Notes under the pieces: generated by a model
What the model saw: only the letters and a program-made list of their open reading frames with translations
What the model was told of the DNA's origin: nothing
The model's database searches: none
Position numbers and translations under genes: made by a program
Part shown: positions 1 through 64,000 of the stretch, one piece after another
How positions within the stretch are numbered: position 1 is the stretch's first letter
Layout of the letters: each line of letters begins with the position of its first letter
DNA from: a virus
DNA: 64,000 nucleotides
Virus record (IMG/VR): IMGVR_UViG_3300020185_000016
Reading direction: 5' to 3' (one strand)

Positions 1-1
1 G

Positions 2-829
2 TTATTCCGCTGATACATCTATTTCAGAAATTTCTTGTCTAAGTTTTGCAAATCTATCTCGATTTTTCCAATCTCCGCCGGTTACACCGCGCACACCATG
101 AATACCAATTGTTGGCATAGCATAGTTCGAGGCTTGTTCTAATACGGCGGGATTGCCATGTTCATCAATAAAAGGATATTCTGTACCATTTTCAAAGCGG
201 TTAGATTCAATATACGTATGGGTTGTAGCACCATACTCTTCAGACAATAATGCAATATCGTCAAGATGATCCTGGTTATGTTTGTGAATAACTGTTTTAT
301 GATCAATTTCAACTGCTTTACCGCCAGCCTCAGCTAATGCTTGCATATTAGCTAAAATTTTGGATAAAATTGTTTTGCGTCTATACATATTTTGCATTTC
401 TTGATTAACGCCCTCGATTGCAAAACTAATCCGCAATGGATGGCGACCAACATATTTTTTAGCTATAAGACCAAGTTCTTTCCACCATATAACACTTCTT
501 AAACTGCCATTGGTATCAATTCTAATATTAGCGTCAGTCTTACATTCATAAATATATTGTATTATTTTAGCAATGTCTTTTGCCATAAAGGGATCACCCC
601 ATGTGCCACAAATTTCCCATACATTAATCATAGAAATAATATGCGGTGGATATGCAGCTTTAAATTCATCTAGCGTCCATTGTACAAGTGGTAGCCAATC
701 AATTTTACCTAATCCACCACTTTTATTATCAACTCTATGGCATTGCGGGCAACCCGCATTACAAAATGTAGAAATATCTAAAAATACCTGGAGTTTATTG
801 TTTTTTAAAATATCGCTATATGTTGGCAT
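2..829 (-). CDS. Radical SAM protein (core domain only, no SPASM)
   Basis: CNAGCPQC = CxxxCxxC; CGTWGDP and DTNGS motifs; TAA stop at 2-4. Confidence 0.9.
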   Translation of the reverse strand: MPTYSDILKNNKLQVFLDISTFCNAGCPQCHRVDNKSGGLGKIDWLPLVQWTLDEFKAAYPPHIISMINVWEICGTWGDPFMAKDIAKIIQYIYECKTDANIRIDTNGSLRSVIWWKELGLIAKKYVGRHPLRISFAIEGVNQEMQNMYRRKTILSKILANMQALAEAGGKAVEIDHKTVIHKHNQDHLDDIALLSEEYGATTHTYIESNRFENGTEYPFIDEHGNPAVLEQASNYAMPTIGIHGVRGVTGGDWKNRDRFAKLRQEISEIDVSAE

Positions 830-860
830 AATATTATTTCCTTATAATGCATCAATACTG

Positions 861-1106
861 TTATTTATTAACGTTTTTAGGTGATGTTAAATACAATCCT
901 TCGGTATGATTCATCGAAACAAATAATTCATTAAACATATGCGGAGATATTTGGATTACTTCATGACGATTATAGATTTCATTCCATTGACGGAAAAAAA
1001 CTACATCATCACTAACTATAATTTGAAAATCTTCATATTTTGCATCATTATCAACAATAGTAATAACACTTGCATCAAATTCTTCTTCAATACTAAACAT
1101 CGTCAC
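861..1106 (-). CDS. Hypothetical protein
   Basis: ORF tightly packed in minus-strand run. Confidence 0.6.
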   Translation of the reverse strand: MTMFSIEEEFDASVITIVDNDAKYEDFQIIVSDDVVFFRQWNEIYNRHEVIQISPHMFNELFVSMNHTEGLYLTSPKNVNK

Positions 1107-1239
1107 GTTTTTCTTTAATTAATGTTTTTATTGTATTAATTTCGGCATTAAGTAAATCGACCTCGTGCCTCAGTGAAGACACAAGATCATTTATAGCATA
1201 CATTTTTATTTCAAGATGTTTTGGATTAATCCCAGTCAT
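1093..1239 (-). CDS. Small coiled-coil hypothetical protein
   Basis: Start trimmed to MTGINPK; overlaps neighbours by 14 nt. Confidence 0.5.
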   Translation of the reverse strand: MTGINPKHLEIKMYAINDLVSSLRHEVDLLNAEINTIKTLIKEKRDDV

Positions 1240-1516
1240 TGTCAAACCTTGTTGTTTCATACAAAACTTCACCATAATATTCTTTTGCATATTTCGGTGC
1301 ATCTGTATATTGATTAATATTAATAGTTGGTTTATTTATTTCTTTTTCAAGACTTGATTCTGTACGTACAGCCCGAGCATTTAGCATAGCACGACGAGCG
1401 GCCGCAGATTTTTTCTTAATAATTTCCATGCGAGCTGCGCGCGCAACGGCTTCTTTACGACGAGTAGCAATTTGCTTAATAAGGTCAATCCGCTCTGCTT
1501 GAGTTTTTGCGATCAT
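1226..1516 (-). CDS. Basic hypothetical early protein
   Basis: GGA RBS; directly downstream of early promoter. Confidence 0.7.
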   Translation of the reverse strand: MIAKTQAERIDLIKQIATRRKEAVARAARMEIIKKKSAAARRAMLNARAVRTESSLEKEINKPTININQYTDAPKYAKEYYGEVLYETTRFDNDWD

Positions 1517-1551
1517 GTTATAAGTTCCTTAGTTAGTTTCATTTATACATC

Positions 1552-1580
1552 TTTATAGCATATAAGAAAGGGAATGTAAA
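1552..1580 (-). promoter_or_regulatory. Early sigma70-type promoter
   Basis: TTTACA-N17-TATAAA with extended TG; near-identical to 59023..59051. Confidence 0.85.
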
Positions 1581-1614
1581 CCCCTAAAATGCAATTAATC
1601 GAAATTAATTTCAA

Positions 1615-1881
1615 TTAACCCCAATCTTTTTTATCTCCGAGTTCTTCATTACGTTCATAACCAGCAGTATATTGTAAGATTTCGTCATTTGACATATTAT
1701 GCCACGTAATACATTCACCATTATTAGTACCATATGGCCACCAATGTGGATTATATGCGCGATGATAATAACTATCAGCGCCACCCCGATCAAATGGGCC
1801 ACCATGACGAATCATCTCATTACTATCCGACCACGTAAGATCAAATTCAACACCATTATAAGTGTATAATTCTTTCTTCAT
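1615..1881 (-). CDS. Hypothetical protein
   Basis: ORF with RHGGPFDRGGADSYY motif. Confidence 0.7.
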   Translation of the reverse strand: MKKELYTYNGVEFDLTWSDSNEMIRHGGPFDRGGADSYYHRAYNPHWWPYGTNNGECITWHNMSNDEILQYTAGYERNEELGDKKDWG

Positions 1882-1925
1882 AATATATACCCTTTAACTA
1901 TTTTCATTTATTGTAAAAAAGTTTT

Positions 1926-2147
1926 TCAAAAATTGCGCGCATAGACCTCCGTTTTGACCGCAATTGCATTCGCAGCAAAGCTTTTTTCTTCCATACGTAT
2001 TACATTAATCATTGAAAACTTTTCATTTGGGTTTTGCAACCTATTATAATAATGTTGAACTGAAGTGGCAGAAATTCCAGTTGCCCATTCAATCATTTCA
2101 TAATTACCGTTTTCTTTGGCATAAGCTTTAACTTCATACTTGGTCAT
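1926..2147 (-). CDS. Hypothetical protein
   Basis: Abuts upstream ORF. Confidence 0.6.
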   Translation of the reverse strand: MTKYEVKAYAKENGNYEMIEWATGISATSVQHYYNRLQNPNEKFSMINVIRMEEKSFAANAIAVKTEVYARNF

Positions 2148-2149
2148 AA

Positions 2150-2488
2150 TTATATTCCTTCAATTTTTTTAAATCCCATACCGGCACATAAGAAAAATTC
2201 TCCATTTAATTCAAAAATATCACCAACCGAAGAAGATGTTCCGTTATCACCTAAAACATCAACATACCGCTGATTGTTCCAAAGATTAGTCCATTCAAAT
2301 GCTTCTTCAAGATTTTCTGTTTCAACTTCATATGCCGCAGTATAAAACTCTGAGAAATAATTAGCTTGAACCCGTTCGGCATCACCAAATTGCAACTGCA
2401 TTTTGGCATCAAACTTTGGAACAGTCTCGTTGCGATTTATTGCATCAATTTCTGTTGGAGTGAGCTGTATTTGGTGAATAGTAATCAT
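2150..2488 (-). CDS. Hypothetical early protein
   Basis: GAGG RBS before MITIHQ; ends SSSVGDIFELNGEFFLCAGMGF. Confidence 0.7.
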   Translation of the reverse strand: MITIHQIQLTPTEIDAINRNETVPKFDAKMQLQFGDAERVQANYFSEFYTAAYEVETENLEEAFEWTNLWNNQRYVDVLGDNGTSSSVGDIFELNGEFFLCAGMGFKKIEGI

Positions 2489-2513
2489 AGTAATTCCTCT
2501 ATATGTTACATAG

Positions 2514-2542
2514 AATATAACATGCAAAAACAGGAATGTAAA
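2514..2542 (-). promoter_or_regulatory. Early promoter
   Basis: TTTACA-N17-TATATT. Confidence 0.8.
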
Positions 2543-2592
2543 CACTAAAATACATTTTATTTGTATTTTATTTTAACTGAGACATTTTTGTA

Positions 2593-2889
2593 TCAGTAAT
2601 ATGTTTTATATAATTTTTTAATTTTATCTAGCTCGGGATGTTTATGAATCCATTGACCGGTACTAGCATTAAATTCTTTTTTAAAAAATGTATCTAATTT
2701 TTTATTAGTAGTTTTTATTGAAGTATCTACTTGTAAACATTTTTTATCAAATTCTGCATCTGACATAATTTCAGAATTTTTAAATTCATAAGCATATGCA
2801 GCAATGCTTAATTTAATACGCAACCAAGTTTGAAATTCAATTTCAGTTTTTTGTTTGGGAGTATTGTGCATAAATTGTTCAAGAGACAT
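2593..2889 (-). CDS. Small protein resembling NAD-dependent DNA ligase subdomain Ia
   Basis: AYAYEFKNSEIMSDAEFDK resembles LigA YY..D.P.ISDAEYD; start at MSLEQF. Confidence 0.55.
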   Translation of the reverse strand: MSLEQFMHNTPKQKTEIEFQTWLRIKLSIAAYAYEFKNSEIMSDAEFDKKCLQVDTSIKTTNKKLDTFFKKEFNASTGQWIHKHPELDKIKKLYKTYY

Positions 2890-2890
2890 A

Positions 2891-3364
2891 TTACTTTTTT
2901 GCCCATTTGGTAATTGTTCCGAATGGTGTAATACTGATTTTTCGAGGTTCAAATAATTTAAAAATTTCTGCTTTTGGTAAATGAACATCACAATTATAAT
3001 TTTTGCCAACATTATTTAGCCATAACTCATCAATAATATCTAATGAACTATTTACTAGTTGTGATCCACCAATAATCCAAACATCTTCATATTGAGATAT
3101 TGTATTCATTCTTGATTTGTAAATATCCGGGCGTATAATTTCTACACCGTACTGTATTTTCATTTTAGAGGACACTACTATGTTATGTCTATTAGATAGC
3201 GGTTTAAATGGTAAACTTTCCCAAGTAGACCTACCCATAACAACAGTAGAACCATTAGTGGATTCTTTAAACCATTTTAAATCTTCACTATTTTTAGGCC
3301 ACGGCAAATCATTATTTTTGCCAATTCCCCAATGTTTATCGTGGGCTAGAATTGCTCTAATCAT
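2891..3364 (-). CDS. frd: Dihydrofolate reductase
   Basis: GIGKNNDLPW, VVMGRSTWESLP, LSNRHNIVVS, IIGG motifs. Confidence 0.97.
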   Translation of the reverse strand: MIRAILAHDKHWGIGKNNDLPWPKNSEDLKWFKESTNGSTVVMGRSTWESLPFKPLSNRHNIVVSSKMKIQYGVEIIRPDIYKSRMNTISQYEDVWIIGGSQLVNSSLDIIDELWLNNVGKNYNCDVHLPKAEIFKLFEPRKISITPFGTITKWAKK

Positions 3365-3366
3365 AA

Positions 3367-3567
3367 TTAAGTTAATCCATTAAGTAATTTTACTACTAAT
3401 TCTTGGCTTTCGGCTATATGATATGTTGATCCATTTGAGGTAAAAATTCTGGTACATGACATATTTTCAACATTATCAGTATAAATTGCCATAATATGGT
3501 CAGAATTAAGATATATCTTATCTCCAACTCTACCTTCGGCCATATTTTCAAAACATATAAAACTCAT
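3367..3567 (-). CDS. FlbD-like small protein
   Basis: YLNSDHI..TRIFTSNGSTYHIAESQELV resembles FlbD pattern. Confidence 0.5.
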   Translation of the reverse strand: MSFICFENMAEGRVGDKIYLNSDHIMAIYTDNVENMSCTRIFTSNGSTYHIAESQELVVKLLNGLT

Positions 3568-3568
3568 A

Positions 3569-3934
3569 TTATTTTTCTTCGTCAAAAAGACAAAAGCGAA
3601 TACATTGCTCAGCAACGTTTTCACCATTTTTCCATGATTCTGGAAGTGTTTTAGTAAACCACTCATGTTCAACAATTTCTTCGAGTGGTTTGTTTTTAAT
3701 ATTTAAATCATGAGCATTTTTTTTATACTCATTCATAAGATGCCCGACTTGCCAATCCGCAAATTGGGTACGGTATTCACTATTACCAAGATAACAACAT
3801 GGCAATACTCCACCATCCGGATTAACTAAAATACGGTTATTTTCCATCCATTGGCATTTTACTTTAATTTCGCCACTTTCAAGCCGAGCACAGTTCTCAT
3901 CGCTTATAATATAATCTCTATTATATTTTTTCAT
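3569..3934 (-). CDS. Stand-alone SPASM/twitch Fe-S domain protein
   Basis: C...VNPDGGVLPCC...LNIKNKPLEEI...CIRFC. Confidence 0.8.
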   Translation of the reverse strand: MKKYNRDYIISDENCARLESGEIKVKCQWMENNRILVNPDGGVLPCCYLGNSEYRTQFADWQVGHLMNEYKKNAHDLNIKNKPLEEIVEHEWFTKTLPESWKNGENVAEQCIRFCLFDEEK

Positions 3935-4191
3935 GCTTTATAAATTCCGGTTAATTTTGTTTCAAATGCTTCAACTTTTGCCAATCTATTAGGCCAAAGA
4001 ATATATTCTTTTTCGGGATTTGCTTTTAAATTATTTAAAAGCGGAATAATTGCATTATATAATGCGTCTAATTTTTCTTGTGTACTTTGTGCGTTAGCTG
4101 ATACTGATTGGGTGGTCGCCTGCAATTCTTGTACTGCCTGCAATTCGTCTTCGTCAACAGCAGTAAATCCGAAATCAAATAAATCATTCAT
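3931..4191 (-). CDS. Hypothetical coiled-coil protein
   Basis: MNDLFDFGFTAVDEDEL start; 4-nt overlap. Confidence 0.7.
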   Translation of the reverse strand: MNDLFDFGFTAVDEDELQAVQELQATTQSVSANAQSTQEKLDALYNAIIPLLNNLKANPEKEYILWPNRLAKVEAFETKLTGIYKA

Positions 4192-4262
4192 TATTTTTAG
4201 CCTTTTCATCTTCTTCTCTGTATTTACGCATTATATACGCGTAATAAGATTCTCTGGGTTCT

Positions 4263-4760
4263 TTATTGACCATATGGAACGTCCACATAGACAGTATCAC
4301 CAACAGAATAAAAAGAATCTGAATAAATATAGCCACGCAAATTCTGGCGCTTCCAATGAATAATATATGTATATGATTGAGTTTCTACCGGAACATTAAC
4401 TGTAGTACATACAGTTTCTGAACGATATCCAGATACAACCCGTTTATTACTGGTTTTATCTGCAGCAATAACAGCGCCAAAAATTGCTCCGGCCGCGGCA
4501 CCTTTATCATTTCCGCTAACACCTTTACCAAGCAATCCACCAAGAATCATTCCAGCAAGAACATCTCCGCTATTAGATCCAGACTCAATATTGCGATAAA
4601 CTGGAACATTTTGTAATGAGCATTGTTTTTGGTTTTGATATGATGTTTGCACTTGAGTAATTTTTTCAACATGCCAGACTTTAGCTGAACGTGTTACTGC
4701 AAATGCCGCAGTACTTGCAAGACTGGCTATAACAGCCAATGGTATAAGTGATTTTTTCAT
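4263..4760 (-). CDS. Secreted glycine-zipper protein (YcfJ-like)
   Basis: Signal peptide; GMILGGLLG..GAAAGAIFGAVIA. Confidence 0.8.
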   Translation of the reverse strand: MKKSLIPLAVIASLASTAAFAVTRSAKVWHVEKITQVQTSYQNQKQCSLQNVPVYRNIESGSNSGDVLAGMILGGLLGKGVSGNDKGAAAGAIFGAVIAADKTSNKRVVSGYRSETVCTTVNVPVETQSYTYIIHWKRQNLRGYIYSDSFYSVGDTVYVDVPYGQ

Positions 4761-4786
4761 AGCAATTTCCTCATATGATTTAATTT

Positions 4787-4815
4787 ATTATAACAAATAA
4801 AATACAGGATGTAAA
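4787..4815 (-). promoter_or_regulatory. Early promoter
   Basis: TTTACA-N17-TATAAT. Confidence 0.85.
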
Positions 4816-4875
4816 CAGTTAATTTCACTTTTATGAAAATAAAGTGACCCACAATTTCTGCAGGCCACTTTACTA

Positions 4876-5745
4876 TTATAAGAGTACTGCTAAAGTGGCT
4901 GGACCAGCAATACCATCAGCAGTTAAGCCATTTGCGGCTTGCCATTCTTTTAATGCGCGCTCAGTGCCTGGACCAAATACGCCATCCGCACTAATACCCA
5001 AAGCTTCTTGCATCATTCCAACACCTGCGCCCTTGCAACCTTTACGTAGCACACCGATATCATCTACATCAAAATCATCATCACCAGCATCTTCGCTAAG
5101 TGAAACCGGATTACCAAACACTTCCATTGCTTTTGAATATCTGCTTTGACGATCCGCAAGACCAATATTTCCGCCGTTAATTTTTTTTGTCATTTTCACA
5201 ACGTCATCAGTATCTGCAATAGCATTGAGGTTATTGGCATCCCAGAACCAGCACGCTGACTCTACAGCGCCCTTAGGTGTTGCTACATAGATTGCAGCTT
5301 CTTCTGCACTAATGCCAATGCTACGGCCAAATTTGGTATAATTTTCGCGACCAGTTAATTGCTTAAGCCCACGACCCCGAAATAACCAACCATCACCTTC
5401 ATTAACATTGCCCATTTTATATTTGCGGAATTCATCCATATAAACATAATTAGCAATTTTTTCGGGATTACGAGCATAATCAGCAGCATTGCGTTTATGT
5501 GGAGCTGAGCCAAAATAACGTCCAAACACTGCGTTGAGCGCTTTTTCACTATAGTTTAAATTTTCTGATAATGAGCGGAAATTATTAGATTCATGTGCAC
5601 ACTGAGAAATAAAATGCGCAGCCCGTCGTTCAGTAGTAATATCATATTTGGGCATTATAGCAACTAACGCTTCATACCAAGAATCAATATCTTTATTACC
5701 GGGAATTAGCTGTGCAAGTTGTTCTTTTTGTAATTCAAAACTCAT
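4876..5745 (-). CDS. Endolysin: GH19 domain plus C-terminal peptidoglycan-binding domain
   Basis: AHFISQCAHES, FRGRGLKQLTGRENY, TKKINGG; DGVFGPGT and DGIAGPAT repeats. Confidence 0.92.
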   Translation of the reverse strand: MSFELQKEQLAQLIPGNKDIDSWYEALVAIMPKYDITTERRAAHFISQCAHESNNFRSLSENLNYSEKALNAVFGRYFGSAPHKRNAADYARNPEKIANYVYMDEFRKYKMGNVNEGDGWLFRGRGLKQLTGRENYTKFGRSIGISAEEAAIYVATPKGAVESACWFWDANNLNAIADTDDVVKMTKKINGGNIGLADRQSRYSKAMEVFGNPVSLSEDAGDDDFDVDDIGVLRKGCKGAGVGMMQEALGISADGVFGPGTERALKEWQAANGLTADGIAGPATLAVLL

Positions 5746-5765
5746 GGTTTATATCCTTTTCAATT

Positions 5766-6524
5766 TTATAAATTGTTTTTCAAGTTAGCTTCTATATTAC
5801 TTATATATCCATCAATTGAATGATCAGTTAGTGGATCGGCTGCTCCGGATGTCCAAATACCATCCAAAAATTCTTTTAATTTAAATAAAAGATTGCTTTT
5901 ACGTTCAACGCCTTCGGCGTCAAAATAACATTCTGTGCCATGGTGCTTATATCCCATAATTGCTAATGGAACCCGGCAAACAATATCATTATTATTTACC
6001 CATCTCATATGTGGGGTTTGCAAATTTTTAGTATAGCCCTTTAATCCAACTCGTGGGGAGCCAAAGGTAAAAATTGCCATAGGATCGGATAAGTGTGCTG
6101 CATTAAAACATCTTGAAGCCATAATGGTAGTCATGCCAGCCCCTAAGCTATGCCCAGTAAACCAAAGATCTCTATTTTTAACCGCGCCCACTCTAAGTTT
6201 AGATTCTAGTAATGGCCATAAATCATCTGCTTCCGATTTAAATCCAGCATGAACTCTACTTTTAGATTCCGATTTTACTGGCCATGCATTTAAATCTGCT
6301 TTTAAATCATTTAATTCAGTTGGTTCTGTGCCACGACAAGCAATAACAGTATCATCAGCACTTTGAAAACGATAAGCTTGTGCTCCATCAGCATTATAAA
6401 ATTCAGCAAAATAAAAGCCCAATTTTTTACTTTCAATCTTAGCTTTAGTGGGCTTCATATATGCAATTTTTGAAAGCTTTGCAAATAATAATGCTTGTTC
6501 ATATTTTGACATATTTCTTATCAT
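5766..6524 (-). CDS. Lipase class 3 family alpha/beta hydrolase
   Basis: CRGTE, VHAGF, GHSLG, TFGSPRVG, NNNDIV, H. Confidence 0.92.
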   Translation of the reverse strand: MIRNMSKYEQALLFAKLSKIAYMKPTKAKIESKKLGFYFAEFYNADGAQAYRFQSADDTVIACRGTEPTELNDLKADLNAWPVKSESKSRVHAGFKSEADDLWPLLESKLRVGAVKNRDLWFTGHSLGAGMTTIMASRCFNAAHLSDPMAIFTFGSPRVGLKGYTKNLQTPHMRWVNNNDIVCRVPLAIMGYKHHGTECYFDAEGVERKSNLLFKLKEFLDGIWTSGAADPLTDHSIDGYISNIEANLKNNL

Positions 6525-6534
6525 TTTTCTGTCC

Positions 6535-8319
6535 TTATAAAGTAAGTATTCTACTCTTATCTATTGTAACTTCATCAGCATTTTCATAATAAACAGTTTC
6601 TTCTTTTTTTACAGTTTTTGGTTTAGTGGAATTTTTATATTTTTTGAATCCCATATTTGCAGCAATTAATAGTAAAACTGCAAGTGGATCAAATACAGAA
6701 ATAATAATAATTATTACCCATCTGACAGCTTCTTCTAATAAATCTTCGGTTGCATCTTCTCTATAAATGAATTCTGCAATATATTTTACTGGTCCAACTT
6801 CAGTTTCGTATTTACGGTATTCAGATTCTAAATTAAATTTTTCCACATATAAAGATTCTATTTCGGAATTTTTTGCGATAATAGCAGCTTCTTCAATTGT
6901 AATTGCATTAGTATTATCAGTAGTAATTCCAATTGATAAACTATTTCTTAAGCTAACAATTAAATTTTGACTTGCTAATATTTGGGCATTTACAGTCTCT
7001 CGTATTTGGTCTATTTTAACACGGGCTTCATTAATTTTAGCACTTTCTGTGTTTTGTAATTCTTTAATTGTATTTTGGGCTATAACTCTTTTATCCCTAT
7101 TCTGAATAACAAGCGTATTTTCAATATTATCAATTTTTGCTTGTATATCATTTTGAATATTATTTAATTCTTTACTAGAATCTTTTCTGATATTGCTAAT
7201 AATATCTAATGCTTCTTGTTTTGAGTTATTTATTGATATCGACTGATTTCCTCTCAAGTCATTAATCAAATTGGCTAGCCGCTGTTTTTCATTATCTAAC
7301 GCTGTTTGTGCAATTGATCTTAAATCTAAAATTTGATTTTGTAATTCAATAATTCTTTCTCGCTGAGATTCTATCCAAATATTATAAGCATTTCTAGTAT
7401 TATTACCAAATAGCCCATCAGAGGTAACACCAATCACTGCTTGGCCTTGCTGTATTTTATCTTTATCTTTACTCTGTAGATTATTTGTTACTATAATAAT
7501 TTGATCTTCAATTTTTGCTATTTGAATTGCAATAAGTTCTGCTGAACTATTATCAATTTTTAATGTTGATAGTTTTTCTTCGTATCCAGCAGCAGTTTCG
7601 TTTATTGTTTTTAATTCATTATTAAGCAATTCTATTTGGCTTAAATATGGCGCAGTTTTTTCTTCAATGCTAGAAACATCAGCATTATTTAATTCTTTTC
7701 TATACTGATTAGTTAATGCAACCAATCGAATTAATTCATTATCAAGACTTTCAATATCCGCTTCAAAAGATGCAATTCTCTTCTGGCGATTAGAATTTTC
7801 GGTTTCAATAATTGCTAATTGTTCATTAATTTGTGGTTCAACTCTGGCATATGCATTGTTGATACGAAGTTGTTCTTTATCTAGTTGTTCTTGTATAGCA
7901 TCATTATTAGCAAAAGCATTTTCTCCTATAGTTATAATCTTTTCTTCGGATCGTGCTATAGCAGTTTTTAATCTAGCAATATCTTCATCAATTCTTTCAA
8001 TTTTAGCCAATCCATCTTTAGCGCCGGCAGTTTGCTCAATATGAGCTTTAGACAAGAAGCCAAAAATACCCATGCTTGTAATAAACATAAGCAGCACTAC
8101 CGAAAGTGTTAAATAAGATTTTAAAAGAAATGGGGTATTTTTCCAATTATCATATAACCAAGTAGCAGTTATAAGTTTACCAGCCTCTAATACGCCACCC
8201 ATAATAGCAACAGGAATAATAGCCGCTGCAAATATTGAGGTTAACCCAATTATTGAATAATACGCTGCAACTGCAGCAATTGCTAATGAGCAAATAAATG
8301 CTAAAATATTAATAAACAT
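6535..8319 (-). CDS. Membrane-anchored long coiled-coil protein with internal PG-binding motif
   Basis: Three N-terminal and one C-terminal hydrophobic segments; heptads; DGLFGNNT. Confidence 0.8.
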   Translation of the reverse strand: MFINILAFICSLAIAAVAAYYSIIGLTSIFAAAIIPVAIMGGVLEAGKLITATWLYDNWKNTPFLLKSYLTLSVVLLMFITSMGIFGFLSKAHIEQTAGAKDGLAKIERIDEDIARLKTAIARSEEKIITIGENAFANNDAIQEQLDKEQLRINNAYARVEPQINEQLAIIETENSNRQKRIASFEADIESLDNELIRLVALTNQYRKELNNADVSSIEEKTAPYLSQIELLNNELKTINETAAGYEEKLSTLKIDNSSAELIAIQIAKIEDQIIIVTNNLQSKDKDKIQQGQAVIGVTSDGLFGNNTRNAYNIWIESQRERIIELQNQILDLRSIAQTALDNEKQRLANLINDLRGNQSISINNSKQEALDIISNIRKDSSKELNNIQNDIQAKIDNIENTLVIQNRDKRVIAQNTIKELQNTESAKINEARVKIDQIRETVNAQILASQNLIVSLRNSLSIGITTDNTNAITIEEAAIIAKNSEIESLYVEKFNLESEYRKYETEVGPVKYIAEFIYREDATEDLLEEAVRWVIIIIISVFDPLAVLLLIAANMGFKKYKNSTKPKTVKKEETVYYENADEVTIDKSRILTL

Positions 8320-8350
8320 TAATGACTTTCGTATATAAGTAATGTATACT

Positions 8351-8358
8351 TATTTATA
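8351..8358 (-). promoter_or_regulatory. T4-type late promoter
   Basis: TATAAATA 32 nt upstream of 8319 start. Confidence 0.7.
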
Positions 8359-8375
8359 TATTAAAAGCTGTTAAA

Positions 8376-8564
8376 TTATGCTTTTTCGCCCAAAACAAAT
8401 ACGCAACCAGCTTCGTAATTGGGCGGAAAAAATTTACCATCTCCGCCTAGCATTAAAGATAATACTGATCTATTGTATATACATTCATCAGGAGTAGCAT
8501 ATAGACCAATAGTCGATGCGTCTAATTTACCGCTAACAAATACCACATAAACTAATGCCCACAT
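8376..8564 (-). CDS. Hypothetical protein
   Basis: GGA RBS, packed ORF. Confidence 0.6.
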   Translation of the reverse strand: MWALVYVVFVSGKLDASTIGLYATPDECIYNRSVLSLMLGGDGKFFPPNYEAGCVFVLGEKA

Positions 8565-8576
8565 TTATTTAATCCT

Positions 8577-9107
8577 TTAATCCCATAGATTTTCATAGAA
8601 ACGACCAAATAATTTAAATCCATCAGTCATTCTACCTTGATGCGCTATAGCATCTTCATTATCCCATTTATAGTCATATTCAGATATCCAACAATCTTTG
8701 CATTTTTGTTCAAACGCCCAAATCATTTCGTCTAAAATATTGTCCCATTCTTCTTCACTTAATTCATGTGGATAACTATGCTTTGTTTCTTTTAGCTGTT
8801 TAAGCATCGGTAATATAATCAAAGCAAGCGTATTATCCATACTCCATGTATCCCATGGATCTATACGAACCTTAACTTTTTGTACTCTTTTGTCTAGCCA
8901 CAATCGATTAATTACATCGTATACTGACTGTACAGCATTTTCAATTTTTTCAAGAATCATTTCTTTAAACGGTTCTTGAACTGGTAGTAGTCCCTTTTGT
9001 TTATAATCAGGCCGTAACTTTTTCAGAGCATCATATTTTTTATCCATATAATTTGTATGAATATCACAAATCAATCTATTTGGATATTTTTTAATCCGTA
9101 CTTTCAT
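8577..9107 (-). CDS. Hypothetical protein
   Basis: WDNILDEMIWAF motif; late promoter upstream. Confidence 0.75.
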   Translation of the reverse strand: MKVRIKKYPNRLICDIHTNYMDKKYDALKKLRPDYKQKGLLPVQEPFKEMILEKIENAVQSVYDVINRLWLDKRVQKVKVRIDPWDTWSMDNTLALIILPMLKQLKETKHSYPHELSEEEWDNILDEMIWAFEQKCKDCWISEYDYKWDNEDAIAHQGRMTDGFKLFGRFYENLWD

Positions 9108-9122
9108 AGCATATTCCTTAAA

Positions 9123-9130
9123 TATTTATA
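9123..9130 (-). promoter_or_regulatory. T4-type late promoter
   Basis: TATAAATA. Confidence 0.55.
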
Positions 9131-9617
9131 TATTATTGAGTTCAGGCCAGCCGCGGCCATTTGCAATTTTATCTGCCCCGACAGAAGCGGCCCAACTATC
9201 GGGCTTAAGCTTAGGTTCAATACCGGTCATTCCTAGTACGTATCCAGCGGCTTCATTTGCAGCACAATTTGATCCGTGTTTTGGATCAGTATTAACATCA
9301 AGATGAATTTCAATTTCAAACTCATCTATAAGAGGACCAATTTGATAATAAAGTTCACATACTTTTTGAACCTCTTTCATCATTCGCATTTTTGGTCTAT
9401 TTGGTTTCATATCATAATTTGGCTCTTTACTGATATGAGAAAATATTTTGCAACCGTTATTTCCATTTTTATGTACAATTAAAACTGTTGCATATCGAGC
9501 CATAGAAATATTATTTTTTGAATATCTAATAGAATCGCAGCCCAAATACACTTTTGTATCCGGGCTGCACTCCAGAAGGAGTTCTATAATATTATTAATT
9601 TGTATATCCGTAAACAT
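9126..9617 (-). CDS. YkuK-family RNase H-like protein
   Basis: YLGCDS, YATV, EIHLDVN, KPDSWAAS.AD. Confidence 0.85.
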   Translation of the reverse strand: MFTDIQINNIIELLLECSPDTKVYLGCDSIRYSKNNISMARYATVLIVHKNGNNGCKIFSHISKEPNYDMKPNRPKMRMMKEVQKVCELYYQIGPLIDEFEIEIHLDVNTDPKHGSNCAANEAAGYVLGMTGIEPKLKPDSWAASVGADKIANGRGWPELNNI

Positions 9618-9618
9618 C

Positions 9619-9915
9619 TTACATGATTAGCTTACCCGCAACAGGATCTGTAATAATTCCTGATGTGGCTTCTTGATATGGCGCTGTTAACTGTTCAGAT
9701 GTTTTTGTCATGAGACAATAATTATAAATTGTAATTTCTGCAGGATTTTCTTCGCCGGACATAGCCATAGTTTGAGCAAAGCCAATTCCCTGTTCAGTCG
9801 GCATAACCATAAATGGCTTACCAAGTTTTACAAATCTGTCATCGAAATCTAAAAGCTTACCCAAATATTCTCGGCCATTATCTACAACAACAGTCACAAC
9901 GTCATTCACATTCAT
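9619..9915 (-). CDS. Sm-like beta-barrel hypothetical protein
   Basis: VTVVVDNGREYLGKL..DD..V.L pattern. Confidence 0.55.
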   Translation of the reverse strand: MNVNDVVTVVVDNGREYLGKLLDFDDRFVKLGKPFMVMPTEQGIGFAQTMAMSGEENPAEITIYNYCLMTKTSEQLTAPYQEATSGIITDPVAGKLIM

Positions 9916-10028
9916 TTTATTTACCTATCCATAACTTATTTTATATAATAAGCAGTTTAGTGTCTTGCTTAGGACATTCTGGGCACCATTCATTTAATTA
10001 TTTTAAAAGAGAAATGAAACTCTAAATA

Positions 10029-10105
10029 TGGTACTCCCCGAGGGACTCGAACCCCCAACCTAAGCGTTATGAGCACTCAGCTCTAACCAATTGAGCTAGA
10101 GGAGT
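10029..10105 (-). tRNA. tRNA with CAU anticodon (probably Ile2; Met not excluded)
   Basis: Full cloverleaf, loop CT-CAT-AA, encoded CCA; C4-G69 and C5-G68 match TilS determinants. Confidence 0.9.
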
Positions 10106-10110
10106 ATATT

Positions 10111-10194
10111 TGGTGGGGGGTAATGGAATCGAACCATTCGTGAGTCACCTCGGCGGAGTTACAGTCCGCTGCCACACCTTGTAGCATACCCCCC
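10111..10194 (-). tRNA. tRNA-Tyr(GUA)
   Basis: GCGGA-CTGTAAC-TCCGC, long variable arm, CCA. Confidence 0.93.
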
Positions 10195-10275
10195 GATTAT
10201 ATAATTGGACCCTTATTCATTATCCGATTACCGGCAGTCTATATCAGGTCTCACCCGCTGGAGGGTGTAGTGTTT

Positions 10276-10303
10276 TGGTATGGGTGGTGTGATTCGACCC
10301 CAC
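10276..10303 (-). pseudogene. 3' tRNA remnant (T-arm, acceptor strand, CCA)
   Basis: GTGGG-GTCGAAT-CACAC-CACCCAT-A-CCA; no 5' half. Confidence 0.5.
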
Positions 10304-10313
10304 ATTATTCTTT

Positions 10314-10445
10314 TTAGCGATCTTTAATTTCATAAACTTCTTTATAGATATTACCAATATCTTTTGCCCCTTGATTATAACCAACAAGCCATCCAATTGC
10401 GCCGCCACAAATAACTAAACAACCAGCAATTAAAACCATTTCCAT
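10314..10445 (-). CDS. Small membrane protein (43 aa)
   Basis: Hand-translated MEMVLIAGCLVICGGAIGWLVGY... Confidence 0.55.
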   Translation of the reverse strand: MEMVLIAGCLVICGGAIGWLVGYNQGAKDIGNIYKEVYEIKDR

Positions 10446-10471
10446 AGTAAACCCCATTATATATTTTTAAT

Positions 10472-10546
10472 TGGCTCCCCAACTTGGATTCGAACCAAGG
10501 ACACACGGATTAACAGTCCGATGCTCTACCGCTGAGCTATTGGGGA
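10472..10546 (-). tRNA. tRNA-Asn(GUU)
   Basis: Cloverleaf, CT-GTT-AA, CCA. Confidence 0.95.
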
Positions 10547-10572
10547 ATATTATAATATTATATATCTTTTAA

Positions 10573-11193
10573 TTAAGATGATGTTTCGAGAGAATTGCCA
10601 TTTTTATCACATTCAGTAATAACTGGATTACAACGCATTTCAAAATAATTTTCTACAAAAGTCCAACCCAATGCTTCAATACCTTCTTGATAGTCTTCAT
10701 CGTACGTCGCTTCAATTTCGTCTATCATTTTATCAACATCTGAAAGCTTAGGTCCACTTGTTCTAATGTCCCAAATGTCTTCCCAAAAACAATCATCTAC
10801 ACAAATCATTTCGGCATCTGGATAGTCTTCAGTAATATCAACATATTCCTCATCTATAGATGGTACTAACATTTTATGCATAATTTGAAATGGGGCCATA
10901 TCCGGATCTACAATAATATTATTGGATTCATCAATAATATGAAACCCATGTTGATCAGCAACATCTTCAATATTATTATAATATTCAGATGCATTAATCC
11001 ATTCAGCAATTTCGGCATCAGTTTCCGGCACTTCAATTAACCACTCACCCCAACGCCATCCCATTTCTTTTGAAAGATAGGCCCATTTACCAATATCTTT
11101 TTCATCGTTAGTTAATTCGTTAAGCGGGCGTTTAAAAGTATAAATTTCAGTAATAGCTTTTTTATAAGAAGATTCTAATTTATAATATTTCAT
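10573..11193 (-). CDS. Acidic hypothetical protein
   Basis: 206-aa ORF with GGA RBS. Confidence 0.75.
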   Translation of the reverse strand: MKYYKLESSYKKAITEIYTFKRPLNELTNDEKDIGKWAYLSKEMGWRWGEWLIEVPETDAEIAEWINASEYYNNIEDVADQHGFHIIDESNNIIVDPDMAPFQIMHKMLVPSIDEEYVDITEDYPDAEMICVDDCFWEDIWDIRTSGPKLSDVDKMIDEIEATYDEDYQEGIEALGWTFVENYFEMRCNPVITECDKNGNSLETSS

Positions 11194-11218
11194 ACTGTTA
11201 ATCCTATAATTAATTTGG

Positions 11219-11292
11219 TGGAGCGGGTAAGGAGAATCGAACTCCTATCATCAGATTGGAAATCTGAGGTCTTACCATTACACAATACCCGC
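11219..11292 (-). tRNA. tRNA-Gly(UCC)
   Basis: TCAGA-TTTCCAA-TCTGA; ends T-CCA followed by a second CCA. Confidence 0.95.
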
Positions 11293-11339
11293 TTAATATT
11301 ATTCTTCCATCAACGATTTGAGTTTTTTAGCTTCTTGAG

Positions 11340-11430
11340 CTTGTTTTTCAATAGCTCTATTTACAATCCCAATATTCTACGAACAGCCACAGGATCATCG
11401 GTCATAATGCTGCCACCGTCATTCATCTGC
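11340..11430. repeat. 91-bp direct repeat, copy at 11340
   Basis: 89/91 identical to 11605..11695 by manual alignment. Confidence 0.9.
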
Positions 11431-11604
11431 TTCCCAATACCTACAATAAAAGTGTTTGCCACACGCATCAATCTCTGCTTGTGGATAACCTTGTTCCAAC
11501 AGCCAAGGAATAATACTCTCATCTTCGAGGAAGTCTGCTGGCAAGGGCTTAGGAAACCCATACTTCCATCCGCTGGGCGGATCACACATCAATAGTTTCG
11601 ACAT
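11419..11604 (-). CDS. Small hypothetical protein bounded by the 91-bp repeats
   Basis: MSKLLMCDPPSGWKYGFPKP; ATG abuts one repeat copy, stop lies inside the other. Confidence 0.7.
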   Translation of the reverse strand: MSKLLMCDPPSGWKYGFPKPLPADFLEDESIIPWLLEQGYPQAEIDACGKHFYCRYWEADE

Positions 11605-11695
11605 CTTGTTTTTCAATAGCTCTATTTACAATCCCAATATTCTACGAACAGCCACAGGATCATCAGTCATAATGCTGCCACCGTCATTCATATGC
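11605..11695. repeat. 91-bp direct repeat, copy at 11605
   Basis: Contains 3' end of gene 11626..11832. Confidence 0.9.
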
Positions 11696-11832
11696 TCTAC
11701 AATTTGTTCAAAATAAAAGCGAGCATCCGCATCTTCATCCAAAAGGCTAGCTGCAGTTCGAAAGAAGTTACGTAACTTCATATCACTTGTGCCATCATTG
11801 GCCGCCGCTTTATATGTTTTACCTCGTCTCAT
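11626..11832 (-). CDS. Hypothetical protein
   Basis: MRRGKTY...DDPVAVRRILGL; start uncertain (11832 or 11781). Confidence 0.6.
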   Translation of the reverse strand: MRRGKTYKAAANDGTSDMKLRNFFRTAASLLDEDADARFYFEQIVEHMNDGGSIMTDDPVAVRRILGL

Positions 11833-11834
11833 CT

Positions 11835-11963
11835 TTAATAAAGCATCCTCATACAAGTAAAGAAGCTGTTTTCTTCTAAACAGTCGCTCCAGATGTGTGT
11901 TGAGTACCATCCAATCAATACAAGACCAAGTGTAATTGCAATTCCATAAATTAACTTTTCCAT
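11835..11963 (-). CDS. Small membrane protein (42 aa)
   Basis: GAGG RBS; MEKLIYGIAITLGLVLIGWY... Confidence 0.6.
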   Translation of the reverse strand: MEKLIYGIAITLGLVLIGWYSTHIWSDCLEENSFFTCMRMLY

Positions 11964-11979
11964 TGTTATTTCCTCTTAT

Positions 11980-12063
11980 TGGTACCCGCGGCCGGACTCG
12001 AACCGGCACGCCTTACGGCCACAGATTTTAAGTCTGTTATGTCTACCATTCCATCACGCGGGC
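11980..12063 (-). tRNA. tRNA-Leu(UAA)
   Basis: ACAGA-CTTAAAA-TCTGT, long variable arm, CCA. Confidence 0.95.
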
Positions 12064-12069
12064 TAACTC

Positions 12070-12297
12070 TTATTTGTCCATCAATTCAGCTTTACGCTTT
12101 TCAACAGCTGCAAGTCGCTGTGCTTCTAATTCGATACCAGCTTCTTTATCACGACCCATAACCAGCAAAATGATTGCCGAAATAAGAGGCGAAATCAATA
12201 GTGCGACTACAAACCAAAGCCATCCATTTCGGCCCCAATTGTTAGCCCAATAGCCAACTAGTGCTGAAAACACTACTGCAATTAAAATAATATCCAT
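12070..12297 (-). CDS. Small two-TM membrane protein
   Basis: GRNGWLWFVVALLISPL motif. Confidence 0.75.
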   Translation of the reverse strand: MDIILIAVVFSALVGYWANNWGRNGWLWFVVALLISPLISAIILLVMGRDKEAGIELEAQRLAAVEKRKAELMDK

Positions 12298-12326
12298 TTA
12301 CTCTTCCTTAAACTTTTTTCGATGTT

Positions 12327-12386
12327 TGGAGTCAAGCCAGGGAATCGAACCCACTTACCCATTTTTATCTCTTACACAATACTTTA
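12327..12386 (-). pseudogene. Degenerate tRNA remnant
   Basis: GGG-TTCGATT-CCC..GCTTGAC-T-CCA; GTATTGTGTAA matches the tRNA-Gly D-arm start; no anticodon arm. Confidence 0.45.
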
Positions 12387-12465
12387 TGGTGATCTCTGTA
12401 GGACTCGAACCTACGACCTAGTGCTTAGAAGGCACTTGCTCTAAATCCTGCTGAGCTAAGAGACC
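12387..12465 (-). tRNA. tRNA-Arg(UCU)
   Basis: AGTGC-CTTCTAA-GCACT, CCA. Confidence 0.95.
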
Positions 12466-12493
12466 ATCAAAAAATATTTTATCTTATAATAAT

Positions 12494-12522
12494 ATAATAA
12501 CACATTTAAAATGGAAAGTAAA
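12494..12522 (-). promoter_or_regulatory. Early promoter of tRNA cluster
   Basis: TTTACT-N17-TATTAT. Confidence 0.75.
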
Positions 12523-12634
12523 CTGTTATTTGCAATTTATTTAAATAAAAATTTTATAATATACACCCACAAATTAAACAATTTTGCGCTAGATTAATTT
12601 GCGGATGTACTCTATTATTTTAATATAGATGAAA

Positions 12635-12907
12635 TTATGCAATTGCTTCTTTATAAGAAACAAGATTTTCCCAGCGAAATGAACGCCATCCTTCAGCTTT
12701 AACATCATAAACAGCCAAAATATCTGGATTAGATTTTTTAGATTTCTTTTCAATATGCTCTTCAACATCAATTTGTTGTGGAAGCAAATCTTCTTTGAGC
12801 GTACAGGTCATTATACGCGTATCACCATTTACTTTAGTAAATGTAATTTCAAACAAACCGCTGTGGAGCGCTTGTTTTAATTCATCTCTATTGATAGTGT
12901 CAATCAT
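12635..12907 (-). CDS. SH3/WYL-like small protein of T4-like phages
   Basis: ITFTKVNGDTRIMTCTL..VYDV..EGWRSFR. Confidence 0.75.
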   Translation of the reverse strand: MIDTINRDELKQALHSGLFEITFTKVNGDTRIMTCTLKEDLLPQQIDVEEHIEKKSKKSNPDILAVYDVKAEGWRSFRWENLVSYKEAIA

Positions 12908-12922
12908 AATATAGTTCTCTCC

Positions 12923-13090
12923 TTAATTATCATGCATTTGTTCTAAAACAGAATCAATATTTTTATCTAAGTCTTCAACAAAGAAAACTAATTCATTTAA
13001 AAGATCTTCACGCGATTTACCGAATGTTTCGGCTCTGCGCATAATAGATGTTATGCGCTCTTTTACCATCATGCTTGTCACGACGTCCAT
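12923..13090 (-). CDS. Small hypothetical protein (55 aa)
   Basis: GGAG RBS; MDVVTSMMVKERI... Confidence 0.6.
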   Translation of the reverse strand: MDVVTSMMVKERITSIMRRAETFGKSREDLLNELVFFVEDLDKNIDSVLEQMHDN

Positions 13091-13099
13091 AATATACTC

Positions 13100-13501
13100 C
13101 TAATTATATACAATTGGCTTTAAATGTGTAACAAATAAAGCTTCAGCAGTCAATCGATCATGTTTTGTATTAATACCTAAATCTTCTGCAGATATATATT
13201 TTAACATAAAACAATGATCTTGTAAACTATGTTTAGTAAATTTTATTCCAGATCTTTCTGCAATGTTTTCGGGATTATTCATTGACATTTTATGACGAGC
13301 AATGCGCGCCTTAATGCAATCGCCAGTTTCTCCAACATATGCCAATGTGCCATCTTCAAGATATATAAAATAAATACCAGCAATTTTGCTGCATATATTG
13401 TATCGAACATACTTTTCAAATCTAGAAAAGGTTGTTGGCATAGTTTTCATTTTGTGTATATTGGCATTGGTATATAATTCTGCAATTTCATTAATATGCA
13501 T
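13100..13501 (-). CDS. GIY-YIG endonuclease (free-standing)
   Basis: GIYFIY...YVGET...R..RH...AE. Confidence 0.85.
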   Translation of the reverse strand: MHINEIAELYTNANIHKMKTMPTTFSRFEKYVRYNICSKIAGIYFIYLEDGTLAYVGETGDCIKARIARHKMSMNNPENIAERSGIKFTKHSLQDHCFMLKYISAEDLGINTKHDRLTAEALFVTHLKPIVYN

Positions 13502-13544
13502 GATGATAGTCCCTCAATTACGTAAACATTTTTACCATTACACC

Positions 13545-13573
13545 TTTATAACATATAAGAAAAGGAATGTACA
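13545..13573 (-). promoter_or_regulatory. Early promoter
   Basis: TGTACA-N17-TATAAA. Confidence 0.8.
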
Positions 13574-13739
13574 CAGTTAATTTACAAATAACTGTATTTT
13601 TTTAGCATTTATTTGTAATTGAGACATTTTTGTATCGGTAATATTTGGATCTTTTTTTACTGTAGTCCATCCAGTAAGTGCTGACATATCAGCGGCGGTA
13701 CAATCATCACACGGGTCATCTAATGGCATAGTATCATCT

Positions 13740-14132
13740 TTATTTTCTAAAGTATTCATCTGCAAGTTTTTCCTGTAAATAGAATGCTTCTATTTCCCAA
13801 GGTAATTCATTATAATTACAATCATATACTATATTATTCCAAGTTTTTTTATCAACATTATATTGTTTAAAAGCAATTTGTTTAACATGTACCAATTCAT
13901 GAAATAGTGTTTCAATCATATCATTTATAGTTAAATCTTTATTTATCTCTATAACAAATTCTAAATTATTTGGTTCTTCTTGATCGCACGATCCCCAAAG
14001 ATTGCTCTCACTATCGATATATTGTATATCTATTGAAATATTTTCGGGCAAGCCCAAATTATCTGAAGCAAAGCATATGGCGCTATCTAATTCAGAAATA
14101 CTCAATACGCCTTCTTCGGCATAATAAATCAC
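13740..14132 (-). CDS. Zincin-like metallopeptidase
   Basis: HELVH and PWEIEA motifs. Confidence 0.8.
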   Translation of the reverse strand: MIYYAEEGVLSISELDSAICFASDNLGLPENISIDIQYIDSESNLWGSCDQEEPNNLEFVIEINKDLTINDMIETLFHELVHVKQIAFKQYNVDKKTWNNIVYDCNYNELPWEIEAFYLQEKLADEYFRK

Positions 14133-14734
14133 TTTTTAGTGCTTCTTACAATTTCAATATTTTTGGGCTGTTTAATAAAAAGCTCACCCTTCGGATGATA
14201 AAGTACAAATTTAGTTTGCTCTTTAAATTCGTCAAAAATGCCTTTAAAAATAGGGCGCCATTTAGCAGTTAGTCGTTGGGTGTTCATATTTTCACGATCC
14301 GATGGTAAAAACATATCAGATGTACTAGTAATATCAAATCCAAAAAGAGAATCAAATCCATACATATGCACTTCAGTAGCTTTTAATTCATTGCAGATCC
14401 AATGCAAACCCATATGACCACAATTAAAATCAGTGTGATTTGCGGCGTATTTTGGAAGATGCGTATAAAATTGTTTAATTTGGCCGCTTCTTTTCATATA
14501 AAAATTTGGTTTCATTTCCATAAATTTCTTTGGGCGCGCCCCAAGAACCCAATCACCAGGCACATCAATCTCGCCTTGATAAATGGAATTCATCATTTTA
14601 AAATCTACAATAACACTAGTATATACATTTTCTACCGCAAAGGGTGGAATATTACATACTACTTTTAATCCAGTAGCAGGCACGTACATTGCGGACGATC
14701 TACCATTGCCAATTAAGTGAACTACTTTAGCCAT
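14129..14734 (-). CDS. Putative glycosyltransferase-like protein
   Basis: HLIGNGRS and VHMYGFD motifs; located in GT island. Confidence 0.55.
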   Translation of the reverse strand: MAKVVHLIGNGRSSAMYVPATGLKVVCNIPPFAVENVYTSVIVDFKMMNSIYQGEIDVPGDWVLGARPKKFMEMKPNFYMKRSGQIKQFYTHLPKYAANHTDFNCGHMGLHWICNELKATEVHMYGFDSLFGFDITSTSDMFLPSDRENMNTQRLTAKWRPIFKGIFDEFKEQTKFVLYHPKGELFIKQPKNIEIVRSTKK

Positions 14735-15398
14735 TTGTTTTTTCCATTTGTCGCATTATCTCTTTTTTTCCTTTTGGTCCAGTCCAATGGATAGCTCGTT
14801 TTTTATTGCTATCATGTCCATCAACAAGTTGTAATCTAAGCCAATTATATTCATTTGGTAATGTATTAATATATATTATGCGATCTAAAGGAGATTTTAA
14901 CATAGAATGCAATACCTCCTGATCCCCAACAATTGGCGAAGTCTTTACGGTTTCTACCCATTTGTTTAAAATTTTAGGATTACCGGATACGCCAACTAAA
15001 CCAGAATTATGCCATGTTTCTCCGCGTCGTTTAGACCAAGGCAAATCTTCTACCATATTTAATTTACTTGGTTCAAAATAATTAAATACATCACCCATAT
15101 CTTGCAAAATTTCAAAGTCAGTATCAATCCAACAAGCAGAATTGGCCAATTTTGCCGCTGTGGCGATTGTAGCAGGTTTTTTAAACCAACCAGCTTCAGA
15201 TAAATGCGTCATATCTAAAATAGTATCAACATTATTATTAGCATAGGTAAGAATATTGGAACTACATCCAAAGTCCGCAAAAACTAATGGTATGCTTATA
15301 TGAGCGGTATAGTTTTTAATAAACCATGGAAGCATCCATTCAGTTTTTGAATCGCATCCAGTAATAAAGCATTTATCAAATAAGTTCATATTGTCCAT
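14727..15398 (-). CDS. GT-A fold glycosyltransferase (GT8/GT77-like)
   Basis: WIDTD, NSG, GDQEVL, HWTG. Confidence 0.8.
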   Translation of the reverse strand: MDNMNLFDKCFITGCDSKTEWMLPWFIKNYTAHISIPLVFADFGCSSNILTYANNNVDTILDMTHLSEAGWFKKPATIATAAKLANSACWIDTDFEILQDMGDVFNYFEPSKLNMVEDLPWSKRRGETWHNSGLVGVSGNPKILNKWVETVKTSPIVGDQEVLHSMLKSPLDRIIYINTLPNEYNWLRLQLVDGHDSNKKRAIHWTGPKGKKEIMRQMEKTNG

Positions 15399-16023
15399 CC
15401 TTATACTGGTGTTTAGCCAAACAGCCAGGTGTTAGTTGAATAGTTGAAAATGAATCCTGAGCTTCTACCGGCCATGGATAAAATTCTTCTATCCACGGAA
15501 ACCAACTGTTATTAATAAAAACATCAGTTGGCTTGGCACTAATTTTAGCTTGTTTAATTAATGCTTCTGCACCCTTTGGTTTAATCTTATAGGCATGCGC
15601 GCCCGGTAAATAGTTTTTAGAAACTAGGGGATTTACACCAATTTTCATTGGTATATTAAATTTCCCATATGAAGGGTGTCCATATGAAAGTAATTTATTA
15701 TATGGTTGAAATTCATTAATAGGTGAATGTACTACAGCATCATGCTCAAAAATTAATATTTCTTCATTGTGTTCTACTGAATATTCCCATAGCGAATGAT
15801 GCGAAAGAAATGCTGCTACACATCGGTCGAGTCTAGAATACACTTCTTGAAATCCGCTAATTGGTATATCTTTTGATTTTAAGATTTCAATTGGATTATC
15901 TGCTGGAGTAATAGCTTTCCAATTTTTTACTTCAATACCATATGAATTTGCAGAGTCAATACAATTTTGCGCTGCTTTCACCGATTGTGGTATATCCATT
16001 ATAGTTATAACATATGATTTCAT
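15376..16023 (-). CDS. GT25-family glycosyltransferase
   Basis: AFLSHHSLW, IFEHDA, GAHAY. Confidence 0.85.
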   Translation of the reverse strand: MKSYVITIMDIPQSVKAAQNCIDSANSYGIEVKNWKAITPADNPIEILKSKDIPISGFQEVYSRLDRCVAAFLSHHSLWEYSVEHNEEILIFEHDAVVHSPINEFQPYNKLLSYGHPSYGKFNIPMKIGVNPLVSKNYLPGAHAYKIKPKGAEALIKQAKISAKPTDVFINNSWFPWIEEFYPWPVEAQDSFSTIQLTPGCLAKHQYKDGQYELI

Positions 16024-16029
16024 TATTTA

Positions 16030-16058
16030 ATTATACCCTATATTCAATAAAAAGTAAA
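16030..16058 (-). promoter_or_regulatory. Early promoter
   Basis: TTTACT-N17-TATAAT. Confidence 0.7.
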
Positions 16059-16760
16059 CTATAAAGTTGTAGTTGATGGGAGTCCTTGCACTTTAGTATA
16101 ATGTTCTTTTGTCACCCCAAGAAAGTAAAAAAGTTGTCTACACATCAAAGCATCATTTGGCCATAGACCAATTTGTGGATTATGGACGGCATCAATAAGT
16201 TCACTTGCAGCCGTTGGTGTAATTATATATGCAGAATTTCCGGCCAACCCCTGCGGAATTTTTTGATCATTATCAATCCAAGGGACGATTTGATATTTCG
16301 AACTATTAGCATTTATTGCATCGCGATATACTGATGCCCGTCTTGTTGCACCGATTGGATTATTAATACCTAATACCTGATAAATAGTAAAATTGATATC
16401 AAAGTCTATTTTTTTTGTAAATACTGCATCATGTTCAAGAATTAAAATATTTTCATTAGTTTCTTTGCATTTTTTCCATAGTAAATAATGGCTCATTGAA
16501 CAGGCCATTCTTTTATTTTTATTTGCAGTTGGATATGCTTTTTTTAATAATCCAGTACCAAAGTCAATGGTTTCACCAGACCAGGGATAATTCCATATAA
16601 CATTATGATCTCTCATTTCTTTATGTACCGTTTCGGGCGTTACGGCATTAAATTGCTCAAGTTGAAACTCATTGTATACCCGATATGAACTTTCAACAAG
16701 TGTTGCATAGCCCTTTTCAGAAATTGCGTCTCCTTCAATTACAATAGCATATGCTTTCAT
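16059..16760 (-). CDS. GT25-family glycosyltransferase
   Basis: ACSMSHYLLW, ILEHDA, GNSAYII. Confidence 0.88.
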   Translation of the reverse strand: MKAYAIVIEGDAISEKGYATLVESSYRVYNEFQLEQFNAVTPETVHKEMRDHNVIWNYPWSGETIDFGTGLLKKAYPTANKNKRMACSMSHYLLWKKCKETNENILILEHDAVFTKKIDFDINFTIYQVLGINNPIGATRRASVYRDAINANSSKYQIVPWIDNDQKIPQGLAGNSAYIITPTAASELIDAVHNPQIGLWPNDALMCRQLFYFLGVTKEHYTKVQGLPSTTTL

Positions 16761-17275
16761 TTGTTCAACTTATTTTTGTGTGGAAATATTGGGTCAATTG
16801 GATTTACATCAAGGAAGTCTGTCAATAGCTTTGTACTATCTCCACCAATAATATCAAGCACAAGCAAATCATTTGGTCGTTTCCAAAAATATTCGAGCAC
16901 ATCCTTATTATGAGAGTCATATGCTAAAGAAGCCTGTTCTCGATTAGGAAATGGTGAACCATAGACTCGAGTCCGAATGTCTACCTGACGTTGAGCCATG
17001 TTCCATCCACGCTTTCTTTCAAGGTATGGTACAATTGAATCCAACCAGTCTTTCTTATTACGAATAGTAATGATAAACTTAGAGTTTGGAAACTTCTGGT
17101 CGAGCTCTTTATACACCGGAATCACTGGAATGTCAGTGGCACCGTCTTTATGAAATCCCCAAAGTTCTTTTTCACTCGGATAGTGTACAACATCGTATCC
17201 AAGTTCAATTAACGTTTCATTAAGTGTGGTTGTACCTGTACGTGATAGTCCAAGTCCAAAAATTTTAGATCTCAT
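16757..17275 (-). CDS. Sulfotransferase-family protein
   Basis: GLSRTGTTTL 5'PSB loop; KFIITIR..W..S. Confidence 0.85.
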   Translation of the reverse strand: MRSKIFGLGLSRTGTTTLNETLIELGYDVVHYPSEKELWGFHKDGATDIPVIPVYKELDQKFPNSKFIITIRNKKDWLDSIVPYLERKRGWNMAQRQVDIRTRVYGSPFPNREQASLAYDSHNKDVLEYFWKRPNDLLVLDIIGGDSTKLLTDFLDVNPIDPIFPHKNKLNK

Positions 17276-18074
17276 AATTCCATTCTTCTCTTGGTAAATT
17301 TACAACTCTTAGCAATTGCTCTTCGGTCATATTATCAGCACCAGGAAATTGGCAATGTACAAATCGGGTGCTTTCATCTCGGTGATCTATAATTCGCCGC
17401 TTTGGATTTATTTTGTCTTTTGTTCCGTGCACATAGCTATTCCAACCATTATGCATTTCAAGCATATTCATATTAGTAGCAAATATCATAGCATGTAGAT
17501 ATGGTTGGTCACACGTATAAAATGAATTAAGACCGGATTTATTTATTAGCTTAACGTAATCATCAAACGCAACCCATTTTTCTCGGGCATGTTGCATTCC
17601 TTTATTAGAATACATTACAACACCGGTATTATAAACTTGTACTAGCCCATCTTCGGTACGCGGAACTTCTATACCATATTGCGCTTTTACTATCTGCGCC
17701 CATTTTTCATCTGTTTGACTTGTTATACGGCCAAGAGTAATTGTTCTTTGTTGCGGTTGAAACGGTTCAGTACAAATACCAATGTCCGCATCAAAACCTT
17801 CGAAAATATTTTCTTTTAATCCATTAACCGGAAAAACATCAGTATCAGCAAATAAGACATTATCATATTCATTATATGGCGATTCAAACACGGGTTTAAA
17901 GGCACCATAGTGTGGAGAATAGTTACCGAATCGCCGATCGTGAATATATTTAGGATTGTCTTCAAATATATAATCAGCGTCAATGCGACTAGCATAAGCT
18001 TTCATTGCGTTCACACCGGCATGCACTGATTCTCTTACTGGCCCGTCCCAATATTGATAGATTAAATTTTTCAT
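17265..18074 (-). CDS. GT-A fold glycosyltransferase
   Basis: FADTD, YNTGV, DQ; start MKNLIYQY. Confidence 0.75.
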   Translation of the reverse strand: MKNLIYQYWDGPVRESVHAGVNAMKAYASRIDADYIFEDNPKYIHDRRFGNYSPHYGAFKPVFESPYNEYDNVLFADTDVFPVNGLKENIFEGFDADIGICTEPFQPQQRTITLGRITSQTDEKWAQIVKAQYGIEVPRTEDGLVQVYNTGVVMYSNKGMQHAREKWVAFDDYVKLINKSGLNSFYTCDQPYLHAMIFATNMNMLEMHNGWNSYVHGTKDKINPKRRIIDHRDESTRFVHCQFPGADNMTEEQLLRVVNLPREEWNYEI

Positions 18075-18075
18075 T

Positions 18076-18744
18076 TTATGCCTTATAATAAAACCAATCC
18101 TGTGGTTTATTTCTCGTTTGATAATAGTGTATGTATCCAAGATCTGTTAGAATTTTATTTGATTGAGTCATAACACCTGGATTTTCTGGATGATTTTCAA
18201 TTTGTATAATAGGCGAATTGTTTTTTAGTGTTTCGATCATTCCATTTAGAACGGGAATATTGTATCCTTCAACATCAATCTTAATCAAGTCTACATCTGT
18301 AAGATTAAGACTATCAATTGTAATTCCTTTTACCTTAATAGGAGTGGCGATGTCTTCAAATCGAGCGTTTTCTTTAAAATAACGGCTATTTAATAATCTT
18401 TCCATGTCAGAATAGTTTACCATTCCACACCCACTATTATGCGGATTCGTAAACATCTCTAGTTCTTGTTCTTTATCAGTAACAGCATTGAAATATAGTG
18501 TAACATTATTGAACTGTTTTGTGTTTTCCTGAAGATAATCGCCAAGGATAGGTTCAAAGGAATGTACGTGTTCAAAGTGTTCAGCAAAACGCAGAGTGGT
18601 CAAACCAATATGGGCGCCGATGTCGAGACAAGTGCGTTTATTTTTTAACTGGCGTTTAATTATTTCCCAATCGCTTTCACCCCAGTTTTTGAGTTCTTCT
18701 TGAGTTCTGCGTTGAAATACAACGTCATTTGGCGTCTTAATCAT
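18076..18744 (-). CDS. FkbM-family methyltransferase
   Basis: LDIGAHIG, FEP, IKIDVEG. Confidence 0.92.
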   Translation of the reverse strand: MIKTPNDVVFQRRTQEELKNWGESDWEIIKRQLKNKRTCLDIGAHIGLTTLRFAEHFEHVHSFEPILGDYLQENTKQFNNVTLYFNAVTDKEQELEMFTNPHNSGCGMVNYSDMERLLNSRYFKENARFEDIATPIKVKGITIDSLNLTDVDLIKIDVEGYNIPVLNGMIETLKNNSPIIQIENHPENPGVMTQSNKILTDLGYIHYYQTRNKPQDWFYYKA

Positions 18745-19409
18745 ATGATTCCTCTTTCTACTAAAGAGCGGTAGTTATCAATCTTTGGCGCTTTTTTACC
18801 ACCAGGTTTTATTTTTGATCGAATATGAATAATTTCAGCTTGGTCAACCCCTTCATCAAAGCTTGAATGATTCCATTGCTGCCGATCTAAATAGGCTTCT
18901 TGAGTATTTTTTATACCAGCTAAAAATGCCAATCTATGCATTATACCTTCGTCATTAAAGTTATTATTAAATTTCATTGCATCGTCAAGATTATAATGCC
19001 TGCGCAATTTTTTTCTTATCTTTTTTTCCAAGCGATAAATAGATCCGCCCCAATATGCATAATTAGGATCACCTAATGTAGGAAACCGTTTATGTAAATT
19101 TTTAGCCAACATTGGTTGAATACCAAAATTACGACCAATGCCTTTTTCATCGGTAAAAATATTTTTTGTAGCACCCTTACGCCGAAACATATCAATATCC
19201 ATCATGACAACAGTGTCATAATCATCGAGGTCCGAACTTAACATAGCAAGCTTTTGGCTTTGGAGGCTTAGCGCGGGGTTAAATACATGGCCACGAAGTA
19301 GTTGGTAATCTGCGCCACAGTACTCAGCATATTCTCGGATACTCTCTTGTGAACGTTTTTCTAATTCACGCAGATCACCAGCCCAGTGCTGTAATATAAT
19401 ATTTTTCAT
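18741..19409 (-). CDS. GT-A fold glycosyltransferase
   Basis: MMDID, NDE, IIHI; N-terminus similar to the 17265 and 20679 genes. Confidence 0.7.
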   Translation of the reverse strand: MKNIILQHWAGDLRELEKRSQESIREYAEYCGADYQLLRGHVFNPALSLQSQKLAMLSSDLDDYDTVVMMDIDMFRRKGATKNIFTDEKGIGRNFGIQPMLAKNLHKRFPTLGDPNYAYWGGSIYRLEKKIRKKLRRHYNLDDAMKFNNNFNDEGIMHRLAFLAGIKNTQEAYLDRQQWNHSSFDEGVDQAEIIHIRSKIKPGGKKAPKIDNYRSLVERGII

Positions 19410-19516
19410 TCTAATGGTTCCTTTGAAAAGAAATAATCATGTTGAATTAGTATTTTTTTATTTCTTAGATGGTCTTTAATTTTTTTCTTTTACGTAAGTG
19501 TCAAGGCGAGAGGTTG

Positions 19517-20239
19517 CTATAAGAATTGCGGCCAGTTTTTTCCTATAGCAGGAGCCATATTAATACACCCTCCTTTATATGTGGTATGGTTATTTTTCCC
19601 ATTGCTACACAAAATTTGATACCATCCCCATTCGGCCGGCAATAATTCTTTTTTTTCATGTAAGCTATTAACCATATCTACATTCCATATTTCGGGTGTA
19701 TGCATGATAAGACTATCCGGACTAATCATTTTCCACCATCTAGGATTATTTTTTGTCATGTTGTGTTTTACAGGAAAGTCTAACAATTTAGTATCCATCA
19801 CTCCCCAGCCCAGTCCAACGGGGCCCTCATCTTTAGCCTTTTCTAAAAAGCATGCATAATTCAATGCGTCAGAAAAATATAAATCCCATCTAACTCTTAC
19901 TATAACATCATATTTTTTATTCAATTTTGCCACAAGAGAATTATGAGCTAAAATTTGTTTTGTGCCGTAATCTAACTTTTGAGTTTTTTTATACTTTTTT
20001 CTTTTTGAATCAAAATATTCTCCAGCATATACAGTAGTATCTTTTATTGGACTATAGTCTATTATAGGTTCTGGTTCAATGACCATATTTTCATATTTTT
20101 TTAAAAGACAATTATCCCACGTGTGGTAAAAATAATCTGCAGTAAAATTTTTAAATGCAGCTTTCATTCTAGCATTTAATGTTTCAAACTGAATATTAGT
20201 TTTTCTTTGTTGACCGCTTACACAGACTGCTATTTTCAT
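19517..20239 (-). CDS. Glycan-cluster hypothetical protein
   Basis: MKIAVCVSGQ.R and YDVIVRVRWD. Confidence 0.65.
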   Translation of the reverse strand: MKIAVCVSGQQRKTNIQFETLNARMKAAFKNFTADYFYHTWDNCLLKKYENMVIEPEPIIDYSPIKDTTVYAGEYFDSKRKKYKKTQKLDYGTKQILAHNSLVAKLNKKYDVIVRVRWDLYFSDALNYACFLEKAKDEGPVGLGWGVMDTKLLDFPVKHNMTKNNPRWWKMISPDSLIMHTPEIWNVDMVNSLHEKKELLPAEWGWYQILCSNGKNNHTTYKGGCINMAPAIGKNWPQFL

Positions 20240-20679
20240 TTTTTCATTTTTGTTTGATCTACAATTTTTTGTTTAATAATTGTAGAGCTAACACCTTTTG
20301 TATAAGGTATATATACCATGACTATATCCCTCAAGTCTAACCATTCTTGACTAAATCCCATTTGATTGTAATAGTCTCTAGATGCCCAATCAGTACCAAT
20401 TGCAATAATATGCGGTTGAACCTTTTCAATAGCTTGTGTACTATCGGTATCTCCAATATTGCGAACAACCTTATCACAATAAATACACGAATCAAGTATA
20501 AGTTTTCGTTCTTCAAATGAATGAAACGGATTAAATCCCTTATAATCTCGTATGAACTTGTCACTATTTAAAGATACCACCACAATATCAGCAATCAATT
20601 TACAACGTGATAAAAAATTCACGTGGCCGGCATGAAATAAATCAAATGTTCCACCAGTATATAATATCCTTTCGGTCAT
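20236..20679 (-). CDS. TagD-like cytidylyltransferase
   Basis: YTGGTFDLFHAGH, GTDW, YTKGVSST. Confidence 0.92.
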   Translation of the reverse strand: MTERILYTGGTFDLFHAGHVNFLSRCKLIADIVVVSLNSDKFIRDYKGFNPFHSFEERKLILDSCIYCDKVVRNIGDTDSTQAIEKVQPHIIAIGTDWASRDYYNQMGFSQEWLDLRDIVMVYIPYTKGVSSTIIKQKIVDQTKMKK

Positions 20680-21467
20680 TATTCTACCGCTTTCATTAAT
20701 TCTTCTATATTTTCACCCTTGTACGGAAGCTTATCTTTTAAGAAAAAGTGCACAAAATGTGCTTCCTTAACTTTATTTTCAGGTATTGCATTAAACAATG
20801 CGTTCCATTTAAAATTCATATGAGCAACATTCATTTTTTCTTCTTTAACCCAAACATTAAGAAGGGTTTGATCGGTTGACCATTTCCAATTACCCATGCC
20901 ATCAATAAAAGGTTTAAAATCAGGTCTTCTTAAAAACTGATTTGGGGTTTCGCCTTTAAGATATTTAAGAATAGCTTTTGAATTTAATACCATCATACCC
21001 ATATTAAAAAACTCCCCGCCAGAAGCATTCCATTTCCAATCAATGCTACGAAGAGTTCCGTATTGCATTTTAGAATATCCAATAATTTTGCGTTTGTATT
21101 CTTCGGTAATAGGCATTTCTCTTTCGCAAACAAAACCAGCATCAACATCATCTGGCAAATCATCAAAAATGTTTGGTGCACCTGGTCGAATCCAGATGTC
21201 AGCATCAATAATTGCTACTTGATCATATTTTGGTAAGTAGGTAAAGGCGTTTTCTTTTTCAAAGATAGGCAGATATCCACCATGCTTTTCATAAGATTCT
21301 TTACTTCTATTTGTTGCAAAGACATCTGGCTTAATCATTAAGATAGGAGACTTTTGAACGATATGTTCAATATTATGGGCTTTGCAGTATTGCGCCACCG
21401 ATTCAACACAATGGTTATACAATGTTGAGCGTTTGCCCACACATACTTGATATATCATTCGTTTCAT
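20679..21467 (-). CDS. GT-A fold glycosyltransferase
   Basis: IIDAD, FFNMG, TDQ, FVHF; start MKRMIYQV. Confidence 0.8.
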   Translation of the reverse strand: MKRMIYQVCVGKRSTLYNHCVESVAQYCKAHNIEHIVQKSPILMIKPDVFATNRSKESYEKHGGYLPIFEKENAFTYLPKYDQVAIIDADIWIRPGAPNIFDDLPDDVDAGFVCEREMPITEEYKRKIIGYSKMQYGTLRSIDWKWNASGGEFFNMGMMVLNSKAILKYLKGETPNQFLRRPDFKPFIDGMGNWKWSTDQTLLNVWVKEEKMNVAHMNFKWNALFNAIPENKVKEAHFVHFFLKDKLPYKGENIEELMKAVE

Positions 21468-21477
21468 TATTTTATTC

Positions 21478-21912
21478 CTATCCGGTTTTTGGTTGAGCTT
21501 CTTTTGCCGAGAACTCTTCAACAATTTCGCCCTCCATAAACTCTTTAACAATTTCCGGTTGGGTTTCGGCTTCTTTAACAATTTCTGGTTTTGGTTGAGC
21601 TTCTTTAACAATTTCTGGTTTTGGTTGAGCTTCTTTAACAATTTCTGGTTTTGGTTGAGCTTCTTTAACAATTTCTGGTTTTGGTTGAGCTTCTGCTGCT
21701 AAAAACTTTTCAACAATGGTATTTATTTTATCATAAACTGCACCAACAATAGAAAGATTTTGTGCAGTAAATACGCCAGCTTTAGTAGACGCGTCAATTA
21801 CTTGCCGTACAACTACCAGATCATTAATATCTAAATTTGTTGATTGTGACGCTGGTGGGCTAGATTTAACAGCAGCTTTACTTTTGGGCGCTGATTTTGT
21901 TTTTTTGGTCAT
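21478..21912 (-). CDS. Hypothetical protein with EAQPKPEIVK repeats
   Basis: In-frame decapeptide repeats. Confidence 0.7.
   Translation of the reverse strand: MTKKTKSAPKSKAAVKSSPPASQSTNLDINDLVVVRQVIDASTKAGVFTAQNLSIVGAVYDKINTIVEKFLAAEAQPKPEIVKEAQPKPEIVKEAQPKPEIVKEAQPKPEIVKEAETQPEIVKEFMEGEIVEEFSAKEAQPKTG
21541..21690. repeat. 30-bp tandem repeat: 4 perfect copies plus 1 degenerate
   Basis: ttctttaacaatttctggttttggttgagc at 21571, 21601, 21631, 21661. Confidence 0.97.
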
Positions 21913-22111
21913 GTGTAATTTCCTTTAGCATAATTTTACATAATTTTTTAGTTTCATCAAAAGTAGATTTAAATCTATTTTGCCGATATCCATTCTTCAA
22001 AAACCATTTAATATTATCTATTGTACCAGTTTTTCTATCGGTTGGCAAATTTAGATCATTAAATAATTTTTCGACGCTAGATCTTAATACTAGAATTTGA
22101 AATATATTCAT
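21878..22111 (-). CDS. Hypothetical protein
   Basis: Packed ORF. Confidence 0.6.
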   Translation of the reverse strand: MNIFQILVLRSSVEKLFNDLNLPTDRKTGTIDNIKWFLKNGYRQNRFKSTFDETKKLCKIMLKEITHDQKNKISAQK

Positions 22112-22114
22112 TAC

Positions 22115-22708
22115 TTATCCTACAATATAGTTATAAATTTCTTTCCAGTTTTTCATAACTGGCAATTGTTCATATAGCATATTATGAGAATGCTCCATAA
22201 TAATCGATTCAAGACCTAAACGATCCCCTAATTCGGCATTTTCAATTTTATCTTCTACCCATATATATCCGCTATTTTCATAAGGGGCAAGAACTTCATC
22301 TTTATCAGCGCCAGTATCGGTAAAGATAAACTGTTCAAATGCCGTTTTACCAAAAAGTTTCTTAGTATTTTTAATCCGTAAGGCTTGAGCTGTTGGATCT
22401 AGCGACAAAGAAGTAATCATATGGAAAACATACCCGTGCTTGCGATGTAATAGATCAATATAATGCATAGCGTCGCGTAATGGCGGTAAAAATCCAATAG
22501 TTGAAGATTCATTAAAAAAGCGGACAAGCTCTTCTTTTTTATCAGACGTAAGATTGTATCGTGTGCCAATATCATATGCGTCTGGATCACCAGTTTTTTC
22601 ATAACCATGATGTTCCATCCAAACAGTAAAGGCGTACTCCCAATTAAGTAGCACACCATCGCAGTCCGTTAGAATGACTTTATCTAGGTTGTTCAATTTT
22701 TTCATCAT
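22115..22708 (-). CDS. HAD-family 5'(3')-deoxyribonucleotidase-like phosphatase
   Basis: DCDGVL, ITS, K, EDK motifs. Confidence 0.85.
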   Translation of the reverse strand: MMKKLNNLDKVILTDCDGVLLNWEYAFTVWMEHHGYEKTGDPDAYDIGTRYNLTSDKKEELVRFFNESSTIGFLPPLRDAMHYIDLLHRKHGYVFHMITSLSLDPTAQALRIKNTKKLFGKTAFEQFIFTDTGADKDEVLAPYENSGYIWVEDKIENAELGDRLGLESIIMEHSHNMLYEQLPVMKNWKEIYNYIVG

Positions 22709-22732
22709 GTAGTTCTCCATTAATATAATATT

Positions 22733-22761
22733 ATTATAGCGTTTGATTAATGGATTGTACA
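22733..22761 (-). promoter_or_regulatory. Early promoter
   Basis: TGTACA-N17-TATAAT. Confidence 0.8.
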
Positions 22762-22783
22762 CCCTTATTTTTAATTTAATAGA

Positions 22784-22951
22784 TTATTTTTTTATCATAG
22801 TGTCATTATCATCACTAAAATATAATAATTCTATAGGTTTAATTTTTTTTTCTTTTTCAATAGATTTTATTTTAAAATCTTTTTCAATTGATCGAATTTT
22901 TTGCTGCCCTCTTTTTTTATTACGAGGGTCGTATCTTCCAAATTTTGCCAT
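22784..22951 (-). CDS. Small basic hypothetical protein (55 aa)
   Basis: Hand-translated MAKFGRYDPRNKKRG... Confidence 0.55.
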   Translation of the reverse strand: MAKFGRYDPRNKKRGQQKIRSIEKDFKIKSIEKEKKIKPIELLYFSDDNDTMIKK

Positions 22952-22957
22952 AATATA

Positions 22958-23215
22958 TTAAAAATCACTTTCCCCATGACCACCAGCGGTATTTTCTATT
23001 TCTACTGCAAATTCTTGATATCCACCAATGTGTTTATCATGCCAAAAAATTTGTGGTACAGTTTTTGCATTTGGTACTAATTTAAACATTTCATCTCTTT
23101 TGCCTGGTTCATTAATATCTATATAGTTATAATCAAGCTGCCATTCAGTTGCTAATCGCACAGCTCTTTTGCAATATACACAGCCTTCTTTTCCGTAAAT
23201 TTTTATTACACCCAT
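22958..23215 (-). CDS. Glutaredoxin
   Basis: CVYC, TVPQIF, IGGY. Confidence 0.95.
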   Translation of the reverse strand: MGVIKIYGKEGCVYCKRAVRLATEWQLDYNYIDINEPGKRDEMFKLVPNAKTVPQIFWHDKHIGGYQEFAVEIENTAGGHGESDF

Positions 23216-23823
23216 GTTAATACTTCCGCTAAATTTGGTCTATCTTCAGTTGAATTTTTATATTTTAATACATCTGCATAGCCAGCAGACATTAAAAATT
23301 GTACATCGTCTTCTATAAAATCAAGTTTATTATCTAGCCATATTTCTTTTTTAACATTAAAATCTGCAAAGCATAATGTATAAGAAACATCTAGGCCAGC
23401 TTCAATTAATAAACCACTTAAAATGGTAGCATGCATTCCTATTTCAATATTTGTATTTTTTAAAGTATAATGAGTTTTATAAATTGCTGGATCCATTGGT
23501 GGCTGCTTATGACCACCTGATAAATCGCTTTGTACTTTTGCATTTCCGGTAGCAAGTCTTACAGTATAAATGAATTGATAAGGCGCAGTTAATAAATTAT
23601 AATTTGATCTTACCCTACTATACGCCGAAACATTATATAACCCCTGATTTATATTTTTATTAAATGGGCCAACCGCATAAACTTTATACGGTATTAAATT
23701 TTGTTTTGATGCCACAATATCATGCGTGCTTGTCAAAGCATCTGATATAATTGTTTTATCGGGGGCGCGGGTTTCATCATACCATCTAATTTGATTGCGT
23801 TTTGCAAAGGTATTATAAATCAT
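23206..23823 (-). CDS. Nitroreductase-like protein
   Basis: KRNQIRWY, ASKQNL.PY, GLDVSY. Confidence 0.7.
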   Translation of the reverse strand: MIYNTFAKRNQIRWYDETRAPDKTIISDALTSTHDIVASKQNLIPYKVYAVGPFNKNINQGLYNVSAYSRVRSNYNLLTAPYQFIYTVRLATGNAKVQSDLSGGHKQPPMDPAIYKTHYTLKNTNIEIGMHATILSGLLIEAGLDVSYTLCFADFNVKKEIWLDNKLDFIEDDVQFLMSAGYADVLKYKNSTEDRPNLAEVLTWV

Positions 23824-23832
23824 AATAAATCC

Positions 23833-24516
23833 TTATAAATTAAGCATATCTTTTGTCATAATATAATCTCGAACAAAATCTGAGCGAACAATATCTGCCC
23901 ATTCAAAATTAACTATTTTGAAAAACCGCATTTGTTCAATAATAGATACAAATTGTAAAATGCCGTCTTTTTCATCTTTATATTTAAAATCGGTTTGTTT
24001 CGAATCACCGCTAAAAATTATTCGGCAATCATTGCCAACTCGAGTAATAACAGAATCCAATTCATGAAAATTAAGATTTTGCATTTCATCAACTACAATA
24101 ATAGTATTATCAAAAGTTGCACCCCTAATATAAGAAGTGGTTTCAAATTCTAATTTCTTTTGAGTAACAAGCTTATTATATGCGCCGCCATATCCAAAGA
24201 TTACGTCACAAATATGTTTATACGGCACTTTATATGGTTCTTCTTTTTCCTCTTTAGTTCCGGGTAAATGGCCAGCATCTCGGGTTGCAACCATAGATCT
24301 TAATATCATTACTTTACGATATTTATCTGGATTATTAAGCATTTCATAAAATGCAAAATATAGAGCTATAAAAGTTTTACCAGTGCCAGCTGATCCAGAT
24401 AAGACTAGATTATACCCATCTTCCCAATGTTCAAAGGCTTTTGATTGCCGTTCGGTAATAGGGTTAAATGGTTCAAGTTCTGCAGCATGGACTTGTAGAC
24501 TATTGCTTTTTTTCAT
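23833..24516 (-). CDS. phoH: PhoH-family protein
   Basis: GSAGTGKT, RG.TF, VDEMQN, GDSKQ, IVRS. Confidence 0.95.
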   Translation of the reverse strand: MKKSNSLQVHAAELEPFNPITERQSKAFEHWEDGYNLVLSGSAGTGKTFIALYFAFYEMLNNPDKYRKVMILRSMVATRDAGHLPGTKEEKEEPYKVPYKHICDVIFGYGGAYNKLVTQKKLEFETTSYIRGATFDNTIIVVDEMQNLNFHELDSVITRVGNDCRIIFSGDSKQTDFKYKDEKDGILQFVSIIEQMRFFKIVNFEWADIVRSDFVRDYIMTKDMLNL

Positions 24517-24518
24517 AA

Positions 24519-24752
24519 TTAAATTCTTACGTTGTTATTACGGCCCGAACCAGATTTTACTCGGCCCAAAACGTCTTTGAATCCATCTGGCGTTTTGTTT
24601 ATAATATTACCAACACCGCTTACAATTTTTGGTGCAGATAATTTTTGAATTACATCAGGCATTTCATTCAAAATAAGTTGCAATTCTTCATATGAACATA
24701 CTACATCCCATTCGTAGGCTGTGGCAGTGTCTCTCAGGGTGTACATAGGCAT
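24519..24752 (-). CDS. Hypothetical T4-like small protein
   Basis: MPMYTL..., PDGFKDVL. Confidence 0.7.
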   Translation of the reverse strand: MPMYTLRDTATAYEWDVVCSYEELQLILNEMPDVIQKLSAPKIVSGVGNIINKTPDGFKDVLGRVKSGSGRNNNVRI

Positions 24753-25192
24753 TAATCATCTATCTCTTTATCGCCCTCAATTCCAAATAAAACATTTTGA
24801 TAAAATTCGTATATATCATCAAAAAGCTTATTGGAATTGAGGTATTGGGCTACATTATTTTTGTTATACAAATTATACTTATAATCTTCTGAAAGCGTTA
24901 TATTTAATCCATCAGCATCCCAGATCATGGCTTGTAATAAAGATATTTTGTAATCTTTCATCATTCCAACTAATCTATCAATAAACAGCCTATGATTTTT
25001 ATTACTAGCAATATTTATTTCGTCTATTTGATATTGCAATAAATTAATTAAATCTTCATAATAAGAATCTAGCTCAGTCTCTGGCATTTCTTTCAGAATT
25101 TTTCTTAGTCCACCTTTAAGCGGATAGCCGTGGATATCCTTATATAATTCTGAAACTTTAGTGAACAAATGTTTCGTCATTTTATACAACAC
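24752..25192 (-). CDS. Hypothetical protein
   Basis: TATAAATA at 25224..25231 upstream. Confidence 0.65.
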   Translation of the reverse strand: MLYKMTKHLFTKVSELYKDIHGYPLKGGLRKILKEMPETELDSYYEDLINLLQYQIDEINIASNKNHRLFIDRLVGMMKDYKISLLQAMIWDADGLNITLSEDYKYNLYNKNNVAQYLNSNKLFDDIYEFYQNVLFGIEGDKEIDD

Positions 25193-25248
25193 CCCTTATT
25201 AATAATTGGTAATACTTCAGAATTATTTATAAGGAAGATAATAATAAT

Positions 25249-25401
25249 TTAATTATTGATTTTTTTTGTCTTTACATTTTTACGGCGAATTCTTCGGAAT
25301 TTAGAATAAAGGCGCACAGTTCGGTCAGTTATTATACGTTTTACATTTTTTCTTCTATGCCGTGCTGCTTCTGATTTTGCAATTCTTTCAGCTTTAGTCA
25401 T
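25249..25401 (-). CDS. Small Arg/Lys-rich protein (50 aa)
   Basis: Hand-translated MTKAERIAKSEAARHRRK...; GGAG RBS; 4-nt overlap. Confidence 0.55.
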   Translation of the reverse strand: MTKAERIAKSEAARHRRKNVKRIITDRTVRLYSKFRRIRRKNVKTKKINN

Positions 25402-25961
25402 GCTGCAATCTCCTTAAACCAATTTGGTGTTTTACGTTTAGACCAAGACATTTTAAATCTTGCTTGCTTAGTTTGATAGAATGCCCGATATGCCTCAACC
25501 GGATCGTTGAGAGCAATGCATTCTGGATTAGACGCCATAGCCAATTTAAATGGTGTACGTCCAATATCTGGTATTTTAGTAGGAGGTTTTACTAAAATAT
25601 CTTTTAGCTTTGTTATACTGAGATGTTGTTTATTATAGCGATATTCAAATTCTTCGCCAAGCGCAATAAAGTGCTCATAATGCCAATTGTAATTATCTTT
25701 GGATTCTGCTGTCCATACTGTGCATGGATGATGATAATGAACTGCTTTATATAGCACATTATCCATATTATTGTTGGGGTGAAGGTAATGCCAAACCATG
25801 CGTTTGCCGGATTTTGATGGCCGTTTTTCAGCGTGACCATCTAGCATACGGTGCACGGTCGAAAGCATTTGTGCTGATTCTAAAATCATTTTAACAACAT
25901 GCTTATCACATTGTTGTTGAGCAGCCTCAATTGGGCATTCAGATAATACAAATAAATTCAT
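25398..25961 (-). CDS. Pyrimidine-dimer DNA glycosylase (DenV-like family)
   Basis: DKHVVKMILESAQMLST, HHPCTVW, V.AYR.FY. Confidence 0.8.
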   Translation of the reverse strand: MNLFVLSECPIEAAQQQCDKHVVKMILESAQMLSTVHRMLDGHAEKRPSKSGKRMVWHYLHPNNNMDNVLYKAVHYHHPCTVWTAESKDNYNWHYEHFIALGEEFEYRYNKQHLSITKLKDILVKPPTKIPDIGRTPFKLAMASNPECIALNDPVEAYRAFYQTKQARFKMSWSKRKTPNWFKEIAA

Positions 25962-25985
25962 AATAATATCTCCAAGTTATATACT

Positions 25986-26014
25986 ATATTACCACATTTA
26001 AAGTGGATTGTAAA
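25986..26014 (-). promoter_or_regulatory. Early promoter
   Basis: TTTACA-N17-TAATAT. Confidence 0.75.
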
Positions 26015-26018
26015 TAGC

Positions 26019-26261
26019 TTATTTCTTTTTTGCGATATTTTTTGTTTTTGTTTTAACCACAATTTTTTCTTTTTTTTGTAATTTTATTCTCATATTAAAA
26101 TGGTTAGCGCATGCAAATTCGGTTTGTTTATCGGTCCAATTAAATTTTTTTGATATTCGAGATAACATTTTAATCCGAGTATCTGCAGCGCCATCCCACT
26201 TAGAAATAGCTTCCCAAAGAATTTTATCTATTTCTATCCAATTCATGTAATCTATAGCCAT
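26019..26261 (-). CDS. Hypothetical protein
   Basis: ORF. Confidence 0.6.
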   Translation of the reverse strand: MAIDYMNWIEIDKILWEAISKWDGAADTRIKMLSRISKKFNWTDKQTEFACANHFNMRIKLQKKEKIVVKTKTKNIAKKK

Positions 26262-26281
26262 AATCTAATATTTTATACTTT

Positions 26282-26455
26282 CTAATGCGTTGTCACTAAT
26301 TCGGTTTTCTTTGATGATATATAGGATTCAATATATTGTTTTTTCACTATGACCTTTTTAGCTAGGTCTTGCTTTCCTTCTTTTCTGAGTTCGTTTGCAA
26401 AAATTTCGAGTTGAGCTGAATCTTCTTGTAATCTCTTCAGTTGTTGCTCTAGCAT
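26282..26455 (-). CDS. Small coiled-coil protein
   Basis: GGA RBS before MLEQQL. Confidence 0.6.
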   Translation of the reverse strand: MLEQQLKRLQEDSAQLEIFANELRKEGKQDLAKKVIVKKQYIESYISSKKTELVTTH

Positions 26456-26473
26456 CAGACTTCCTTTAAAGTG

Positions 26474-26505
26474 AAAAAACTGGCTCGTGCAAAGCACGGC
26501 CAGTT
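26474..26505 (-). terminator. Rho-independent terminator
   Basis: AACTGGCCGTGC-TTT-GCACG(A)GCCAGTT followed by a T-run. Confidence 0.8.
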
Positions 26506-26544
26506 CAGTATTAATTAGTTGTTAATGTGAATAACATATGCATT

Positions 26545-26961
26545 TTATGAATCAGACAATAACCCTGGGAAGGCCTCCATTACTGTGTTGCGGGTAATAC
26601 CTTTAATAGCTTTTTTTTGAATCATGTTTAATACAATCTCTGCATCTGCTGGGTGGATAGATTCCAATAATTGCACATATAGCTTTTCGCGTTTAGCTTT
26701 AAGCATGCTGTCGCCAGGACCGCCTTTTACAAAATATCGGAATTTACTATTTTGTCTGCTCAGAGACGATGGAATAGAGTCAATTTTATTTGCTTCATAT
26801 GGCGGTATGCCAGATGGAATATTCCAAACAATATTTGAATCGTAAGATCCACGTAAAATATCTTTCAACGCCCACGATTCATGATTTTGTAAAATTTGAA
26901 TCGTGTCGGCCTTTTTCTTTTCACGGGCCGCCGCGTGAATAATTTCATGAACTAATAGCAT
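26545..26961 (-). CDS. Conserved T4-like hypothetical protein downstream of rnh
   Basis: REKLYVQLLESIHPADAE motif. Confidence 0.8.
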   Translation of the reverse strand: MLLVHEIIHAAAREKKKADTIQILQNHESWALKDILRGSYDSNIVWNIPSGIPPYEANKIDSIPSSLSRQNSKFRYFVKGGPGDSMLKAKREKLYVQLLESIHPADAEIVLNMIQKKAIKGITRNTVMEAFPGLLSDS

Positions 26962-26964
26962 TTA

Positions 26965-27816
26965 TTATATAAACTCCTGTACACTTTCTAATAACAATTT
27001 ACATCGCTTCTGAATCAAATATGGGAAAACCTTTCCCCTATTACTTGAAGGGTTTTGGCTTTCATAATTATTTATAATTTCTTTAACGACAGAAATGGGC
27101 GTTTCAGTCAAATCTATAAGTTTTTTATTTCGCATGTAGTTTCTATATGCATCTGCACCCATCGCTGCTTCCAGATTATCTGCAGCAAGCCAAGTCTCAA
27201 TTTTCTTTTTAGTTAGCGGGGTTTGCCTACGGCCTTCAACAAATACATTATCATCAGATAATACATTAGGGATGCCATCACTAGCGTCACCCTTAAAAAT
27301 ATGTTGAGCAAAATACAACCGCGGATTATCTTCTTTTACAAACTTTTTAGTCATTGGAGAATACTGACGAATATTCTCATATTTGTGCAATTGAATAAAA
27401 TCTTTATCAGCAGAAATAATCATTACTGGCTCATGCTGACCAAACTCTTGTGTTCCTAAAGCAATATGAGCAATAGCGTCATCGGCTTCACAGCCTTCTT
27501 GATGAATTACTTTATATGGAAAATGATCACGAATTTCATCACGAATTAAATTAATAATCCGAAACGCTTCATTCCAATCAATTGTAGATTCTTCACGCGC
27601 ATTTTTGCGTTTGAATTTATATTGTGGAAATGCATCTTTACGCCAATTACCTTTACCATCCGCCACAATAACAATTTCGCCATATTCTTTACCGAATTTT
27701 TGACGATACATTCTTATTGAATTAAGAATCATATGGCGAATAAGATTTTCATCTAAAGCTAACCGTTGCACAATAACATTACCAATAGCAACACCATTGA
27801 AATCAATTAAAATCAT
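26965..27816 (-). CDS. rnh: T4-type RNase H (5'-3' exonuclease)
   Basis: LIDFN, WRK..FP.YK, EADD.I, SADKDF.QL, GDASDGIPN. Confidence 0.95.
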   Translation of the reverse strand: MILIDFNGVAIGNVIVQRLALDENLIRHMILNSIRMYRQKFGKEYGEIVIVADGKGNWRKDAFPQYKFKRKNAREESTIDWNEAFRIINLIRDEIRDHFPYKVIHQEGCEADDAIAHIALGTQEFGQHEPVMIISADKDFIQLHKYENIRQYSPMTKKFVKEDNPRLYFAQHIFKGDASDGIPNVLSDDNVFVEGRRQTPLTKKKIETWLAADNLEAAMGADAYRNYMRNKKLIDLTETPISVVKEIINNYESQNPSSNRGKVFPYLIQKRCKLLLESVQEFI

Positions 27817-27841
27817 TATATACTCCCTATCGTTATATACT

Positions 27842-27870
27842 ATTTTACACTATATTGATCGATAAGTAAA
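27842..27870 (-). promoter_or_regulatory. Early promoter
   Basis: TTTACT-N17-TAAAAT. Confidence 0.75.
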
Positions 27871-27883
27871 CCCCCTAAAGGAT

Positions 27884-28342
27884 TTATTTCATTTTTGCAG
27901 CAGCTTCTTGAACTTCGGCTACATCTATAATATTTTCACTTAATAAAATTTCTCTATTTCCAAGGTGATCGCGCTCAATATCAGCTTTATTTTGCCCAAA
28001 GTATTTTACTGCATGATGTTCATCAATTAAAATAGCTGCAGCCGTTGTATCACCAATAATAAAGTCACCAAGGATTCTCCCAAATTTGCCTTTCATATCT
28101 TCGCCATCTTTTGCGGCAAACGTTTTAAGGATACATTCTTTTTCAAGTAATTGTTTTAACCGATTTTTTGCGGCTATACCAAAAATTTTTTCAACTTTAT
28201 CACTGGTTCGGGATTCCGGAGTGTCAATTCCCATAACACGGACGCGTTCGTTTTTTAACCAGATTCCGAATCCAAGATCAATATCAACGTCTACGGTATC
28301 TCCATCAACAACCTTTACTAGGTTTGCTTTATATTCATACAT
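27884..28342 (-). CDS. Thermonuclease (SNase-like)
   Basis: VVDGDT, VR..GIDTPE, GKFGRILG. Confidence 0.92.
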   Translation of the reverse strand: MYEYKANLVKVVDGDTVDVDIDLGFGIWLKNERVRVMGIDTPESRTSDKVEKIFGIAAKNRLKQLLEKECILKTFAAKDGEDMKGKFGRILGDFIIGDTTAAAILIDEHHAVKYFGQNKADIERDHLGNREILLSENIIDVAEVQEAAAKMK

Positions 28343-28345
28343 TTT

Positions 28346-28771
28346 TTAATCCTTTTTTTCTTTTAATACATGTTTGCGATGGATTTTGCCACCCACAAAG
28401 GCATTATAGTATTCATCGGGCTTTAATAACACATCCCGCACCATTTGTTCTCTCATTTCATAATACGAGCATTCACCCTTTGATATACATAATCGCAGTA
28501 TTTCTCGTTTAAATCTATCTCTTCCCGAATTTTCAACAAGCAATTTAACTTCTTCACTTGAACCATAATAGTTTTGCCAATCAGATTGTGTTACTTTAAC
28601 ACGCTTTCTTTTATATCCTTTTAATGGCGCCAATCTTCGAGTAGACCATAGATTTTTTTTACCAACATATTTTTTATTATTTGTTAAATCAGTAATTAAA
28701 TATACAAACCCGACGAAAGGCTTTATTTCCTCTTCCGTCGGGTTATATTCAATATCATTATAAAACCACAT
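28346..28771 (-). CDS. GIY-YIG family protein (Seg-like N-terminus)
   Basis: GFVYLIT..NNKKYVGKK, YYGSS, YYN. Confidence 0.85.
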   Translation of the reverse strand: MWFYNDIEYNPTEEEIKPFVGFVYLITDLTNNKKYVGKKNLWSTRRLAPLKGYKRKRVKVTQSDWQNYYGSSEEVKLLVENSGRDRFKREILRLCISKGECSYYEMREQMVRDVLLKPDEYYNAFVGGKIHRKHVLKEKKD

Positions 28772-28802
28772 GTATTATCCTTTATTCGCATCGCGATAAA
28801 TT

Positions 28803-28810
28803 TATTTATA
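28803..28810 (-). promoter_or_regulatory. T4-type late promoter
   Basis: TATAAATA. Confidence 0.6.
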
Positions 28811-28824
28811 ATACATGTTAAGAG

Positions 28825-28977
28825 TTAATCTTCGGAGTCGTTTAGTTCATCAATCATTTCTGCTCGTATTTCGGTTCCACACATCGGGCAATGGTATGGA
28901 TCATCATCGATATCGGTTGATATTACTACTTGTGTTTCAGTTTCACAAACATCACAGTCTAAATAAAAATATTTCAT
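28825..28977 (-). CDS. Small Zn-ribbon protein (50 aa)
   Basis: Hand-translated CDVC...CPMCG. Confidence 0.75.
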   Translation of the reverse strand: MKYFYLDCDVCETETQVVISTDIDDDPYHCPMCGTEIRAEMIDELNDSED

Positions 28978-28978
28978 A

Positions 28979-30676
28979 TTAGGCCTCACATGCTGCGCAT
29001 TCAGTTGATATTACTCTTTTGCGGGTCAAAGATTGTGCTGCAGACATAGAAAAACTATAATATAAACTCTTAATACCCAATTCATGAGCATACAAATATA
29101 GCTGATTAATTTCCTTTACAGTCATATCTGGATCAAGCATTAGATTCAAGCTTTGACTTTGATCAATATATTCTTGACGGATTGCCGCTTGATCAATAAT
29201 AGTATTTGGACTAATTTCAGAAAATGTTTTAAATACTGCTTTTTCATCATCAGTTAAAATATCGAGATGCTGAACAGATCCATCTGCATTACGGATTGCT
29301 TCCCATACTTCGGGTTTATCTTCATCTTTTTCTTGCAATAATTTTTCAAGATATGGATTCTTAATTGTTACTTTCATTTTAGCCAAATCTTTAACATAGC
29401 AATTACTAAATTCTGGCTCTATAGATTGAGATACTTGACCCAAAATAAAACTTGATGATTTAGTTGGAGCAACAGCCATTGTAGTAGTATTGCGCATACC
29501 ATAGCCTTCAAGAAGTGGTGGTTCGCCTAAAACAATAGCCAATTCTTTTGAAGCTTCATAACTTCTTGTTCGCAATGTTTTTGCAATTTCAAGATTTAAT
29601 TTGGCCGCGGCTGTGCCCTCAAAAGCAATCATATTAGACTGTAAATATGAATGCCAGCCAAGAATACCAGCGCCTAGCGCCCGGTGATTTTTTGCAAATT
29701 CCCTCGCACGAAGCAAATATGTCTGGCCTTCGGTCTTGCGAATAAATTCCTCACAGACAGTATCAAGGAACATAGTTAATGTTTCAATAGCATCTGTTTC
29801 TTTAATCTCATCCCAATGTAAAAGATTAAGTGATGATAATACACAAGTAAACGTTTCTTCATGTGAAGATGGCAAGGCAATTTCAGCACACATATTAGAA
29901 GCATATACGCGCAGATCTTTATCTTTATAAACTTGGGGCCGGCCATCATTTACATTATCGCTAAATAAAATATATGGGAAGCCAATTTCAGCTCGACGCT
30001 GCAAAACTTTTGCCCATAATCTGCGCTTTTCTGCATCACCGGCTTTCATTTCGCGAATAAACGCATCACTTACCGTAATACCTGTTGTAAGCCCTTGGAT
30101 AGGATTACCTTCTGTACCAATGTCCAGAAACTCGTCAGCATCTGGGTGTTCAATGTCTTGGTATGCCGCAAAGAAACCACGGCGAACTGAACCTTGCGAT
30201 ACAACTGATGCCAAAGTATCATACATCTGCATAAAGTGTACCGAACCCGAGGATTCTCCCGAATCACGAATTGGAGCACCGCGATGACGAACGGCGCCAA
30301 AGTAACCCGACGTACCACCGCCGTTTTTCATTAGCATACCGTTTTCAGCATGACCAAATAAAATAGCTTCCATATTATCGTCAATATAAGAACCAAAACA
30401 AGAAACTGGTAAGCCCCGGTTTTTGCCATAATTTGCCCATACTGGCGATGCTAATGAATAATAGCCGCGGCTCATATAATCATAAAACTTATCAGCAAAA
30501 CCATCAAATTTTGATTGGTCTGATTTAGTCTTTGCCATATCTTTTAAATACCATTCTGCTTTATCCGCAATATTGCGAATACGGCTTTCTGGCTTTTCTT
30601 TTCCTTCTAAATAGCCACGTGACAAAAATGTTCGGGAATCTTCGTTTAACCAATAAAACTTTTTATATTTTTTCAT
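28979..30676 (-). CDS. nrdA: Class I ribonucleotide reductase alpha subunit, no ATP-cone
   Basis: SCF, GGTS, ASNMCAEI, TCVLSS, APT.SSS, KSLYY, C-terminal CAAC. Confidence 0.96.
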   Translation of the reverse strand: MKKYKKFYWLNEDSRTFLSRGYLEGKEKPESRIRNIADKAEWYLKDMAKTKSDQSKFDGFADKFYDYMSRGYYSLASPVWANYGKNRGLPVSCFGSYIDDNMEAILFGHAENGMLMKNGGGTSGYFGAVRHRGAPIRDSGESSGSVHFMQMYDTLASVVSQGSVRRGFFAAYQDIEHPDADEFLDIGTEGNPIQGLTTGITVSDAFIREMKAGDAEKRRLWAKVLQRRAEIGFPYILFSDNVNDGRPQVYKDKDLRVYASNMCAEIALPSSHEETFTCVLSSLNLLHWDEIKETDAIETLTMFLDTVCEEFIRKTEGQTYLLRAREFAKNHRALGAGILGWHSYLQSNMIAFEGTAAAKLNLEIAKTLRTRSYEASKELAIVLGEPPLLEGYGMRNTTTMAVAPTKSSSFILGQVSQSIEPEFSNCYVKDLAKMKVTIKNPYLEKLLQEKDEDKPEVWEAIRNADGSVQHLDILTDDEKAVFKTFSEISPNTIIDQAAIRQEYIDQSQSLNLMLDPDMTVKEINQLYLYAHELGIKSLYYSFSMSAAQSLTRKRVISTECAACEA

Positions 30677-30687
30677 TCTATAATTTC

Positions 30688-31971
30688 CTAAAATAAATCA
30701 TCGCAAGTAAACGCTTTTGTTTTCTTTGAATACGCGGTACTGCGCTTAACAAAAAAGTCTACATTTTTTGTACTCAAAATTTCTTCCATAAACCAGTCAG
30801 TAGTTTTGACTGCATCCATATCTACATCATATAATGGCTTCATATCAATTGCTTGGAGCGATTGATTAAACCGATATTTTAAAAATTCTTTTACTGTTTC
30901 TTTTGGCAAGAAATCTAAATCATATTCGCCATAAATCCAATCAACAATTGCAGATTCTGCTTTATATGCATCACGGCAAAGGCGATTAACTTCGCTAATA
31001 CTATCTTTATCAAACCAATCTGGATTTTCTGCCCGAATAATATTTACCAGTTCAAACCCAAATCGAGCATGAATATCTTCTTCTTTTGAAGTAGCTTCTA
31101 CTGCATTTGAAATACCCTTAAGCACATTTTTATGCTTGTTAAATGACATCATAATTAAAAACTGGCTAAACAAAGATACATTTTCAACAAACATTGAAAA
31201 TAGAATAATTTTATGAAAATAATCTTTATTATCAACAGGAGAACCAATTGATTGTTCGAGATACGCAATACGTTTTTTCATAGCAGGCACTTCAACAAGC
31301 TTTTCAAATTCTTCGTTAAGCCCCATTATTTCAATAAGATTTGAATAAGCATCGGCATGCCGCACTTCAGATTCGCCAAAAGTCATACCTACTGCAGACA
31401 CTTCTGGTTTTGGGAATCGATCACCGATTTTAGACCAAAATGTTTTAACCGCAACTTCAATTTGAGAAATGGCTAACATAGCCTTCTTAACAATTTCAAC
31501 CTCTTCGGGTTTCATATTAACTTTCATATCTTGAATATCAGATGAATAATTAAATTCAGTATGAACCCAATATGAATGACGAATAGCATCTGTGTATTCA
31601 TTAAGCTGAGGATATTCATACGGCTTTAGGTTTGTTCTTTTGCGAAAAATATCTGGTTGGTTATTAAAACGAAAACGAATATATTCACGGGCTAAATCAT
31701 GTAAGCCCATATCCATAATAACATTCTCTACAGTTGTATGAATATTATCAACCCCCACTTGAACATCAGCAGCATCATCCTCATTCAATAAATTTGTTAC
31801 ATCATTGGCTACTTCACCTGGGAGCAACCTGCTCCGCATTCCAACAGTTTTCATAGCTTTAGAAACCGCAAGACTAATTTTATTTTCGTCGTAGCTTTCA
31901 GTAGTGCCATCACGTTTAGTAACGTAATTAACTTTTCTTAAAAATTCTTGGGGAGTTGTTTGCAGCATCAT
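30688..31971 (-). CDS. nrdB: RNR beta subunit with N-terminal ATP-cone (class Id-like)
   Basis: VTKRDG cone; QIEVAVK, EVRHADAY, EEDIH. Confidence 0.93.
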   Translation of the reverse strand: MMLQTTPQEFLRKVNYVTKRDGTTESYDENKISLAVSKAMKTVGMRSRLLPGEVANDVTNLLNEDDAADVQVGVDNIHTTVENVIMDMGLHDLAREYIRFRFNNQPDIFRKRTNLKPYEYPQLNEYTDAIRHSYWVHTEFNYSSDIQDMKVNMKPEEVEIVKKAMLAISQIEVAVKTFWSKIGDRFPKPEVSAVGMTFGESEVRHADAYSNLIEIMGLNEEFEKLVEVPAMKKRIAYLEQSIGSPVDNKDYFHKIILFSMFVENVSLFSQFLIMMSFNKHKNVLKGISNAVEATSKEEDIHARFGFELVNIIRAENPDWFDKDSISEVNRLCRDAYKAESAIVDWIYGEYDLDFLPKETVKEFLKYRFNQSLQAIDMKPLYDVDMDAVKTTDWFMEEILSTKNVDFFVKRSTAYSKKTKAFTCDDLF

Positions 31972-32060
31972 GGCTATTCCTTCATTGGAGGTCTAAAAAT
32001 AAGATAGCTATATTAACCCTTAAAATAAGAGCAAATGCTATATACTCAGTCGGATGATTT

Positions 32061-32089
32061 ATTATATACTATTATATATCATAAGTAAA
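32061..32089 (-). promoter_or_regulatory. Early promoter of nrdBA
   Basis: TTTACT-N17-TATAAT. Confidence 0.75.
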
Positions 32090-32155
32090 TCTTTAAAATT
32101 AACAATATGTAGTCTTTTAACGATTTTTTTATCAATATATGGAAAATAAATTAAT

Positions 32156-32434
32156 TTATTTTTTCTCTAGTTCTAAAATTCTATTTTCGAGTTCGTCAAT
32201 TTTTTTAGTTACATGCGGATATTTTTTGCGCCAAGCATCGGTTGGTTGTTCAAACCAAGTAAACCCGTATCTATTAACTAAAAAATCTAAAAATTGATCT
32301 AGCTTAGCATAACACCATAGGCCAACTCGGGTGTCTTTAAAATATGCTAAAAATGCAGCACCTAAGATTGCCCCCAATATACTAGTATATATCCAAAGTG
32401 TATCGTTCATAAGATCTGATATTAAAGTTGACAT
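32156..32434 (-). CDS. Small membrane protein
   Basis: N-terminal TM segment, C-terminal coiled coil. Confidence 0.7.
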   Translation of the reverse strand: MSTLISDLMNDTLWIYTSILGAILGAAFLAYFKDTRVGLWCYAKLDQFLDFLVNRYGFTWFEQPTDAWRKKYPHVTKKIDELENRILELEKK

Positions 32435-32437
32435 TTA

Positions 32438-32833
32438 TTATTCTTCCAGTATTACAGCACTATCTAAAGCTTCTTCAGCCTTTTCATAGTAGTTTCTATA
32501 TGCCGCAATAATAGTTTTTTGTTGTTCAACTAACTTGCGTATTTCACTAAGATTTAATCCTAAATTACTATACCCATCACCGGTTAATGCATAAAGCGCA
32601 AAGGCTTGACCATCGTTACTTAGATCTTCGATAACCTGGTCAAGATTGTTTTCATTAATAACAATCCATTCAAGAGTTTTCATATTTAATTCATCAACTT
32701 CAGGTAAAGTCAATACGGGTTTATTAATCGGCTTCGACGATATCTGTATTTGCTGAGGTAGCGGTTTCGAGCAGGCCATCAGACTTGTAAGTATCATAAA
32801 GCCAAGGGCATTCCTTATTAAAAGCTTCGCCAT
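32438..32833 (-). CDS. Putative o-spanin lipoprotein
   Basis: Lipobox LMAC, Pro-rich, overlaps i-spanin candidate. Confidence 0.7.
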   Translation of the reverse strand: MAKLLIRNALGFMILTSLMACSKPLPQQIQISSKPINKPVLTLPEVDELNMKTLEWIVINENNLDQVIEDLSNDGQAFALYALTGDGYSNLGLNLSEIRKLVEQQKTIIAAYRNYYEKAEEALDSAVILEE

Positions 32834-33239
32834 TTACAGCGGTCCTTTCTTTTTCATTTAGTTCGGCACCCGATAACAATTCAAAACATCGACCGGCGTT
32901 ATATGAGCCACGATTAACCGCGCGCTCAATTCCAGCCGGATTATTAAGTGCAGCAACTGTTAAATCTATTCTTTCTAATTTATCAGCTAATAATTGGCTT
33001 TGTCTTCTTATTTTTGCATATTCGGCATTTATAGTGGTCAATTCTGCTTGTGCATCATTATAACTGTTTTGAAGAGACGCCATAGCATCTTCTTGAGTTT
33101 CTATAGCACTATTTAATTTAGCATTATTGGTTTCTAATATAATTATTGTTTGTTGCAATCTTAGGTATTCTTGGTATCCGAAATAGCCCGATACACCTAT
33201 TATAGCAAATAATGAAAGGAAAAGATACACTTTAATCAT
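32724..33239 (-). CDS. Putative i-spanin
   Basis: N-terminal TM followed by coiled coil; C-terminal Cys pair. Confidence 0.7.
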   Translation of the reverse strand: MIKVYLFLSLFAIIGVSGYFGYQEYLRLQQTIIILETNNAKLNSAIETQEDAMASLQNSYNDAQAELTTINAEYAKIRRQSQLLADKLERIDLTVAALNNPAGIERAVNRGSYNAGRCFELLSGAELNEKERTAVNGEAFNKECPWLYDTYKSDGLLETATSANTDIVEAD

Positions 33240-33251
33240 ATTTTTTAAACT

Positions 33252-33449
33252 TTATTCAATAAATTTGCGGAATCTTTTTAAGATTCTTGGTGGTTTATCT
33301 TTACGACGGCGTTTATCAACAATAACAGTGCCAGTCGGATTATCACCGGCACCAACAACTGATTGAGTAGTAGTTCCGGCCGCAATATCTTCAGTTTTTG
33401 ACAATACGGGCGCTATGGCTTGACCGTAAAGGGGCTTGATTTTTTTCAT
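33252..33449 (-). CDS. Small late hypothetical protein
   Basis: Packed ORF. Confidence 0.6.
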   Translation of the reverse strand: MKKIKPLYGQAIAPVLSKTEDIAAGTTTQSVVGAGDNPTGTVIVDKRRRKDKPPRILKRFRKFIE

Positions 33450-33457
33450 AGTATTTC

Positions 33458-34042
33458 CTATAGCAATTCTGTAGATGATATATAGATTTTTTGATTTGTT
33501 CTAATATGTACAGCCTCATATATATTTAAGCCAAATATATCTCCAATTGGATATCCATCATTAATAATACGAATTTGATCTTTAGCCCGTACTAATTCTT
33601 CATTAGTGCTATTAACCATTTTAGGATATTTTACCTTATACATACCCGGAGATACCCGATTACCTTCTAACATAAACCATTCGCTATGTTCGTTTAAAAA
33701 ATCTACGGGGTGATGACCAGTTGTTTCAATAATTTTTTGTAATCCTCTATCATCAATTTTGTATTTTTCTTTAATAAGATATAAAGCTGCAGCATAAGAC
33801 CCAATAATAGAACCACCACCGGGCGCTTTAGCCATTAATCGTTTAATATTAAATACCAATTTAATAAACGGAGTATATGCAGATTTTTTTTCCGGAGAAT
33901 CTATAGCTTCGCTTTTAATTCGTTTACCAGCTTTATCAATAAGACCAATTTTAAATGCTTCGGTTTTTTCAAACGGTGTTACTAATAGCTTTAAAAATCT
34001 AATAGTATATACTAAATCTGCTGCTGATTTAAAAATTCCCAT
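33458..34042 (-). CDS. Conserved T4-like hypothetical protein
   Basis: ADLVYTIRFLKLLVTPF motif. Confidence 0.8.
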   Translation of the reverse strand: MGIFKSAADLVYTIRFLKLLVTPFEKTEAFKIGLIDKAGKRIKSEAIDSPEKKSAYTPFIKLVFNIKRLMAKAPGGGSIIGSYAAALYLIKEKYKIDDRGLQKIIETTGHHPVDFLNEHSEWFMLEGNRVSPGMYKVKYPKMVNSTNEELVRAKDQIRIINDGYPIGDIFGLNIYEAVHIRTNQKIYISSTELL

Positions 34043-34410
34043 TATATTGCTCTCAGTCTTTCTACAATTTCCTTATCCATTTCTATACCAAGATATTGGT
34101 TAGGTCCAATATAATTAAGGAACAATAAAAATGGTTTTAAAACGGGCCAGTGGGCAGAAGTCATTTTATACTCTAAAATCTTAAGAGTGGCTTCTGGTCC
34201 AAAAGAGTTAAAGACTACTACCAAATGATTTAGTATTAATCTTTCACTACACCGGCCCGATTCTATATATTTATTAATCAATCTTTTTATATATTTAAAT
34301 CTATTCAAATCTTCATGAAATTCATCAACATCAATACACTTAGGATTATAATAATGCTTCGCTACATATATAAGGAAATTCTTTTCATTCAACTCATTAA
34401 ATAATGTCAA
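34042..34410 (-). CDS. Conserved T4-like hypothetical protein
   Basis: FHEDLNRFKYIKRL..ERLILNH. Confidence 0.8.
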   Translation of the reverse strand: MTLFNELNEKNFLIYVAKHYYNPKCIDVDEFHEDLNRFKYIKRLINKYIESGRCSERLILNHLVVVFNSFGPEATLKILEYKMTSAHWPVLKPFLLFLNYIGPNQYLGIEMDKEIVERLRAI

Positions 34411-34428
34411 AGTGTTAGCCTTTATTTT

Positions 34429-35292
34429 TTAGGCGCGGTAAATCACCGTTTTATCGCCAGTAGAATTATCACCGGGTCTCGTAGTTGGACTTTTAACGCC
34501 GTTCAAAAATGATTGAAAAGTTTTTGTGTTAACGGTTGGGCCATCAGCATATTCTGGTGTTTCAATTGTATGTTTATTAATAAAATCTGCTTCGCCCTTG
34601 CGTGTTTGCAATTGCTTTTGCCAACTATCACGTGTGATATCATTGGACTCCGGTTGCGCAGCTTCTTGAACAGATTCATCAGTATTTGATTTAGTAATCC
34701 AATTAGAACCGTCTTTGTCGCTGGAATCATATGAGCAGTCTTCGTTTTTCGGTTTGTTAAATTCATCGCCGCACTCTTTGCATACTAAAGTTGCATTATC
34801 AGTATCTTCATTTTTAGTTTCTGATACTTCATGATAACCGTTATTATCACAATGCTTGCAACCTTTGCCTTTGCATTCAGGGCAAACTTGACGCTCTTCA
34901 TCCATAGCCTTTGCAATTGCTTTGCGGCGTTTATGAAGATATTCATCAGAAGAATCGATGTCGCCATCGTTATCAATGTCTTTGTCTTTACGGTCATCGA
35001 ATTTCTTCTTGACTGCTTTAGGCTGGACTTTATCCATACCTTCACCGTCATCAGACTTATCGTTAGTATTATCTTCGGTCTTACTCTTTTTATCCCATGG
35101 GGCTTTTGGTAGAGTAACCTTTTCTATACCCTTTTTAGAAGCAGCACTTACTTTAGCTAACGCTTTACGCGTCGCAGCAACTGAACTTTCATCTACGGTT
35201 TCTTCAGCAGGATTAGCCGCCGCTTCTTCCATTTGTTTTTGTTTTACTTGACCATATGTTGCGGCCAAATTTCGGATCCATTGATTATCCAT
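34429..35292 (-). CDS. Charged modular late protein with Zn finger
   Basis: DKDIDNDGDID, CPECKGKGCKHC, CKEC; Glu-ended linkers. Confidence 0.8.
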   Translation of the reverse strand: MDNQWIRNLAATYGQVKQKQMEEAAANPAEETVDESSVAATRKALAKVSAASKKGIEKVTLPKAPWDKKSKTEDNTNDKSDDGEGMDKVQPKAVKKKFDDRKDKDIDNDGDIDSSDEYLHKRRKAIAKAMDEERQVCPECKGKGCKHCDNNGYHEVSETKNEDTDNATLVCKECGDEFNKPKNEDCSYDSSDKDGSNWITKSNTDESVQEAAQPESNDITRDSWQKQLQTRKGEADFINKHTIETPEYADGPTVNTKTFQSFLNGVKSPTTRPGDNSTGDKTVIYRA

Positions 35293-35304
35293 GATTGTAT
35301 TCCT

Positions 35305-35592
35305 TTACATCCATATATTGGCGGCAACAGCCGCAATAACAGCAGTACAAACTGCCCAAAATATTTTATTAATAATAGAAATAGTTCTACTATTATTTTC
35401 TGCTGTTTGCCCTAAATTATCTAGTTTTTCATCCATTTTATTTAATCGCTTATACATCATTGAATTATCTTTTTGGATGTTTAGAATTTTCTCTTCGGCG
35501 CGTGCCAAAGATACCATTGCTTCTGCTAGCAAATCTAATTTAACTTCTATTCGTTCTAGGCGCGATCTTTGTGACTCGTTATTATCGGACAT
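35305..35592 (-). CDS. Coiled-coil protein with C-terminal TM (holin/XhlA-like)
   Basis: Topology; TATAAATA at 35627..35634. Confidence 0.6.
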   Translation of the reverse strand: MSDNNESQRSRLERIEVKLDLLAEAMVSLARAEEKILNIQKDNSMMYKRLNKMDEKLDNLGQTAENNSRTISIINKIFWAVCTAVIAAVAANIWM

Positions 35593-35668
35593 ATATTTAA
35601 TTTCCCATGCGATAAATTATTATTGTTATTTATAATATAATATATTCAATACATATATTTTGTAATAA

Positions 35669-35908
35669 TTATTGACTACCAAATTCATGGCCGGCCACTC
35701 GCTTCATTTGTTTATTAAATTCTTCTTGGTCCGGTTTTTTCTTGTATAGCTTAATAGAGATATTATCTTTATCTTTACCTTTAATACGCCATTTCATACC
35801 ATCCGCTTTATGTTCAGCATCAGTTGTTTTTACAACACGACGTTTATAGCCATCTTCCCAGGTTTCGGATCTTCCACCTTCGGCAATAAAAAGCTTAAAT
35901 GGTTTCAT
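35669..35908 (-). CDS. Putative internal head protein (CTS)
   Basis: MKPFKLFIAE/G. Confidence 0.7.
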   Translation of the reverse strand: MKPFKLFIAEGGRSETWEDGYKRRVVKTTDAEHKADGMKWRIKGKDKDNISIKLYKKKPDQEEFNKQMKRVAGHEFGSQ

Positions 35909-36075
35909 TGGGATAACTCCGTCGTAGTTTCGGTTAATAAAGAAGTCTTAATTTGTAATTCTATTGGATTTGCTTCATTTAATTTAGTAGCGGATTCATT
36001 TGTAGGCTTACACTCACCACAGCAATTATCGGTACCACAATCCGGATGCTCATTCAATTGAGGATTAATTAACAT
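35905..36075 (-). CDS. Small Cys-rich protein
   Basis: HPDCGTDNCCGEC. Confidence 0.55.
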   Translation of the reverse strand: MLINPQLNEHPDCGTDNCCGECKPTNESATKLNEANPIELQIKTSLLTETTTELSQ

Positions 36076-36352
36076 TTTTTTTACCCCTATTATCATATTC
36101 GCCCATTTTCATAACTTGTTCTTTAGCATACCATTGTGGGCTATATGTTTCATGCCAATCCCACTCGCGTGTTTTTGAATTCCACTCCAATACTTTCCAC
36201 TCACCTTTATGACGAATATTTTCATCATATTGTTTTTCAATTTTAAATCTTCTACCGGTAGGAAAAGTAATTTCCTTTTCGCCGTTGGGTCCAGCCTTTT
36301 TCCATTTAGGCAATTTAACAGCTTCTGTTAAATGAGTTTTGAAACTTTTCAT
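36065..36352 (-). CDS. Putative internal head protein (CTS)
   Basis: MKSFKTHLTE/A. Confidence 0.7.
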   Translation of the reverse strand: MKSFKTHLTEAVKLPKWKKAGPNGEKEITFPTGRRFKIEKQYDENIRHKGEWKVLEWNSKTREWDWHETYSPQWYAKEQVMKMGEYDNRGKKNVN

Positions 36353-36642
36353 TTCATTAATTCTTTTATAATAGCTAAGGCTTTCTTACCATCAGGATGG
36401 TTTGGATTTATACTTACTTCATCACCGTTCATAAAATCAGATATATTTGCTGATTTACCTAATGCTGTAATTGCTTTATGTAATGGATCTCTTTTATCAT
36501 ATTTAGTTTCAAAATTAGGTTTACCCCGCAATTCAACCCAACTTTTTTCTTTAGTGTCTCTCATTTTTAAAGTATCCTGGCCTATGCCACGAATCAATTT
36601 AACCATAACACCTTCAGAAATATATGTTTTAAATTTTAGCAT
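36349..36642 (-). CDS. Putative internal head protein (CTS)
   Basis: Start trimmed to MLKFKTYISE/G. Confidence 0.7.
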   Translation of the reverse strand: MLKFKTYISEGVMVKLIRGIGQDTLKMRDTKEKSWVELRGKPNFETKYDKRDPLHKAITALGKSANISDFMNGDEVSINPNHPDGKKALAIIKELMK

Positions 36643-36644
36643 TG

Positions 36645-36950
36645 CTAAATACCCGGTTCTATTATTTTTAAAATTAAAGTGCCGTCGCTGGGACAACCCG
36701 TAGGAGGTTTGCCCTTTATTAACCTATGATATTCCATTTTTTTTATTTGAAATGTTGTACCTTCTTCCATCATATGAGGAAGAGTATTTTCCATTTGGAA
36801 TAACCAACCAGCACTATTATGTACAACAAGAACTAATCTATCTTTTTTATCCCTATGCCAATGTAAATCGCCGCCTTCACAATCATATGCAAAAGTTCTA
36901 AACCATACATTTTCTTCAACAGTTGGGATATCGAAATAAGGAGCTACCAA
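36645..36950 (-). CDS. Cupin-fold protein
   Basis: LHWHRD...EYHRLIKG; probable TTG start overlapping the upstream stop. Confidence 0.7.
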   Translation of the reverse strand: MVAPYFDIPTVEENVWFRTFAYDCEGGDLHWHRDKKDRLVLVVHNSAGWLFQMENTLPHMMEEGTTFQIKKMEYHRLIKGKPPTGCPSDGTLILKIIEPGI

Positions 36951-37480
36951 AAGAAATTTCCACCCCCGCTTAATCCCAGCTGATCGGCATAATATGGTAA
37001 TCGACATGCCCAATAACCAGCAGTCATTTTATCGGTTTTTGTATCACATTGATGTCTAGCAGCAAAAGACTTACGAGCTGCCGGATCATCAATTTTTGCT
37101 TTCAATCCTGTGGTATCACCCCATGAAATTTTTTTAATCTTATCAGTTTTAGGATCTTTAACATAAACATAATATTTTTTTGGGCCGCCACGCTTTGGTT
37201 TATTTAATGGCATATCCTGCTCTTTTTCTTCGAGCATTGGTGAATCTAAGGGCACATGCTGATGATTATAAAAAGCAAATTCCCCAATATCGGTTTGTTC
37301 AATCATAAATAAATCGCGACCAGATAACTCAATATTACCTTCAGCATATTGCTTTCGGGCATCTCTGAAAACTTTATAATAAGATTCTGAGCCAACTCTA
37401 TATAACTCACCAAGAGAAATATTATTTTCTACAACATACGTTAAATTAGTGTCATTTACAAAGTTTTTAAATTTAATCAT
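36944..37480 (-). CDS. Putative internal head protein, two modules
   Basis: MIKFKNF..YVVE; MLEE/KEQDMPLNKPKRGG..RKSF.ARH.C. Confidence 0.75.
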   Translation of the reverse strand: MIKFKNFVNDTNLTYVVENNISLGELYRVGSESYYKVFRDARKQYAEGNIELSGRDLFMIEQTDIGEFAFYNHQHVPLDSPMLEEKEQDMPLNKPKRGGPKKYYVYVKDPKTDKIKKISWGDTTGLKAKIDDPAARKSFAARHQCDTKTDKMTAGYWACRLPYYADQLGLSGGGNFFW

Positions 37481-37481
37481 T

Positions 37482-37964
37482 TTATATTAATCCCTTTGAA
37501 TCCATAACTAAATATCCTATACCGCCAAATACTCCGATACAAGCAAACATTAATATTAATATAGCTAAAGTATTTAATAAATTTTTACGCATTTCGGCCT
37601 GGCGATATACAGTTTCTTGCCTTTGTTTTGCTATCTTACGACGCATGCGAATTAATTCATCCCAGGCATTTGCTCCATATCTAAACATTAGCATTGTTCT
37701 TAATTCTTTTTCTTGTTCAATTATTTTCTTTTCTTGAATAAGCAATGCTAAAGCTTCTTCTTCAATAGATCCGCTAGCAAATAGCCGTTTAAAAATTGGC
37801 GGATTTTTTGCTTGTTCTTTTGCAAATCTAAAATCATTTACTGCGCTATACCACTTACCTAATTGCTGAGCAGTATCTTCAAATTCCCTACCAGCCGCAA
37901 CCATTCGAGTTACTACATTATATGCAGAGGTAGCCATAGTTATTGCTGATATTGGATCTATCAT
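37482..37964 (-). CDS. Coiled-coil protein with C-terminal TM
   Basis: MIDPISA start; TM at C-terminus. Confidence 0.7.
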   Translation of the reverse strand: MIDPISAITMATSAYNVVTRMVAAGREFEDTAQQLGKWYSAVNDFRFAKEQAKNPPIFKRLFASGSIEEEALALLIQEKKIIEQEKELRTMLMFRYGANAWDELIRMRRKIAKQRQETVYRQAEMRKNLLNTLAILILMFACIGVFGGIGYLVMDSKGLI

Positions 37965-38215
37965 TATTCGGTTTCTTTTTTATCTAAAACTGCATACATG
38001 TCTTTAGCTTTTTCATGAAACCCGCTTAATTTATTTTGCATCCATTCCGGAAATTTTTTATTATTTTGAATATGTTCAGCTACTTCTTTGCCTACATATT
38101 GAATAAATTCTGCTTGTTGCATAGCCATACCGGCTTCATCTGGGGAAGCCGGTTTATCATCTTCTGGCGCTTCTGTAATAATGCGGAATTCTCTTAATTG
38201 GGTAAAGGATTTCAT
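37964..38215 (-). CDS. Putative internal head protein (CTS)
   Basis: MKSFTQLRE..IITE/A; PEWMQNKL. Confidence 0.7.
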   Translation of the reverse strand: MKSFTQLREFRIITEAPEDDKPASPDEAGMAMQQAEFIQYVGKEVAEHIQNNKKFPEWMQNKLSGFHEKAKDMYAVLDKKETE

Positions 38216-38216
38216 T

Positions 38217-41075
38217 TTATTTTACCTTACTCATTGCAAAATCCATCATTTTCATAAACCTGGTTTCGTCTTTGTTAATTGCGTCAGCAAACTTTTTCTT
38301 GTTTGCATCGTTCAACGAGTCATGCACCTTTACCATTGCAGATGCAGTGAACATATCAACTTTTGTCTTTGAACCAGAAGCAAATTTAACAGCTCCGGCC
38401 GACTTTGTGTTTACGATTTTACGAAGATCATCGATAACGCCTTCTGATACAACTTCTACATAATCTTTATTACTAGGTAATTTGCCTTTATTAAGACCAT
38501 TTTTAGCTTTATGTTTATCAAATGTGGGTTTAATACCACGCTTTTTAGCATTCTTTTCAGCTTTATCGATATCAACCATATGCTTAGCATAACCCTTCTT
38601 AAACATTTTAGGGTCAGATTTTTTATGTTCATCGTCATTTTTTGATTGCTTTTTATTACGCCAATCAATAAATTTTTTGCCGGACATTGCTGCGGCCCGA
38701 TCACTGGAGGTATATTTACCGCCAAATAGACCTTTATTATCTTTGTATTTAGCACTGGTACCAGCAGCCTCTTCTAGCGGATTAGTAAAGCTATCGGCCT
38801 TTAAGCGGCCAATAATACGTCCACCCCCATCTGTAACAATAAAATCGCCGTTATCAGCAATACGAGAAGTTGTTCCGGCTTTTGCTCTTTTACCACCAAG
38901 AGCCTTTGTCATTAGGGCCTTTACTGCTCTTTCTTTTACGCCTTCATCAAGTTCAATTTCTTCATTACGTATATTTTTCTGAAATGCTTTGTATTCTTTG
39001 CGGCGGTCTGCGTCTTTATCTAATAAAGAAAGAATTTTTTCACGTGGCTCTGTGTCTAAGTCATCGACAAACTTCTTCAGTTGTGCTGTTTGACCTTTCT
39101 TCATCATCATAGCAGCTTTTATAAAGTCCATCTTATCAATGCCGCCATGTTTACGGGCATAATCTTCAAGTTCTTTTGCAACACGTGACATTGTAGCTTC
39201 ATCAAGATTCGATTCTCTTATTGAGGCTTTGTACAATTCTAAACCTTTAGAATATGCTGGGTTTTTCATCATTCGCTTTGACTCAGCATCATCTGGATTT
39301 TGATGAGCCATGCGAACTGTTGGTTCGTCTAATTTATTGGCTTTCATATGCTTTTTATATGCATCAAACTTTTTAGAATCTACTGCTGGACCAAATCTGT
39401 TTCTCATCGGCGTGGTTGTTTCATTAACAGATTCAGCAAGCTTCCAACCCTTTGCAAGATATTCTTTTTGTTTAGTCTTATCAATAACAATAGTTTTGCC
39501 GGCTTTATCTACAACCATGACTTCGGTTTTAGGATTTTTTAACTGCCGAGCCTCCTCAACAGATTCGGTAAATTCAACTGGAACAAGGATGGATCCTTTA
39601 GACCCACCATTAACCATCATCATTTCATCACCTTTACGAGCAATTTTAAAATCTTTGTGAATTTTTTTAAAGTTAGCTTTTGAAATATAAACTTTATTAT
39701 TTTTTACTTCATAATCGCGATCCCGTAAAACGGCTTCGTCAAGCGATTCAAATTGCATAGTATGTTGGCCACTGCCACGAACCTTTTCGGCTGCGGCTTT
39801 AGATGAATATGGGGCACCTTGATTAACAAATTTGCCACCAGAAAACTTTTGAACCTGAAACCCGGATTTTGCTTTAGCGCCGGCTCTGTTATCAGGGTGG
39901 GCATTCGACAAATCTATAATACGGATTTGACCGGTTTTAGCTTCAGAAATAGCCTCATCGCCCTTATCGGTTTCGCTGTTTATATTTTGTTTAAATTTAT
40001 TCCAATTATAATCGCGGATAATTTTTAAGATTGCATCTCTATTACTAGAACGCTTGTCAATATATTTACCAACAATGACATCAATAGACATTTTGGCTTC
40101 AAGATCTTTAATAATCTTTTTAGCTGGTAATTTAGCTTCATCTACATATTCAATACCTTCTTTCATATCGATAAGACTTGCACCTAAATCGCCAATAGCA
40201 AAGGTAATTTTACCGTCCTTTTTTCTACGTAAGAAAGATTTAACACCACCAGATTTTGCTTGAAGAGTAATTTTTTCTTGTTCGGAAGGCTTACCTTTTA
40301 AAACGGTTGTTTTTGATAAAACTTTATATTCGACAAAATCTCCACCTTTAGATAACGTTGAATCAAATTTAATTTTTACATTATCATTTTTCTTTAACTT
40401 ATCGAAAATAGCAGAATGTTTGTCGGTCATTTCAGTTAATCCTTTAATTTGTGTAATTTCTGTGGTAGCTTCTGCCATTGCAGGCTTTTCAATCATATAC
40501 ATTTGTACAGATTCCGTTGGAACAATTCCACCACTTTTCCATACTTTTGGGGCAATAAGAACTCGCGGTCCTCTTAATTCTTTTACAATATAATCCATTT
40601 TAGCTTCGGCTGGTCCGTCAGCGTATTTCTTTTTTAAACGAACAGTATCACCTTTTTTAATTTCGGTTTTTGCTTCATAAGCTGGGCCACGCTTTGGTGA
40701 TCCTGGATTTGGCTGTTTTAAATTTTTACGAAGTGCTGCAAGATCATTTTTAAGCTTGCTTATCTTAAAAGATTTCATAACATTTGAATTGCCAGATTTT
40801 GTTATAGCATTTTTTGTTAATTGCATAGACTCTTCGGTATTTTCTTTACGTGACATAGATTTATCCATTTTATCGGCCGCGGAATTGAATAGTTTAGTAT
40901 AAGTTTTTTCATTTTCGGCGGCCGAAGGCATTGCCATCATAACATCATCATTAACAAGATCCCAATTAATTGAACCATCTTTATTATAATTAGCCTTATC
41001 TTTTAAAGACTTTTTTATGTGTTTTTCAATATTAGATTTATTAAGAGAAGCCTCTTGCAAATTACGATTTTCCAT
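38217..41075 (-). CDS. 952-aa Lys-rich modular polyprotein, putative prohead-protease substrate
   Basis: GAGG RBS before MENRNLQE/A; repeated hydrophobic-x-E/(A,G,S,T) linkers. Confidence 0.85.
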   Translation of the reverse strand: MENRNLQEASLNKSNIEKHIKKSLKDKANYNKDGSINWDLVNDDVMMAMPSAAENEKTYTKLFNSAADKMDKSMSRKENTEESMQLTKNAITKSGNSNVMKSFKISKLKNDLAALRKNLKQPNPGSPKRGPAYEAKTEIKKGDTVRLKKKYADGPAEAKMDYIVKELRGPRVLIAPKVWKSGGIVPTESVQMYMIEKPAMAEATTEITQIKGLTEMTDKHSAIFDKLKKNDNVKIKFDSTLSKGGDFVEYKVLSKTTVLKGKPSEQEKITLQAKSGGVKSFLRRKKDGKITFAIGDLGASLIDMKEGIEYVDEAKLPAKKIIKDLEAKMSIDVIVGKYIDKRSSNRDAILKIIRDYNWNKFKQNINSETDKGDEAISEAKTGQIRIIDLSNAHPDNRAGAKAKSGFQVQKFSGGKFVNQGAPYSSKAAAEKVRGSGQHTMQFESLDEAVLRDRDYEVKNNKVYISKANFKKIHKDFKIARKGDEMMMVNGGSKGSILVPVEFTESVEEARQLKNPKTEVMVVDKAGKTIVIDKTKQKEYLAKGWKLAESVNETTTPMRNRFGPAVDSKKFDAYKKHMKANKLDEPTVRMAHQNPDDAESKRMMKNPAYSKGLELYKASIRESNLDEATMSRVAKELEDYARKHGGIDKMDFIKAAMMMKKGQTAQLKKFVDDLDTEPREKILSLLDKDADRRKEYKAFQKNIRNEEIELDEGVKERAVKALMTKALGGKRAKAGTTSRIADNGDFIVTDGGGRIIGRLKADSFTNPLEEAAGTSAKYKDNKGLFGGKYTSSDRAAAMSGKKFIDWRNKKQSKNDDEHKKSDPKMFKKGYAKHMVDIDKAEKNAKKRGIKPTFDKHKAKNGLNKGKLPSNKDYVEVVSEGVIDDLRKIVNTKSAGAVKFASGSKTKVDMFTASAMVKVHDSLNDANKKKFADAINKDETRFMKMMDFAMSKVK

Positions 41076-41553
41076 TGTAACCTCTACCGATTGATTTACG
41101 GAATTGTTTAACACCAACTCTATCAGACATGTCTTGGCCCTTTTCACGCTTACGAATAGTTTCTTTTTCTTTTGAAATTTCAGGATTGCCGCGAAGAAGT
41201 TTAGCTGTTGCAGTATTACGAGCCTTATCACTTTTCATTTTAGCTTTTTTTCTATAGCTATCCAATGCGCCTGGACGATCTAGAACTTCATCAATAGTCT
41301 CTTCATTCTTGCCTCTTACTTTATCCGCTAAATCTTTATCGGCTTTGCCCCATGTGCCCGGAGATTTTGTAGTAAACGAATTAACCCTAGCAAATCCCCA
41401 TTGTTCAGGAGTGGTTCCAGGTCTATGACCGGTTTTCCAAGCCGCTACACCGCGGTTATATACACTACGTAAAACACTTAATGGCATTCCAGATTTTTCC
41501 GCTTTATTTTTAAGTGCTTTAGTATTTTCATTAAATTGTTTAAAAGTTTTCAT
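41062..41553 (-). CDS. Putative internal head protein, two modules
   Basis: MKTFKQFNE/N; internal EETIDE/V. Confidence 0.8.
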   Translation of the reverse strand: MKTFKQFNENTKALKNKAEKSGMPLSVLRSVYNRGVAAWKTGHRPGTTPEQWGFARVNSFTTKSPGTWGKADKDLADKVRGKNEETIDEVLDRPGALDSYRKKAKMKSDKARNTATAKLLRGNPEISKEKETIRKREKGQDMSDRVGVKQFRKSIGRGYNGKS

Positions 41554-42752
41554 GGCTTTGTCGATCTATTTGTTGAACGTGTTTGTAAAGTTCGCGCGCG
41601 ATCTCGCATTGCATCAAATTTGATTTTATCTGCTCTTTTTTCTCTATTAATTCTATCATTTACTTTATCAATATAATCAATTTCTTCGTCGGTATCGCCA
41701 AACATTTGTGCAAATCGTTTAGTGTGCTTACTTGGCTTAGTTTTTGCAGTGGCATCGCCTGGTGCTTTTTTATAAGCATCGGGATTATTATCAGCCTTTT
41801 TAGCATTCTTTTTAAAATGTTGGTCTCTAGCAATTTTTGTAGACTTGTTCTTTATTCCAGCAAAATACTTTTTAGGCTGCGCTCCATCACGGTCCGCAAT
41901 ATCGGGATCTTGGGTAGTAGTTGTTTTTTCTTCAATTTTTTCAATTCTATCAAGCCATTGTCTAGATTTTCCGGATGAAGTTTCAACAATTACATAATTT
42001 GGGCCAAGTGTTGCAATAATACCAACCTCGCTTGTTTCAGTAATAATAATTTCTTCGCCTATAGAATACAAATCACCCTTTACATATTGCTCTCTAATAT
42101 CAGAAATAGATTCTAATTGAATGTGACGTTTAAATTCGGTTTCTTCTTTTAATCCCATGCCTTTACGCACATCATTAAAAAGTTTTTTTGCATCAGAATT
42201 ACTCATTGAAGTAGGAAGACCTTCATAAAATTTTGTGAAATTATTCTCTGCGGCAAATTTACGCTGCTTAGTTCCAGACGCACCGTCTGGCCCATCGCTA
42301 TCAGCATCTCGCATACCGGCCGATATTACCTGAACCCCACCATTAAAATTATAAAATCCGTGAGTAGAATCAACTCCATTATATTTATTTAATCTAATTT
42401 TATATTCATCCACTCTATCACTACCAGCTACCATAATAACTTTACGGAAACCCTGATCATAAAGATAAGCTAATGCAAAAAAAGGATTAATAATTTTTTT
42501 ATTAATTAAAATATTGCGGGCATGTTTTGGAAACATTTTTCGCACATGCTTTACCTTGTCCGCATATTTCAAAGGATTATCTTTTTTATCCTGAGATTGA
42601 GATAAAAAGATTTTATACGGCAAACGGCCAGCGGTTTGCGCTAGTTTATTTAATAATTTACCATGACCAACAGTAGGCGGATTTAATCTACCAAAAGTAA
42701 AATATACTATTTGGTCTTCTTCAATAATATATTGTTTAAAAGAATTAACCAT
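41550..42752 (-). CDS. HIGH-family nucleotidyltransferase with CTS and C-terminal modules
   Basis: MVNSFKQYIIEE; FGRLNPPTVGH, GSDR, SGTK.R. Confidence 0.85.
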   Translation of the reverse strand: MVNSFKQYIIEEDQIVYFTFGRLNPPTVGHGKLLNKLAQTAGRLPYKIFLSQSQDKKDNPLKYADKVKHVRKMFPKHARNILINKKIINPFFALAYLYDQGFRKVIMVAGSDRVDEYKIRLNKYNGVDSTHGFYNFNGGVQVISAGMRDADSDGPDGASGTKQRKFAAENNFTKFYEGLPTSMSNSDAKKLFNDVRKGMGLKEETEFKRHIQLESISDIREQYVKGDLYSIGEEIIITETSEVGIIATLGPNYVIVETSSGKSRQWLDRIEKIEEKTTTTQDPDIADRDGAQPKKYFAGIKNKSTKIARDQHFKKNAKKADNNPDAYKKAPGDATAKTKPSKHTKRFAQMFGDTDEEIDYIDKVNDRINREKRADKIKFDAMRDRARTLQTRSTNRSTKP

Positions 42753-43191
42753 TTTTAGATTGTGCCTTATGCTGTTTTCTATCTTTTTCAGCTTGACGCA
42801 TTTTTGGAAGCAATTTTACAGCAATGCGATCTATTCTTGAGCCCATTTTCTCAAGCCGTTTTTCTAATTCCATTTTACGAGCAACTGACATATCACTTTT
42901 CGGAATATCTTTTGTAAGTTTTTTAAGAATAATATTACGGGCTGCTTTACGTGCACGTTTTTTTAACACATCTTTATTGGCAGTACGACGTGCGGCGCGG
43001 TTGCGCCCCATTTTTAATTTAGCTTTATTACGTTTCATACTACGGCCGCGAGCTAATCGCTGTTGAATATTGAGAGCCTCATCTGGGCCACCACTACCGC
43101 CGGTTCTTTTTGTTCTATGTGCTTGATGTTGAACTTCGTCTGGTTCTCCATCACGCATATCTACAACTCTTAGATCTTTAAATCTAATCAT
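42745..43191 (-). CDS. Arg/Lys-rich late protein
   Basis: MIRFKDL; PDE/ALNIQQRLARGR. Confidence 0.8.
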   Translation of the reverse strand: MIRFKDLRVVDMRDGEPDEVQHQAHRTKRTGGSGGPDEALNIQQRLARGRSMKRNKAKLKMGRNRAARRTANKDVLKKRARKAARNIILKKLTKDIPKSDMSVARKMELEKRLEKMGSRIDRIAVKLLPKMRQAEKDRKQHKAQSKNG

Positions 43192-44420
43192 TAACTTCTC
43201 CCTGGCTTATCCCATCCTTTAATAATATCTGGCGAAAAGTTGTTGTATGAAAATTCTAATCTATCAACAATCTTTACAGCGTCACTACCCAGTCTATCAA
43301 TTGCTACATAACCTTCTTGACCCGTTGTTTTAAAACCATTTTTAGTTTTTACAAAAGTCTTTACTTTATTTATCCTATCAAGTATATTTATAAGTTTTAA
43401 TTTCGCTAAGACAATAACTTTCTGCAATTCGAACATAGTTATCAAATTATTTTTATTATTAGCCGAAAAAAATGATAAAATATCATTCAGTTTATCTTGT
43501 TTGCGCCCCTTACCTTTTTCAGTTTTAAGCTTATCCATTTCTTTTTGGAATTTTGCTTCAATAAATTTAATAAGTGCCGTTACTCTTTTGGCTGGATCCG
43601 GGGGCATTTGGCCTGCCCGTACATAAGAATTTGAATGTTGCTCTATTAATTGTGTTAAATCAGTATTAGCTTCTAAGGTGCGTAAAACGCCCCCCGAAAT
43701 TTTATTAAATAATTTTCCAGCTTGAGTTAAATAGTCATTTACTATATCGGAATCAGACTTATTCATAGTAAGATTTGTCATATCACGAAGCATAGCATCT
43801 TGCGACCAAACATTTTTTGATTTTTTAAGACGAGAAACATTAACACCATATGAAGCTTTCATAGTTTCAAATGTATTACCTTTATATGTAGTATGCCAAA
43901 CAATACCAATTTTAGATGCTAAAATTTCTTTTGATGATACTGTATTAGCTGGTACAGCATAAACAATAGTATTTGGATGGAAGGTGATATATTTTTCACC
44001 AGCAATAGTTTCATTACTAAGATCGCCTGGGCCGTATAAAAAATCGCCCTGAATAACTTCAGTAATTCCCAATTCGGGTAAATATTGTAAGGCTTGCTTA
44101 AGCTTTATAGCTAAATCGCCTGAAGTATCTGCATCTACCTCACCTGGAGTTTTATATACTTTTGGATTTTTATTAAAAATACCCTTTTTAGCAACAAAAA
44201 ATTTGCCATCAGCTGGATCAATGCCAGCAAATACTGCTGGTGCTCCATCCCATTTAACAGATATTTTCCCGTCATGTTCGCCCTTTAACATATTACGCAA
44301 TTCGCGCAAAGCCATAATAGCTTGACGAGTACCATTAACACCACCATAAATCACCTTATCTTCAAGGTGTGTCATGTGAGTATTTTTGTTTTCAGCAATG
44401 AAAGATTTAAAGTTTTCCAT
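43191..44420 (-). CDS. CTS-bearing protein with ligase-like nucleotidyltransferase motifs
   Basis: MENFKSFIAE/N; VKWDG, IQGDF, QEGYV, VKIV. Confidence 0.7.
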   Translation of the reverse strand: MENFKSFIAENKNTHMTHLEDKVIYGGVNGTRQAIMALRELRNMLKGEHDGKISVKWDGAPAVFAGIDPADGKFFVAKKGIFNKNPKVYKTPGEVDADTSGDLAIKLKQALQYLPELGITEVIQGDFLYGPGDLSNETIAGEKYITFHPNTIVYAVPANTVSSKEILASKIGIVWHTTYKGNTFETMKASYGVNVSRLKKSKNVWSQDAMLRDMTNLTMNKSDSDIVNDYLTQAGKLFNKISGGVLRTLEANTDLTQLIEQHSNSYVRAGQMPPDPAKRVTALIKFIEAKFQKEMDKLKTEKGKGRKQDKLNDILSFFSANNKNNLITMFELQKVIVLAKLKLINILDRINKVKTFVKTKNGFKTTGQEGYVAIDRLGSDAVKIVDRLEFSYNNFSPDIIKGWDKPGRS

Positions 44421-44452
44421 ATTTTAAATATTATCCGTATTATAATGTATGT

Positions 44453-45241
44453 TTAATTGTTTATTAGTATAAGATCAAAAGAAGCATTTACTTCTGTTTG
44501 TTGAGCAGCAACAGCATCTACACGAATATCACTTTTTTCTGCAAATACTAATGGTATTGGGTATTCAATAAATGTGTTTTGCCCGCCGGCTGCGAAATAT
44601 GTTCCTTTATTTCGGAAAATTCCGCCATCTTGAAAAGTTCTTTGTCTTAGTGTGTATTTCATAGCCGAATTAGTACTAGCCTTTGATGAACCAAATCTTA
44701 ATGAAAGCATATAAGCAGTTTTACCAGCGGGTACTGTATAAATAGCCATTAAGGTTTGAGCTTCATTTGCAGTAATCTGCGCGGCGGTTGTGGCTCCAAT
44801 ACTAATAATAACGTTAGCATCATTATTAATATCAACCATATATGCTCTATAAACTCTAAGAAAAGTTTTTACCCCAGTTGAACCAATAGGAATAGTTTCA
44901 CTTTGATCATTATAATTTTCATCTAATCCTTGAATAAAAACACTCGCACCAGAATTTTGTGTTGAAACAACAGAAATTACAGATGGAACAGTCGGAAATA
45001 CATAAGTACTGCTTCCAGTATTACCGTCCCAAATACTGCCTGCTGTTATATCGCCCGGAGTAGCACCAAATTTATTAATATGATTATAATTAGCAATTAA
45101 ACCGGCTGCAAGTGGAATATTACCAACATTTCCATTGCCGTTAAGTATATTACCATTTTTATCAGCCATCATAATCACTTCATGAATATCATTATTTCCA
45201 GCATGAAGTGGATTTTGTCTACTAACGCTATACTGTGCCAT
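44453..45241 (-). CDS. Putative virion structural protein
   Basis: Beta-rich, low charge, late region. Confidence 0.65.
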   Translation of the reverse strand: MAQYSVSRQNPLHAGNNDIHEVIMMADKNGNILNGNGNVGNIPLAAGLIANYNHINKFGATPGDITAGSIWDGNTGSSTYVFPTVPSVISVVSTQNSGASVFIQGLDENYNDQSETIPIGSTGVKTFLRVYRAYMVDINNDANVIISIGATTAAQITANEAQTLMAIYTVPAGKTAYMLSLRFGSSKASTNSAMKYTLRQRTFQDGGIFRNKGTYFAAGGQNTFIEYPIPLVFAEKSDIRVDAVAAQQTEVNASFDLILINN

Positions 45242-45255
45242 TTATAATTCCCTCT

Positions 45256-46008
45256 TTACATTTTTACCCTAGGTTTAATTGTGCCAGAAGTTATTCTTTC
45301 TAAGATAATATCTTTCTTTTGAACCAGTTTAATTTCAATAAGGTCCCCAAGAGAAAATCCGGCGCCAGTTTTATTAGCTAAAAAAATAATTTTATGATTT
45401 TTAAAATAATTTTTATAACTTAGATCTACAAATTCATCTTCAAGGTCTTTAAGCTGCGCCGGAAATTGTTTTCTTATTATATCAAGTTGTCCGCTATTAA
45501 CTTCGGATCCACTTCCTAATCCAGCATCTTTTTTTAAATCTTGAATCCCGCGAATAATTTCAGCAATAGAAAATGTTCCCCCAATTTTAAAATTATTAAC
45601 ATATTTACCATTAGCCGAATAATCAACAGCTTTAACTTCAAAGCTTCCTGCTGCATCCACAATATCAACTCCGGCCGAAGAGCCTCCACCCAAATGTCCA
45701 TTATTCAAAATAAAATATAGCATAACTTCACCGGGTCCTACCCCTTTAATATTATACTTATATAATGCTTCGAAGTTACGGATATCTATATTCCGTGCAG
45801 TTTTAATTGCTTTTTTAAGAGCTGACGCAGTAATTCGATCTATATGAACATCATTGCTATTATTAAATTTTGGAAAAAAATGTAAATGAAAAAGATGTTG
45901 AATTTCTTTTTTATAAGTCAAAGATTCAAAATCTTTTGCAATTAAATTAAATGAGGTCCGTACCATAGCTCTATTAAGAAACTCGGAATTTAATTGACTA
46001 GTATCCAT
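45256..46008 (-). CDS. Putative PD-(D/E)xK nuclease-like protein
   Basis: GPGE..; GVDIV....FEVKA; TATAAATA at 46040..46047. Confidence 0.55.
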   Translation of the reverse strand: MDTSQLNSEFLNRAMVRTSFNLIAKDFESLTYKKEIQHLFHLHFFPKFNNSNDVHIDRITASALKKAIKTARNIDIRNFEALYKYNIKGVGPGEVMLYFILNNGHLGGGSSAGVDIVDAAGSFEVKAVDYSANGKYVNNFKIGGTFSIAEIIRGIQDLKKDAGLGSGSEVNSGQLDIIRKQFPAQLKDLEDEFVDLSYKNYFKNHKIIFLANKTGAGFSLGDLIEIKLVQKKDIILERITSGTIKPRVKM

Positions 46009-46061
46009 TATTTTTTTCCACTAATAAACTTATTAGTATTATTTATATAAAAAAATATTAT

Positions 46062-46094
46062 AAAGCCCCCAATACTTAATGTGTTGGGGGCTTT
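46062..46094. terminator. Terminator separating early and late blocks
   Basis: AAAGCCCCCAATAC-TTAAT-GTGTTGGGGGCTTT. Confidence 0.85.
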
Positions 46095-46099
46095 TATTT

Positions 46100-46426
46100 T
46101 TAGGTTTTTTCATAAATATAAAGATCAAGTCTTTCTGCAAACTCAAGCGGTATTGAGCAACGCACTCGAGATTTTACAAATCGTACAAGATCAGATTCGC
46201 TAATATATGGATGTTTATTTGCATAATAGTCTTTAACTTTTTCATAGCGATTTTTTGTGCGGCCTTGCAATTTTACATAAAAACGCTGTGTAGCACCATG
46301 ACGAGCTAAATCTTTATTCATAGTAATTACCATGTTACGAATATCTGCAATTCTTTTTGAATCTTCGGCGGTTTTTTCAAAAGTTCCAATATAAGAATCC
46401 GAATATCTTTTATTTACTACTTGCAT
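46100..46426 (-). CDS. Hypothetical early protein
   Basis: YVKLQGR..LDLYIY. Confidence 0.7.
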   Translation of the reverse strand: MQVVNKRYSDSYIGTFEKTAEDSKRIADIRNMVITMNKDLARHGATQRFYVKLQGRTKNRYEKVKDYYANKHPYISESDLVRFVKSRVRCSIPLEFAERLDLYIYEKT

Positions 46427-46593
46427 GATTTCATTACTCCGCTTTTAACTGATGGTACAAACATGTCATAGTATTTTAAGTGAAGCTCTTTTGCACATTC
46501 TTCACTAATATATTCCCAACGCTCAGTTTCCTGAGTTTGCCAATTCATTATTGCTTCTACATACCACATTGCGCTATCCTTATTTGCTTTCAT
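46417..46593 (-). CDS. Hypothetical early protein
   Basis: GAGG RBS before MKANKD. Confidence 0.6.
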   Translation of the reverse strand: MKANKDSAMWYVEAIMNWQTQETERWEYISEECAKELHLKYYDMFVPSVKSGVMKSCK

Positions 46594-46603
46594 TTTATAC
46601 CTC

Positions 46604-46632
46604 TTTATAGCATAGTTTAAAACGAATGTAAA
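46604..46632 (-). promoter_or_regulatory. Early promoter
   Basis: TTTACA-N17-TATAAA. Confidence 0.85.
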
Positions 46633-46698
46633 CCCCCTAAACACAATTAATTAATTAATTTTTAAAAAAACTTATAAAATGCGTTATTTTAGTGGCAT

Positions 46699-46887
46699 TT
46701 ATTGAAATACACCCAATATTCTTAGTTTAACATTCTGAATATGGGTGCACTGTTTGCGAGGGTTCTTTTTACATGAACACGAAAAGCCATTATCATGCAT
46801 AGTAACAATACCTTTGGCATATTGCCATTTAGTACCGACCATCCAATGATTTACAGTATTAATTGAACCTGTTGAAAAAATTGTCAT
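46699..46887 (-). CDS. SWIM-type Zn finger protein
   Basis: FSCSC......CTHI. Confidence 0.75.
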   Translation of the reverse strand: MTIFSTGSINTVNHWMVGTKWQYAKGIVTMHDNGFSCSCKKNPRKQCTHIQNVKLRILGVFQ

Positions 46888-46889
46888 TC

Positions 46890-47060
46890 TTATGCTACAC
46901 CACTTACTACATCTACTGCATATTGAACTTCTTGTTGAAATTCAGTTTCGGTAGCTTCAGAAAAATCAAAACCGGAATACTCCATTTCATCTTGAATGAG
47001 CCGCGCAAAAGCTTGATTACAATCAAGGATAGACATGATTTGTTTTGTATAATAATTCAT
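46890..47060 (-). CDS. Small acidic early protein (56 aa)
   Basis: Hand-translated MNYYTKQIMSILDC... Confidence 0.6.
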   Translation of the reverse strand: MNYYTKQIMSILDCNQAFARLIQDEMEYSGFDFSEATETEFQQEVQYAVDVVSGVA

Positions 47061-47098
47061 AATGATTCTTCCCTTTGCTTCATTTCATTGTATATACA

Positions 47099-47127
47099 TT
47101 TATAACATAAAAGAAAGAAAATGTACA
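47099..47127 (-). promoter_or_regulatory. Early promoter
   Basis: TGTACA-N17-TATAAA. Confidence 0.75.
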
Positions 47128-47155
47128 CACTTTTTTTACTTTTTTATCTTCGTTT

Positions 47156-47313
47156 GAAACTATTTTATACATACGCCCGAGCTAGTATCTCCAATCTCCC
47201 CGCACGGCCTTATTGACATTGCCGCTCTGGTTCGATCGAAACTAACATCCCTTTCGAGATAGTGCTTTTAGCTGATCAACGCCTCTACACAGACGTATGT
47301 ATGAAATAGTTTT
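47156..47313 (-). ncRNA. Putative structured ncRNA, domain B
   Basis: Closing stem of about 22 bp (47156-47178 with 47291-47313), internal GAAA-loop hairpin. Confidence 0.65.
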
Positions 47314-47323
47314 CCTTGTCTTA

Positions 47324-47445
47324 GACTCTTTGCTGATTATATAGTGGTCTTAACTTAGTCCCTTACCAGGATTTTACGGGTTCTGCTCCATGGGCATACC
47401 TACCTTTACGGTTCTTCGCTCGTACTATATAATCAGAAAAGAGTC
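47324..47445 (-). ncRNA. Putative structured ncRNA, domain A
   Basis: 21/22-bp inverted repeat (47324-47345 with 47424-47445). Confidence 0.65.
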
Positions 47446-47461
47446 CTTTGTTTTAGTTTCC

Positions 47462-47668
47462 TTATGCGAAGTGGTTATCAACAAGCACACTAATGCAATC
47501 ATTCAGATACTCAGTATCATAGAAGACTCCAAGTGGAATAAAGATATCAGACTCAACAAAGTTCCAATTGATACCGCCACCTTCGTGGATATTTTCTGGA
47601 TTAACCACCGCAGCATTGAAAGCTTCGATAATGTCATTCTTAATCATTGCGCCATAAGTAGTAAGCAT
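47462..47668 (-). CDS. Early protein of the INW family (paralog of 59885..60175)
   Basis: IKND..EAFN.A....EN......INW.FVE.D shared. Confidence 0.75.
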   Translation of the reverse strand: MLTTYGAMIKNDIIEAFNAAVVNPENIHEGGGINWNFVESDIFIPLGVFYDTEYLNDCISVLVDNHFA

Positions 47669-47692
47669 AGTGTTTCCCCTTTTGATATATTA

Positions 47693-47721
47693 GTTATATC
47701 ATATTAAGATCTGATTGTAAA
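47693..47721 (-). promoter_or_regulatory. Early promoter (duplicated unit)
   Basis: TTTACA-N17-TATAAC; about 65 bp nearly identical to 48107..48175. Confidence 0.85.
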
Positions 47722-47748
47722 CCCCTAAAATGCATTTTTTTTATTTTT

Positions 47749-47913
47749 TTATACCAAACCAAATTGGCTAAAAAGTACTACCATTGCAATAACACCAACG
47801 AGGGCCCAGGCAAGAATAGTAAGTTCCCCTTCTGGAGATTTAGGAGTCTCAACAAACATACTACTAACTCCACTGAAAAGTACAGCGCCAATTATACTAG
47901 CAACTAATGTCAT
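47749..47913 (-). CDS. Small two-TM membrane protein (54 aa)
   Basis: Hand-translated MTLVASIIGAVLFSG... Confidence 0.6.
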   Translation of the reverse strand: MTLVASIIGAVLFSGVSSMFVETPKSPEGELTILAWALVGVIAMVVLFSQFGLV

Positions 47914-47914
47914 A

Positions 47915-48097
47915 TTAAGCTCCATCATCCATTTCTAATTCATATTCAATAAACTCTGCTTCTACCTTGCAGTCAGGATATTCCCGGTCAAGATACCGAA
48001 GCTCTTCAGAAGTTGCATAACCAGAGTATTCTTCTCCTGTATGAACAATTTCCCCAGCTTTGTTAGTAACTGTGAGTTTATAAAATCTTTTCCACAT
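47915..48097 (-). CDS. Hypothetical early protein
   Basis: GGAG RBS. Confidence 0.65.
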   Translation of the reverse strand: MWKRFYKLTVTNKAGEIVHTGEEYSGYATSEELRYLDREYPDCKVEAEFIEYELEMDDGA

Positions 48098-48121
48098 TGT
48101 GTATCTCCTTTTGATATATTA

Positions 48122-48150
48122 GTTATACCATGTAGAGATCTGATTGTAAA
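48122..48150 (-). promoter_or_regulatory. Early promoter
   Basis: TTTACA-N17-TATAAC. Confidence 0.85.
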
Positions 48151-48189
48151 CCCCTAAAGTGCATTTTTTTATTTAATGTGATATATTTG

Positions 48190-48447
48190 TTATGCCACCT
48201 CATAGCCTATTACAGTTTCTACATATCCATTACCATACTCTTCAGCAATCGCCAATAGGATCTGCTCACGTGGTTCTGTATCCATATTACCGATTTTTGC
48301 TAAAGCGCCGTCAATGTCATTCGAATTCATCAGCCACTGCACCTGCTTAAAATCAGCCGTATCGGCCAGATATAGATCAGCAAGGCCTGCATCTTGTGCT
48401 TCTAAGCTATAGCTGAATGTTTGATCGATAAGTTTTTGAATAGTCAT
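48190..48447 (-). CDS. Early protein with DTEPRE motif
   Basis: GGAG RBS; matches a polyprotein module. Confidence 0.75.
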   Translation of the reverse strand: MTIQKLIDQTFSYSLEAQDAGLADLYLADTADFKQVQWLMNSNDIDGALAKIGNMDTEPREQILLAIAEEYGNGYVETVIGYEVA

Positions 48448-48476
48448 GATAGGCTCCTTTGTTTCATTCTATATTA

Positions 48477-48505
48477 GTTATACCATATAATAAAGAGAAT
48501 GTAAA
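48477..48505 (-). promoter_or_regulatory. Early promoter
   Basis: TTTACA-N17-TATAAC. Confidence 0.8.
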
Positions 48506-48506
48506 T

Positions 48507-48535
48507 AAAAAAGATGCCCCAAAGGACATCTTTTT
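48507..48535 (-). terminator. Rho-independent terminator
   Basis: GATGTCC-TTTG-GGGCATC-TTTTTT. Confidence 0.75.
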
Positions 48536-48554
48536 CTTTAATGTGATATATTTG

Positions 48555-49532
48555 TTATGCTGCTGTTGCCATTTGAACGGCCAAATTTGCAGCCTTTATT
48601 TTGCGCAACCGATTATTACCGAACCATTGATTGTGTAACCGATTTTCAGCTCCTCGTCCTTGAAGATGGTCAGTGACATATGTTACTGAATTAAATGCCT
48701 GCCACCATGTTCCAGCACCAAATTCTGCGCCAGGTTGAATTTCAAGCATATCATATGCGGTTTGCGCATTGCGGCTTAAATCTTCTTTTTTTGTCACCGT
48801 TGTTTCAATATCTTTGCGCGAAGTAGATGGAAATACTTGGCTATAGTACTGAATAAGTGAATCAGCAGTAAAACGACGGCCGCCTAAAAATTGAGCCATA
48901 TCTTTATACTGAGTAAATTTTTCAGAAGCAAGCCCCAATGTTGTTTTCACATCATCAGCATTAAACACTGTGCGATGGCCAACTTTAACAGAACGCTCAG
49001 CGTGGCTGTTCAAGCTAAATGTAAGAGTATTATTACAAACAACACGAATAGGAGTAAATCGAATATCAATTGATTTACCATATTGATGAGGATTTGAAAA
49101 CAACAAATATGATTCAACGGTATCTTCTTTACCAAATACATCAAACGACTCTTTAATTTTTGCAAGAGCCCACACTTGTTGACCGCCTTTTAGCGAACCG
49201 GCAGTGTGCATTTCCATATCACCGGCCGCAACATATTCAGCAAAGAAATTAAAGGCTTCTTCATTTTGGACTGGATTCCAATTTTCGCCAACATTAGTAA
49301 GAACTTTTCCATCAGTTGAGCGAATAAGGGCTTGTTGACCAGTGGCAACATTATCGCCCTTCCAACGGACAAAAGCATCTACCTTTTCAACTTCCCAATC
49401 AAGACCAGCTTTTTGCATCATTTGCATAGGTGTAAGATCATTTGATACCGAAACACCTAAACCATGCCATGGCAATTCGCCTGCATAAGCCATCTGTGCT
49501 ACACCGTTTACAATTTCTACCTCATGTGCCAT
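48555..49532 (-). CDS. DUF932 / TIGR03299-like protein
   Basis: PWHGLG, LDWEV, PVQNEEAF, TPIRVVCNNTL, W.AFN.VT. Confidence 0.88.
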   Translation of the reverse strand: MAHEVEIVNGVAQMAYAGELPWHGLGVSVSNDLTPMQMMQKAGLDWEVEKVDAFVRWKGDNVATGQQALIRSTDGKVLTNVGENWNPVQNEEAFNFFAEYVAAGDMEMHTAGSLKGGQQVWALAKIKESFDVFGKEDTVESYLLFSNPHQYGKSIDIRFTPIRVVCNNTLTFSLNSHAERSVKVGHRTVFNADDVKTTLGLASEKFTQYKDMAQFLGGRRFTADSLIQYYSQVFPSTSRKDIETTVTKKEDLSRNAQTAYDMLEIQPGAEFGAGTWWQAFNSVTYVTDHLQGRGAENRLHNQWFGNNRLRKIKAANLAVQMATAA

Positions 49533-49560
49533 TTTATTCTCCAATATATCTAATAATACT

Positions 49561-49589
49561 ATAATAGCATATTACAAACAGATTGTAAA
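49561..49589 (-). promoter_or_regulatory. Early promoter
   Basis: TTTACA-N17-TATTAT. Confidence 0.8.
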
Positions 49590-49633
49590 CAGTTAATTTA
49601 AACTATTTGAATAAAAATTTTTATGTGATAATA

Positions 49634-49864
49634 TTATCGTTTACCGCTTCCAAATCGGTTTTTTGGTCTATAAAATGTTTTTTGATTATGAATACGTCCT
49701 AATAAATCACGAATTAATGTAATTTCTTTTTGCATCTCTTTCGCATAAATATTTGTAGGATCCATAGTTATACTCATAGATCTTCGATGCACTCGACCAT
49801 TTAATGCAGATTCGATCATCTCAATATCATCTACAGTTAATTCGAAGGTTTTATTGGGTTTCAT
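49634..49864 (-). CDS. Hypothetical protein
   Basis: GAGG RBS; LGRIHNQKTFYRP. Confidence 0.7.
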   Translation of the reverse strand: MKPNKTFELTVDDIEMIESALNGRVHRRSMSITMDPTNIYAKEMQKEITLIRDLLGRIHNQKTFYRPKNRFGSGKR

Positions 49865-49896
49865 TATCGCCTCTATGTTTCAAAATATAACTAAGT

Positions 49897-50640
49897 TTAT
49901 CCTAAGTTTAACTTTTGCATTTCATTTAATGCATCTTGTCTTATACCACGAAAAATTATCCCGCGGCGGATTTGATTGGTTTTATTTGGCATAATACTAT
50001 GCAGCACATTACCATAAAAACAACTGAACCCACCCAAAGAAACCGGTGGTTGAACATAATTATTTTCAAAGAAAGCTTTATAAAAAGGTTTTTCTTCATT
50101 CCAATTAGTGGTATTGTATATATATCTATGCGTTCCAGGTACATATGCAGTAGCACCGTTTTCTATTGTAAAATCAACTAAAGGAATCATAAAGGTAACA
50201 CTTAAAGGACCTTTATCTAAATATTTAGACATTTCGCATTCAAGTTTTTGTGGCCACAAATATGGCGCATCTAAGTGGGGCTGAATAGAATAATCATGCT
50301 TGTAATTAGACATAATATAACGGTTAGTTAATTGCCAGTCCCAATCTTTATTCCCAAATAAAACATCACAAATACTTTTTAATAACGGAAGCATGGTTGT
50401 GTTAATAAATAAATTATTTTTTGGAGTTTGTGCCCAATGATAAGCCCAATCAATATTTTTAATTTTAGCTTCTGATAACACATCTTGATCATTTAACCAC
50501 CGTCCATTACCATGACCCACAAAAGGCGGGAGTTTACTTGCAACTTTATTAAATGCAATTAAATCTTCGGTATTAAATACATTATCAACAATAGCAATAC
50601 CATCTTTATCTAAATCTGATAAAAAATTTTCTGTTAACAT
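49897..50640 (-). CDS. PhyH-family 2OG-Fe(II) dioxygenase
   Basis: HLD, NGAT.YVPGTH, LHS..N....R. Confidence 0.88.
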   Translation of the reverse strand: MLTENFLSDLDKDGIAIVDNVFNTEDLIAFNKVASKLPPFVGHGNGRWLNDQDVLSEAKIKNIDWAYHWAQTPKNNLFINTTMLPLLKSICDVLFGNKDWDWQLTNRYIMSNYKHDYSIQPHLDAPYLWPQKLECEMSKYLDKGPLSVTFMIPLVDFTIENGATAYVPGTHRYIYNTTNWNEEKPFYKAFFENNYVQPPVSLGGFSCFYGNVLHSIMPNKTNQIRRGIIFRGIRQDALNEMQKLNLG

Positions 50641-50645
50641 TTATA

Positions 50646-50996
50646 TTATCGCCTCATTTGAGCCGCATCTTTTGCGGCTTGCATATTATCTTTGCGAATA
50701 GGCATAAGATTTGATTTATGAGTTACAACAATACCAGCAATTTCATTACCAGTATATTGAACAGTGTCTTTTTTAAGTCCATTACTACAGATTGTATCTG
50801 ACGTTTTTATCATAGAAGTGCTTTTATAATCGGGTATTTCATAACGGTGATCTTTAAGACCATCACCCTTTATACCCATCTTTTTTAAAAAAGCTTCATG
50901 TTCTAATTGAGCTTTCTGCCAACCAGGCGATTTTTTTTGTTTTCTTTTTTTAAAATTATTACTAGACATTCCGCGAATTAAATGCATACCTGACAT
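50646..50996 (-). CDS. Conserved T4-like hypothetical protein
   Basis: YTG..IAGI...HKSNL.P. Confidence 0.8.
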   Translation of the reverse strand: MSGMHLIRGMSSNNFKKRKQKKSPGWQKAQLEHEAFLKKMGIKGDGLKDHRYEIPDYKSTSMIKTSDTICSNGLKKDTVQYTGNEIAGIVVTHKSNLMPIRKDNMQAAKDAAQMRR

Positions 50997-51031
50997 AGTA
51001 TACCTTCCCCTTTAATAAAGATTACTCTATT

Positions 51032-51059
51032 ATTATATCATATTTTGACGGAAAGTAAA
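51032..51059 (-). promoter_or_regulatory. Early promoter
   Basis: TTTACT-N16-TATAAT. Confidence 0.7.
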
Positions 51060-51079
51060 CAGCTAATTTTAAATTTATG

Positions 51080-51277
51080 TTATTTTTTTATAGCTGTTTT
51101 TTTCTTAAGTGCTTTTCGTTTTGCAAGAGCTTCTTTCATTTCCTCGAGCGGATTTGCTTTTGCTGCTTTAATTGCACTAAATTTGCCTGTTCCGGCTTCT
51201 GTGGACTTTGCTTGTTGTTTATTATAAAATCCAGCATTTTTAATTCTTTGACTCATATCACCTTTAGGTTTTGGCAT
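51080..51277 (-). CDS. Small basic protein
   Basis: GGAG RBS; Lys/Ala-rich. Confidence 0.6.
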   Translation of the reverse strand: MPKPKGDMSQRIKNAGFYNKQQAKSTEAGTGKFSAIKAAKANPLEEMKEALAKRKALKKKTAIKK

Positions 51278-51324
51278 TTATATTCTCCATTTTATTAGCC
51301 TATATTTTATATATAAATATTTTT

Positions 51325-51840
51325 ATGAAGCATATATTTTTTATTATAATTTTCTTATTCAGTACAGGCTGTTCCATATTTAATACATTGGGGCAACAGC
51401 CAAAACATACTATAAATCTTACTGAAGCGATTTATTATGTTGGTCTTAATGAAAATATAGATCGTGTTCAATTAAAAAGATTTTTAAATGTTGACCCGGT
51501 TACAACTGAGTGGTGCGCAGCATTTATCAATGCGGTTTTAGCTAGAAATAATATATCAAACCTACACGATTTTAATTCTAAACGACCATTATTAGCACAA
51601 GAATTTTTAAATTACGGAGAAATAATTCTTGAAGAAGAATTGCGGTATGGCGATATTATAATAATAGAGCGCGATGGCGCAAAATGGCAAGGTCATGTTG
51701 GATTTTTTATGGGAATTCGGCATTCTCGAGGGCAAAAATATTATTTACTTTTGGGTGGTAATCAAAATAATAAAGTTAGTATTGCCCCATATTCATCAAA
51801 AAAATTAATTGGAATGCGAAGATATTCTAATTATAAATAA
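51325..51840 (+). CDS. NlpC/P60-CHAP-like lipoprotein (TIGR02594-like)
   Basis: Lipobox STGC; WCAAF, GD, GHVGF, GGNQ; TATAAATA at 51312. Confidence 0.85.
   Translation: MKHIFFIIIFLFSTGCSIFNTLGQQPKHTINLTEAIYYVGLNENIDRVQLKRFLNVDPVTTEWCAAFINAVLARNNISNLHDFNSKRPLLAQEFLNYGEIILEEELRYGDIIIIERDGAKWQGHVGFFMGIRHSRGQKYYLLLGGNQNNKVSIAPYSSKKLIGMRRYSNYK
51832..51839 (+). promoter_or_regulatory. T4-type late promoter
   Basis: TATAAATA 29 nt upstream of 51869. Confidence 0.7.
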
Positions 51841-51868
51841 AACTATATAAGCAATTAATGAGAATCTA

Positions 51869-52636
51869 ATGTATACTTTTAAATCATTTATAAGCGAAAG
51901 CGCTAAATCAGATAAGTATGAAAATGATATGGCTAAACACATTGCCGATATGGGTTTAGACGCATCTCGTCCAGCCGTTGATCCAACATATTCAGATATT
52001 CTTATTAAATATAAAGGCGATCGCATATGGTTAGAAGTTAAAATGAATCACTCTGACCAACTTGGCAATACTCGCGCTAGTTTTGACGGTAAAAAATGGA
52101 TTGCCGCAATTGATAAAAAAGGCCCTAGTAAGGGTAAATTATCTCCTCTTAAAGCATATATTACTAAAACCTTAAATAACGATAAAGATACTCAAGCATG
52201 GTTAAAAGATCTTGAAAAGTTTTCCGGAATAAAGGGTATGAAAGTACCCACATTAATTTCTGGATTGAGTGATCCAAAATCCGTTCCACGTGATGTAATG
52301 ATTGCATATTTAAAAGGTAAAAAACAATATATTTTAAATAAACCTGAAGTAGATTTGGGCGAGTTAATTACTCAGCATTATCTTAAAGGGAAATCCGAGC
52401 CAGCATATTATATGCAAGCCGGCGATGATTTCTATAGAATTGGTTCTGCAAATCCAATGGGCGTTCCTAATGATGTTCCATTACTCTCTGGCACTGGCCC
52501 ATTCAAAATGCGCATTGGTATGCGGTCAAAGTATTATGAGGTGCAGCCCGAGGTTAAAATTACTAAAATGCCGAGCAGTAAGTATTCCTTAAAGCCCGGC
52601 ACTAGTAAATTAAACCCATTTGAAAATATCAAATAA
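51869..52636 (+). CDS. CTS-bearing PD-(D/E)xK nuclease-like protein
   Basis: MYTFKSFISE/S; E..(N-terminal), SDIL......WLEVK. Confidence 0.65.
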   Translation: MYTFKSFISESAKSDKYENDMAKHIADMGLDASRPAVDPTYSDILIKYKGDRIWLEVKMNHSDQLGNTRASFDGKKWIAAIDKKGPSKGKLSPLKAYITKTLNNDKDTQAWLKDLEKFSGIKGMKVPTLISGLSDPKSVPRDVMIAYLKGKKQYILNKPEVDLGELITQHYLKGKSEPAYYMQAGDDFYRIGSANPMGVPNDVPLLSGTGPFKMRIGMRSKYYEVQPEVKITKMPSSKYSLKPGTSKLNPFENIK

Positions 52637-52638
52637 TT

Positions 52639-52992
52639 TTATTTCTTTTTCAAAGCATCAGCACCAAAAAATGCTGAAACCAATGCTGCAATAGCAACAA
52701 AATATGTTGGTGCAATATCGCCAACAATTTTAGCAGCAGTGTCTAGTCCTAATAATGAAGTCAATACAATTGCAAATGGATATAATAGCATACCCATTAA
52801 AGCAAACCATGTCATTTTCCGCATAGCATCTCTTTGTGCGTCTTGATCTTCTAACGCTTTACGCTTGAATTCAAGGTGCATTTCCATTTCATCAGCAGAA
52901 ATGTGCCCATCGCCATTTATATCAACACCTGCTACTGCAGATGCATCAATTGTTTTTGTATTAGCCGTTGTATCAGCTATTGTATCAGCCAT
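52639..52992 (-). CDS. Membrane protein with EF-hand-like loop
   Basis: DINGDGHISADE; 2-3 TM segments. Confidence 0.75.
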   Translation of the reverse strand: MADTIADTTANTKTIDASAVAGVDINGDGHISADEMEMHLEFKRKALEDQDAQRDAMRKMTWFALMGMLLYPFAIVLTSLLGLDTAAKIVGDIAPTYFVAIAALVSAFFGADALKKK

Positions 52993-53009
52993 ATTTTTCT
53001 CCTATGATT

Positions 53010-53705
53010 TTAGTCTGAAAGTGGATTATCAAAAGCCTCTTGAATCCGCTGTCTAATATCATCATCTAATTTATTCATTTTGGCTTCTATTTCAGCAACA
53101 ATAGTTTTCATAAAATCACGAGTATCTTTTTCTGATGCTCTTGTTGTACCTTCAACTTCACGGATACTAGCTGTAGTATCTTTTTGTAGTTGGTTCATTT
53201 CATTCCGAATTCCTTCAAGCGTGTCGCCAATACTATTTTGTGTTGCCTTAATTCTTGCTTCGCTAATCTCGAGATTTGTACTAATTTTATCCCGCACATT
53301 AGCTATCGTATTTTGATTATCTTTTAATGTTATTCGTAAACGTTCTTCAAATGTATCTAATTTTGCAAGAACATCGCTGCGAACTTCCCTTACAGCATTT
53401 TCTGCAGTAATAACATTATCTTCAAGTGTATCGATTAAATTCTCAAGCCTAGTAATATCTGCTTTTAAATCGTCTTTAATAACAGTAGTGTAGCCAATAG
53501 CATCTTCTAGTTTTTGGAGTTGTAGTTCATTAGCAGAGCTAATTGCATCAATATCAATATTCTGAACAATTTCTTTCATATCCATATAATCGGAATAAAA
53601 TTCAAATCCCGCCCACGCTGCGCCGCCAAGCGTTGATAACGCGGTAAGAATAGCAAACATTTTGCCACCTTTAAATGTCATTCCTGCAAATTCAACTTCT
53701 GCCAT
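53010..53705 (-). CDS. Membrane-anchored coiled-coil protein
   Basis: N-terminal TM, heptads. Confidence 0.8.
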   Translation of the reverse strand: MAEVEFAGMTFKGGKMFAILTALSTLGGAAWAGFEFYSDYMDMKEIVQNIDIDAISSANELQLQKLEDAIGYTTVIKDDLKADITRLENLIDTLEDNVITAENAVREVRSDVLAKLDTFEERLRITLKDNQNTIANVRDKISTNLEISEARIKATQNSIGDTLEGIRNEMNQLQKDTTASIREVEGTTRASEKDTRDFMKTIVAEIEAKMNKLDDDIRQRIQEAFDNPLSD

Positions 53706-53706
53706 G

Positions 53707-54051
53707 TTATTCCCCTAAAAAATATTCTATTCCGAGCGTAAGTGCAATATCGTTATCTTCATTCAGAGTCGGAGTCACAAAATAATATCCATAATTGAAT
53801 TTTAAAAAAGGAATTATACCCCTTTCTGTTAATCCATAATATCCGTTTACAATACCATATTCTATATTTAAATCTTTATATAATGCATGTTCAAATCCTG
53901 CATATATGCTGGGAATTTCAAAGCTATTTAAATATACCCCAGATATATAATTTCCACATTCTAATCTTCCATGCGGGTGTATTTCATTAAATTCTATGCT
54001 TGTATTTAAATGAGCAGATACAGCCAATCCTATTAAATAATTACAAATCAA
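53707..54051 (-). CDS. Small putative outer-membrane beta protein
   Basis: Alternating aromatic strands (G.Y.NS, YGIVNGY, LGIEY.F). Confidence 0.55.
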   Translation of the reverse strand: MICNYLIGLAVSAHLNTSIEFNEIHPHGRLECGNYISGVYLNSFEIPSIYAGFEHALYKDLNIEYGIVNGYYGLTERGIIPFLKFNYGYYFVTPTLNEDNDIALTLGIEYFLGE

Positions 54052-54063
54052 ATTATAATTTTC

Positions 54064-54261
54064 CTATTTACTTGCACCCACATAACCAGCCACAAGTCCA
54101 ATTATGCCAGTAATGCTCATTTGCAATAACTCAACAATATTTTGATCAAGTTCTGCATTATGTTCAGCAGCAACCATAAACTCATCAACAACAATAAGAC
54201 CTAAAAGACCCATTAAACCTACTGCCATAACTAATACTATTACATCTTTTATATACATCAT
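54064..54261 (-). CDS. Two-TM membrane protein
   Basis: Hydrophobic profile. Confidence 0.7.
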   Translation of the reverse strand: MMYIKDVIVLVMAVGLMGLLGLIVVDEFMVAAEHNAELDQNIVELLQMSITGIIGLVAGYVGASK

Positions 54262-54461
54262 TTTTTAAATCCCTTTAATTTTGCCTTCATATCACTCAAC
54301 TCTTTAAGTTTGGCATTTTTATCTGTTTTTTCTATTTCAACAGAAGATTTTTCTTGCCCAATTTTAATTCTTGGTATTGTATTAATATCTAATGCTTTAC
54401 GTGCCTCAGCAATACGTAATCGTAAACTTGTTACTTCGGCCCGCATTTGTTTATAATCCAA
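54258..54461 (-). CDS. Hypothetical protein
   Basis: 4-nt overlap. Confidence 0.55.
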   Translation of the reverse strand: MDYKQMRAEVTSLRLRIAEARKALDINTIPRIKIGQEKSSVEIEKTDKNAKLKELSDMKAKLKGFKK

Positions 54462-54466
54462 TAGAA

Positions 54467-54880
54467 TTATTCCTCAAATTGTAATTCTCGCAATTGCCTT
54501 ACTTCTTGTTCTAATTTCATTATTTCTAACCGCTTACGCTTTAATTCTAATTCGAATAATTGATTACAATCAATCCGAGATTTAGTAGTTTTGCCAAGTG
54601 GTATTGTTATTCTTGCATATACACCAATATCAGTATTATCAGAATTATAATAATCCCTATCAGATAGATTATCGGGTTCAGTAATAAATCCAGTAACACC
54701 AAATTCTAAATTAGTAGCAGAACCAATTGCGTTTGAACAATCTAATTCACCAGCTTTAAATTTATCAGATTGATAACTAGCAGGACCATTTGGTATTTGT
54801 AAATTTAAAGAGCTCGATTCAGCAATTGCTTTTTGTCCCAATAAAAATATTAATAATATACATAATATAACTTTTTTCAT
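54467..54880 (-). CDS. Secreted protein with C-terminal coiled coil
   Basis: Signal peptide; two Cys; VYARITIPLG. Confidence 0.75.
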   Translation of the reverse strand: MKKVILCILLIFLLGQKAIAESSSLNLQIPNGPASYQSDKFKAGELDCSNAIGSATNLEFGVTGFITEPDNLSDRDYYNSDNTDIGVYARITIPLGKTTKSRIDCNQLFELELKRKRLEIMKLEQEVRQLRELQFEE

Positions 54881-54888
54881 ATTTCATC

Positions 54889-55263
54889 TCACTTTATTTT
54901 CGAACATATTCGCGATGAGACACCGGTTGTTATAACATCTTTTTTTAGTAATTTCGATGTTGAACAAATATATGTTATTCGTGGTTTATCTATTTCTCGT
55001 ATATAAATTTCAATTTCTTTATAAGCAAGATAATTTATACTTATAATTTTATTAGAAGCTGCAAATGGAATAGTATTCCATTCTTCATCATGTACAGAGA
55101 TAGTATAATATTGTATTTCTTTTCTTTTATTAAATAGTTGCATTTTAGTATAAAGAAGGCCATCCATATATGACCGCTTTAATGTTGGATAGGTTGGTGT
55201 CCATTCATGGGCCGTAGCTGAAGTAGACACCAACACTAAAAATAATATTATTTTGCTATACAT
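54889..55263 (-). CDS. Secreted Ig-like protein (pilus-chaperone-like?)
   Basis: Signal peptide ATA-H; L.N.R....Y strand pattern. Confidence 0.55.
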   Translation of the reverse strand: MYSKIILFLVLVSTSATAHEWTPTYPTLKRSYMDGLLYTKMQLFNKRKEIQYYTISVHDEEWNTIPFAASNKIISINYLAYKEIEIYIREIDKPRITYICSTSKLLKKDVITTGVSSRICSKIK

Positions 55264-55745
55264 TCTGCGTTAACTAAAGCCTTATATTCGCCACCCGGAA
55301 ATGATTTATCAAATCCATATGTTACAGTTGATGATACATTAAACCATGTTGAGCCAGCTATAGTAAGATCATATTCGGTTGTATTATCATAGATAACTTT
55401 TGCTGTTTCATAACCGGACATAGTAGTTTCTGACATAGTGCCAACTGTTACTTCGCCCGTCCAGTTTACAGCATCTGTTAAAGTAGGGCTGGTTGAAAAA
55501 GTATTTGGTGTAGAAATTTTTGCAAGATATGAATCAGCAATCGCTACGTCAAACCGAATAACTGGTAAAACCCCACCGTCTGCCGGAGCAGTGCTTAGTT
55601 TATTTGGGGTAGGGTTACCATATACACCCGGAGTATCTGAATATATTGTGCATTTTGATGTGACATTTCCTGTAATGGGAAAGTCCTCAGCAATTGCTGT
55701 TGAAGCAAAAGCAATGGTGAATAATATAGAAATAGATCTAAACAT
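55248..55745 (-). CDS. Secreted pilin/fimbrial-subunit-like protein
   Basis: Signal peptide; ITGNV.SKC.I N-terminus; G.Y.A.V..EC C-terminus. Confidence 0.55.
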   Translation of the reverse strand: MFRSISILFTIAFASTAIAEDFPITGNVTSKCTIYSDTPGVYGNPTPNKLSTAPADGGVLPVIRFDVAIADSYLAKISTPNTFSTSPTLTDAVNWTGEVTVGTMSETTMSGYETAKVIYDNTTEYDLTIAGSTWFNVSSTVTYGFDKSFPGGEYKALVNAECIAK

Positions 55746-55759
55746 TTATTTCTCCTATG

Positions 55760-56659
55760 TTATCTATTGTATTGCGAGCGTACCATTGTATTATGTTGTG
55801 TGTCTGTAGATAGTGATCGCAGTGCTCTATTATTATCAGGTAATACTGAATCTTTAATTTGTAAGTTTTCTTTGTATTCGCCGCCTGGGATGAGTACAGT
55901 ATAATATGATTCAAGTATCGGAAGATTTGCTAATGCTTCAAAAGCAGCATTTTGTTGAGTTTTGTCAATAAGGCTATTGCTAGCTCCTTCGACCCTCATT
56001 CGACTTTGCATTTCTTCATTTTCCATTTCTTCCAGATCTTCTTCTGGATCTTCTTCTTCTTCTTTTATTTCAGCTTCAGTCTGGGATTCTAACCATGTTG
56101 TATAATATGGATCGTCTTCTGATAGTTCTGTTAATCCCATATCTTGTAAATATTTATATAATGCATCTAAAAAACCGGGACAAGATGGATCATTTAATGG
56201 ACTTATACAGCTAATAGCATTTTCACCAATATCCATTTTATATGAATAAATTAATGTTGAATTGCTAATAGATCCATCACCTTCTATTTCCATAGACCCA
56301 TCACCCCATAATTCTGCATTTGAGCCAGGAAAGGTATATAACTTTCGAATATTTCCGCCATTTCCACCAGACCAATCATCTGTTTTTTCAAAAATATATC
56401 CATCGCCAGTAGAATTTTCATTTCGAATATGTACTTTGGCGTCAGCGTCCGGATCTTTGTTCATTGTATATTGATATATCACTCCATTAATTTGAAGAGA
56501 AATATTTGGAGCAGAATGATCTGGTAAAATACCAGTCATATTCCAAGATAATCCATTGGACGTTACATTATTGGTAGTTCCGTATATTGTTTCAGAGAAG
56601 GAGTAAGAGGAGCAAACCGCCCACCACACCAACGCCACCAAGAGTGCTCTTAGTGTCAT
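55760..56659 (-). CDS. Secreted protein with acidic linker
   Basis: Signal peptide; C..P..DPSCPG. Confidence 0.75.
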   Translation of the reverse strand: MTLRALLVALVWWAVCSSYSFSETIYGTTNNVTSNGLSWNMTGILPDHSAPNISLQINGVIYQYTMNKDPDADAKVHIRNENSTGDGYIFEKTDDWSGGNGGNIRKLYTFPGSNAELWGDGSMEIEGDGSISNSTLIYSYKMDIGENAISCISPLNDPSCPGFLDALYKYLQDMGLTELSEDDPYYTTWLESQTEAEIKEEEEDPEEDLEEMENEEMQSRMRVEGASNSLIDKTQQNAAFEALANLPILESYYTVLIPGGEYKENLQIKDSVLPDNNRALRSLSTDTQHNTMVRSQYNR

Positions 56660-57173
56660 CAGACATCACCTTTCTTTTTTTATCAGAATCTGGTCGTAAA
56701 TGCTTATTATCAGGCGAATTCCACGCGTCTTTTGCTTCTGAACCAATCAAACCGTCAAATGGACATGGTGTACCAGCATTCATCATTGCAGTAAACACAC
56801 GATTATCTTCACACATAACTGATACTGCTGCAACTTTCATACCCATATCATACAAAGTTTTAGCATTTTTTAATTTCTCACAATTCATATCACGGACTGT
56901 TTTACCGGCCGAAATACCTAATATCTGAGTTTGTACAGCACCAGCTACACCTATTGTGCATAAATCAGAATTACTCCCATTAATAGAGGGAGAAATTGCG
57001 GAAGGTGGCGGAGATTTAATTGTAGCATTAGAATTGCTATCAGATTTTACTGTGCTATTATTAGTATTATCTGTATATATTGTATCATCTGTAACAGTAT
57101 CTGTGGTGTCTTGTGCAAATACCGCAGTCGATAAACTCAATACTACTAATGTAAAAAACATTTTTTTAATCAT
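56592..57173 (-). CDS. Secreted Cys-containing protein with C-terminal hydrophobic tail
   Basis: Signal peptide AVFA-Q; PPPSAISP; four Cys. Confidence 0.8.
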   Translation of the reverse strand: MIKKMFFTLVVLSLSTAVFAQDTTDTVTDDTIYTDNTNNSTVKSDSNSNATIKSPPPSAISPSINGSNSDLCTIGVAGAVQTQILGISAGKTVRDMNCEKLKNAKTLYDMGMKVAAVSVMCEDNRVFTAMMNAGTPCPFDGLIGSEAKDAWNSPDNKHLRPDSDKKRKVMSDDTKSTLGGVGVVGGLLLLLLL

Positions 57174-57230
57174 ACGAAATAATCCTCTAATAATTATATG
57201 CATTCGATTTTTAATTTTCATTCATATTGT

Positions 57231-57238
57231 TATTTATA
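57231..57238 (-). promoter_or_regulatory. T4-type late promoter
   Basis: TATAAATA. Confidence 0.6.
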
Positions 57239-57255
57239 CATATAAAAAATTATAC

Positions 57256-57283
57256 AAAAAAAAGAGGAGCCAAAGCTCCTCTT
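57256..57283 (-). terminator. Rho-independent terminator
   Basis: AAGAGGAGC-TTTG-GCTCCTCTT followed by a T-run. Confidence 0.9.
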
Positions 57284-57305
57284 AATTTCCAATTAATTGG
57301 TTAGT

Positions 57306-58100
57306 TTAGAATGCAAAGCTTAATTCAATTGAAGGAGAAAAATCTTCACTATTTAAATTATAATTTGCGCCTGTGGTAAGCTCAGCGCCCGCAATACCAT
57401 ATACAAATTCGCCACCAATATTTTGTAGCATATCAGTGTCGTCACCATTAATATATGTTGTAATTACAGATTGCTTTGCTACAAGCTCATAACCTATTGC
57501 TGTAGTGTCTACATCATAAGATACTGCACCGCCAACTGCGGCAACACCAAGATCAACACCAGTAACGCCGGCGCCAAATACAGTATTTTCAGTATTTAAG
57601 TTATAATCAGCAGCGGCAGTAATTTCAATTCCAGCTACGGATGGGAGTACAATTGCGCCCTGTACATTGCTAATATCTGTAATATCGGCAGCAATATCAG
57701 TAAATCCGATAGCCGCAGAAATTGCACCCATATTTACTTGTACAGATTCAGCCATTGCTGGAGCAGTAAGTGTTTGCTCGCCTTCGGCACCTGGCATTAC
57801 ACCATTGTCATCGCCAATTGCAATATCGATACCGGCTACTTGTGTGCCAATTGTCCAATTATCAAGAGTAACACCATTTCCGTCTGTTGCAGAAAAGTCA
57901 AGGTTTACAGTTGAAATACCAGCAACATCAATACCAAGATCGAATGTTGGAGTTGCGGCCCATTTATCTGCAGCGGTTTCTGCAAATGTTAAAACAGCTT
58001 TACCAGATAATGTTGGGCCATATGGCAGTACTGTAGTTTCAGCATATGCTGCACCAGCAAATCCTGTTACAAGTGCAGATGTGATAAGTAAATTACGCAT
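57306..58100 (-). CDS. Porin-like outer-membrane beta-barrel
   Basis: Signal peptide AAYA-E; amphipathic strands; terminal SFAF. Confidence 0.8.
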   Translation of the reverse strand: MRNLLITSALVTGFAGAAYAETTVLPYGPTLSGKAVLTFAETAADKWAATPTFDLGIDVAGISTVNLDFSATDGNGVTLDNWTIGTQVAGIDIAIGDDNGVMPGAEGEQTLTAPAMAESVQVNMGAISAAIGFTDIAADITDISNVQGAIVLPSVAGIEITAAADYNLNTENTVFGAGVTGVDLGVAAVGGAVSYDVDTTAIGYELVAKQSVITTYINGDDTDMLQNIGGEFVYGIAGAELTTGANYNLNSEDFSPSIELSFAF

Positions 58101-58146
58101 TTCGTATATTCTTTCTGATTTTATAAAAATTTTAAATATTAAATAT

Positions 58147-58314
58147 GCCACTTTTCTGTTGCTAAGCAAGTGGCCAGCTCCCTGTGTTTATGCAGCTAGT
58201 GCATAACCAGATGGTGCAAAGTTATTATTTGCAGTTATAGTGTTTGATCTATACGCGATCATCCGGTTAACTCCACTTCCACTTTCACACCTGTCGATCC
58301 TAAATGTCAGCCCC
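58147..58314 (-). ncRNA. ssrA: Two-piece tmRNA, coding piece (tag ANNNFAPSGYALAA, 58188..58232)
   Basis: 5' GGGGCTGA..GGATCGAC; resume GCA; ALAA-stop; 3' hairpin. Confidence 0.92.
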
Positions 58315-58404
58315 ATCAAAAACACTTGAAACTTCTCCATAGCATCAGGTAGCTAAATCCTTATCTACTTCATCGAATATAGGTCGTCACCTATCAAGTG
58401 CTTA

Positions 58405-58470
58405 TGGTGGAGCTGTCGGGATTCGCACCCGAGTCCAGTATGTGTCCACGTCGCTTCAACGTTAACAAAG
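58405..58470 (-). ncRNA. ssrA: Two-piece tmRNA, acceptor piece
   Basis: GAC-TCGGG-TGCGAAT-CCCGA-CAGCTCC-A-CCA; pairs with GGGGCTG giving G3.U70; 5' end approximate. Confidence 0.9.
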
Positions 58471-58554
58471 ATACTTATAAAAATTTAATGCAAGTTGTAA
58501 CTTATAATTTTATAATAATCAATTATGTGTTAATTATGTGACAATATAATGTAT

Positions 58555-58577
58555 AAAGGGGGATTATCTCCCCCCTT
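58555..58577 (-). terminator. Hairpin terminator
   Basis: AAGGGGGG-AGATAA-TCCCCCTTT. Confidence 0.65.
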
Positions 58578-58611
58578 ATGTTTTCAAGCTATTTTAATAG
58601 TAAGTATCGAA

Positions 58612-58989
58612 TTACTTAAACATGTATTTAGCTGTTGATGTAGATGCTTTATACATTTTACCATCTGCACCACATTGATAAACATATGGGTATTTTGGCG
58701 AACGAGGTTTAAATGCAAGTAGCTTATCGCCATTAGAATTTACAAATTTAGTGATACCATCAAGACGCGCAAACATTTCGAGGTTTTTTTGATCGTGTGA
58801 TTTAGCCCCTTTAATTTTTGCATTAACTTTGATTTTAACATCATCTACATCAAAAGACATATGTCCTACTTCAATATCAAGATTTGCTTTTGATGCATAC
58901 TTATTCATTACTTCTTGCAGTTCAGCACGAAGAGCCCGACAAGTTGCACGATCAAATTTTGTGAATTTTGTTTTAGTCATAGTAGTCAT
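58612..58989 (-). CDS. Basic early hypothetical protein
   Basis: GAGG RBS; KPRSPKYP motif. Confidence 0.75.
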   Translation of the reverse strand: MTTMTKTKFTKFDRATCRALRAELQEVMNKYASKANLDIEVGHMSFDVDDVKIKVNAKIKGAKSHDQKNLEMFARLDGITKFVNSNGDKLLAFKPRSPKYPYVYQCGADGKMYKASTSTAKYMFK

Positions 58990-59022
58990 GATATATTCCT
59001 CTTTGTTTTCATCTTATACACC

Positions 59023-59051
59023 TTTATAGCATATAAGAAAAGGAATGTAAA
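59023..59051 (-). promoter_or_regulatory. Early promoter
   Basis: TTTACA-N17-TATAAA. Confidence 0.85.
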
Positions 59052-59109
59052 CAGTTAATTTGCAATTTTATAATTTTTTTTAAAAATTCACGATAATGTG
59101 TTATTTTAG

Positions 59110-59403
59110 TTACAACTCATTATCGTGAATATAAAGTTGAATAAGAGCATAGTGCAATACTTTCATTAGATCCTTACGAGCATCATCTCGTGATCCTTTT
59201 TTGCCATATCTATTAGAATACTTATCTACATTGCCCATGCAAAAACCGGTTCCATGCCCACGTTCAATAATAACTTCGGTTGATTGAAATTTGCTTTGTG
59301 AATAATGTCCGGAATATGTTTTATCAATATACTCTCGGAACTCATTAATAAGTTCACCTTCTTTAAATTTATAATCAATTTTTTCCTGGATCTTATTCAT
59401 CAA
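59110..59403 (-). CDS. DUF3310/SaV-like protein of T4-like phages
   Basis: TY..HY, GFC.GNV.KY..RYGKK, DL.K..HY. Confidence 0.8.
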   Translation of the reverse strand: MMNKIQEKIDYKFKEGELINEFREYIDKTYSGHYSQSKFQSTEVIIERGHGTGFCMGNVDKYSNRYGKKGSRDDARKDLMKVLHYALIQLYIHDNEL

Positions 59404-59428
59404 AACACCTTTACGTTTTCTATTCTAT

Positions 59429-59457
59429 ATTATACCATATTCTGACGCGCGCGTAAA
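59429..59457 (-). promoter_or_regulatory. Early promoter
   Basis: TTTACG-N17-TATAAT. Confidence 0.65.
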
Positions 59458-59633
59458 TCAAAATAATACGGATTAAGATTTAATGCTTTGGACTGTTCTT
59501 TTGCTTTTTCTTCGGATCTGCATGTTGTAATACAATAACCCGTTGAGCCACCAAGTTTAATTTCCCATCGAGATTCCCCATTAGGAGTTAATGTTTTAAA
59601 GACACGAAAATCGTTTCGTAGAGATGCTTTCAT
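59430..59633 (-). CDS. Hypothetical protein
   Basis: Packed ORF. Confidence 0.6.
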   Translation of the reverse strand: MKASLRNDFRVFKTLTPNGESRWEIKLGGSTGYCITTCRSEEKAKEQSKALNLNPYYFDLRARQNMV

Positions 59634-59645
59634 AATATATTCTTT

Positions 59646-59882
59646 CTATAAGATTTCCATGCCAGTAAAATATTCTTGCTTCCACCCGCAAGCTTTAGCA
59701 TAAGCTTCAACAATTTCACTATATTCTGCGGTTGCCCACATGCCAGCTTTAAGAGCCCATTGTTTCATATCCATTTGAATTGCACTTGATTGTTCCCCTT
59801 GAACCGGTTGTGCTTGATGAATACGAATCAATTCATCAGTGATCGCCGCGGCATAAAGGTTATGATAGATTGGTTGTTTCAT
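59646..59882 (-). CDS. Hypothetical protein
   Basis: GGAG RBS. Confidence 0.65.
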   Translation of the reverse strand: MKQPIYHNLYAAAITDELIRIHQAQPVQGEQSSAIQMDMKQWALKAGMWATAEYSEIVEAYAKACGWKQEYFTGMEIL

Positions 59883-59884
59883 TA

Positions 59885-60175
59885 TTATACTCCCAAATAA
59901 TCGGTTTTTAGAATTTCGAGTTGCCCAATAGCGTTTGGATAACGAGTGAGTAAATTTTCAGTATTGTCTAGCAAGTCGTCACGTAAAACATCTAAGCAGT
60001 CTATGATATATGATCGGGTATATACAAAACATTCATTGTACATATCAGCTTCAACAAAAGCCCAATTGATTTTGTTATTATAATCAAAATTCTCGCGAAG
60101 AAAAATCGCGGTATTAAAAGCTTCGACTACATCATTTTTGATGGCCGAACCATTTGCTAGATGATAGATTGTCAT
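59885..60175 (-). CDS. Early protein of the INW family
   Basis: Paralog of 47462..47668. Confidence 0.75.
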   Translation of the reverse strand: MTIYHLANGSAIKNDVVEAFNTAIFLRENFDYNNKINWAFVEADMYNECFVYTRSYIIDCLDVLRDDLLDNTENLLTRYPNAIGQLEILKTDYLGV

Positions 60176-60202
60176 ACTGATTCCTTTATTTAGTATATAA
60201 TT

Positions 60203-60231
60203 AATATAACATATATACAAATAAATGTAAA
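60203..60231 (-). promoter_or_regulatory. Early promoter
   Basis: TTTACA-N17-TATATT. Confidence 0.8.
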
Positions 60232-60258
60232 CAGCTAAGCGCAATTAAATATTATTTT

Positions 60259-60501
60259 TTAATCATATCCTAAAACTGCGACATATTTGCGCTCATTATC
60301 TAATAATTCATTTTCGCGGATTTTCCAAGCAAGCTCAAATCCAGATTCGTGGATATAATTTTCATTATTTCCCCAAAGTCTTTCGAAATATGAATGATAA
60401 AGTTTTTCAACTTCTTGATCTGTCCAAGATGTATCAATAAGTTTGCCTTTAACTAACCAATTAAATCGATTAGCTTCTTTACGTACATATGCTGTACACA
60501 T
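60259..60501 (-). CDS. Hypothetical protein
   Basis: TATAAATA at 60529..60536 upstream. Confidence 0.7.
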   Translation of the reverse strand: MCTAYVRKEANRFNWLVKGKLIDTSWTDQEVEKLYHSYFERLWGNNENYIHESGFELAWKIRENELLDNERKYVAVLGYD

Positions 60502-60591
60502 TGCAAATCCCCTTATGGTGTATAAAATTATTTATATAGAAGGGGCCCTTATGTTAGCGCTAGCAAATAATGATAACGCTAACATAAAAGA

Positions 60592-60690
60592 TTAGTATAA
60601 TCCACCCGGAATAAAATAAAAGTCAATTAATATAAGAAATAGTCCAAGCATTACACCTTGCACAAGAGTTTTTATTGTGGTTGTATTCAT
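60592..60690 (-). CDS. Tiny membrane peptide (32 aa)
   Basis: Hand-translated MNTTTIKTLVQGVMLGLFLILIDFYFIPGGLY. Confidence 0.45.
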   Translation of the reverse strand: MNTTTIKTLVQGVMLGLFLILIDFYFIPGGLY

Positions 60691-60704
60691 ATTATATTTT
60701 CCAA

Positions 60705-61199
60705 TCATTTATAAAATATATGACTATCAATTTGTTTAGTCACTTTGAAAGATGCTGACCAATATGGGTTAACATAATCAGCATGATAAAATAAAGCGCC
60801 TGCAGTGGGGTCATTTTTATTAAAAGCATAATCATATAATACTGCATGCGAAACTTGCTTAGCTTTTTCCCAAGCTTGGGAATTTTTTGGGTTGTCAGAT
60901 TTTCCGTCATGAGTCCAGCTAAACTGTTTATTTTGCCATACAACACCACAGATAGTATTCGGAAACTTTTTAGAATTAACTCTATTTAATGTTACCCAAA
61001 CTACTGATGCTTGCCCAAGCACACTTTGATTTCTAGCTTCAAAATATACATTTTGCTGCAAACAATGTATTTCTTTATTTGAAAACGACTTAACGAATTC
61101 CTTTGCTTCGGCCTGCTGAATTGAAATATATCCGCCAATACACATTGCTGAAGCTAATGCGGTATTAGTAACTCCGGATAAAATGTTAGATATTTTCAT
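60705..61199 (-). CDS. SleB-like cell wall hydrolase
   Basis: CL..NVYFEAR.Q, NRV, FPNTICGVV, QFSW, ALFYHADYV.P.W. Confidence 0.93.
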   Translation of the reverse strand: MKISNILSGVTNTALASAMCIGGYISIQQAEAKEFVKSFSNKEIHCLQQNVYFEARNQSVLGQASVVWVTLNRVNSKKFPNTICGVVWQNKQFSWTHDGKSDNPKNSQAWEKAKQVSHAVLYDYAFNKNDPTAGALFYHADYVNPYWSASFKVTKQIDSHIFYK

Positions 61200-61228
61200 T
61201 AAACTGCCTCACTTTTTTCATTATATAA

Positions 61229-61257
61229 TTTATAACACATAATAAAACAAATGTAAA
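61229..61257 (-). promoter_or_regulatory. Early promoter
   Basis: TTTACA-N17-TATAAA. Confidence 0.85.
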
Positions 61258-61282
61258 CCCCTAAAATACATTTAATTAAAAA

Positions 61283-61507
61283 TTAATCATCAGTTTTTCC
61301 TACCATGCGATTTTCCATCGAGCTTTTAATATCAAGCACAGTTTCTTGTTCAATTATTTTAATAATAGTATTTGTGACATCAATATCTTTTTGAATGAAA
61401 AACATTTTCATTTGTAGTTTTTTTAGTTCTTCTGTATAAAATTCGAGTTCTTTTTCTTTGCGAATTTTTTGCTCAAGAATATCGGTTATTTGAATAAGTT
61501 CAACCAT
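61283..61507 (-). CDS. Conserved T4-like coiled-coil protein
   Basis: RKEKELEFY.EEL..LQ. Confidence 0.75.
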   Translation of the reverse strand: MVELIQITDILEQKIRKEKELEFYTEELKKLQMKMFFIQKDIDVTNTIIKIIEQETVLDIKSSMENRMVGKTDD

Positions 61508-61556
61508 TAAATAATTTTATCCCTATTTTAATTTAGTTCACAAAATAAAATGTTTA

Positions 61557-61802
61557 TTACAATATTAACATTAAAAGGGTACCAACAACAACACCCATTA
61601 CAAAACCAGGTGGAACAAATAATGTAGTTTCTTTTTTAGGCAGTTCAGCTTTAATATGATTAGATGGGCTGGGCGAGCTTAAATAACTTTGATATTGTTT
61701 AGGTGTTATTAATTTTACCTTATCAACAGACTTAACATATTGCTGTCTAGATTTGAGCTGTGATAATGTTGATATTGGAGGAGGAGTTACATTTATATGC
61801 AT
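61557..61802 (-). CDS. Small protein with C-terminal TM
   Basis: Hydrophobic C-terminus. Confidence 0.55.
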   Translation of the reverse strand: MHINVTPPPISTLSQLKSRQQYVKSVDKVKLITPKQYQSYLSSPSPSNHIKAELPKKETTLFVPPGFVMGVVVGTLLMLIL

Positions 61803-61919
61803 TTACCGAGATTTACCCTGCCCTCGATATTTTTTATAACCACGTTTTTTATTTTTATTCATAGATGAGGTCGAAACATTTTTGAGACCCTGTGATGATT
61901 TTTTATTGCCAATAGCCAT
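61803..61919 (-). CDS. Small basic protein (38 aa)
   Basis: Hand-translated; STSSMNKNKKRGYKKYRGQG. Confidence 0.6.
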   Translation of the reverse strand: MAIGNKKSSQGLKNVSTSSMNKNKKRGYKKYRGQGKSR

Positions 61920-61935
61920 TTTATATTTTCCTTAT

Positions 61936-63300
61936 TTAAATTTTAAAATCTTTGAACCGATCAGCGGTATGTGTCTTATCAAAAGTTGGTGTGTCGTCAG
62001 TAAGTGTTTGTTCATTTTCATCAATATCAAATAATTTCATTTTTGATCTATCGACACCAATTACAAATCGTTTTTTATATGATGGATCATTATATCTATT
62101 CTTCAATTGTTTAACTGCAATTTGACCCATTGATTCAAGTTCTTCAGTAGAAAGCAAAGCAAACATTAGATCAGCAGTTGCAGGCAAACCAAAAGATTCG
62201 GATGTATCAGTTAAATCAATATCACTACTTCCATAACCGCTACGAGTTGTTTGTGTTGCAGAAACAACTGGAAGATTAAATTCCATTGCTAAGCCGCGAA
62301 GTTCTTCAGCAATTGATTTAATAAGTGTATATGAATTTATATTACCACCAGCTTTCATTCTAGCAGAAGCACAAATATTGAGATAATCAATATAGATAAT
62401 ATCCGGTATGAAAGACTTTTTAAGTTTCAATTCATTAAGTAGTGCTCTGAAGTGTGAAGCGTTTGCTTGACCTGTCGGATATTCCTTAATAATCAATTTA
62501 CCATTAGTGCGGCTAGATACTCGATGTACTCTTTCTGCAAACATTGATCTGGTCAGTGTTGGCAATTGATCCATCGGAAGATCTAACAAATTCGCATCAA
62601 TGCGCTCTGCTACACGCTCTTCTGCCATTTCCATAGTAAGATACAAAACATTTTTTCCGGCAGTAAGGTTTGCGGCGGCGCAGTGGCACATGAAAAGAGA
62701 TTTGCCCACACCAGTACCGGCCAAAATAATATTAAGAGTTTTATTTGGAAGACCGCCATTTGTAATTGCATTGAAATATGATAAATCGAATGGCAATTTT
62801 TCTTCATCCCGATGATAGAATTCATACCGTTCATCAACATTTTCAATATAGTCATGGCCAATATTCGTATCAAATGAAACACCGAGTGCTTTGCTAAGAA
62901 TATCCGGTAAAGCATTTTTAGTTAGTGTGTCATGTTTACCGTCAATAATACTAATAGATTCCATTACCGCAATAAACAATGCTCTATCTTGGCACCACTT
63001 TTCGGTAGTGTCATAAAGCCATTGCCCATCAACAGTTTCTTCACTAAACAATGAAGGCAAAATTTCTACTGCATGGCTATGTTGTTCTGCGTTAAATGAA
63101 GTGCTTTGATCAAGTTCAATTTTAAATGATTCGAGTGTTGGCAATTTATTATATTGCCCAACAAATTTACCTACTTCTTTAAATAATTGCTTATAGGTTC
63201 CTTCAAAATAATCTGGTTGAATAAATGGAAGAACTTTACGCATAAAGTCTTCATTCACAATAATATTTTTAATAATAAGTTGTTCAATATTAATAGTCAT
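61936..63300 (-). CDS. 41: Replicative DNA helicase (T4 gp41 / DnaB family)
   Basis: AGTGVGKS, MEMAE, KEYPT, IDYLNI, ATQTTR, SESFG.PATAD, KNRY. Confidence 0.97.
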   Translation of the reverse strand: MTINIEQLIIKNIIVNEDFMRKVLPFIQPDYFEGTYKQLFKEVGKFVGQYNKLPTLESFKIELDQSTSFNAEQHSHAVEILPSLFSEETVDGQWLYDTTEKWCQDRALFIAVMESISIIDGKHDTLTKNALPDILSKALGVSFDTNIGHDYIENVDERYEFYHRDEEKLPFDLSYFNAITNGGLPNKTLNIILAGTGVGKSLFMCHCAAANLTAGKNVLYLTMEMAEERVAERIDANLLDLPMDQLPTLTRSMFAERVHRVSSRTNGKLIIKEYPTGQANASHFRALLNELKLKKSFIPDIIYIDYLNICASARMKAGGNINSYTLIKSIAEELRGLAMEFNLPVVSATQTTRSGYGSSDIDLTDTSESFGLPATADLMFALLSTEELESMGQIAVKQLKNRYNDPSYKKRFVIGVDRSKMKLFDIDENEQTLTDDTPTFDKTHTADRFKDFKI

Positions 63301-63303
63301 GAA

Positions 63304-63717
63304 TTATTGTAGATTTCCTTCTTCGCGCATTTTAGCGCGGATTTTGGTTGCAGAAATATTATGTATTGCTTCGCCTAAGTCGTGTTCAGTAAAAGTATAA
63401 CCAACACCTCGACCATAGCTAATGTCTACAATGTTTGGTACTTTCATAATAACATATTCTGTACCCTTTGTAAACCCTGCATTGTGCAATCCATCCTCAA
63501 TAGCATCACAAACATAATCATAATAAAATGGATTATCATCTTGAGCAGCGGTGCGCCCACCTCCAGCATCCTCACCGATAATGCCTTCAACGTCACGTAC
63601 CATAATAATAACTTGACCAGTTTCAGCAAATGCTTTCTTAAATAGTGCTGTGTGGCCATCATGCCATGGTTGCCAACGACCAAGCATCTGTGCTGTCGGT
63701 TTTTTCCAATCAAACAT
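63304..63717 (-). CDS. HIGH-family nucleotidyltransferase (cytidyltransferase-like)
   Basis: GRWQPWHDGH; ISATKIR. Confidence 0.85.
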   Translation of the reverse strand: MFDWKKPTAQMLGRWQPWHDGHTALFKKAFAETGQVIIMVRDVEGIIGEDAGGGRTAAQDDNPFYYDYVCDAIEDGLHNAGFTKGTEYVIMKVPNIVDISYGRGVGYTFTEHDLGEAIHNISATKIRAKMREEGNLQ

Positions 63718-64000
63718 TTTTTACTTCTCCGGTTAAATTAATATGCCTATGAATAGCATCAACCAATGTTTCGTCTGTATCATCAAACCAAGCCGAAACG
63801 TGATAATTTACTTCAGCTGCTTTTGGATTTTGAAATAATTTATTAGTATCACTAAATCGACCTTTAGCAATAGTATCCATCCATACCGTATAATCGGCAT
63901 TAAATATATCCCGAGTAATTTCCAATGGACATACAAAATCGCAAATAACAATTCGGTCAGTATTAACTTCATAATCAGCAATATTTTTCATTCGATATGC
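63710..64000 (-). CDS. Adenylylsulfate-kinase-like P-loop protein, C-terminal part (5' end outside window)
   Basis: VICDFVCP...R, VWMDT, GRF.DT..LF. Confidence 0.65.
   Translation of the reverse strand, partial: AYRMKNIADYEVNTDRIVICDFVCPLEITRDIFNADYTVWMDTIAKGRFSDTNKLFQNPKAAEVNYHVSAWFDDTDETLVDAIHRHINLTGEVKNV

Follow-up and report, generated by a model that had tools for sequence, protein, structure and literature searches.

A T4-like marine phage encodes one undescribed protein domain in two contexts, as a free-standing 85-aa gene and as one module of a much larger multi-module protein. Our overall reading, to which we assign a probability of roughly 55%, is that a single domain exists here as ancient paralogues, deployed both by an early gene and as a packaged module of a late polyprotein. 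The domain comprises ~80 residues folded into four or five helices, and carries the signature Y...D-x3-F...(22)...D-T-x-P-R-[ED], after which we call it the DTEPRE domain. The DNA analysed is a stretch of 64,000 nt of the viral record IMGVR_UViG_3300020185_000016 (the window), which contains exactly two copies of the domain. The relevant features are as follows (a slash within a motif marks the junction):

38943..39197, minus strand: DTEPRE module, A679-E763 of the large ORF; four predicted helices plus a generic tail; A3 profile E 8e-26
48190..48447, minus strand: free-standing DTEPRE gene (P0002), 85 aa; net charge -11; pI 4.05; modelled with five helices
38217..41075, minus strand: multi-module 'polyprotein', 952 aa, about ten modules, with [LIVM]-x-E/[AG] junctions between them
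39197..39206, minus strand: CTTGATGAAG, upstream one of two 10-nt direct repeats bordering the module; covers the L-D-E codons and one base of the codon that follows
38942..38951, minus strand: CTTGATGAAG, downstream copy of the 10-nt repeat, exactly 255 nt (85 codons) from the upstream copy
48477..48505, minus strand: sigma-70-type promoter TTTACA-N17-TATAAC, its -10 preceded by TG; lies 30 nt upstream of the 85-aa gene's ATG
48507..48536, minus strand: terminator-like hairpin with a T run after it, immediately upstream of the promoter of the 85-aa gene
46040..46047, minus strand: T4-type late promoter motif TATAAATA, heading a co-directional string from 46008 down through the polyprotein

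The large ORF (P0001) spans 38217-41231(-), and its likely start is the ATG at 41075, which overlaps the stop of the preceding upstream gene and agrees with P0110, a metagenomic protein of 952 aa that is 99% identical to P0001. The original prediction placed the module at 38946-39200, that is, residues E678-D762 on the minus strand: the sequence is present there, while the borders are one codon off, as the module between Glu junctions is A679-E763. A nucleotide search of positions 36000-50000 against cultured phages gave no match, and neither gene is present in the nearest related record, the 23-kb fragment G001. When cultured phages were searched with the proteins, tblastn of the 85-aa protein found no match, and the polyprotein matched Melnitz only, over residues 199-358, which form a different module; Melnitz, the only cultured relative found, has no DTEPRE domain. 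So far the domain has been seen only in contigs of marine T4-like phages. The best Pfam match has an E of 0.015, below the cut-off, and PHROGs v4 has none; the weak Pfam matches Ins_allergen_rp, DEK_C and MgtE_N were disregarded as below cut-off.

The motif sharing that had been claimed for the two copies is there: they align without gaps with 12 of 36 positions identical, exactly 22 residues separate D-x-x-D-F from DTEPRE in both, and the shared signature is D-x3-F, 22 residues, D-T-x-P-R-[ED]. As a single comparison the pair alone gives a BLASTP E of 3e-4. When the window's stop-to-stop ORFs, 386 in all, serve as the search space, the E is 0.34 and the pair ranks 75 of 16,542; without relatives, the window pair does not exceed window-wide noise. 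This would suit an explanation by chance, or by convergence on a short motif that caps a helix, as would the similar ...VD-x-L-x3-PRE-x-I... stretch that human uteroglobin contains by chance. The family profiles argue strongly against it. An HMM of the free family built without the window's row matches the polyprotein with E 1.8e-7 (next best among window ORFs, 1.8), an HMM of the module built likewise matches the 85-aa ORF with E 1e-7 (next best 0.4), and for each of these leave-one-out profiles the other copy is the sole hit among window ORFs. When the two family alignments are compared by hhalign, the probability is 97.8% and the E is 1.3e-12 across 56 columns, and the HMM-HMM alignment proposed as a check on the homology is thus significant. 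The residues that the module has in common with the free copy are the free family's invariant D29, F33 and D56-E61, and the C-terminal G-N-x6-F-G-[VY]-x-[VIL] of the free family is retained by divergent module variants, which bridge the two groups and likewise keep the C-terminal helix. In the merged alignment, the start of the module, right after the junction Glu, falls at the Met of the free protein, and both C-terminal ends coincide. Having tested it in this way, we reject chance or convergence as hardly credible; the two copies in the window are genuinely homologous, as distant paralogues of ancient origin.

The register of the predicted helices also speaks against chance. The free protein is modelled as five helices (pLDDT 92.9) and the module as four, the last one long (pLDDT 80.9), and helices 1-4 of both models are in register when compared through alignment A3. 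Helix 5 of the family is replaced in the window module by a tail, ...RRKEYKAFQK...NEEIELDE, and the same tail terminates other modules in relatives. Searches with the models returned E 6 or worse with Foldseek against the PDB, Z 7.2 at best, on designed bundles, with VIA-align, E 1.1 or worse against BFVD and, against AFDB clusters, a single match that is an unnamed family member; altogether the fold searches, ESM Atlas included, retrieved just unnamed family members and generic helical bundles. Uteroglobin/secretoglobin was considered and dropped, the whole-chain E of 1.4e-5 coming from a tandem fusion construct whose copies individually score 13 bits with an i-Evalue of 0.7-0.9. A profile search of the PDB also gave a weak match, with E 0.11, to a chain of 87 aa that belongs to the deposited neck structures of Staphylococcus phage 812. 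The domain being a generic helical bundle without an informative structural relative, a host-binding role is a guess.

The domain family is large and deeply divided. P0002 has 107 metagenomic homologues, all marine, of ~85 aa and down to 41% identity, with D29, F33, D56-T-E-P-R-E61, A66 and G72 invariant; mosaic proteins 556-1172 aa long, more than 100 of them, contain the module, and the merged profile collects 403 representative metagenomic clusters at E 1e-3 or better. In a tree of 158 domains (47 free-standing, 108 embedded and three from short proteins), the 47 free-standing forms constitute one clade with 100% support, and the second clade holds all 108 embedded forms together with the three short proteins, two of which have leaders ending in Glu (MKSFKKYLGE/..., MEEVDMNE/A...). 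The free/embedded label changes four times on the tree, as compared to ~43 times when shuffled. Charge follows the same division: with a mean net charge of -7.7 and a median pI of 4.3 the free forms are acidic, whereas the embedded forms, for which these values are +4.0 and 9.5, are basic, the aligned core of the window module having a net charge of +5 and a pI of 9.6. This contrast is essentially one evolutionary split, yet it has been maintained through both radiations. Across it, D29, D56, T57 and R60 persist in 90-100% of the representatives in both clades, F33 in 81% and 91% of representatives of the two clades, and P59 in 78% and 91%. Since the same invariant residues, located in helix 2 and at the helix-4 cap, are kept by both forms, they probably bind a common host partner. 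The earlier suggestion that the modules were 'captured into the polyprotein' does not stand as worded, as a free clade facing an embedded clade shows no recent capture. As the tree has it, the switch between the two states is essentially one ancient event, to which the tree gives no direction, and 'captured' holds only insofar as the modules are mobile units.

That the modules are independent units is borne out by near-identical phages. P0130, which represents the same polyprotein with 98% identity across residues 1-383, is without exactly the 85-residue module, its junction reading ...SNLDE/GVKER...; elsewhere it carries an additional 76-residue module. In the window the module is flanked by the identical 10-nt repeats CTTGATGAAG, 255 nt apart, and a deletion between these copies would yield precisely the P0130 junction. 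These identical flanking repeats suggest that modules may be gained and lost by recombination between junction codons. Module order varies widely among the relatives as well (G-F, F-G, I-G-F, J-G, C-G, G-H and more), and some long relatives have an internal start codon and a leader relic (MPKTYKNIIE/A) just before the domain, which points to fusions of once-separate genes.

The junctions themselves follow a rule. The polyprotein contains 11 [LIVM]xE[AG] motifs, against 2.0 +/- 1.4 in 2000 shuffles, and its junction motifs are spaced ~60-190 residues apart. In the family at large, an L/V/I/M-x-E lies no more than 11 residues upstream of the embedded domain in 84 of 94 representatives, with A, G, N or S at P1' in 74 of these 84 junctions; downstream of the embedded domain a junction motif is found in 48 of 60. 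Genes near the polyprotein start with MENFKSFIAE, MKPFKLFIAE and MKSFKTHLTE, and P0111, a close homologue of the polyprotein, with MKTFKNLIAE. In T4 the capsid targeting sequence (CTS) is MKTYQEFIAE (PMC8442874), and leaders of this type bring a varied set of basic internal proteins into the prohead, gp21 then removing the leaders (PMC3012670, PMC9026906). An Asp at the position of CTS cleavage blocks cutting in T4. The polyprotein's own leader, MENRNLQE/A, with L-x-E at residues 6-8, is loosely CTS-like, and [LIVMF]xE falls within residues 5-14 in 106 of 215 related long proteins. Given the way T4 loads internal proteins by CTS-type leaders and processes them by gp21, cleavage, packaging and ejection are plausible here. 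No prohead protease or head genes lie within the 64-kb window; on L005, a related contig with the free-standing gene, PF03420 (Peptidase_S77, the gp21 family) is found beside portal, scaffold and Gp23.

Placement behind a putative late promoter is a further indication. The TATAAATA motif at 46040-46047 heads the co-directional string that contains the polyprotein gene; between the motif and the cassettes upstream stands a hairpin with a 14-bp stem, at 46062-46094, and no strong terminator was found between the motif and the polyprotein gene. This is the nearest intergenic TATAAATA, 5 kb upstream of the polyprotein, and window-wide the motif is not enriched (14 found, 17 expected). From motif enrichment, late-promoter placement and CTS-like leaders taken together, we infer that the module may be packaged and cleaved.

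The free-standing gene has an early-type setting. It is preceded by the hairpin at 48507-48536 and then by TTTACA-N17-TATAAC at 48477-48505; the window has four sigma-70-type sites of this kind, with 0.42 expected, and the 85-aa gene is one of three consecutive terminator-promoter cassettes. Homologues in three other phage lineages (L001, L005/L007 and G006, the last a complete 221-kb genome) have the same layout upstream, and a terminator and sigma-70-type promoter precede the free form in every locus examined. On L005, which also carries portal, Peptidase_S77 and scaffold, the free gene comes directly after gp23. As to the description 'promoter-proximal early protein', a sigma-70-type promoter motif lies upstream here and in the three other lineages, and the layout fits early transcription by the host polymerase, which would make this an early product; the case for 'early', like that for 'packaged', is one of sequence motifs and analogy.

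The two forms are distributed over the records as follows (CheckV completeness in brackets):

Both forms: the window, G006 (100%), G007 (26%)
Free form only: G002 (42%), G003 (77%), G004 (83%), G010 (57%)
Embedded form only: G005 (91%), G008 (63%), G009 (37%)
Neither form: Melnitz

As many large contigs have one form only, neither form depends on the presence of the other. Predicted as a heterodimer, module and free protein scored 0.16, against a mark of 0.32, which speaks neither for nor against binding.

These observations can be combined into a scheme in which the domain would reach the cell by two routes. In one, the 85-aa gene, a terminator-promoter cassette of its own, would be read by the unmodified host polymerase right after infection, giving an acidic cytoplasmic protein. 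In the other, the module would be one bead of a late protein whose [LIVM]-x-E/[AGN] junctions follow the rule of a T4 gp21-type prohead protease: the precursor would enter the prohead core and be cut at the junctions, and the basic module would remain with the packaged DNA and enter the cell with the genome. The injected form would then act before any phage gene expression, and early synthesis would supply the other form. Modules would be swapped as whole cassettes when the repeated sequence that encodes the junctions recombines.

The same arrangement could come about if the large protein were never cut or packaged, and instead worked inside the cell as beads on a string with Glu-rich linkers, the DTEPRE domain being a general interaction module used in unrelated contexts. 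The gene sits between nucleotide-metabolism genes (RNR, nucleotidyltransferase) and not among head genes, a place that is conserved in relatives, and TATAAATA occurs in the window at chance level, all of which this explanation accommodates. We nevertheless consider it unlikely, though worth keeping in mind: the specific pattern of P3 (L/V/I/M), P1 (invariant E) and P1' (mostly A/G/N/S) exceeds mere acidity, the leaders of close homologues and neighbouring genes are nearly identical to the T4 CTS, and the embedded forms are uniformly basic. If the protein is cut, it could still be a head-core or scaffold component that the prohead protease cleaves and that is expelled before DNA packaging, like gp22, gp67 and gp68 of T4, in which case the module would have a role in assembly and none directed at the host, and the paralogy would say nothing on a shared function. 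In T4, cleavage turns core proteins into numerous small pieces, most of which leave the head (PMC9026906), and the many junctions would fit such a fate. The extreme turnover of modules, with exact presence or absence in near-identical phages, is better suited to accessory cargo; relatives fuse enzymes into such proteins (Zeta-toxin-like kinase and cytidylyltransferase-like domains), and the early cytoplasmic paralogue keeps the same invariant residues, so that a pure assembly role appears improbable to us.

Opposite net charges raise a further option, namely that the acidic early protein binds the basic injected paralogue and neutralises or regulates it, as an antidote or a timer instead of supplying more of that activity. 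The window, G006 (complete) and G007, which have both forms together, would be compatible with this; G005, with the embedded form only at 91% completeness, and G003 and G004, with the free form only at 77% and 83%, are hard to reconcile with it, and we regard it as very improbable. We favour deployment of one ancient domain family by two routes, an early gene and a packaged late polyprotein.

Such a double deployment has a counterpart in T4, in which Alt is injected and ModA and ModB are early products (PMC2988021): there, too, one family serves both as gp21-trimmed capsid cargo and as early-gene products (PMC2988021, PMC9026906). The likeness lies in deployment logic only, and the domain is unrelated to those enzymes. 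It is an 80-residue helical bundle and not an ADP-ribosyltransferase; the ART catalytic fold is absent, with no Pfam or PHROGs match and models that are all-helical. Alt, moreover, is a single packaged protein, whereas the module would be one bead of a multi-module precursor known from sequence only. [quoted passage not shown] MENFKSFIAE and MKTFKNLIAE, resemble the CTS that directs them, MKTYQEFIAE (PMC8442874, PMC3012670). Unlike the polyprotein, with about ten modules per ORF and cassette swapping, IPI-III each have their own gene and one leader, and they show no similarity in sequence or fold to the module. In giant phages (SPN3US, phiKZ-like) a T4-related protease cuts many proteins inside the head at x-x-Glu, and these are ejected (PMC5694885, PMC10052503). 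Most of them are large, single proteins from which a propeptide is removed, and no array of small, mutually unrelated modules that have paralogues among early genes has been described there. Our literature search found neither capsid-targeting leaders nor cargo polyproteins described for marine T4-like phages.

Proteins that a phage injects are active ahead of the reading of its first gene; they are prime candidates for counter-defence and takeover, and to our knowledge they are almost unknown outside T4 and a few giant phages. Tentatively, and as a real possibility that we hold with less than even confidence, the polyprotein may represent a recombination-driven capsid-cargo array of host-directed domains, at least one of which also exists as a charge-inverted early paralogue. 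If so, the cell would meet the same activity at the moment the DNA enters, with early synthesis replenishing it, and early genes and injected proteins would have exchanged members in both directions through a long-standing pool. The DTEPRE family offers a testable handle on this, with 403 representative clusters, no annotation, conserved candidate contact residues and two forms that differ in charge and context. Should cleavage be confirmed, ORFs punctuated by [LIVM]-x-E/[AGN] could be catalogues of the ejected effectors of abundant uncultured marine phages, and their early paralogues would be soluble, easily expressed proxies for finding the targets.

The free-standing copy of the DTEPRE domain (85 aa, 48190-48447, minus strand) lies among three consecutive small-gene cassettes at 47693-48554 (minus strand), which have in common the sigma-70-type promoter motif TTTACA-N17-TATAAC. 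An 18-nt element, CAAATATATCACATTAAA, is identical in two of the three, each copy placed directly 3' of the preceding stop codon:

48172-48189, minus strand, CAAATATATCACATTAAA, first copy
48537-48554, minus strand, CAAATATATCACATTAAA, second copy

Between the first module of the polyprotein (40830-41051, minus strand) and the small-gene 'INW' stretch at 47462-47668 (minus strand), BLASTP gave no alignment at E ≤ 100. The two small 'INW' genes, at 47465-47689 and 59888-60244, match each other with an E-value of 6e-10.

A cytidylyltransferase-like enzyme is encoded in the window by a separate gene upstream of the polyprotein (41550-42752, minus strand), and at two loci of relatives (L008 and L009) such an enzyme is fused to the polyprotein N-terminus; a Zeta-toxin-like/AAA_33 kinase and DUF5824 are additions found in other relatives. 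In the metagenomic relatives P0236, P0245 and P0304, Met-preceded leader-like strings (MPKTYKNIIE/A and MKRFGTFMNE/A, the slash following the final Glu) occur deep within long ORFs, immediately N-terminal to the DTEPRE domain. These internal strings look like relics of gene fusion.

Elsewhere in the window, three minus-strand ORFs (17268-18146, 18744-19436 and 20682-21698) display weak mutual similarity (E-values from 2e-7 to 0.02) and may constitute one paralogue family. The RNA genes are as follows:

10029-12465, minus strand, six clustered tRNA genes, for Met, Tyr, Asn, Gly, Leu and Arg
58097-58498, minus strand, permuted tmRNA with the tag ANNNFAPSGYALAA, predicted by ARAGORN

Within the tRNA-cluster region, short ORF pieces at 11355-11510 and 11620-11772 are near-identical, which suggests a local tandem duplication there.

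Finally, a hypothetical protein of 462 aa from the cultured phage Melnitz (locus L134, Melnitz 17131-18519) has one module in common with the window polyprotein, matching residues 199-358 of the latter with 41% identity, and carries similar Glu-rich junctions. Through this protein, Melnitz could offer an experimental entry point.

What the first reader, a model, noticed from the sequence alone, without database searches (positions are those of the whole stretch)
40830..41051. First polyprotein module matches the two-member INW early-gene family (47462..47668 and 59885..60175)
Ungapped alignment from the conserved Lys: KSNIEKHIKKSLKDKANYNKDGSINWDLVNDD, KNDIIEAFNAAVVNPENIHEGGGINWNFVESD and KNDVVEAFNTAIFLRENFDYNNKINWAFVEAD. 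N17, INW24-26, V and D are conserved. This is a second independent case of an early domain recurring in the putative capsid cargo, and the family has three copies in 64 kb.
Basis: partly seen in the sequence, partly recalled or inferred. Interest (0 to 1): 0.75.

Follow-up and report, generated by a model that had tools for sequence, protein, structure and literature searches.

The report
Early-gene domain fused into late protein
The first 80 or so residues of a huge lysine-rich late protein of this marine T4-like phage are a true, diverged copy of a small three-helix domain that otherwise occurs as free-standing acidic early proteins. Two such proteins lie in the same window and about 200 sequence clusters occur in metagenomes; the function is unknown.

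Summary
A 10-member subfamily HMM ranks the module first of all window proteins at 15.4 bits, a score reached by 2 of 2000 shuffled proteomes. An exhaustive search showed the "two-member" family is large: 196 clusters at 50% identity, nearly all unnamed metagenomic proteins of 50-110 aa, with no Pfam, PHROG or PDB relative. A profile of 148 of them hits the module at 42 bits (E 4.6e-12), and hhalign gives 96.3% probability (E 1.6e-9) over 65 columns. N, DG, INW, V and D of the core are kept; F, A and E are replaced. The window holds exactly three copies. The module is closer to the general family type than to its two in-genome paralogs, so it is a captured cassette and not a recent local duplicate. 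It is near-neutral (pI 6.9), whereas the family is acidic (median pI 4.1). The host protein is a cassette mosaic: strain variants gain and lose whole modules at Glu-ending linkers. That it is capsid cargo cut by the prohead protease remains an inference. An earlier scan report found a parallel case in the same protein.

The parts
40830..41051 (-). INW-type three-helix module: residues 9-82 of the 952-aa late protein, near-neutral (pI 6.85)
   Evidence: Family HMM 42 bits, E 4.6e-12, aligned residues 7-89. hhalign 96.3%, family columns 11-75 = residues 13-77. The AF2 model with the family MSA has pLDDT 86-97 for residues 11-70 and helices 13-23, 38-48 and 50 onward. pI.
41052..41075 (-). N-terminal octapeptide MENRNLQE. 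It ends in L-x-E and precedes the module; it may be a short leader removed by a T4-type prohead protease (inferred).
   Evidence: Sequence. Disordered in the model (pLDDT 50). The ATG at 41075 lies behind AGAGG and overlaps the stop of the upstream gene.
38217..41075 (-). 952-aa lysine-rich (pI 9.68) mosaic late protein made of cassettes joined by Glu-ending linkers
   Evidence: Modules recur in other orders in IMG/VR relatives. There are sharp nucleotide-identity breakpoints at residues 506 and 712. Strain variant P0007 has one 76-aa cassette inserted and residues 624-708 deleted. No Pfam or PHROG hit.
47462..47668 (-). Free-standing INW-family gene 1 (68 aa, pI 4.05)
   Evidence: AF2 model pLDDT 85.8 with three helices. 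Relatives L003-L011.
47693..47721 (-). Possible sigma-70-type promoter TTTACA-17-TATAAC in front of gene 1, read by eye. The last base of the -10 hexamer is C, so the scan tool does not list it.
   Evidence: Sequence; absent from the list.
59885..60175 (-). Free-standing INW-family gene 2 (96 aa, pI 4.29)
   Evidence: Relatives P0004, P0005 and L002.
60203..60231 (-). Sigma-70-type promoter TTTACA-17-TATATT with an upstream TG, in front of gene 2
   Evidence: Scan result, 10 of 12 matches; sequence.
46040..46094 (-). Hairpin (46062-46094), T-run, then TATAAATA (46040-46047) 32 nt before the ATG at 46008. This is the probable boundary between the early region and the late cluster that contains the 952-aa gene.

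Best explanation
Shown: residues about 9-82 of the 952-aa late protein are a diverged member of an undescribed family of compact three-helix domains. The family signature is roughly F..A(V/I)...EN...(D/N)G.(I/V)NW(N/D)(F/Y)V(D/E)(A/S)D. Elsewhere the domain exists almost only as free-standing, strongly acidic proteins of 60-100 aa in uncultured T4-like aquatic phages, and two of them lie in this window's small-gene regions. Shown: the host protein is a cassette mosaic whose modules are swapped, inserted and deleted between near-identical strains at Glu-ending linkers. Inferred: the INW cassette entered by such a fusion from a lineage other than the two resident paralogs, and then drifted towards the lysine-rich composition of its host protein. 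Inferred, about 45% likely: the late protein is packed into the prohead and cut by the T4-type prohead protease after LQE(8) and NTEE(82). The domain would then travel with the DNA and act on its target, probably a protein, at the moment of injection. The free-standing early genes would supply related activities once transcription starts. The biochemical activity of the domain is unknown.
For: Homology: subfamily HMM, empirical p about 0.001; family HMM, 42 bits, E 4.6e-12; hhalign 96.3%; reverse searches; N, D, G, I, N, W, V, D and the third-helix F..AD are kept. Same predicted fold. Family size and form: 196 clusters, nearly all 50-110 aa, domain at the N-terminus; 145 of 148 acidic, median pI 4.14. 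Real fusion and not an assembly artefact: the same N-terminus on long proteins from independent assemblies (P0006, 36 member sequences on 4 contigs; P0007). Cassette nature. Module not derived from the resident paralogs: (12-16% identity to them against 25-29% to general-type members). Early or late setting: sigma-70-type promoter before gene 2; TATAAATA after a hairpin at the head of the late cluster. Cargo inference: basic pI 9.68; L/V-x-E linkers at the cassette borders; T4-CTS-like N-termini in neighbouring genes and in the L012 version of the protein, compared with the T4 CTS MKTYQEFIAE as given in PMC8442874.
Against: The HMM from the two resident genes alone is not significant (E 0.082). 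Three well-conserved family positions are replaced in the module (F to I, A to S, E to A), and the charge is very different, so the activity may have changed or been lost. The structure model of the module was driven by the family alignment and is not independent evidence. The protein's own N-terminus (MENRNLQE) is not a convincing T4 CTS. The late promoter is only a pattern match about 5 kb upstream, and TATAAATA is not over-represented in the window. There are no proteomic or expression data. No other long protein among 5.8 billion sequences carries this N-terminal module, and none of the related mosaic proteins fetched does, so the fusion is a single lineage event.
Confidence: 0.85

Rival explanations
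1. The homology is real, but the domain acts inside the producing cell or the prohead rather than as an injected effector. Sitting where T4 internal proteins carry their capsid-targeting sequence, the N-terminal INW domain could be a docking or assembly handle, or the protein could be an uncut DNA-binding internal or scaffold-like protein.
For: The protein lacks a canonical CTS, while its neighbours and the L012 version have one. The module sits at the extreme N-terminus. The module lost the family's acidic character.
Against: The free-standing family members are small early-type proteins with no link to head genes. The related mosaic proteins do without this module. The Glu-ending linkers flank it like every other cassette.
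Confidence: 0.2
2. The homology is real, but the module is a decaying passenger: a relic of an illegitimate fusion that no longer has the family's function.
For: The F, A and E positions, conserved in 79-97% of members, are replaced. The fusion is unique to one lineage. Cassettes come and go between strains.
Against: The most conserved core (N, DG, INW, V, D) and the third-helix F..AD are intact. The sequence threads on the fold with pLDDT above 86. There is no change in residues 1-83 between the window and P0007, though only about 1.3 changes were expected, so this is weak.
Confidence: 0.12
3. The similarity is a chance match of a short motif in an AT-rich, Asn/Lys/Asp-rich proteome.
For: Pairwise BLASTP of gene 1 against the protein finds nothing there. 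The two-gene HMM gives E 0.082, and an antisense non-coding ORF scored 11-12 bits with the small HMMs.
Against: 42 bits and E 4.6e-12 with the family profile, against 4.9 bits for the next ORF. hhalign E 1.6e-9 over 65 columns, including the third helix. Shuffle controls reach the score in 2 of 2000 trials. The domain starts within about 3 residues of the protein start in both forms.
Confidence: 0.02

Closest known systems
T4 Alt (packaged and injected) versus ModA/ModB (early-expressed paralogs)
   Same: One domain family is present in a phage both as a late-made form thought to travel in the head and as early-transcribed free-standing genes. The comparison rests on established T4 knowledge; the earlier report e1-5324217 named the same analogy for another module.
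   Different: There is no sequence or fold relation to ADP-ribosyltransferases. Here the domain is about 65 aa with unknown activity, and the late copy is one cassette of a 952-aa mosaic, not a protein of its own. Packaging is not shown.
T4 internal proteins IPI-III with the capsid targeting sequence MKTYQEFIAE
   Same: Basic, late, dispensable-looking proteins. In T4 they are cleaved once after the CTS by the prohead protease and ejected with the DNA (PMC8442874, PMC3012670). Neighbouring genes and a relative's version of the mosaic protein start with very similar decapeptides.
   Different: This protein's own start (MENRNLQE) shares only the L-x-E end. T4 IPs are single small proteins, not multi-cassette chains. 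No virion data exist here.
Ejection or inner-body proteins of giant phages (SPN3US, phiKZ-like) processed by the prohead protease
   Same: Large sets of head-internal proteins cut by a T4 gp21-type protease and delivered to the cell (abstracts of PMC5694885 and PMC7411985).
   Different: No homology was found. Those proteins are not described as strings of exchangeable cassettes that match early genes.
Tri-helical Myb/SANT-, TEA- and HTH-like domains
   Same: Three short helices with a conserved Trp at the start of helix 2. Several weak structural hits exist (TEAD4, Myb/SANT-like, sigma region 4, HTH_40 and HTH_11).
   Different: All hits are below significance (Foldseek E above 0.6, TM 0.4-0.55, VIA Z at most 5.6, below helical noise). 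The family is strongly acidic, which argues against DNA binding.

Membership tests
INW small-protein family (undescribed; defined here by alignments A1 and A3 and the 148-member profile) | Significant match to a family profile built without the module | tested here: met
   hmmsearch 42.0 bits, E 4.6e-12; hhalign probability 96.3%, E 1.6e-9; subfamily HMM 15.4 bits with empirical p about 0.001.
INW small-protein family | Core residues conserved in at least 90% of members: A20, N26, G31, W35, N/D36, F/Y37, V38, A/S40, D41 (numbering of the 68-aa gene), plus F17 (88%) and E25 (79%) | tested here: inconclusive
   Kept: N, G, W, D (for N/D36), V, D41, and also D30, S32, I33, N34. Replaced: F17 to I, A20 to S, E25 to A, F37 to L, A40 to D. 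The core is recognisable but clearly diverged.
INW small-protein family | Three-helix fold with a short bridge between helices 1 and 2 | tested here: met
   The 68-aa gene has helices 11-21, 35-46 and 52-67, pLDDT 85.8. The module has helices 13-23, 38-48 and 50 onward, pLDDT 86-97 over residues 11-70. The second model used the family alignment, so it shows compatibility and is not independent proof.
INW small-protein family | Free-standing, small (50-110 aa), strongly acidic protein | tested here: not met
   The module is the N-terminal cassette of a 952-aa protein and has pI 6.85, against a family median of 4.14 with 145 of 148 members acidic. This concerns form, not descent.
T4-type CTS-targeted capsid internal proteins | N-terminal targeting peptide resembling MKTYQEFIAE and ending in (L/I)-x-E | tested here: inconclusive
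   The protein's own N-terminus, MENRNLQE, has only the L-x-E end. Neighbours MENFKSFIAE, MVNSFKQYIIE and MYTFKSFISE, and the L012 version MKTFKNLIAE, fit well (CTS from PMC8442874).
T4-type CTS-targeted capsid internal proteins | Late transcription | tested here: inconclusive
   TATAAATA lies 32 nt before the first gene of the cluster and directly after a hairpin. This is a pattern match only, about 5 kb upstream, and the motif count in the window is not above chance.
T4-type CTS-targeted capsid internal proteins | Presence in virions and cleavage by the prohead protease | not testable with these tools
   There is no proteomic data and no isolate. Candidate L/V-x-E sites were only listed from the sequence.
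EF-hand / DxDxDG calcium-binding loop | 12-residue loop with ligands at positions 1, 3, 5, Gly at 6, a hydrophobic residue at 8, and an acidic bidentate ligand at 12 | tested here: not met
   The family loop N-x-(N/D)-x-(D/N)-G-x-(I/V)-(N/D)-W fits positions 1, 3, 5, 6, 8 and 9, but position 12 is F/Y in 93% of members (L in the module) and position 1 is Asn in 98%. No Pfam EF-hand hit. This is a resemblance only.
Myb/SANT or other tri-helical HTH folds | Significant structural match to a solved or modelled member | tested here: inconclusive
   Only weak rows: Foldseek PDB best E 1.7, VIA best Z 5.6, AFDB Myb/SANT-like E 0.9-3, Atlas TM 0.50-0.55 to HTH families.

The most novel reading that the evidence does not exclude
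The 952-aa protein is a capsid-packed string of exchangeable cassettes that the prohead protease dices into small proteins. At least two of the cassettes (this INW module and residues 624-708) are copies of early host-takeover domains. The phage would thus inject a ready-made sample of its early proteome ahead of transcription. Strains would reshuffle that sample by recombination at the conserved Glu-ending linkers, as an arms-race device.
Probability: 0.3. Interest if true: 0.8.

Novelty: new variant of a known kind. Interest (0 to 1): 0.55.

Why it matters
This work defines a previously unnamed family of small phage proteins that is widespread in aquatic metagenomes. The family has about 200 clusters and no Pfam, PHROG or PDB relative. 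The same domain exists in two forms in one phage: free-standing acidic early genes, and a near-neutral cassette in a large basic late protein. Together with the earlier, parallel case in the same protein, this makes the idea of pre-packaged early functions concrete and testable in abundant marine T4-like phages. The cassette gain and loss seen between near-identical strains points to fast evolution of whatever these modules target. If the cargo reading fails, what remains is a well-supported but ordinary domain fusion.

Tried and rejected
1. HMM of the two resident genes only: E 0.082 for the module, with an antisense ORF scoring higher. It was too weak to decide and was replaced by enriched profiles.
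2. Pairwise BLASTP. Gene 1 against the late protein finds nothing at the module. Gene 2 gives E 5e-4, but that alignment runs partly through untranslated upstream sequence.
3. Word-indexed protein search with gene 2 found only two near-identical proteins. The same search with the late protein's first 120 residues found only the protein itself and a 99% variant, so no independent profile of the module could be built.
4. Pfam and PHROGs on the three proteins and on 33 aligned members: nothing, apart from a weak phrog_9843 hit for the module (E 0.006).
5. PDB by sequence profile: nothing.
6. Fold searches in PDB (Foldseek), PDB (VIA wide), BFVD, AFDB clusters and the ESM Atlas returned only unnamed family members and sub-threshold tri-helical/HTH-like rows. 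No function can be taken from them.
7. tblastn of three family members against 50,697 cultured-phage records: no credible hit. The Melnitz genome has no copy.
8. Search for the domain in other mosaic proteins of 54 fetched loci: none.
9. Megablast of the 10-kb neighbourhood against cultured phages: no match.
10. The whole genome of the window is not held, and the nearest record (G001, 23 kb) has no copy.
11. Context of three distant members on long contigs: T4-like phage neighbourhoods with no informative neighbours.
12. Not run: complex prediction, because no partner can be named, and read mapping, because an uncultured phage gives no infection time course.
Full report
Setting. The window is AT-rich (about 34% GC) and almost all of its genes lie on the minus strand. 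The only cultured relatives found are the Methylophilales myophages of the Melnitz group (Kyanoviridae, T4-like), and they match only part of the large protein. Nothing matches at the nucleotide level. The window is therefore a stretch of an uncultured marine T4-like phage.

The observation. The ORF 38217-41231 (minus strand) most plausibly starts at the ATG at 41075. That ATG sits behind AGAGG and overlaps the stop of the upstream gene. This start gives a 952-aa protein, and the coordinates 40830-41051 are its residues 9-82. The two small genes are 47462-47668 (68 aa) and 59885-60175 (96 aa from the ATG). The quoted peptides are correct. The tripeptide INW occurs four times in all six-frame ORFs of 30 aa or more, and three of those are these sites in the same register. 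The two small genes are unambiguous paralogs (E 1e-12).

Is the third match more than chance? I then collected relatives of the small genes from IMG/VR and the protein collection.
- A 10-member HMM ranks the large protein first among all non-self ORFs at 15.4 bits (E 5.9e-4). The next real protein scores 6.1 bits.
- Shuffled window proteomes reach 15.4 bits in 1 of 300 trials with a global shuffle and in 2 of 2000 with a 30-residue local shuffle. Reversed sequences peak at 9.9 bits.
- The reverse search agrees. phmmer with the first 150 residues of the large protein against 4399 six-frame ORFs of the fetched loci returns the INW genes as its eight best hits (best E 0.0011).

The family is large. 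An exhaustive HMMER search of 1.84 billion representatives with alignment A1 found 196 clusters at E 0.001 or better. Nearly all are proteins of 50-110 aa with the match at their N-terminus, and many match only profile positions of about 9-47. None of the ten looked up carries a name. The core reads roughly (A/S)FN.AV.NPENI..DGSINWNFVDADVYMD. The module's DGSINWDLVNDDVMM fits this general type much better than it fits the two resident genes.
- A profile of 148 members, built without the module, hits the large protein at 42.0 bits, E 4.6e-12, aligned over residues 7-89. The next non-family ORF in the window scores 4.9 bits, so there are exactly three copies.
- hhalign of a 42-member alignment against the whole 952-aa protein gives probability 96.3% and E 1.6e-9. 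Family columns 11-75 align to residues 13-77, so the third helix is included.
- 100 of 152 family members match the module at E<1e-3 in a family-sized search. The best single-sequence scores are about 30 bits, while the resident paralogs are not among the 77 members that search reported.
- Conserved N, D, G, I, N, W, V, D and the third-helix F..AD are kept. F17, A20, E25, F37 and A40 (numbering of the 68-aa gene) are replaced by I, S, A, L and D.

Fold. AlphaFold2 on the subfamily alignment gives a confident three-helix model for the 68-aa protein: pLDDT 85.8, helices 11-21, 35-46 and 52-67, with a small bridge between helices 1 and 2. The module, modelled with the family alignment, gives the same pattern shifted by three residues, with pLDDT 86-97 over residues 11-70. 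The first 12 residues are disordered. This second model is alignment-driven, so it shows compatibility only.

Fold and family searches gave no function. The only convincing structural matches are unnamed viral or metagenomic proteins of the same size. Below threshold there is a scatter of tri-helical DNA- or protein-binding folds (TEA, Myb/SANT-like, sigma region 4, HTH). The family is strongly acidic (median pI 4.14; 145 of 148 members below 7), while the module is near-neutral (pI 6.85) inside a protein of pI 9.68. The loop between helices 1 and 2 resembles positions 1, 3, 5, 6, 8 and 9 of an EF-hand loop but lacks the acidic position 12. I record this only as a lead.

The host protein. BLASTP against relatives shows that segments 147-306, 293-360, 421-505, 506-732 and 870-952 recur in other orders and in proteins of many sizes.
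- One IMG/VR contig (L012) is 97.6% identical in nucleotides to the window from 39559 to 38194 and unrelated upstream.
- Two others (L013, L014) are 91% identical only over 39559-38942.
- These breakpoints fall at residues 506 and 712, which are the linkers SVEE/A and ELDE/G.
- A strain variant (P0007) has only 14 point changes, none in residues 1-83. It also has a 76-aa cassette inserted after residue 377 and lacks exactly residues 624-708.

The protein is therefore a string of exchangeable cassettes joined by Glu-ending linkers. The INW module is bounded by LQE/A (residue 8) and NTEE/S (residue 82). No other long protein in the 5.8-billion collection shares this N-terminal module, and none of the related mosaic proteins fetched has it. 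One other fusion was seen: a 173-aa protein with the domain at its C-terminal end, on a 226-kb T4-like contig. A related 63-kb contig carries two free-standing copies, a 183-kb genome carries one, and Melnitz carries none.

Timing and cargo.
- Gene 2 has a good sigma-70-type promoter (TTTACA-17-TATATT with TG).
- Gene 1 has TTTACA-17-TATAAC by eye, which the scan does not accept.
- The cluster containing the large gene begins with TATAAATA 32 nt before the ATG at 46008, directly after a strong hairpin and T-run. Several other TATAAATA copies also sit about 30 nt before start codons, although the motif is not over-represented overall.
- Neighbouring proteins start with MENFKSFIAE, MVNSFKQYIIE and MKTFKQFNEN, and the L012 version of the mosaic protein starts with MKTFKNLIAE. 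These are close to the T4 capsid targeting sequence MKTYQEFIAE (PMC8442874; role of the CTS in PMC3012670).
- The 952-aa protein itself starts with MENRNLQE, which shares only the L-x-E ending.

Packaging and cleavage are thus plausible, and I put them at about 45%, but they are not shown.

Relation to earlier notes. The scan's earlier notes on this window proposed the polyprotein reading (e1-5324216) and the CTS-like N-termini (e1-5324219). A follow-up confirmed a parallel case for residues 624-708 against the gene 48190-48447 (e1-5324217). I partly re-tested these. The CTS-like N-termini are there. The linkers coincide with recombination breakpoints. In a single-sequence phmmer run, the gene at 48190-48447 is the second-best window hit of the large protein after the INW gene, but at a non-significant E of 0.36.

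Verdict. First, the family is large. Second, the module is a captured cassette of the general family type and not a recent copy of the two resident genes. The functional reading, an early domain delivered as capsid cargo, remains an attractive inference and needs virion proteomics.

Noticed in passing
window 38952-39206 and 39945 (residues 624-708 and 377 of the 952-aa protein): Strain variant P0007 lacks exactly residues 624-708 (the module of finding e1-5324217) and has a 76-aa cassette inserted after residue 377. Elsewhere it has only 14 point changes. Whole cassettes are gained and lost at LDE/ISE-type linkers.
   Followed up: partly
window 39559 and 38942; loci L012, L013, L014: Sharp nucleotide-identity breakpoints (97.6% or 91% identity, then nothing) fall at residues 506 and 712, both at Glu-ending linkers. 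This suggests the linkers are recombination junctions.
   Followed up: partly
window 46040-46094 (minus strand): A strong 14-bp hairpin with a T-run is followed immediately by TATAAATA, 32 nt before the ATG at 46008. This looks like a terminator and late-promoter boundary between the small-gene region and the late cluster.
   Followed up: partly
window 44420, 42752, 41553, 51869 (+); L012 around 3260: The N-termini MENFKSFIAE, MVNSFKQYIIE, MKTFKQFNEN, MYTFKSFISE and MKTFKNLIAE resemble the T4 capsid targeting sequence MKTYQEFIAE.
   Followed up: partly
loci L012, L016, L030 (mosaic-protein relatives): These relatives carry a canonical EF-hand/DxDxDG-type loop (DIDNDGDVDSSD) as one of their cassettes. 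The INW family loop is a weaker look-alike that lacks the position-12 acid.
   Followed up: no
L046/L047 6001-6522 (protein P0108): A 173-aa protein carries the INW domain at its C-terminal end, on a 226-kb T4-like metagenomic contig next to CsgG/CsgF/curlin-like and CHASE2-guanylate cyclase genes.
   Followed up: no
window 870-952 of the protein (38217-38465): The C-terminal 80 residues of the mosaic protein recur at the C-terminus of many small proteins (160-250 aa) in related phages, including Melnitz gene 30. This may be a shared anchoring or assembly module.
   Followed up: no
window 41062-44420: The genes just upstream match DUF6267 (E 3e-100), a cytidylyltransferase-like PHROG and DUF5824. 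The same neighbourhood precedes the mosaic-protein homolog in Melnitz.
   Followed up: no

Follow-up and report, generated by a model that had tools for sequence, protein, structure and literature searches.

Two candidate families of small structured phage RNAs with long closing helices and self-complementary loops

What is a phage doing with 290 nucleotides that fold into two closed domains and carry no evident gene? The stretch lies at positions 47156-47445 of a viral sequence of 64,000 nt, which was analysed as a whole and which we call the window. It is flanked by a 68-aa ORF (47668-47462) and a 56-aa ORF (47060-46890), and almost all genes of the window are on the minus strand. A sequence-only reading had described the stretch as noncoding and richer in GC than its surroundings, and both properties are borne out. 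GC content is 0.41-0.47 at 47175-47474 compared to 0.23-0.37 in the flanks, and no minus-strand ORF within 47173-47424 reaches 25 aa. The folding energy of the minus strand is -95.7 kcal/mol (z = -6.1, equalled by 0 of 100 shuffles), and the fold consists of two hairpin-closed domains, which we call modules A and B. Among all long-range inverted repeats of the window, the arms of their closing stems take the first two places.

The locus is laid out as follows.

47693..47722, minus strand: early-type promoter-like site, from which the 68-aa ORF (47668-47462), A and B would be transcribed in turn
47324..47445, minus strand: module A, a 122-nt structured RNA (family model R1, 121.5 bits, E = 2e-25)
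47157..47312, minus strand: module B, a 156-nt structured RNA (family model R2, 167 bits, E = 3e-36)
47099..47127, minus strand: promoter-like TGTACA-17-TATAAA with TG, for the next gene (47060-46890), read from the sequence

The early promoter had been proposed before, and a count of its pattern agrees with it: GTTTACA-N-TATAAC, found here at 47722-47693 (minus strand), has three matches in the window where 0.11 are expected. No terminator-like site was found on the minus strand between B and the promoter at 47127-47099. The promoter region itself is part of a repeated unit. A 76-nt cassette of promoter plus leader (47666-47741) recurs with 89% identity at 48095-48170, before successive small early genes, and resembles the promoter-early stem-loop cassettes in the hyperplastic regions of T4-type phages. 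The phage is probably a pelagimyophage or Melnitz-like T4-type myovirus, because the genome is AT-rich and has T4-like early promoters, tRNAs and an alpha-type two-piece tmRNA (PMC9004378 was our source for the features of these phages).

Module A is present once in the window according to a search with R1. Its parts, in the order of transcription, are:

47424..47445, minus strand: 5' arm of the closing helix P1, a 22-nt, 95% complementary inverted repeat with 47324-47345
47397..47405, minus strand: invariant AGGUAGGUA, whose GGU pairs with the ACC of GAACCC (47372-47383)
47384..47396, minus strand: apical hairpin UGC-CCAUGGA-GCA with the self-complementary word CCAUGG at 47388-47393
47359..47371, minus strand: hairpin UCCU-GGUAA-GGGA with a GNRA-type loop, kept in 25 of 25 homologs (columns 86-95)
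47324..47345, minus strand: 3' arm of P1, which in homologs often bears AAGGAG plus AUG

The inverted repeat seen earlier around this domain (47324-47345 with 47424-47445) is the closing helix, and the twin GAACC(C)GUAAA words and the UCCU-GGUAA-GGGA hairpin reported with it are also there. Across homologs the core is a clamp of invariant AGGUAGGUA ... GAACCC that surrounds a variable hairpin, followed by the (G)GNRA hairpin; the GGU/ACC pairing of the clamp (columns 53-55 with 75-77) never varies. A likeness of AGUACGAG in A to the sarcin-ricin loop was considered and rejected, since the word is not conserved among A homologs.

Module B is likewise present as a single copy in the window (R2 search). 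Its parts are:

47292..47312, minus strand: 5' arm of P1, in a 19-nt, 95% inverted repeat (helix 1, 20 pairs)
47262..47291, minus strand: helix P2 (GUGU/GCAC) around a hairpin with the loop word UGAUCA (47273-47278)
47247..47260, minus strand: optional hairpin P3, AUCUC-GAAA-GGGAU, in which 5 of 5 pairs of helix 4 covary
47182..47245, minus strand: invariant core, a long-range helix UUAGUUUCGAUC / GAUUGGAGAUACUAG around GCGGC-AAUGUCAAUAAG-GCCGU (helices 5-8)
47157..47178, minus strand: 3' arm of P1, from the inverted repeat and the alignment

Here, too, the closing stem stands as first read, with arms at 47157-47175 and 47294-47312 (19 nt, 95% complementary), and so do AUCUC-GAAA-GGGAU and GCGGC/GCCGU. 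P3 is missing in some homologs and about 40 nt longer in others. The core of the alignment is a long-range helix UUAGUUUC.. / ..GGAGAUACUAG around GCGGC-AAYGUCAAUAAG-GCCGU, and about 50 of its columns are invariant over 64 homologs. An alternative pairing of UAUCUC with GAGAUA had also been suggested. It is not supported: in homologs without the AUCUC hairpin the invariant GAGAUA pairs with UUAGUUUC.

Some B copies depart from this plan. In two variants (L172:4290-4370, plus strand, and L041:13466-13674, plus strand) the GCGGC...GCCGU hairpin or the P3 insert is replaced, and the replacement hairpins carry other palindromic loops (UACGCGUA; GCGGACG-GGCC-CGUCCGC). In L054:480-734 (minus strand) and in L059, two B copies stand in tandem, the more divergent second copy beginning a few bases after the first.

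How widespread are the modules, and do they belong together? A collection of homologs, as the earlier reading had advised, shows that copies of each module turn up in contigs of uncultured phages from marine and estuarine waters. An 18-mer from A matched 22 IMG/VR contigs, and relatives of the neighbouring ORF led to syntenic loci with B and without A. Degenerate patterns in IMG/VR then gave 27 A stretches and 112 B stretches (the latter with a 17-base pattern), and a metagenome scan gave 44 further A stretches; the few chance matches to the patterns were discarded by eye. With nhmmer, 67 A and 112 B matches were found in the 176 fetched loci. Only the window and L172, a 148-kb contig that is its closest relative, contain both. 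After removal of redundancy 36 A and 72 B copies remain, 108 in total. Four large phage contigs (183-342 kb, 77-100% complete) each have exactly one A or one B. Hence the tandem arrangement is real in the window, where A stands beside B, but the idea that they are two domains of one RNA is not: they are unrelated families that are mostly found singly.

Neither family matches any in Rfam 15, whose models include 6S, GOLLD, ROOL, riboswitches, self-cleaving ribozymes and Y RNA. At gathering threshold, Rfam 15 reports just six tRNAs and the tmRNA in the whole window; at E <= 10 it reports nothing inside A or B for the region 46900-47700, and at E <= 1 nothing for the homologous locus L081. This also counts against the suggestion of a 6S-like polymerase mimic, for which there is no Rfam match at E <= 10 and no 6S-type central bubble in the consensus folds. 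The folds of A and B have multi-helix cores under a continuous helix of about 20 bp, in contrast to the 6S rod of about 180 nt with its large bubble. The 3-kb region and each module were compared with 50,697 GenBank phage records by near and distant BLAST; A and B have no match in this set, which may omit the window's own or near-identical records. The nearest virus record compared (G001) is without the region. All copies come from viral or metagenomic contigs. Among 185,579 cellular genomes (species representatives) the B pattern has 0 matches, and the sole match of the A pattern was rejected as chance, lying in unrelated sequence with no tRNA near. By their sequences and predicted folds, A and B are thus two new structured RNA families, in a comparison with Rfam 15, these phage records and these cellular genomes; a catalogue of viral structured RNAs (Fremin 2023) has a further 10,006 unnamed candidates, which may include A or B.

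Is the fold itself maintained? The B alignment (MAFFT, 64 distinct sequences) has 98.8% of its cells paired, compared to 92.1% when shuffled, and compensatory changes in 24 of 50 pairs. For the 25 distinct sequences of A the values are 94.8% and 75.8%, with compensatory changes in 24 of 32 pairs. The closing helices contribute much of this: both sides have changed in 19 of the 21 consensus pairs of P1 in A and in 11 of the 20 pairs of P1 in B. None of 500 shuffles reaches the observed covariation score, and sliding the partner by 1-3 columns reduces pairing to about 40%. The alignments show that each module is a conserved core under a predicted closing helix of about 20-21 bp, and that this architecture is maintained by compensatory change. 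The check for covariation that had been called for is thereby answered with 24 such pairs in each module, and the description as a tandem of two structured minus-strand noncoding RNAs downstream of an early-type promoter is supported.

It had been asked whether the repeats might instead be features of the DNA, a replication origin or the scar of a transposon; a recombination hot spot and a repeat of the MITE or REP type are further readings of this kind. The inverted repeats are long, and the plus strand also folds better than its shuffles (z = -4.3). The pairs tell against it. At three B positions, 59-64 of the 64 sequences have a G.U pair, which on the other strand would be an A.C mismatch; the fold is thus selected on the transcribed strand, at the RNA level. 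Furthermore, the modules are co-oriented with the flanking tRNA or gene in every case, there is a single copy per genome, and one loop word of A (GCUGGC) pairs with itself through G.U alone. A MITE or REP-type repeat was rejected because each module is present singly in the window, the 183-342 kb contigs have one copy each, and the arms covary and are not conserved. Covariation through G.U on one strand, together with the presence of the locus in metatranscriptomes, favours RNA, and a DNA-level element has hardly any probability left.

If the modules are RNAs, do they serve the phage, or do they merely persist in it? Their presence is patchy even among close relatives. L026 has an ORF that is 87% identical to the 68-aa ORF and no module downstream; L027, L028, L030 and L032 have B only; the window has A and B. 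Since L026 is without a module, the RNAs seem to be dispensable in some phages. Such a pattern is what one would expect of selfish, insertion-tolerant elements, comparable to the intervening sequences that RNase III excises from 23S rRNA. Such elements would survive only at places where their excision does no harm, and the phage would gain nothing from them. Other observations fit as well. Distances between B cores follow those of the neighbouring protein only weakly (Mantel r = 0.21, reached by 149 of 2000 permutations), A has been inserted into a tmRNA loop (see below), and the region is a mosaic with repeated promoter cassettes. However, selfish elements would not be expected to stay at one copy per 183-342 kb contig or to keep about 50 unpaired core positions invariant over 64 homologs. 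We also see no mobility gene, target duplication or conserved terminal repeats (the stem arms covary), and in L172 one promoter is dedicated to A, B and a tRNA array. We therefore hold purely selfish elements to be rather improbable.

Where the modules sit in other phages is more informative. In 22 of the 108 non-redundant copies, the end lies 1-5 nt ahead of a tRNA gene in the same orientation (Trp, Asn, Pro or Thr). Another 40 have an ORF just downstream, with AAGGAG in or beside the 3' arm of P1. Others have a promoter, a terminator or a further module next to them on the 3' side. L172 agrees with the window in its tRNA set and its permuted tmRNA; there, A begins within about 15 nt of a TTGACA-N17-TATATT promoter, and a B variant follows, with tRNA-Trp-Pro-Arg-Met-Gly-Leu 2 nt further on. 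In L037 and L196 the tmRNA is a permuted, two-piece one, and A fills its intervening loop, between ...CAGCUCCACCA (the CCA end) and GGGGCUG.... Placed like this, P1 would stack on the acceptor stem and the module would be removed when the two pieces mature. These positions show that the modules sit at RNA-processing sites: on the 5' side of a tRNA, at the head of a tRNA array, or in the excised loop of a permuted tmRNA. The window is an exception: its modules have no tRNA nearer than 35 kb.

The copies in front of ORFs suggest a different role, that of cis-acting leaders, either riboswitch-like or activated by processing, in which the stem hides a ribosome-binding site and the core senses a ligand or protein on which translation of the gene depends. 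Besides the AAGGAG in the stem of these 40 copies, it speaks for leaders that 27 of the 40 ORFs belong to one family of 68 aa starting MRTVHY, and that this gene occurs somewhere in 85 of 175 module loci. As a general explanation the leader is unlikely. The other copies precede a tRNA, promoter, terminator, another module or the tmRNA body; in the window B follows A, a promoter follows B, and no MRTVHY gene was found. With about 20 bp, the stem is too stable to be switched by a ligand, and the same gene is preceded by two unrelated cores. The class of riboswitches was rejected for the same heterogeneity of downstream partners (tRNA, tmRNA, promoter, terminator and several ORF families).

The small protein that accompanies the modules is a phage family of its own. 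MRTVHYVG...VWDAS (68 aa; L062:411-614, plus strand, and about 45 other loci) has no match in Pfam or PHROG and no lead in the ESM Atlas. Its AlphaFold model is a small alpha/beta fold (pLDDT 72) without a fold match in the PDB at E <= 0.001.

A role in transcription rather than translation can also be imagined. The modules could be cis-acting processive antiterminators like the put RNA of HK022: they would modify the very polymerase that makes them and let it read into the tRNA array and the downstream early genes. Copies do lie soon after sigma-70-type promoters and before long operons, and no terminator separates the modules from the genes downstream. Such an RNA would have no need for a two-turn closing stem, and neither its self-complementary loops nor the copies in the tmRNA loop would be explained. 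Nor is there a likeness to put or any other Rfam family. We give antitermination little probability.

Several related or neighbouring elements were noted along the way. A third structured element lies directly 5' of A or B at L081:9945-10085 (plus strand) and in about 15 other loci. It has AGGUAGGUA ... GAAACCC as in module A, the loop word GGUACC, a covarying hairpin CUACU..AGUAG or UGCAU..AUGCA, and a GGGAGGG / CCCUCCC hairpin with CUGCAG in the loop. There is no Rfam match for it, and it is probably a further member of the same set of modules. The spacer of the window's own permuted tmRNA (58315-58402, minus strand, about 90 nt) is closed by a 9-bp stem AGCACUUGA / UCAAGUGUU that stacks on the acceptor stem. 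This spacer is not module A (R1 search of the window); it contains UAGCUA and the word GUAGAUAAGG, which it has in common with the third, upstream element.

Within the tRNA region of the window, two fragments at 12327-12362 and 10283-10312 (both minus strand) resemble 3' halves of tRNAs, with a GGTTCGATTCC-type T arm and an acceptor-like end. They lie between intact tRNAs and look like remnants of lost ones. The same region contains a direct repeat of about 90 nt (11340-11430 and 11600-11695, minus strand), formed by the end of a small ORF plus downstream sequence. An inverted repeat at 12471-12669, beside tRNA-Arg, was considered as a possible third module and rejected, since it is made up of an ORF end, a hairpin and a promoter.

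What do two unrelated cores have in common besides the closing helix? Both expose a self-complementary word in a loop. In A the variable hairpin typically has a 3-bp stem and a 7-nt loop, composed of a 6-nt palindrome and an A. The word is CCAUGG in the window and GCUAGC, GCCGGC, ACUAGU, UCGCGA or CCUAGG in homologs. GCUGGC, which self-pairs only with the help of G.U, is a single-step intermediate between GCUAGC and GCCGGC. Three variants have perfect palindromes of 12 nt; the exceptions are one variant with a non-palindromic loop (ACAU) and one without the hairpin. In B, the loop after GAGG always contains a self-complementary tetranucleotide (GAUC, GGCC, CCGG or GUAC, or with a wobble GGCU or UCGG), so that columns 40-43 are self-complementary, and columns 40 and 43 paired, in 64 of 64 sequences.

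Shuffling each sequence separately does not bring this out (p of about 0.2 each), as the composition of the hairpins is itself self-complementary; counts over pairs of columns are the better test. The adjacent columns 62/63 of A read UA in 12 sequences, AU in 3, CG in 3 and UG in 2, and columns 60/68 read GC in 13, AU in 4, CG in 3 and UG in 1. The adjacent columns 41/42 of B read GC in 35, AU in 18, CG in 7 and UA in 4. Neighbouring nucleotides are unable to pair within one molecule, and their covariation therefore points to pairing between two copies. Judged by this sequence pattern, A and B would form kissing-loop homodimers. The kissing loops of OLE and GOLLD were argued in the same way, from GGCC changing to GAUC or AGCU, and were then confirmed by cryo-EM (Kretsch et al., Nature 2025).

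Is the locus found in RNA? Two marine metatranscriptomes cover the whole of it, with a summed contig depth of 72-134 over B compared to 34-48 in the flanks. Two libraries from other studies cover mainly 47153-47310, in several sequence variants. All or part of 299 nt is present in RNA libraries from about seven studies, including 30-Mb runs, in the form of assembled contigs of public libraries, from which ends, strand and discrete species cannot be read. Read-through mRNA or contaminating DNA could also be the source of these contigs.

To explain all of this, we propose that A and B are cut out as stable phage RNAs which dimerise with themselves and are a small-scale counterpart of ROOL, GOLLD and the T4 RNAs C and D; in this explanation we have somewhat more belief than doubt. 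The cis-acting leader, the selfish insert, the put-like antiterminator and the DNA-level element all rank below it. The modules would be transcribed inside early or stable-RNA operons; in the window the transcript would start at the promoter at 47722 and pass through the 68-aa ORF into A and B. The closing helix would be a processing stalk for RNase III. Its two-turn length is the same in two unrelated families; an RNA excised by RNase III is expected to have a flanking helix of about two turns, 20 bp or more, and P1 has 21 pairs in A and 20 in B. With a tRNA or tmRNA downstream, the 3' side would be cut by RNase P; with a gene downstream, cleavage would unmask the Shine-Dalgarno sequence hidden in the helix. 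As no tRNA comes after the modules in the window, processing here would depend on the closing stem alone. The predicted products are discrete species of about 120 and 160 nt. Once released, they would associate into symmetric homodimers by loop-loop kissing, and the homodimers, working in trans as an RNA particle, would bind some factor of the host or of the phage. A trans-acting particle of this kind would resemble OLE, ROOL and GOLLD, RNAs of phages or bacteria with their habit of occurring at tRNA islands and no function known.

A bolder version is possible and correspondingly tentative: we doubt it more than we believe it. In this version A, B and the third upstream module are interchangeable mini-ornate RNAs, which would be excised from early transcripts or from tRNA/tmRNA precursors and become symmetric RNA-only homodimers that act on host translation or RNA surveillance, for instance by decoying a tRNA-directed defence nuclease or a factor associated with the ribosome. 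If true, no smaller natural RNAs would have evolutionary evidence of obligate homodimerisation, and ROOL and GOLLD, an unexplained class, would gain a model that is easy to handle.

The preferred explanation, an excised and dimerising RNA, has counterparts in known systems. In rRNA operons, around the 23S rRNA intervening sequences and at the early RNase III sites of T7, the sequences on either side of an RNA pair into a helix of about 20 bp, the RNase III stalk. Cutting such a stalk sets free the RNA inside it and can expose the ribosome-binding site of the gene that follows. RNase III stalks elsewhere enclose rRNA or nothing conserved, whereas the stems of A and B, for which cleavage is predicted, enclose small and highly conserved cores. 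For the loops, the dimerisation initiation site of HIV-1 is a parallel: a 6-nt palindrome in a hairpin loop drives homodimerisation. The phage phi29 has a packaging RNA of about 120 nt that possesses a long terminal helix and assembles by loop-loop pairing. This RNA differs in that two different complementary loops close a ring, it belongs to phi29-type podoviruses, and it has no homology to A or B.

Closer in habitat are RNAs C and D of T4 (species 1 and 2, rnaC and rnaD), small stable RNAs in the tRNA cluster of a T4-type phage that are released by the enzymes of tRNA processing. They have been known since the 1970s, and their function is as unexplained as that of ROOL and GOLLD. When the sequences of rnaC and rnaD were folded and compared with A and B, no similarity in sequence or fold was found. 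RNA C ends in a tRNA-like T arm and acceptor, unlike A and B, and the T4 RNAs come after tRNA-Arg, on its 3' side, while the place of A and B is before tRNAs, on the 5' side.

A and B share the traits of the structured RNAs of phage tRNA islands: they are phage-encoded and noncoding, their structure is maintained, and they recur beside tRNAs. They are thus new members of this group, widespread in abundant marine phages. They also have what marks homo-oligomeric kissing-loop RNAs at the level of alignments, a covarying self-complementary word that includes adjacent nucleotides. With A and B occupying the same slots interchangeably, one of them inserted into a tmRNA loop, a ribosome-binding site hidden in the stem, and loops that covary, there are now several handles on the function and the biogenesis of the class, and the two alignments with their strong covariation are ready as RNA family models.

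ROOL (RF03087) and GOLLD (RF01998) are themselves phage-encoded, often next to tRNA islands, and so far without a function; they assemble into homo-oligomers by kissing loops, and the palindromic words of these loops covary (Kretsch et al., Nature 2025). The covariation of palindromic loops is the same in ROOL, GOLLD and OLE as in A and B, and the tRNA-island habitat is common to A, B, ROOL and GOLLD. ROOL and GOLLD measure 500-800 nt or more, and 8 to 14 copies make up a cage. A and B have 120-160 nt, a two-turn stem, no Rfam similarity to either, and one self-complementary loop each, from which a dimer is expected. At this size they lend themselves to easy synthesis, mutagenesis, native-gel tests of dimerisation and structure determination.

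Follow-up and report, generated by a model that had tools for sequence, protein, structure and literature searches.

A probably functional, circularly permuted tmRNA gene of alphaproteobacterial type in a T4-like marine myophage lineage

The window, that is, the whole stretch of 64,000 nucleotides analysed here (viral record IMGVR_UViG_3300020185_000016), was found to contain a circularly permuted tmRNA (ssrA) gene on its minus strand. ARAGORN called a permuted tmRNA in the window at 58097-58498(-) with the tag peptide ANNNFAPSGYALAA. When the 64-kb window was searched with Rfam, two models matched over their full length: RF04321 (tmRNA_permuted) with 103.1 bits (E = 5e-19, model positions 1-213) and RF01849 (alpha_tmRNA) with 72.3 bits (E = 9e-18, model positions 1-355), the gathering cut-offs being 47 and 50 bits, respectively. 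In the competition within the tRNA/tmRNA clan (CL00001), the alpha model was retained. The match of the locus to tmRNA models is far beyond chance. The initial annotation, made from the letters alone, had described a circularly permuted two-piece tmRNA encoded by a phage; the sequence, the permuted call of ARAGORN and the matches to both the alpha and the permuted covariance models concur with this reading of an alpha-type gene in phage DNA.

The order of the gene is permuted: the 3' tRNA-like half, ending in CCA, comes first, and a spacer separates it from the 5' half and the mRNA-like domain that follow. All of the parts that had been named (acceptor piece, 90-nt spacer and coding piece) were found on the minus strand within 58144-58470, and the features are collected in Table 1. 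The 5' limit of the acceptor piece differs by tool, ARAGORN placing it at 58498 and RF01849 at 58519. The alanine-type acceptor stem proposed for the two pieces was recovered as well: GGGGCUG pairs with CAGCUCC (58415-58409) through G1-C, G2-C, G3.U, G4-C, C5-G, U6-A and G7-C, and is followed by the discriminator A (A73) at 58408 and a genomic CCA at 58407-58405. G3 at 58312 stands opposite U at 58411, which is the alanine identity pair G3.U70. The pairing of CACAUACUG with CAGGUGUG (P2), also proposed at the outset, was seen as a helix of 8 bp with one bulged A and agrees with the Rfam structure line.

In the mRNA-like domain, PK1, a possible pseudoknot in this copy, lies upstream of the resume codon; its stem 2 is clear, and its stem 1 has just about 2 bp (CG/CG) in the window copy. 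The tag is read from the codons GCA AAU AAU AAC UUU GCA CCA UCU GGU UAU GCA CUA GCU GCA UAA. In the 3' pseudoknot, S1 is formed by GAGC (58180-58177) with GCUU (58167-58164) and S2 by GCCACUU (58174-58168) with AAGUGGC (58153-58147), and the loop bears the alpha-type motif AGCAACAGAAA.

Table 1. Features of the permuted tmRNA gene and its flanks, in the order in which they are met on the minus strand
Feature	Position	Strand	Basis or remark
Intrinsic-terminator-like hairpin, 11 bp with U-rich tail	58553..58579	-	Terminator scan
Two overlapping sigma-70-like promoter candidates, TTGTCA-18-GATTAT and TTAACA-18-AATTAT	58504..58544	-	Just upstream of the ARAGORN boundary
Acceptor piece (3' tRNA-like half): outer-helix 5' strand, P2 strand, T-arm, acceptor 3' strand, discriminator A, encoded CCA	58405..58466	-	Sequence, ARAGORN, Rfam
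Long-range helix, 5' strand GUUAAC	58461..58466	-	Rfam structure line
P2 strand of acceptor piece, CACAUACUG	58436..58444	-	Sequence, Rfam
T-arm, 5-bp stem UCGGG/CCCGA, 7-nt loop UGCGAAU	58416..58432	-	Sequence, Rfam
Acceptor 3' strand, A and CCA	58405..58415	-	Sequence, ARAGORN, Rfam
Intervening sequence, exactly 90 nt	58315..58404	-	Predicted to be cut out on maturation
Coding piece (5' tRNA-like half, mRNA-like domain, 3' pseudoknot)	58144..58314	-	ARAGORN, Rfam
Acceptor 5' strand GGGGCUG	58308..58314	-	Sequence, helix table
P2 strand of coding piece, CAGGUGUG	58286..58293	-	Sequence, Rfam
Long-range helix, 3' strand GUUAAC	58266..58271	-	Pairs with 58466-58461, joining both pieces
PK1-region hairpin UGAUC(GCGUAUA)GAUCA	58245..58261	-	Aligned copies
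Tag reading frame, resume codon GCA, 14 codons (ANNNFAPSGYALAA), stop UAA	58188..58232	-	ARAGORN, codon comparison
3' H-type pseudoknot	58147..58180	-	Rfam, aligned copies
Downstream 264-aa gene, N-terminal signal peptide MRNLLITSALVTGFAGAAYA	57306..58100	-	Sequence, locus comparison

Because the window helicase is closest to cyanomyophage helicases, a cyanobacterial-type permuted tmRNA was considered. This assignment was dropped, since the alpha model wins the clan and alpha-type features are seen in the tag and in the pseudoknot loop (AACAGAAA). The window tag begins AN(D/N)NFAP, as in cellular alpha tmRNAs (compare ANDNFAPVAVAA in low-GC alphaproteobacterial genomes), and the acceptor and T stems of the low-GC alphaproteobacterial copy L149 (31% GC locally) are identical to those of the window. 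The T-loop differs, being UGCGAAU (tRNA-like) in the window and GGCGGUA (alpha-typical) in L149. The success of the alpha model, the start of the tag and the identity of the L149 stems together assign the window RNA, as judged from its sequence, to the alpha type.

Almost all ORFs of the window lie on the minus strand, the GC content is about 34%, and the genes include class I ribonucleotide reductase subunits, a DnaB/gp41-type helicase and T4 RNase H. The helicase shares 60-66% identity with its counterparts in Phage C48C1 and marine cyanomyophages, and no match to it was found in the record of Pelagibacter phage Mosig. When all window ORFs were compared by tblastn, Phage C48C1 was matched by 33 ORF hits at about 49% identity, which reduce to about 27 distinct loci once opposite-strand shadows are discounted, whereas Mosig was matched by 9 ORF hits (about 8 loci) at about 40% identity. 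The many matches to C48C1 as against the few to Mosig indicate that the carrier lineage differs from the Mosig/Melnitz/HTVC008M group. By its gene content, the carrier is assigned to the T4-like marine myophages as a distant relative of Phage C48C1 outside that group. Phage C48C1 lacks a permuted tmRNA, whereas Mosig has one.

The nearest viral record (22.8 kb) has 20% of sampled words in common with the window and is rated 12% complete, and no tmRNA was found in it. Its completeness suggests a genome near 190 kb, of which the window is a part. The region 57800-58800 was nearly complete (0.95-1.00 of sampled words) in at least 14 marine and estuary metagenome runs dated 2014-2025, as well as in four metatranscriptome runs. 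Therefore, the carrier phage is widespread, abundant and recurrent in marine and estuary metagenomes.

The whole tmRNA gene gave no blastn match at E 1e-5 among 50,697 cultured-phage records; at E <= 1, the same records gave only T-arm matches of 30-50 nt, including Mosig SsrA and tmRNAs of Brevundimonas, Mycobacterium and Gordonia phages. Related copies were found among uncultivated viruses. A letter-identical 32-nt T-arm/acceptor module (58405-58436 in the window) was present in 22 IMG/VR viral contigs (L001-L022) from different samples. In 20 of these contigs RF04321 scored 95-118 bits, and in the remaining two the gene was cut at the edge of the fetched locus. The tags called by ARAGORN in the related copies form one family, ANDN[FI]AP..[YF]ALAA, with a few variants. 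The acceptor GGGGCUG/CAGCUCC-A-CCA was unchanged across 12 phage copies and reads GGGGGUG/CACCUCC in Mosig.

Covariation was read from an alignment of 10 or more distinct phage copies and from direct tabulation of the helices. Compensatory variants were found in the long-range helix (GUUAAC/GUUAAC, GUAAU/AUUAC, GAUUC/GAAUC and CUAAC/GUUAG, with UUACU/AGUAA in Mosig), in PK1 stem 2 (UGAUC/GAUCA, UGACU/AGUCA, UGACC/GGUCA, UGGCA/UGCCA, UGGCU/AGCCA) and in S2 of the 3' pseudoknot (GCCACUU/AAGUGGC, GCGACUU/AAGUCGC, GCAACUU/AAGUUGC); the variants of S1 were GAGC/GCUU, GAGU/ACUU, GGGU/ACCU and GGGC/GCCU. The energies of the inter-piece duplexes (-12.9 kcal/mol for cognate vs -10.8 kcal/mol for non-cognate pairs) discriminate poorly, the helices being short and rich in AU and GU pairs. 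The 14-codon length of the tag was retained in 9 of 10 distinct copies. Among these nine copies, 12 of 14 third codon positions were variable, as against 7 of 14 for first and second positions each, and within the last five codons 65 of the codon differences were synonymous and 28 were non-synonymous. The tag frame thus looks translated, and in the phage tmRNA family selection acts on RNA structure and on tag peptide alike.

These compensatory helix changes, together with an open tag frame whose last codons change mostly synonymously, argue that the gene is functional and not a relic. A non-functional passenger, left over from a host ssrA locus or integration site, or else a contig of cellular DNA, was considered, since integration at tmRNA genes is common and temperate phages can carry pieces of such genes (PMC9004378). 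What is found here is a complete gene and no 3' fragment, with covariation and synonymous change over 10 or more distinct phage copies, in a setting of T4-like gene content and of synteny conserved in viral contigs. No integrase was detected among the proteins scanned, which were part of the window ORFs, and the exact 32-mer of the acceptor module had no match in about 186,000 prokaryote species genomes. The passenger reading is therefore largely refuted, and we regard it as scarcely credible. The locus is very probably a functional, circularly permuted ssrA gene of alphaproteobacterial type belonging to a lytic T4-like marine myophage.

The spacer of the window is closed by a stem of 10 bp (AAGCACUUGA/UCAAGUGUUU), which is set 1 nt downstream of the CCA and 5 nt upstream of G1. 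The spacer contains no ORF of more than 9 codons, and its fold, which includes the closing stem, is unremarkable (z = -1.8). A closing stem of 8-12 bp, differing in sequence from copy to copy through compensatory changes, was found in 13 of 13 copies examined, Mosig included; these stems begin 0-2 nt after the CCA and end 2-6 nt before G1. Spacer lengths were 29-164 nt in phage copies vs 2-35 nt in the cellular copies examined. The transcript of two-piece tmRNA is known to be cut by tRNA-processing enzymes (PMC11915505). A stem-closed spacer is the expected precursor architecture of a two-piece tmRNA, and the window transcript is predicted to be processed. Contigs from the four metatranscriptome runs, available as assemblies only, cover the locus evenly, spacer included, and display no ends; they may derive from DNA or from the precursor. 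The contigs from these RNA runs break repeatedly at 58145-58190, in the conserved 3' pseudoknot, probably by branching of the assembly graph among related strains.

Some related copies carry additional sequence in the spacer. In L006 (5436-5587, minus strand) and L011 (2921-3084, minus strand), spacers of 152 and 164 nt are nearly filled by a basic ORF of 46 and 48 codons, respectively. The two products (MRIPMKGGDEFDGLDRKSKGF... and MKKRIKMISGDEFDALSKKAKNY...) have in common the motif GDEFD.L and the tail GERK..KR.YNKR.RK, and from its sequence the ORF looks like a conserved small gene inside the excised part of the precursor. In L001 (5303-5419, minus strand), a 117-nt spacer holds a T-arm-like hairpin, ACAGG-UUCAAAU-CCUGU, which is possibly a tRNA fragment. 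Identical tmRNAs occur in L014 and L020, and all three, on contigs of 112, 246 and 342 kb, carry a different tag, ANTNAAPAMAKLAA.

No phage SmpB was found in the window, either with an HMM built from five alphaproteobacterial genes (best E = 0.07) or by tblastn, which gave nothing significant; Pfam SmpB was likewise absent from five related viral records, including a 342-kb record that is 92% complete. Since no SmpB of the phage was found, the host SmpB would be used, and we infer that the RNA must also depend on AlaRS and EF-Tu of the host. The following course is proposed. The gene would be transcribed as a single precursor in which the acceptor stem is continued by the stem-closed spacer of 90 nt. 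Host tRNA-processing enzymes would remove the spacer, RNase P cutting at G1 (58314) and 3' trimming proceeding to the CCA (58405), while both pieces would remain joined through base pairing. Host AlaRS would charge the RNA with alanine, and host SmpB and EF-Tu would act as its partners, their compatibility being assumed. Ribosomes stalled on broken mRNAs would then be rescued and the nascent chains tagged for proteolysis. The likely benefit to the phage would be a high rescue capacity and the recycling of amino acids while host transcription and host mRNA are destroyed during infection.

An RNA that has to compete for the SmpB of the host might instead act as a decoy, occupying SmpB, AlaRS or ribosomes and thereby blocking host trans-translation. 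There is a precedent: according to a passage in PMC11915505, a tmRNA-like RNA of mycobacteriophage DS6A, which has no CDS, was reported to inhibit trans-translation when expressed in E. coli. In the window RNA the tag frame is complete, from resume codon to stop, and the RNA belongs to a family with selection at the peptide level; a pure decoy would need neither. Selection on both structure and tag peptide speaks against a pure decoy as it does against a relic, and we consider inhibition very improbable as the role of this RNA.

Active trans-translation with a tag specified by the phage could also serve a takeover of the host, in which the phage tmRNA replaces that of the host and the new tag changes the protease or adaptor used or speeds the recycling of amino acids from host proteins. 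This idea was raised by the authors of the Melnitz study (PMC9004378). The tags of low-GC alphaproteobacteria end in PVAVAA or PVAKAA, whereas those of the phage family end in [YF]ALAA (...YALAA in the window), and the tag is under purifying selection. The cellular tags compared here are those of low-GC alphaproteobacteria, which may not be the host, and the ending ALAA also occurs in some cellular alpha tags (L146, L148 and L151). No phage protease or adaptor was identified. We therefore hold a takeover of this kind to be somewhat unlikely and prefer ordinary ribosome rescue with host partners as the function of the RNA.

The surroundings of the gene were also analysed. The terminator-like hairpin upstream of the tmRNA (Table 1) ends the gene at 58612-58989 and sets it apart from the tmRNA unit; five terminator-like sites were found, vs 0.6 expected in shuffles. 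Promoter-like sites were no more frequent than expected by chance (4 vs 4.0). A sub-threshold sraA match at 58544-58623(-) (29.9 bits with a cut-off of 56, E = 0.046) overlaps the hairpin that ends the upstream gene and most likely reflects no more than that terminator. At nine or more related viral loci, too, the 264-aa gene lies directly 3' of the tmRNA. Its product matched no Pfam or PHROG family and no cultured-phage protein; in the ESM Atlas, its first neighbours were clusters made up of viruses only, and Gram-negative porins (Porin_4, score 0.95) came after these. The protein may be an outer-membrane beta-barrel encoded by the phage. A SleB-type cell-wall hydrolase (PF07486, 91 bits) is encoded near the tmRNA at 60705-61199(-); several related viral loci likewise have this gene close to their tmRNA, and it occurs in Phage C48C1. 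A cluster of six tRNA genes (Met-CAU, Tyr-GUA, Asn-GUU, Gly-UCC, Leu-UAA and Arg-UCU) is located at 10029-12465(-), and the related contig L003 carries Leu-UAA, Cys-GCA and Arg-UCU tRNAs about 1.7 kb from its own tmRNA.

Phage tRNA genes have been proposed elsewhere to offset defences that target tRNA. Six such genes are present here, and from what trans-translation is known to do on truncated mRNAs it is plausible that the tmRNA clears ribosomes stalled by mRNA interferases, anticodon nucleases or Cas13-like systems. However, no defence or anti-defence locus in the window is linked with the gene, its neighbours are the porin-like secreted protein and small unknowns, and no experimental test of such a role was found in the literature. 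Counter-defence is accordingly judged an unlikely function, and general rescue of stalled ribosomes during infection is retained as the preferred one.

The presence of an alpha-type RNA had been taken to point to the host group. This conclusion could not be upheld. The identical acceptor module occurs in contigs that have almost nothing else in common with the window, including the 342-kb contig mentioned above, and in the published case of Melnitz the alpha-type ssrA belongs to a phage of a gammaproteobacterial OM43 host (PMC9004378). Because the exact module is absent from the prokaryote species genomes and common to unrelated phages, and in view of the Melnitz precedent, an alpha-type RNA does not fix the host. 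Other approaches to the host gave little. A blastn comparison with 401 sampled alphaproteobacterial genomes yielded merely matches of the size of the T-arm or the tag, and a degenerate T-arm pattern, tried as a host clue, was uninformative, as it matched Caulobacterales and many unrelated phyla. No information on the host of Phage C48C1 was found in the literature. The porin-like downstream gene only suggests a Gram-negative host.

From these comparisons, the RNA type appears to follow exchange between phages at least as much as it follows the host, and it is an unsafe predictor of the latter. It is conceivable, and we put it forward tentatively, that the copies represent a phage-only tmRNA lineage, with a 32-nt module that is invariant across otherwise unrelated marine phages (the present T4-like phage, several other types of contig and the jumbo-size contig of 342 kb) and absent as an exact string from about 186,000 prokaryote species genomes, and with the spacer as a variable cargo slot of 29-164 nt. 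If so, the ribosome-rescue RNA would be a mobile module exchanged by phages, and its type would say little about the host. The combination of an invariant acceptor module with a variable, stem-closed spacer that occasionally holds a small gene may merit more attention than the gene itself.

Two-piece tmRNA genes of phages have been published before. Those of Melnitz and Mosig were described by Buchholz et al. 2022 (PMC9004378), whose count was 53 two-piece tmRNAs (50 of them aquatic) in 18,146 phage genomes and 17 in 47 Melnitz-like contigs; a tmRNA database of 2025 lists 79 bacteriophage tmRNAs (PMC11915505). The alpha two-piece tmRNA itself (RF01849) goes back to the Caulobacter model, for which a passage in PMC9004378 cites Keiler et al. 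2000. Unlike the cellular alpha tmRNAs, the gene in the window is borne by a phage and has no linked smpB.

Like the genes of Mosig EXVC030M (MT647606, SsrA at 111467-111805) and Melnitz (PMC9004378), the window gene is an alpha-type permuted tmRNA gene of a marine T4-like myophage, and the order of its parts is the same: an acceptor piece with CCA, a stem-closed spacer, a coding piece, a tag ending in ..LAA and a 3' pseudoknot with the AACAGAAA loop. The Mosig gene scores 93.6 bits on RF04321. Compared with it, the window gene is only about 77% identical in either piece, has 7 mismatches within the T-arm/acceptor module of 32 nt and carries the tag ANNNFAPSGYALAA in place of GEDNFALAA. A glutamine (glnA) riboswitch, which is a feature of the 3' domain of the Melnitz ssrA (PMC9004378), was not detected at the gathering threshold in the window, nor in 57300-59300 at E <= 1. 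The gene immediately downstream of ssrA in Mosig and Melnitz encodes a gp33-like late-transcription factor (PMC9004378), given in the Mosig record as a late promoter transcription accessory protein, whereas in the window ssrA is followed by the porin-like secreted protein. It is the carrier lineage and this local arrangement that are new here, and the present locus adds a well-characterised phage-borne, alpha-type two-piece tmRNA from a T4-like marine lineage outside the Mosig/Melnitz/HTVC008M group.
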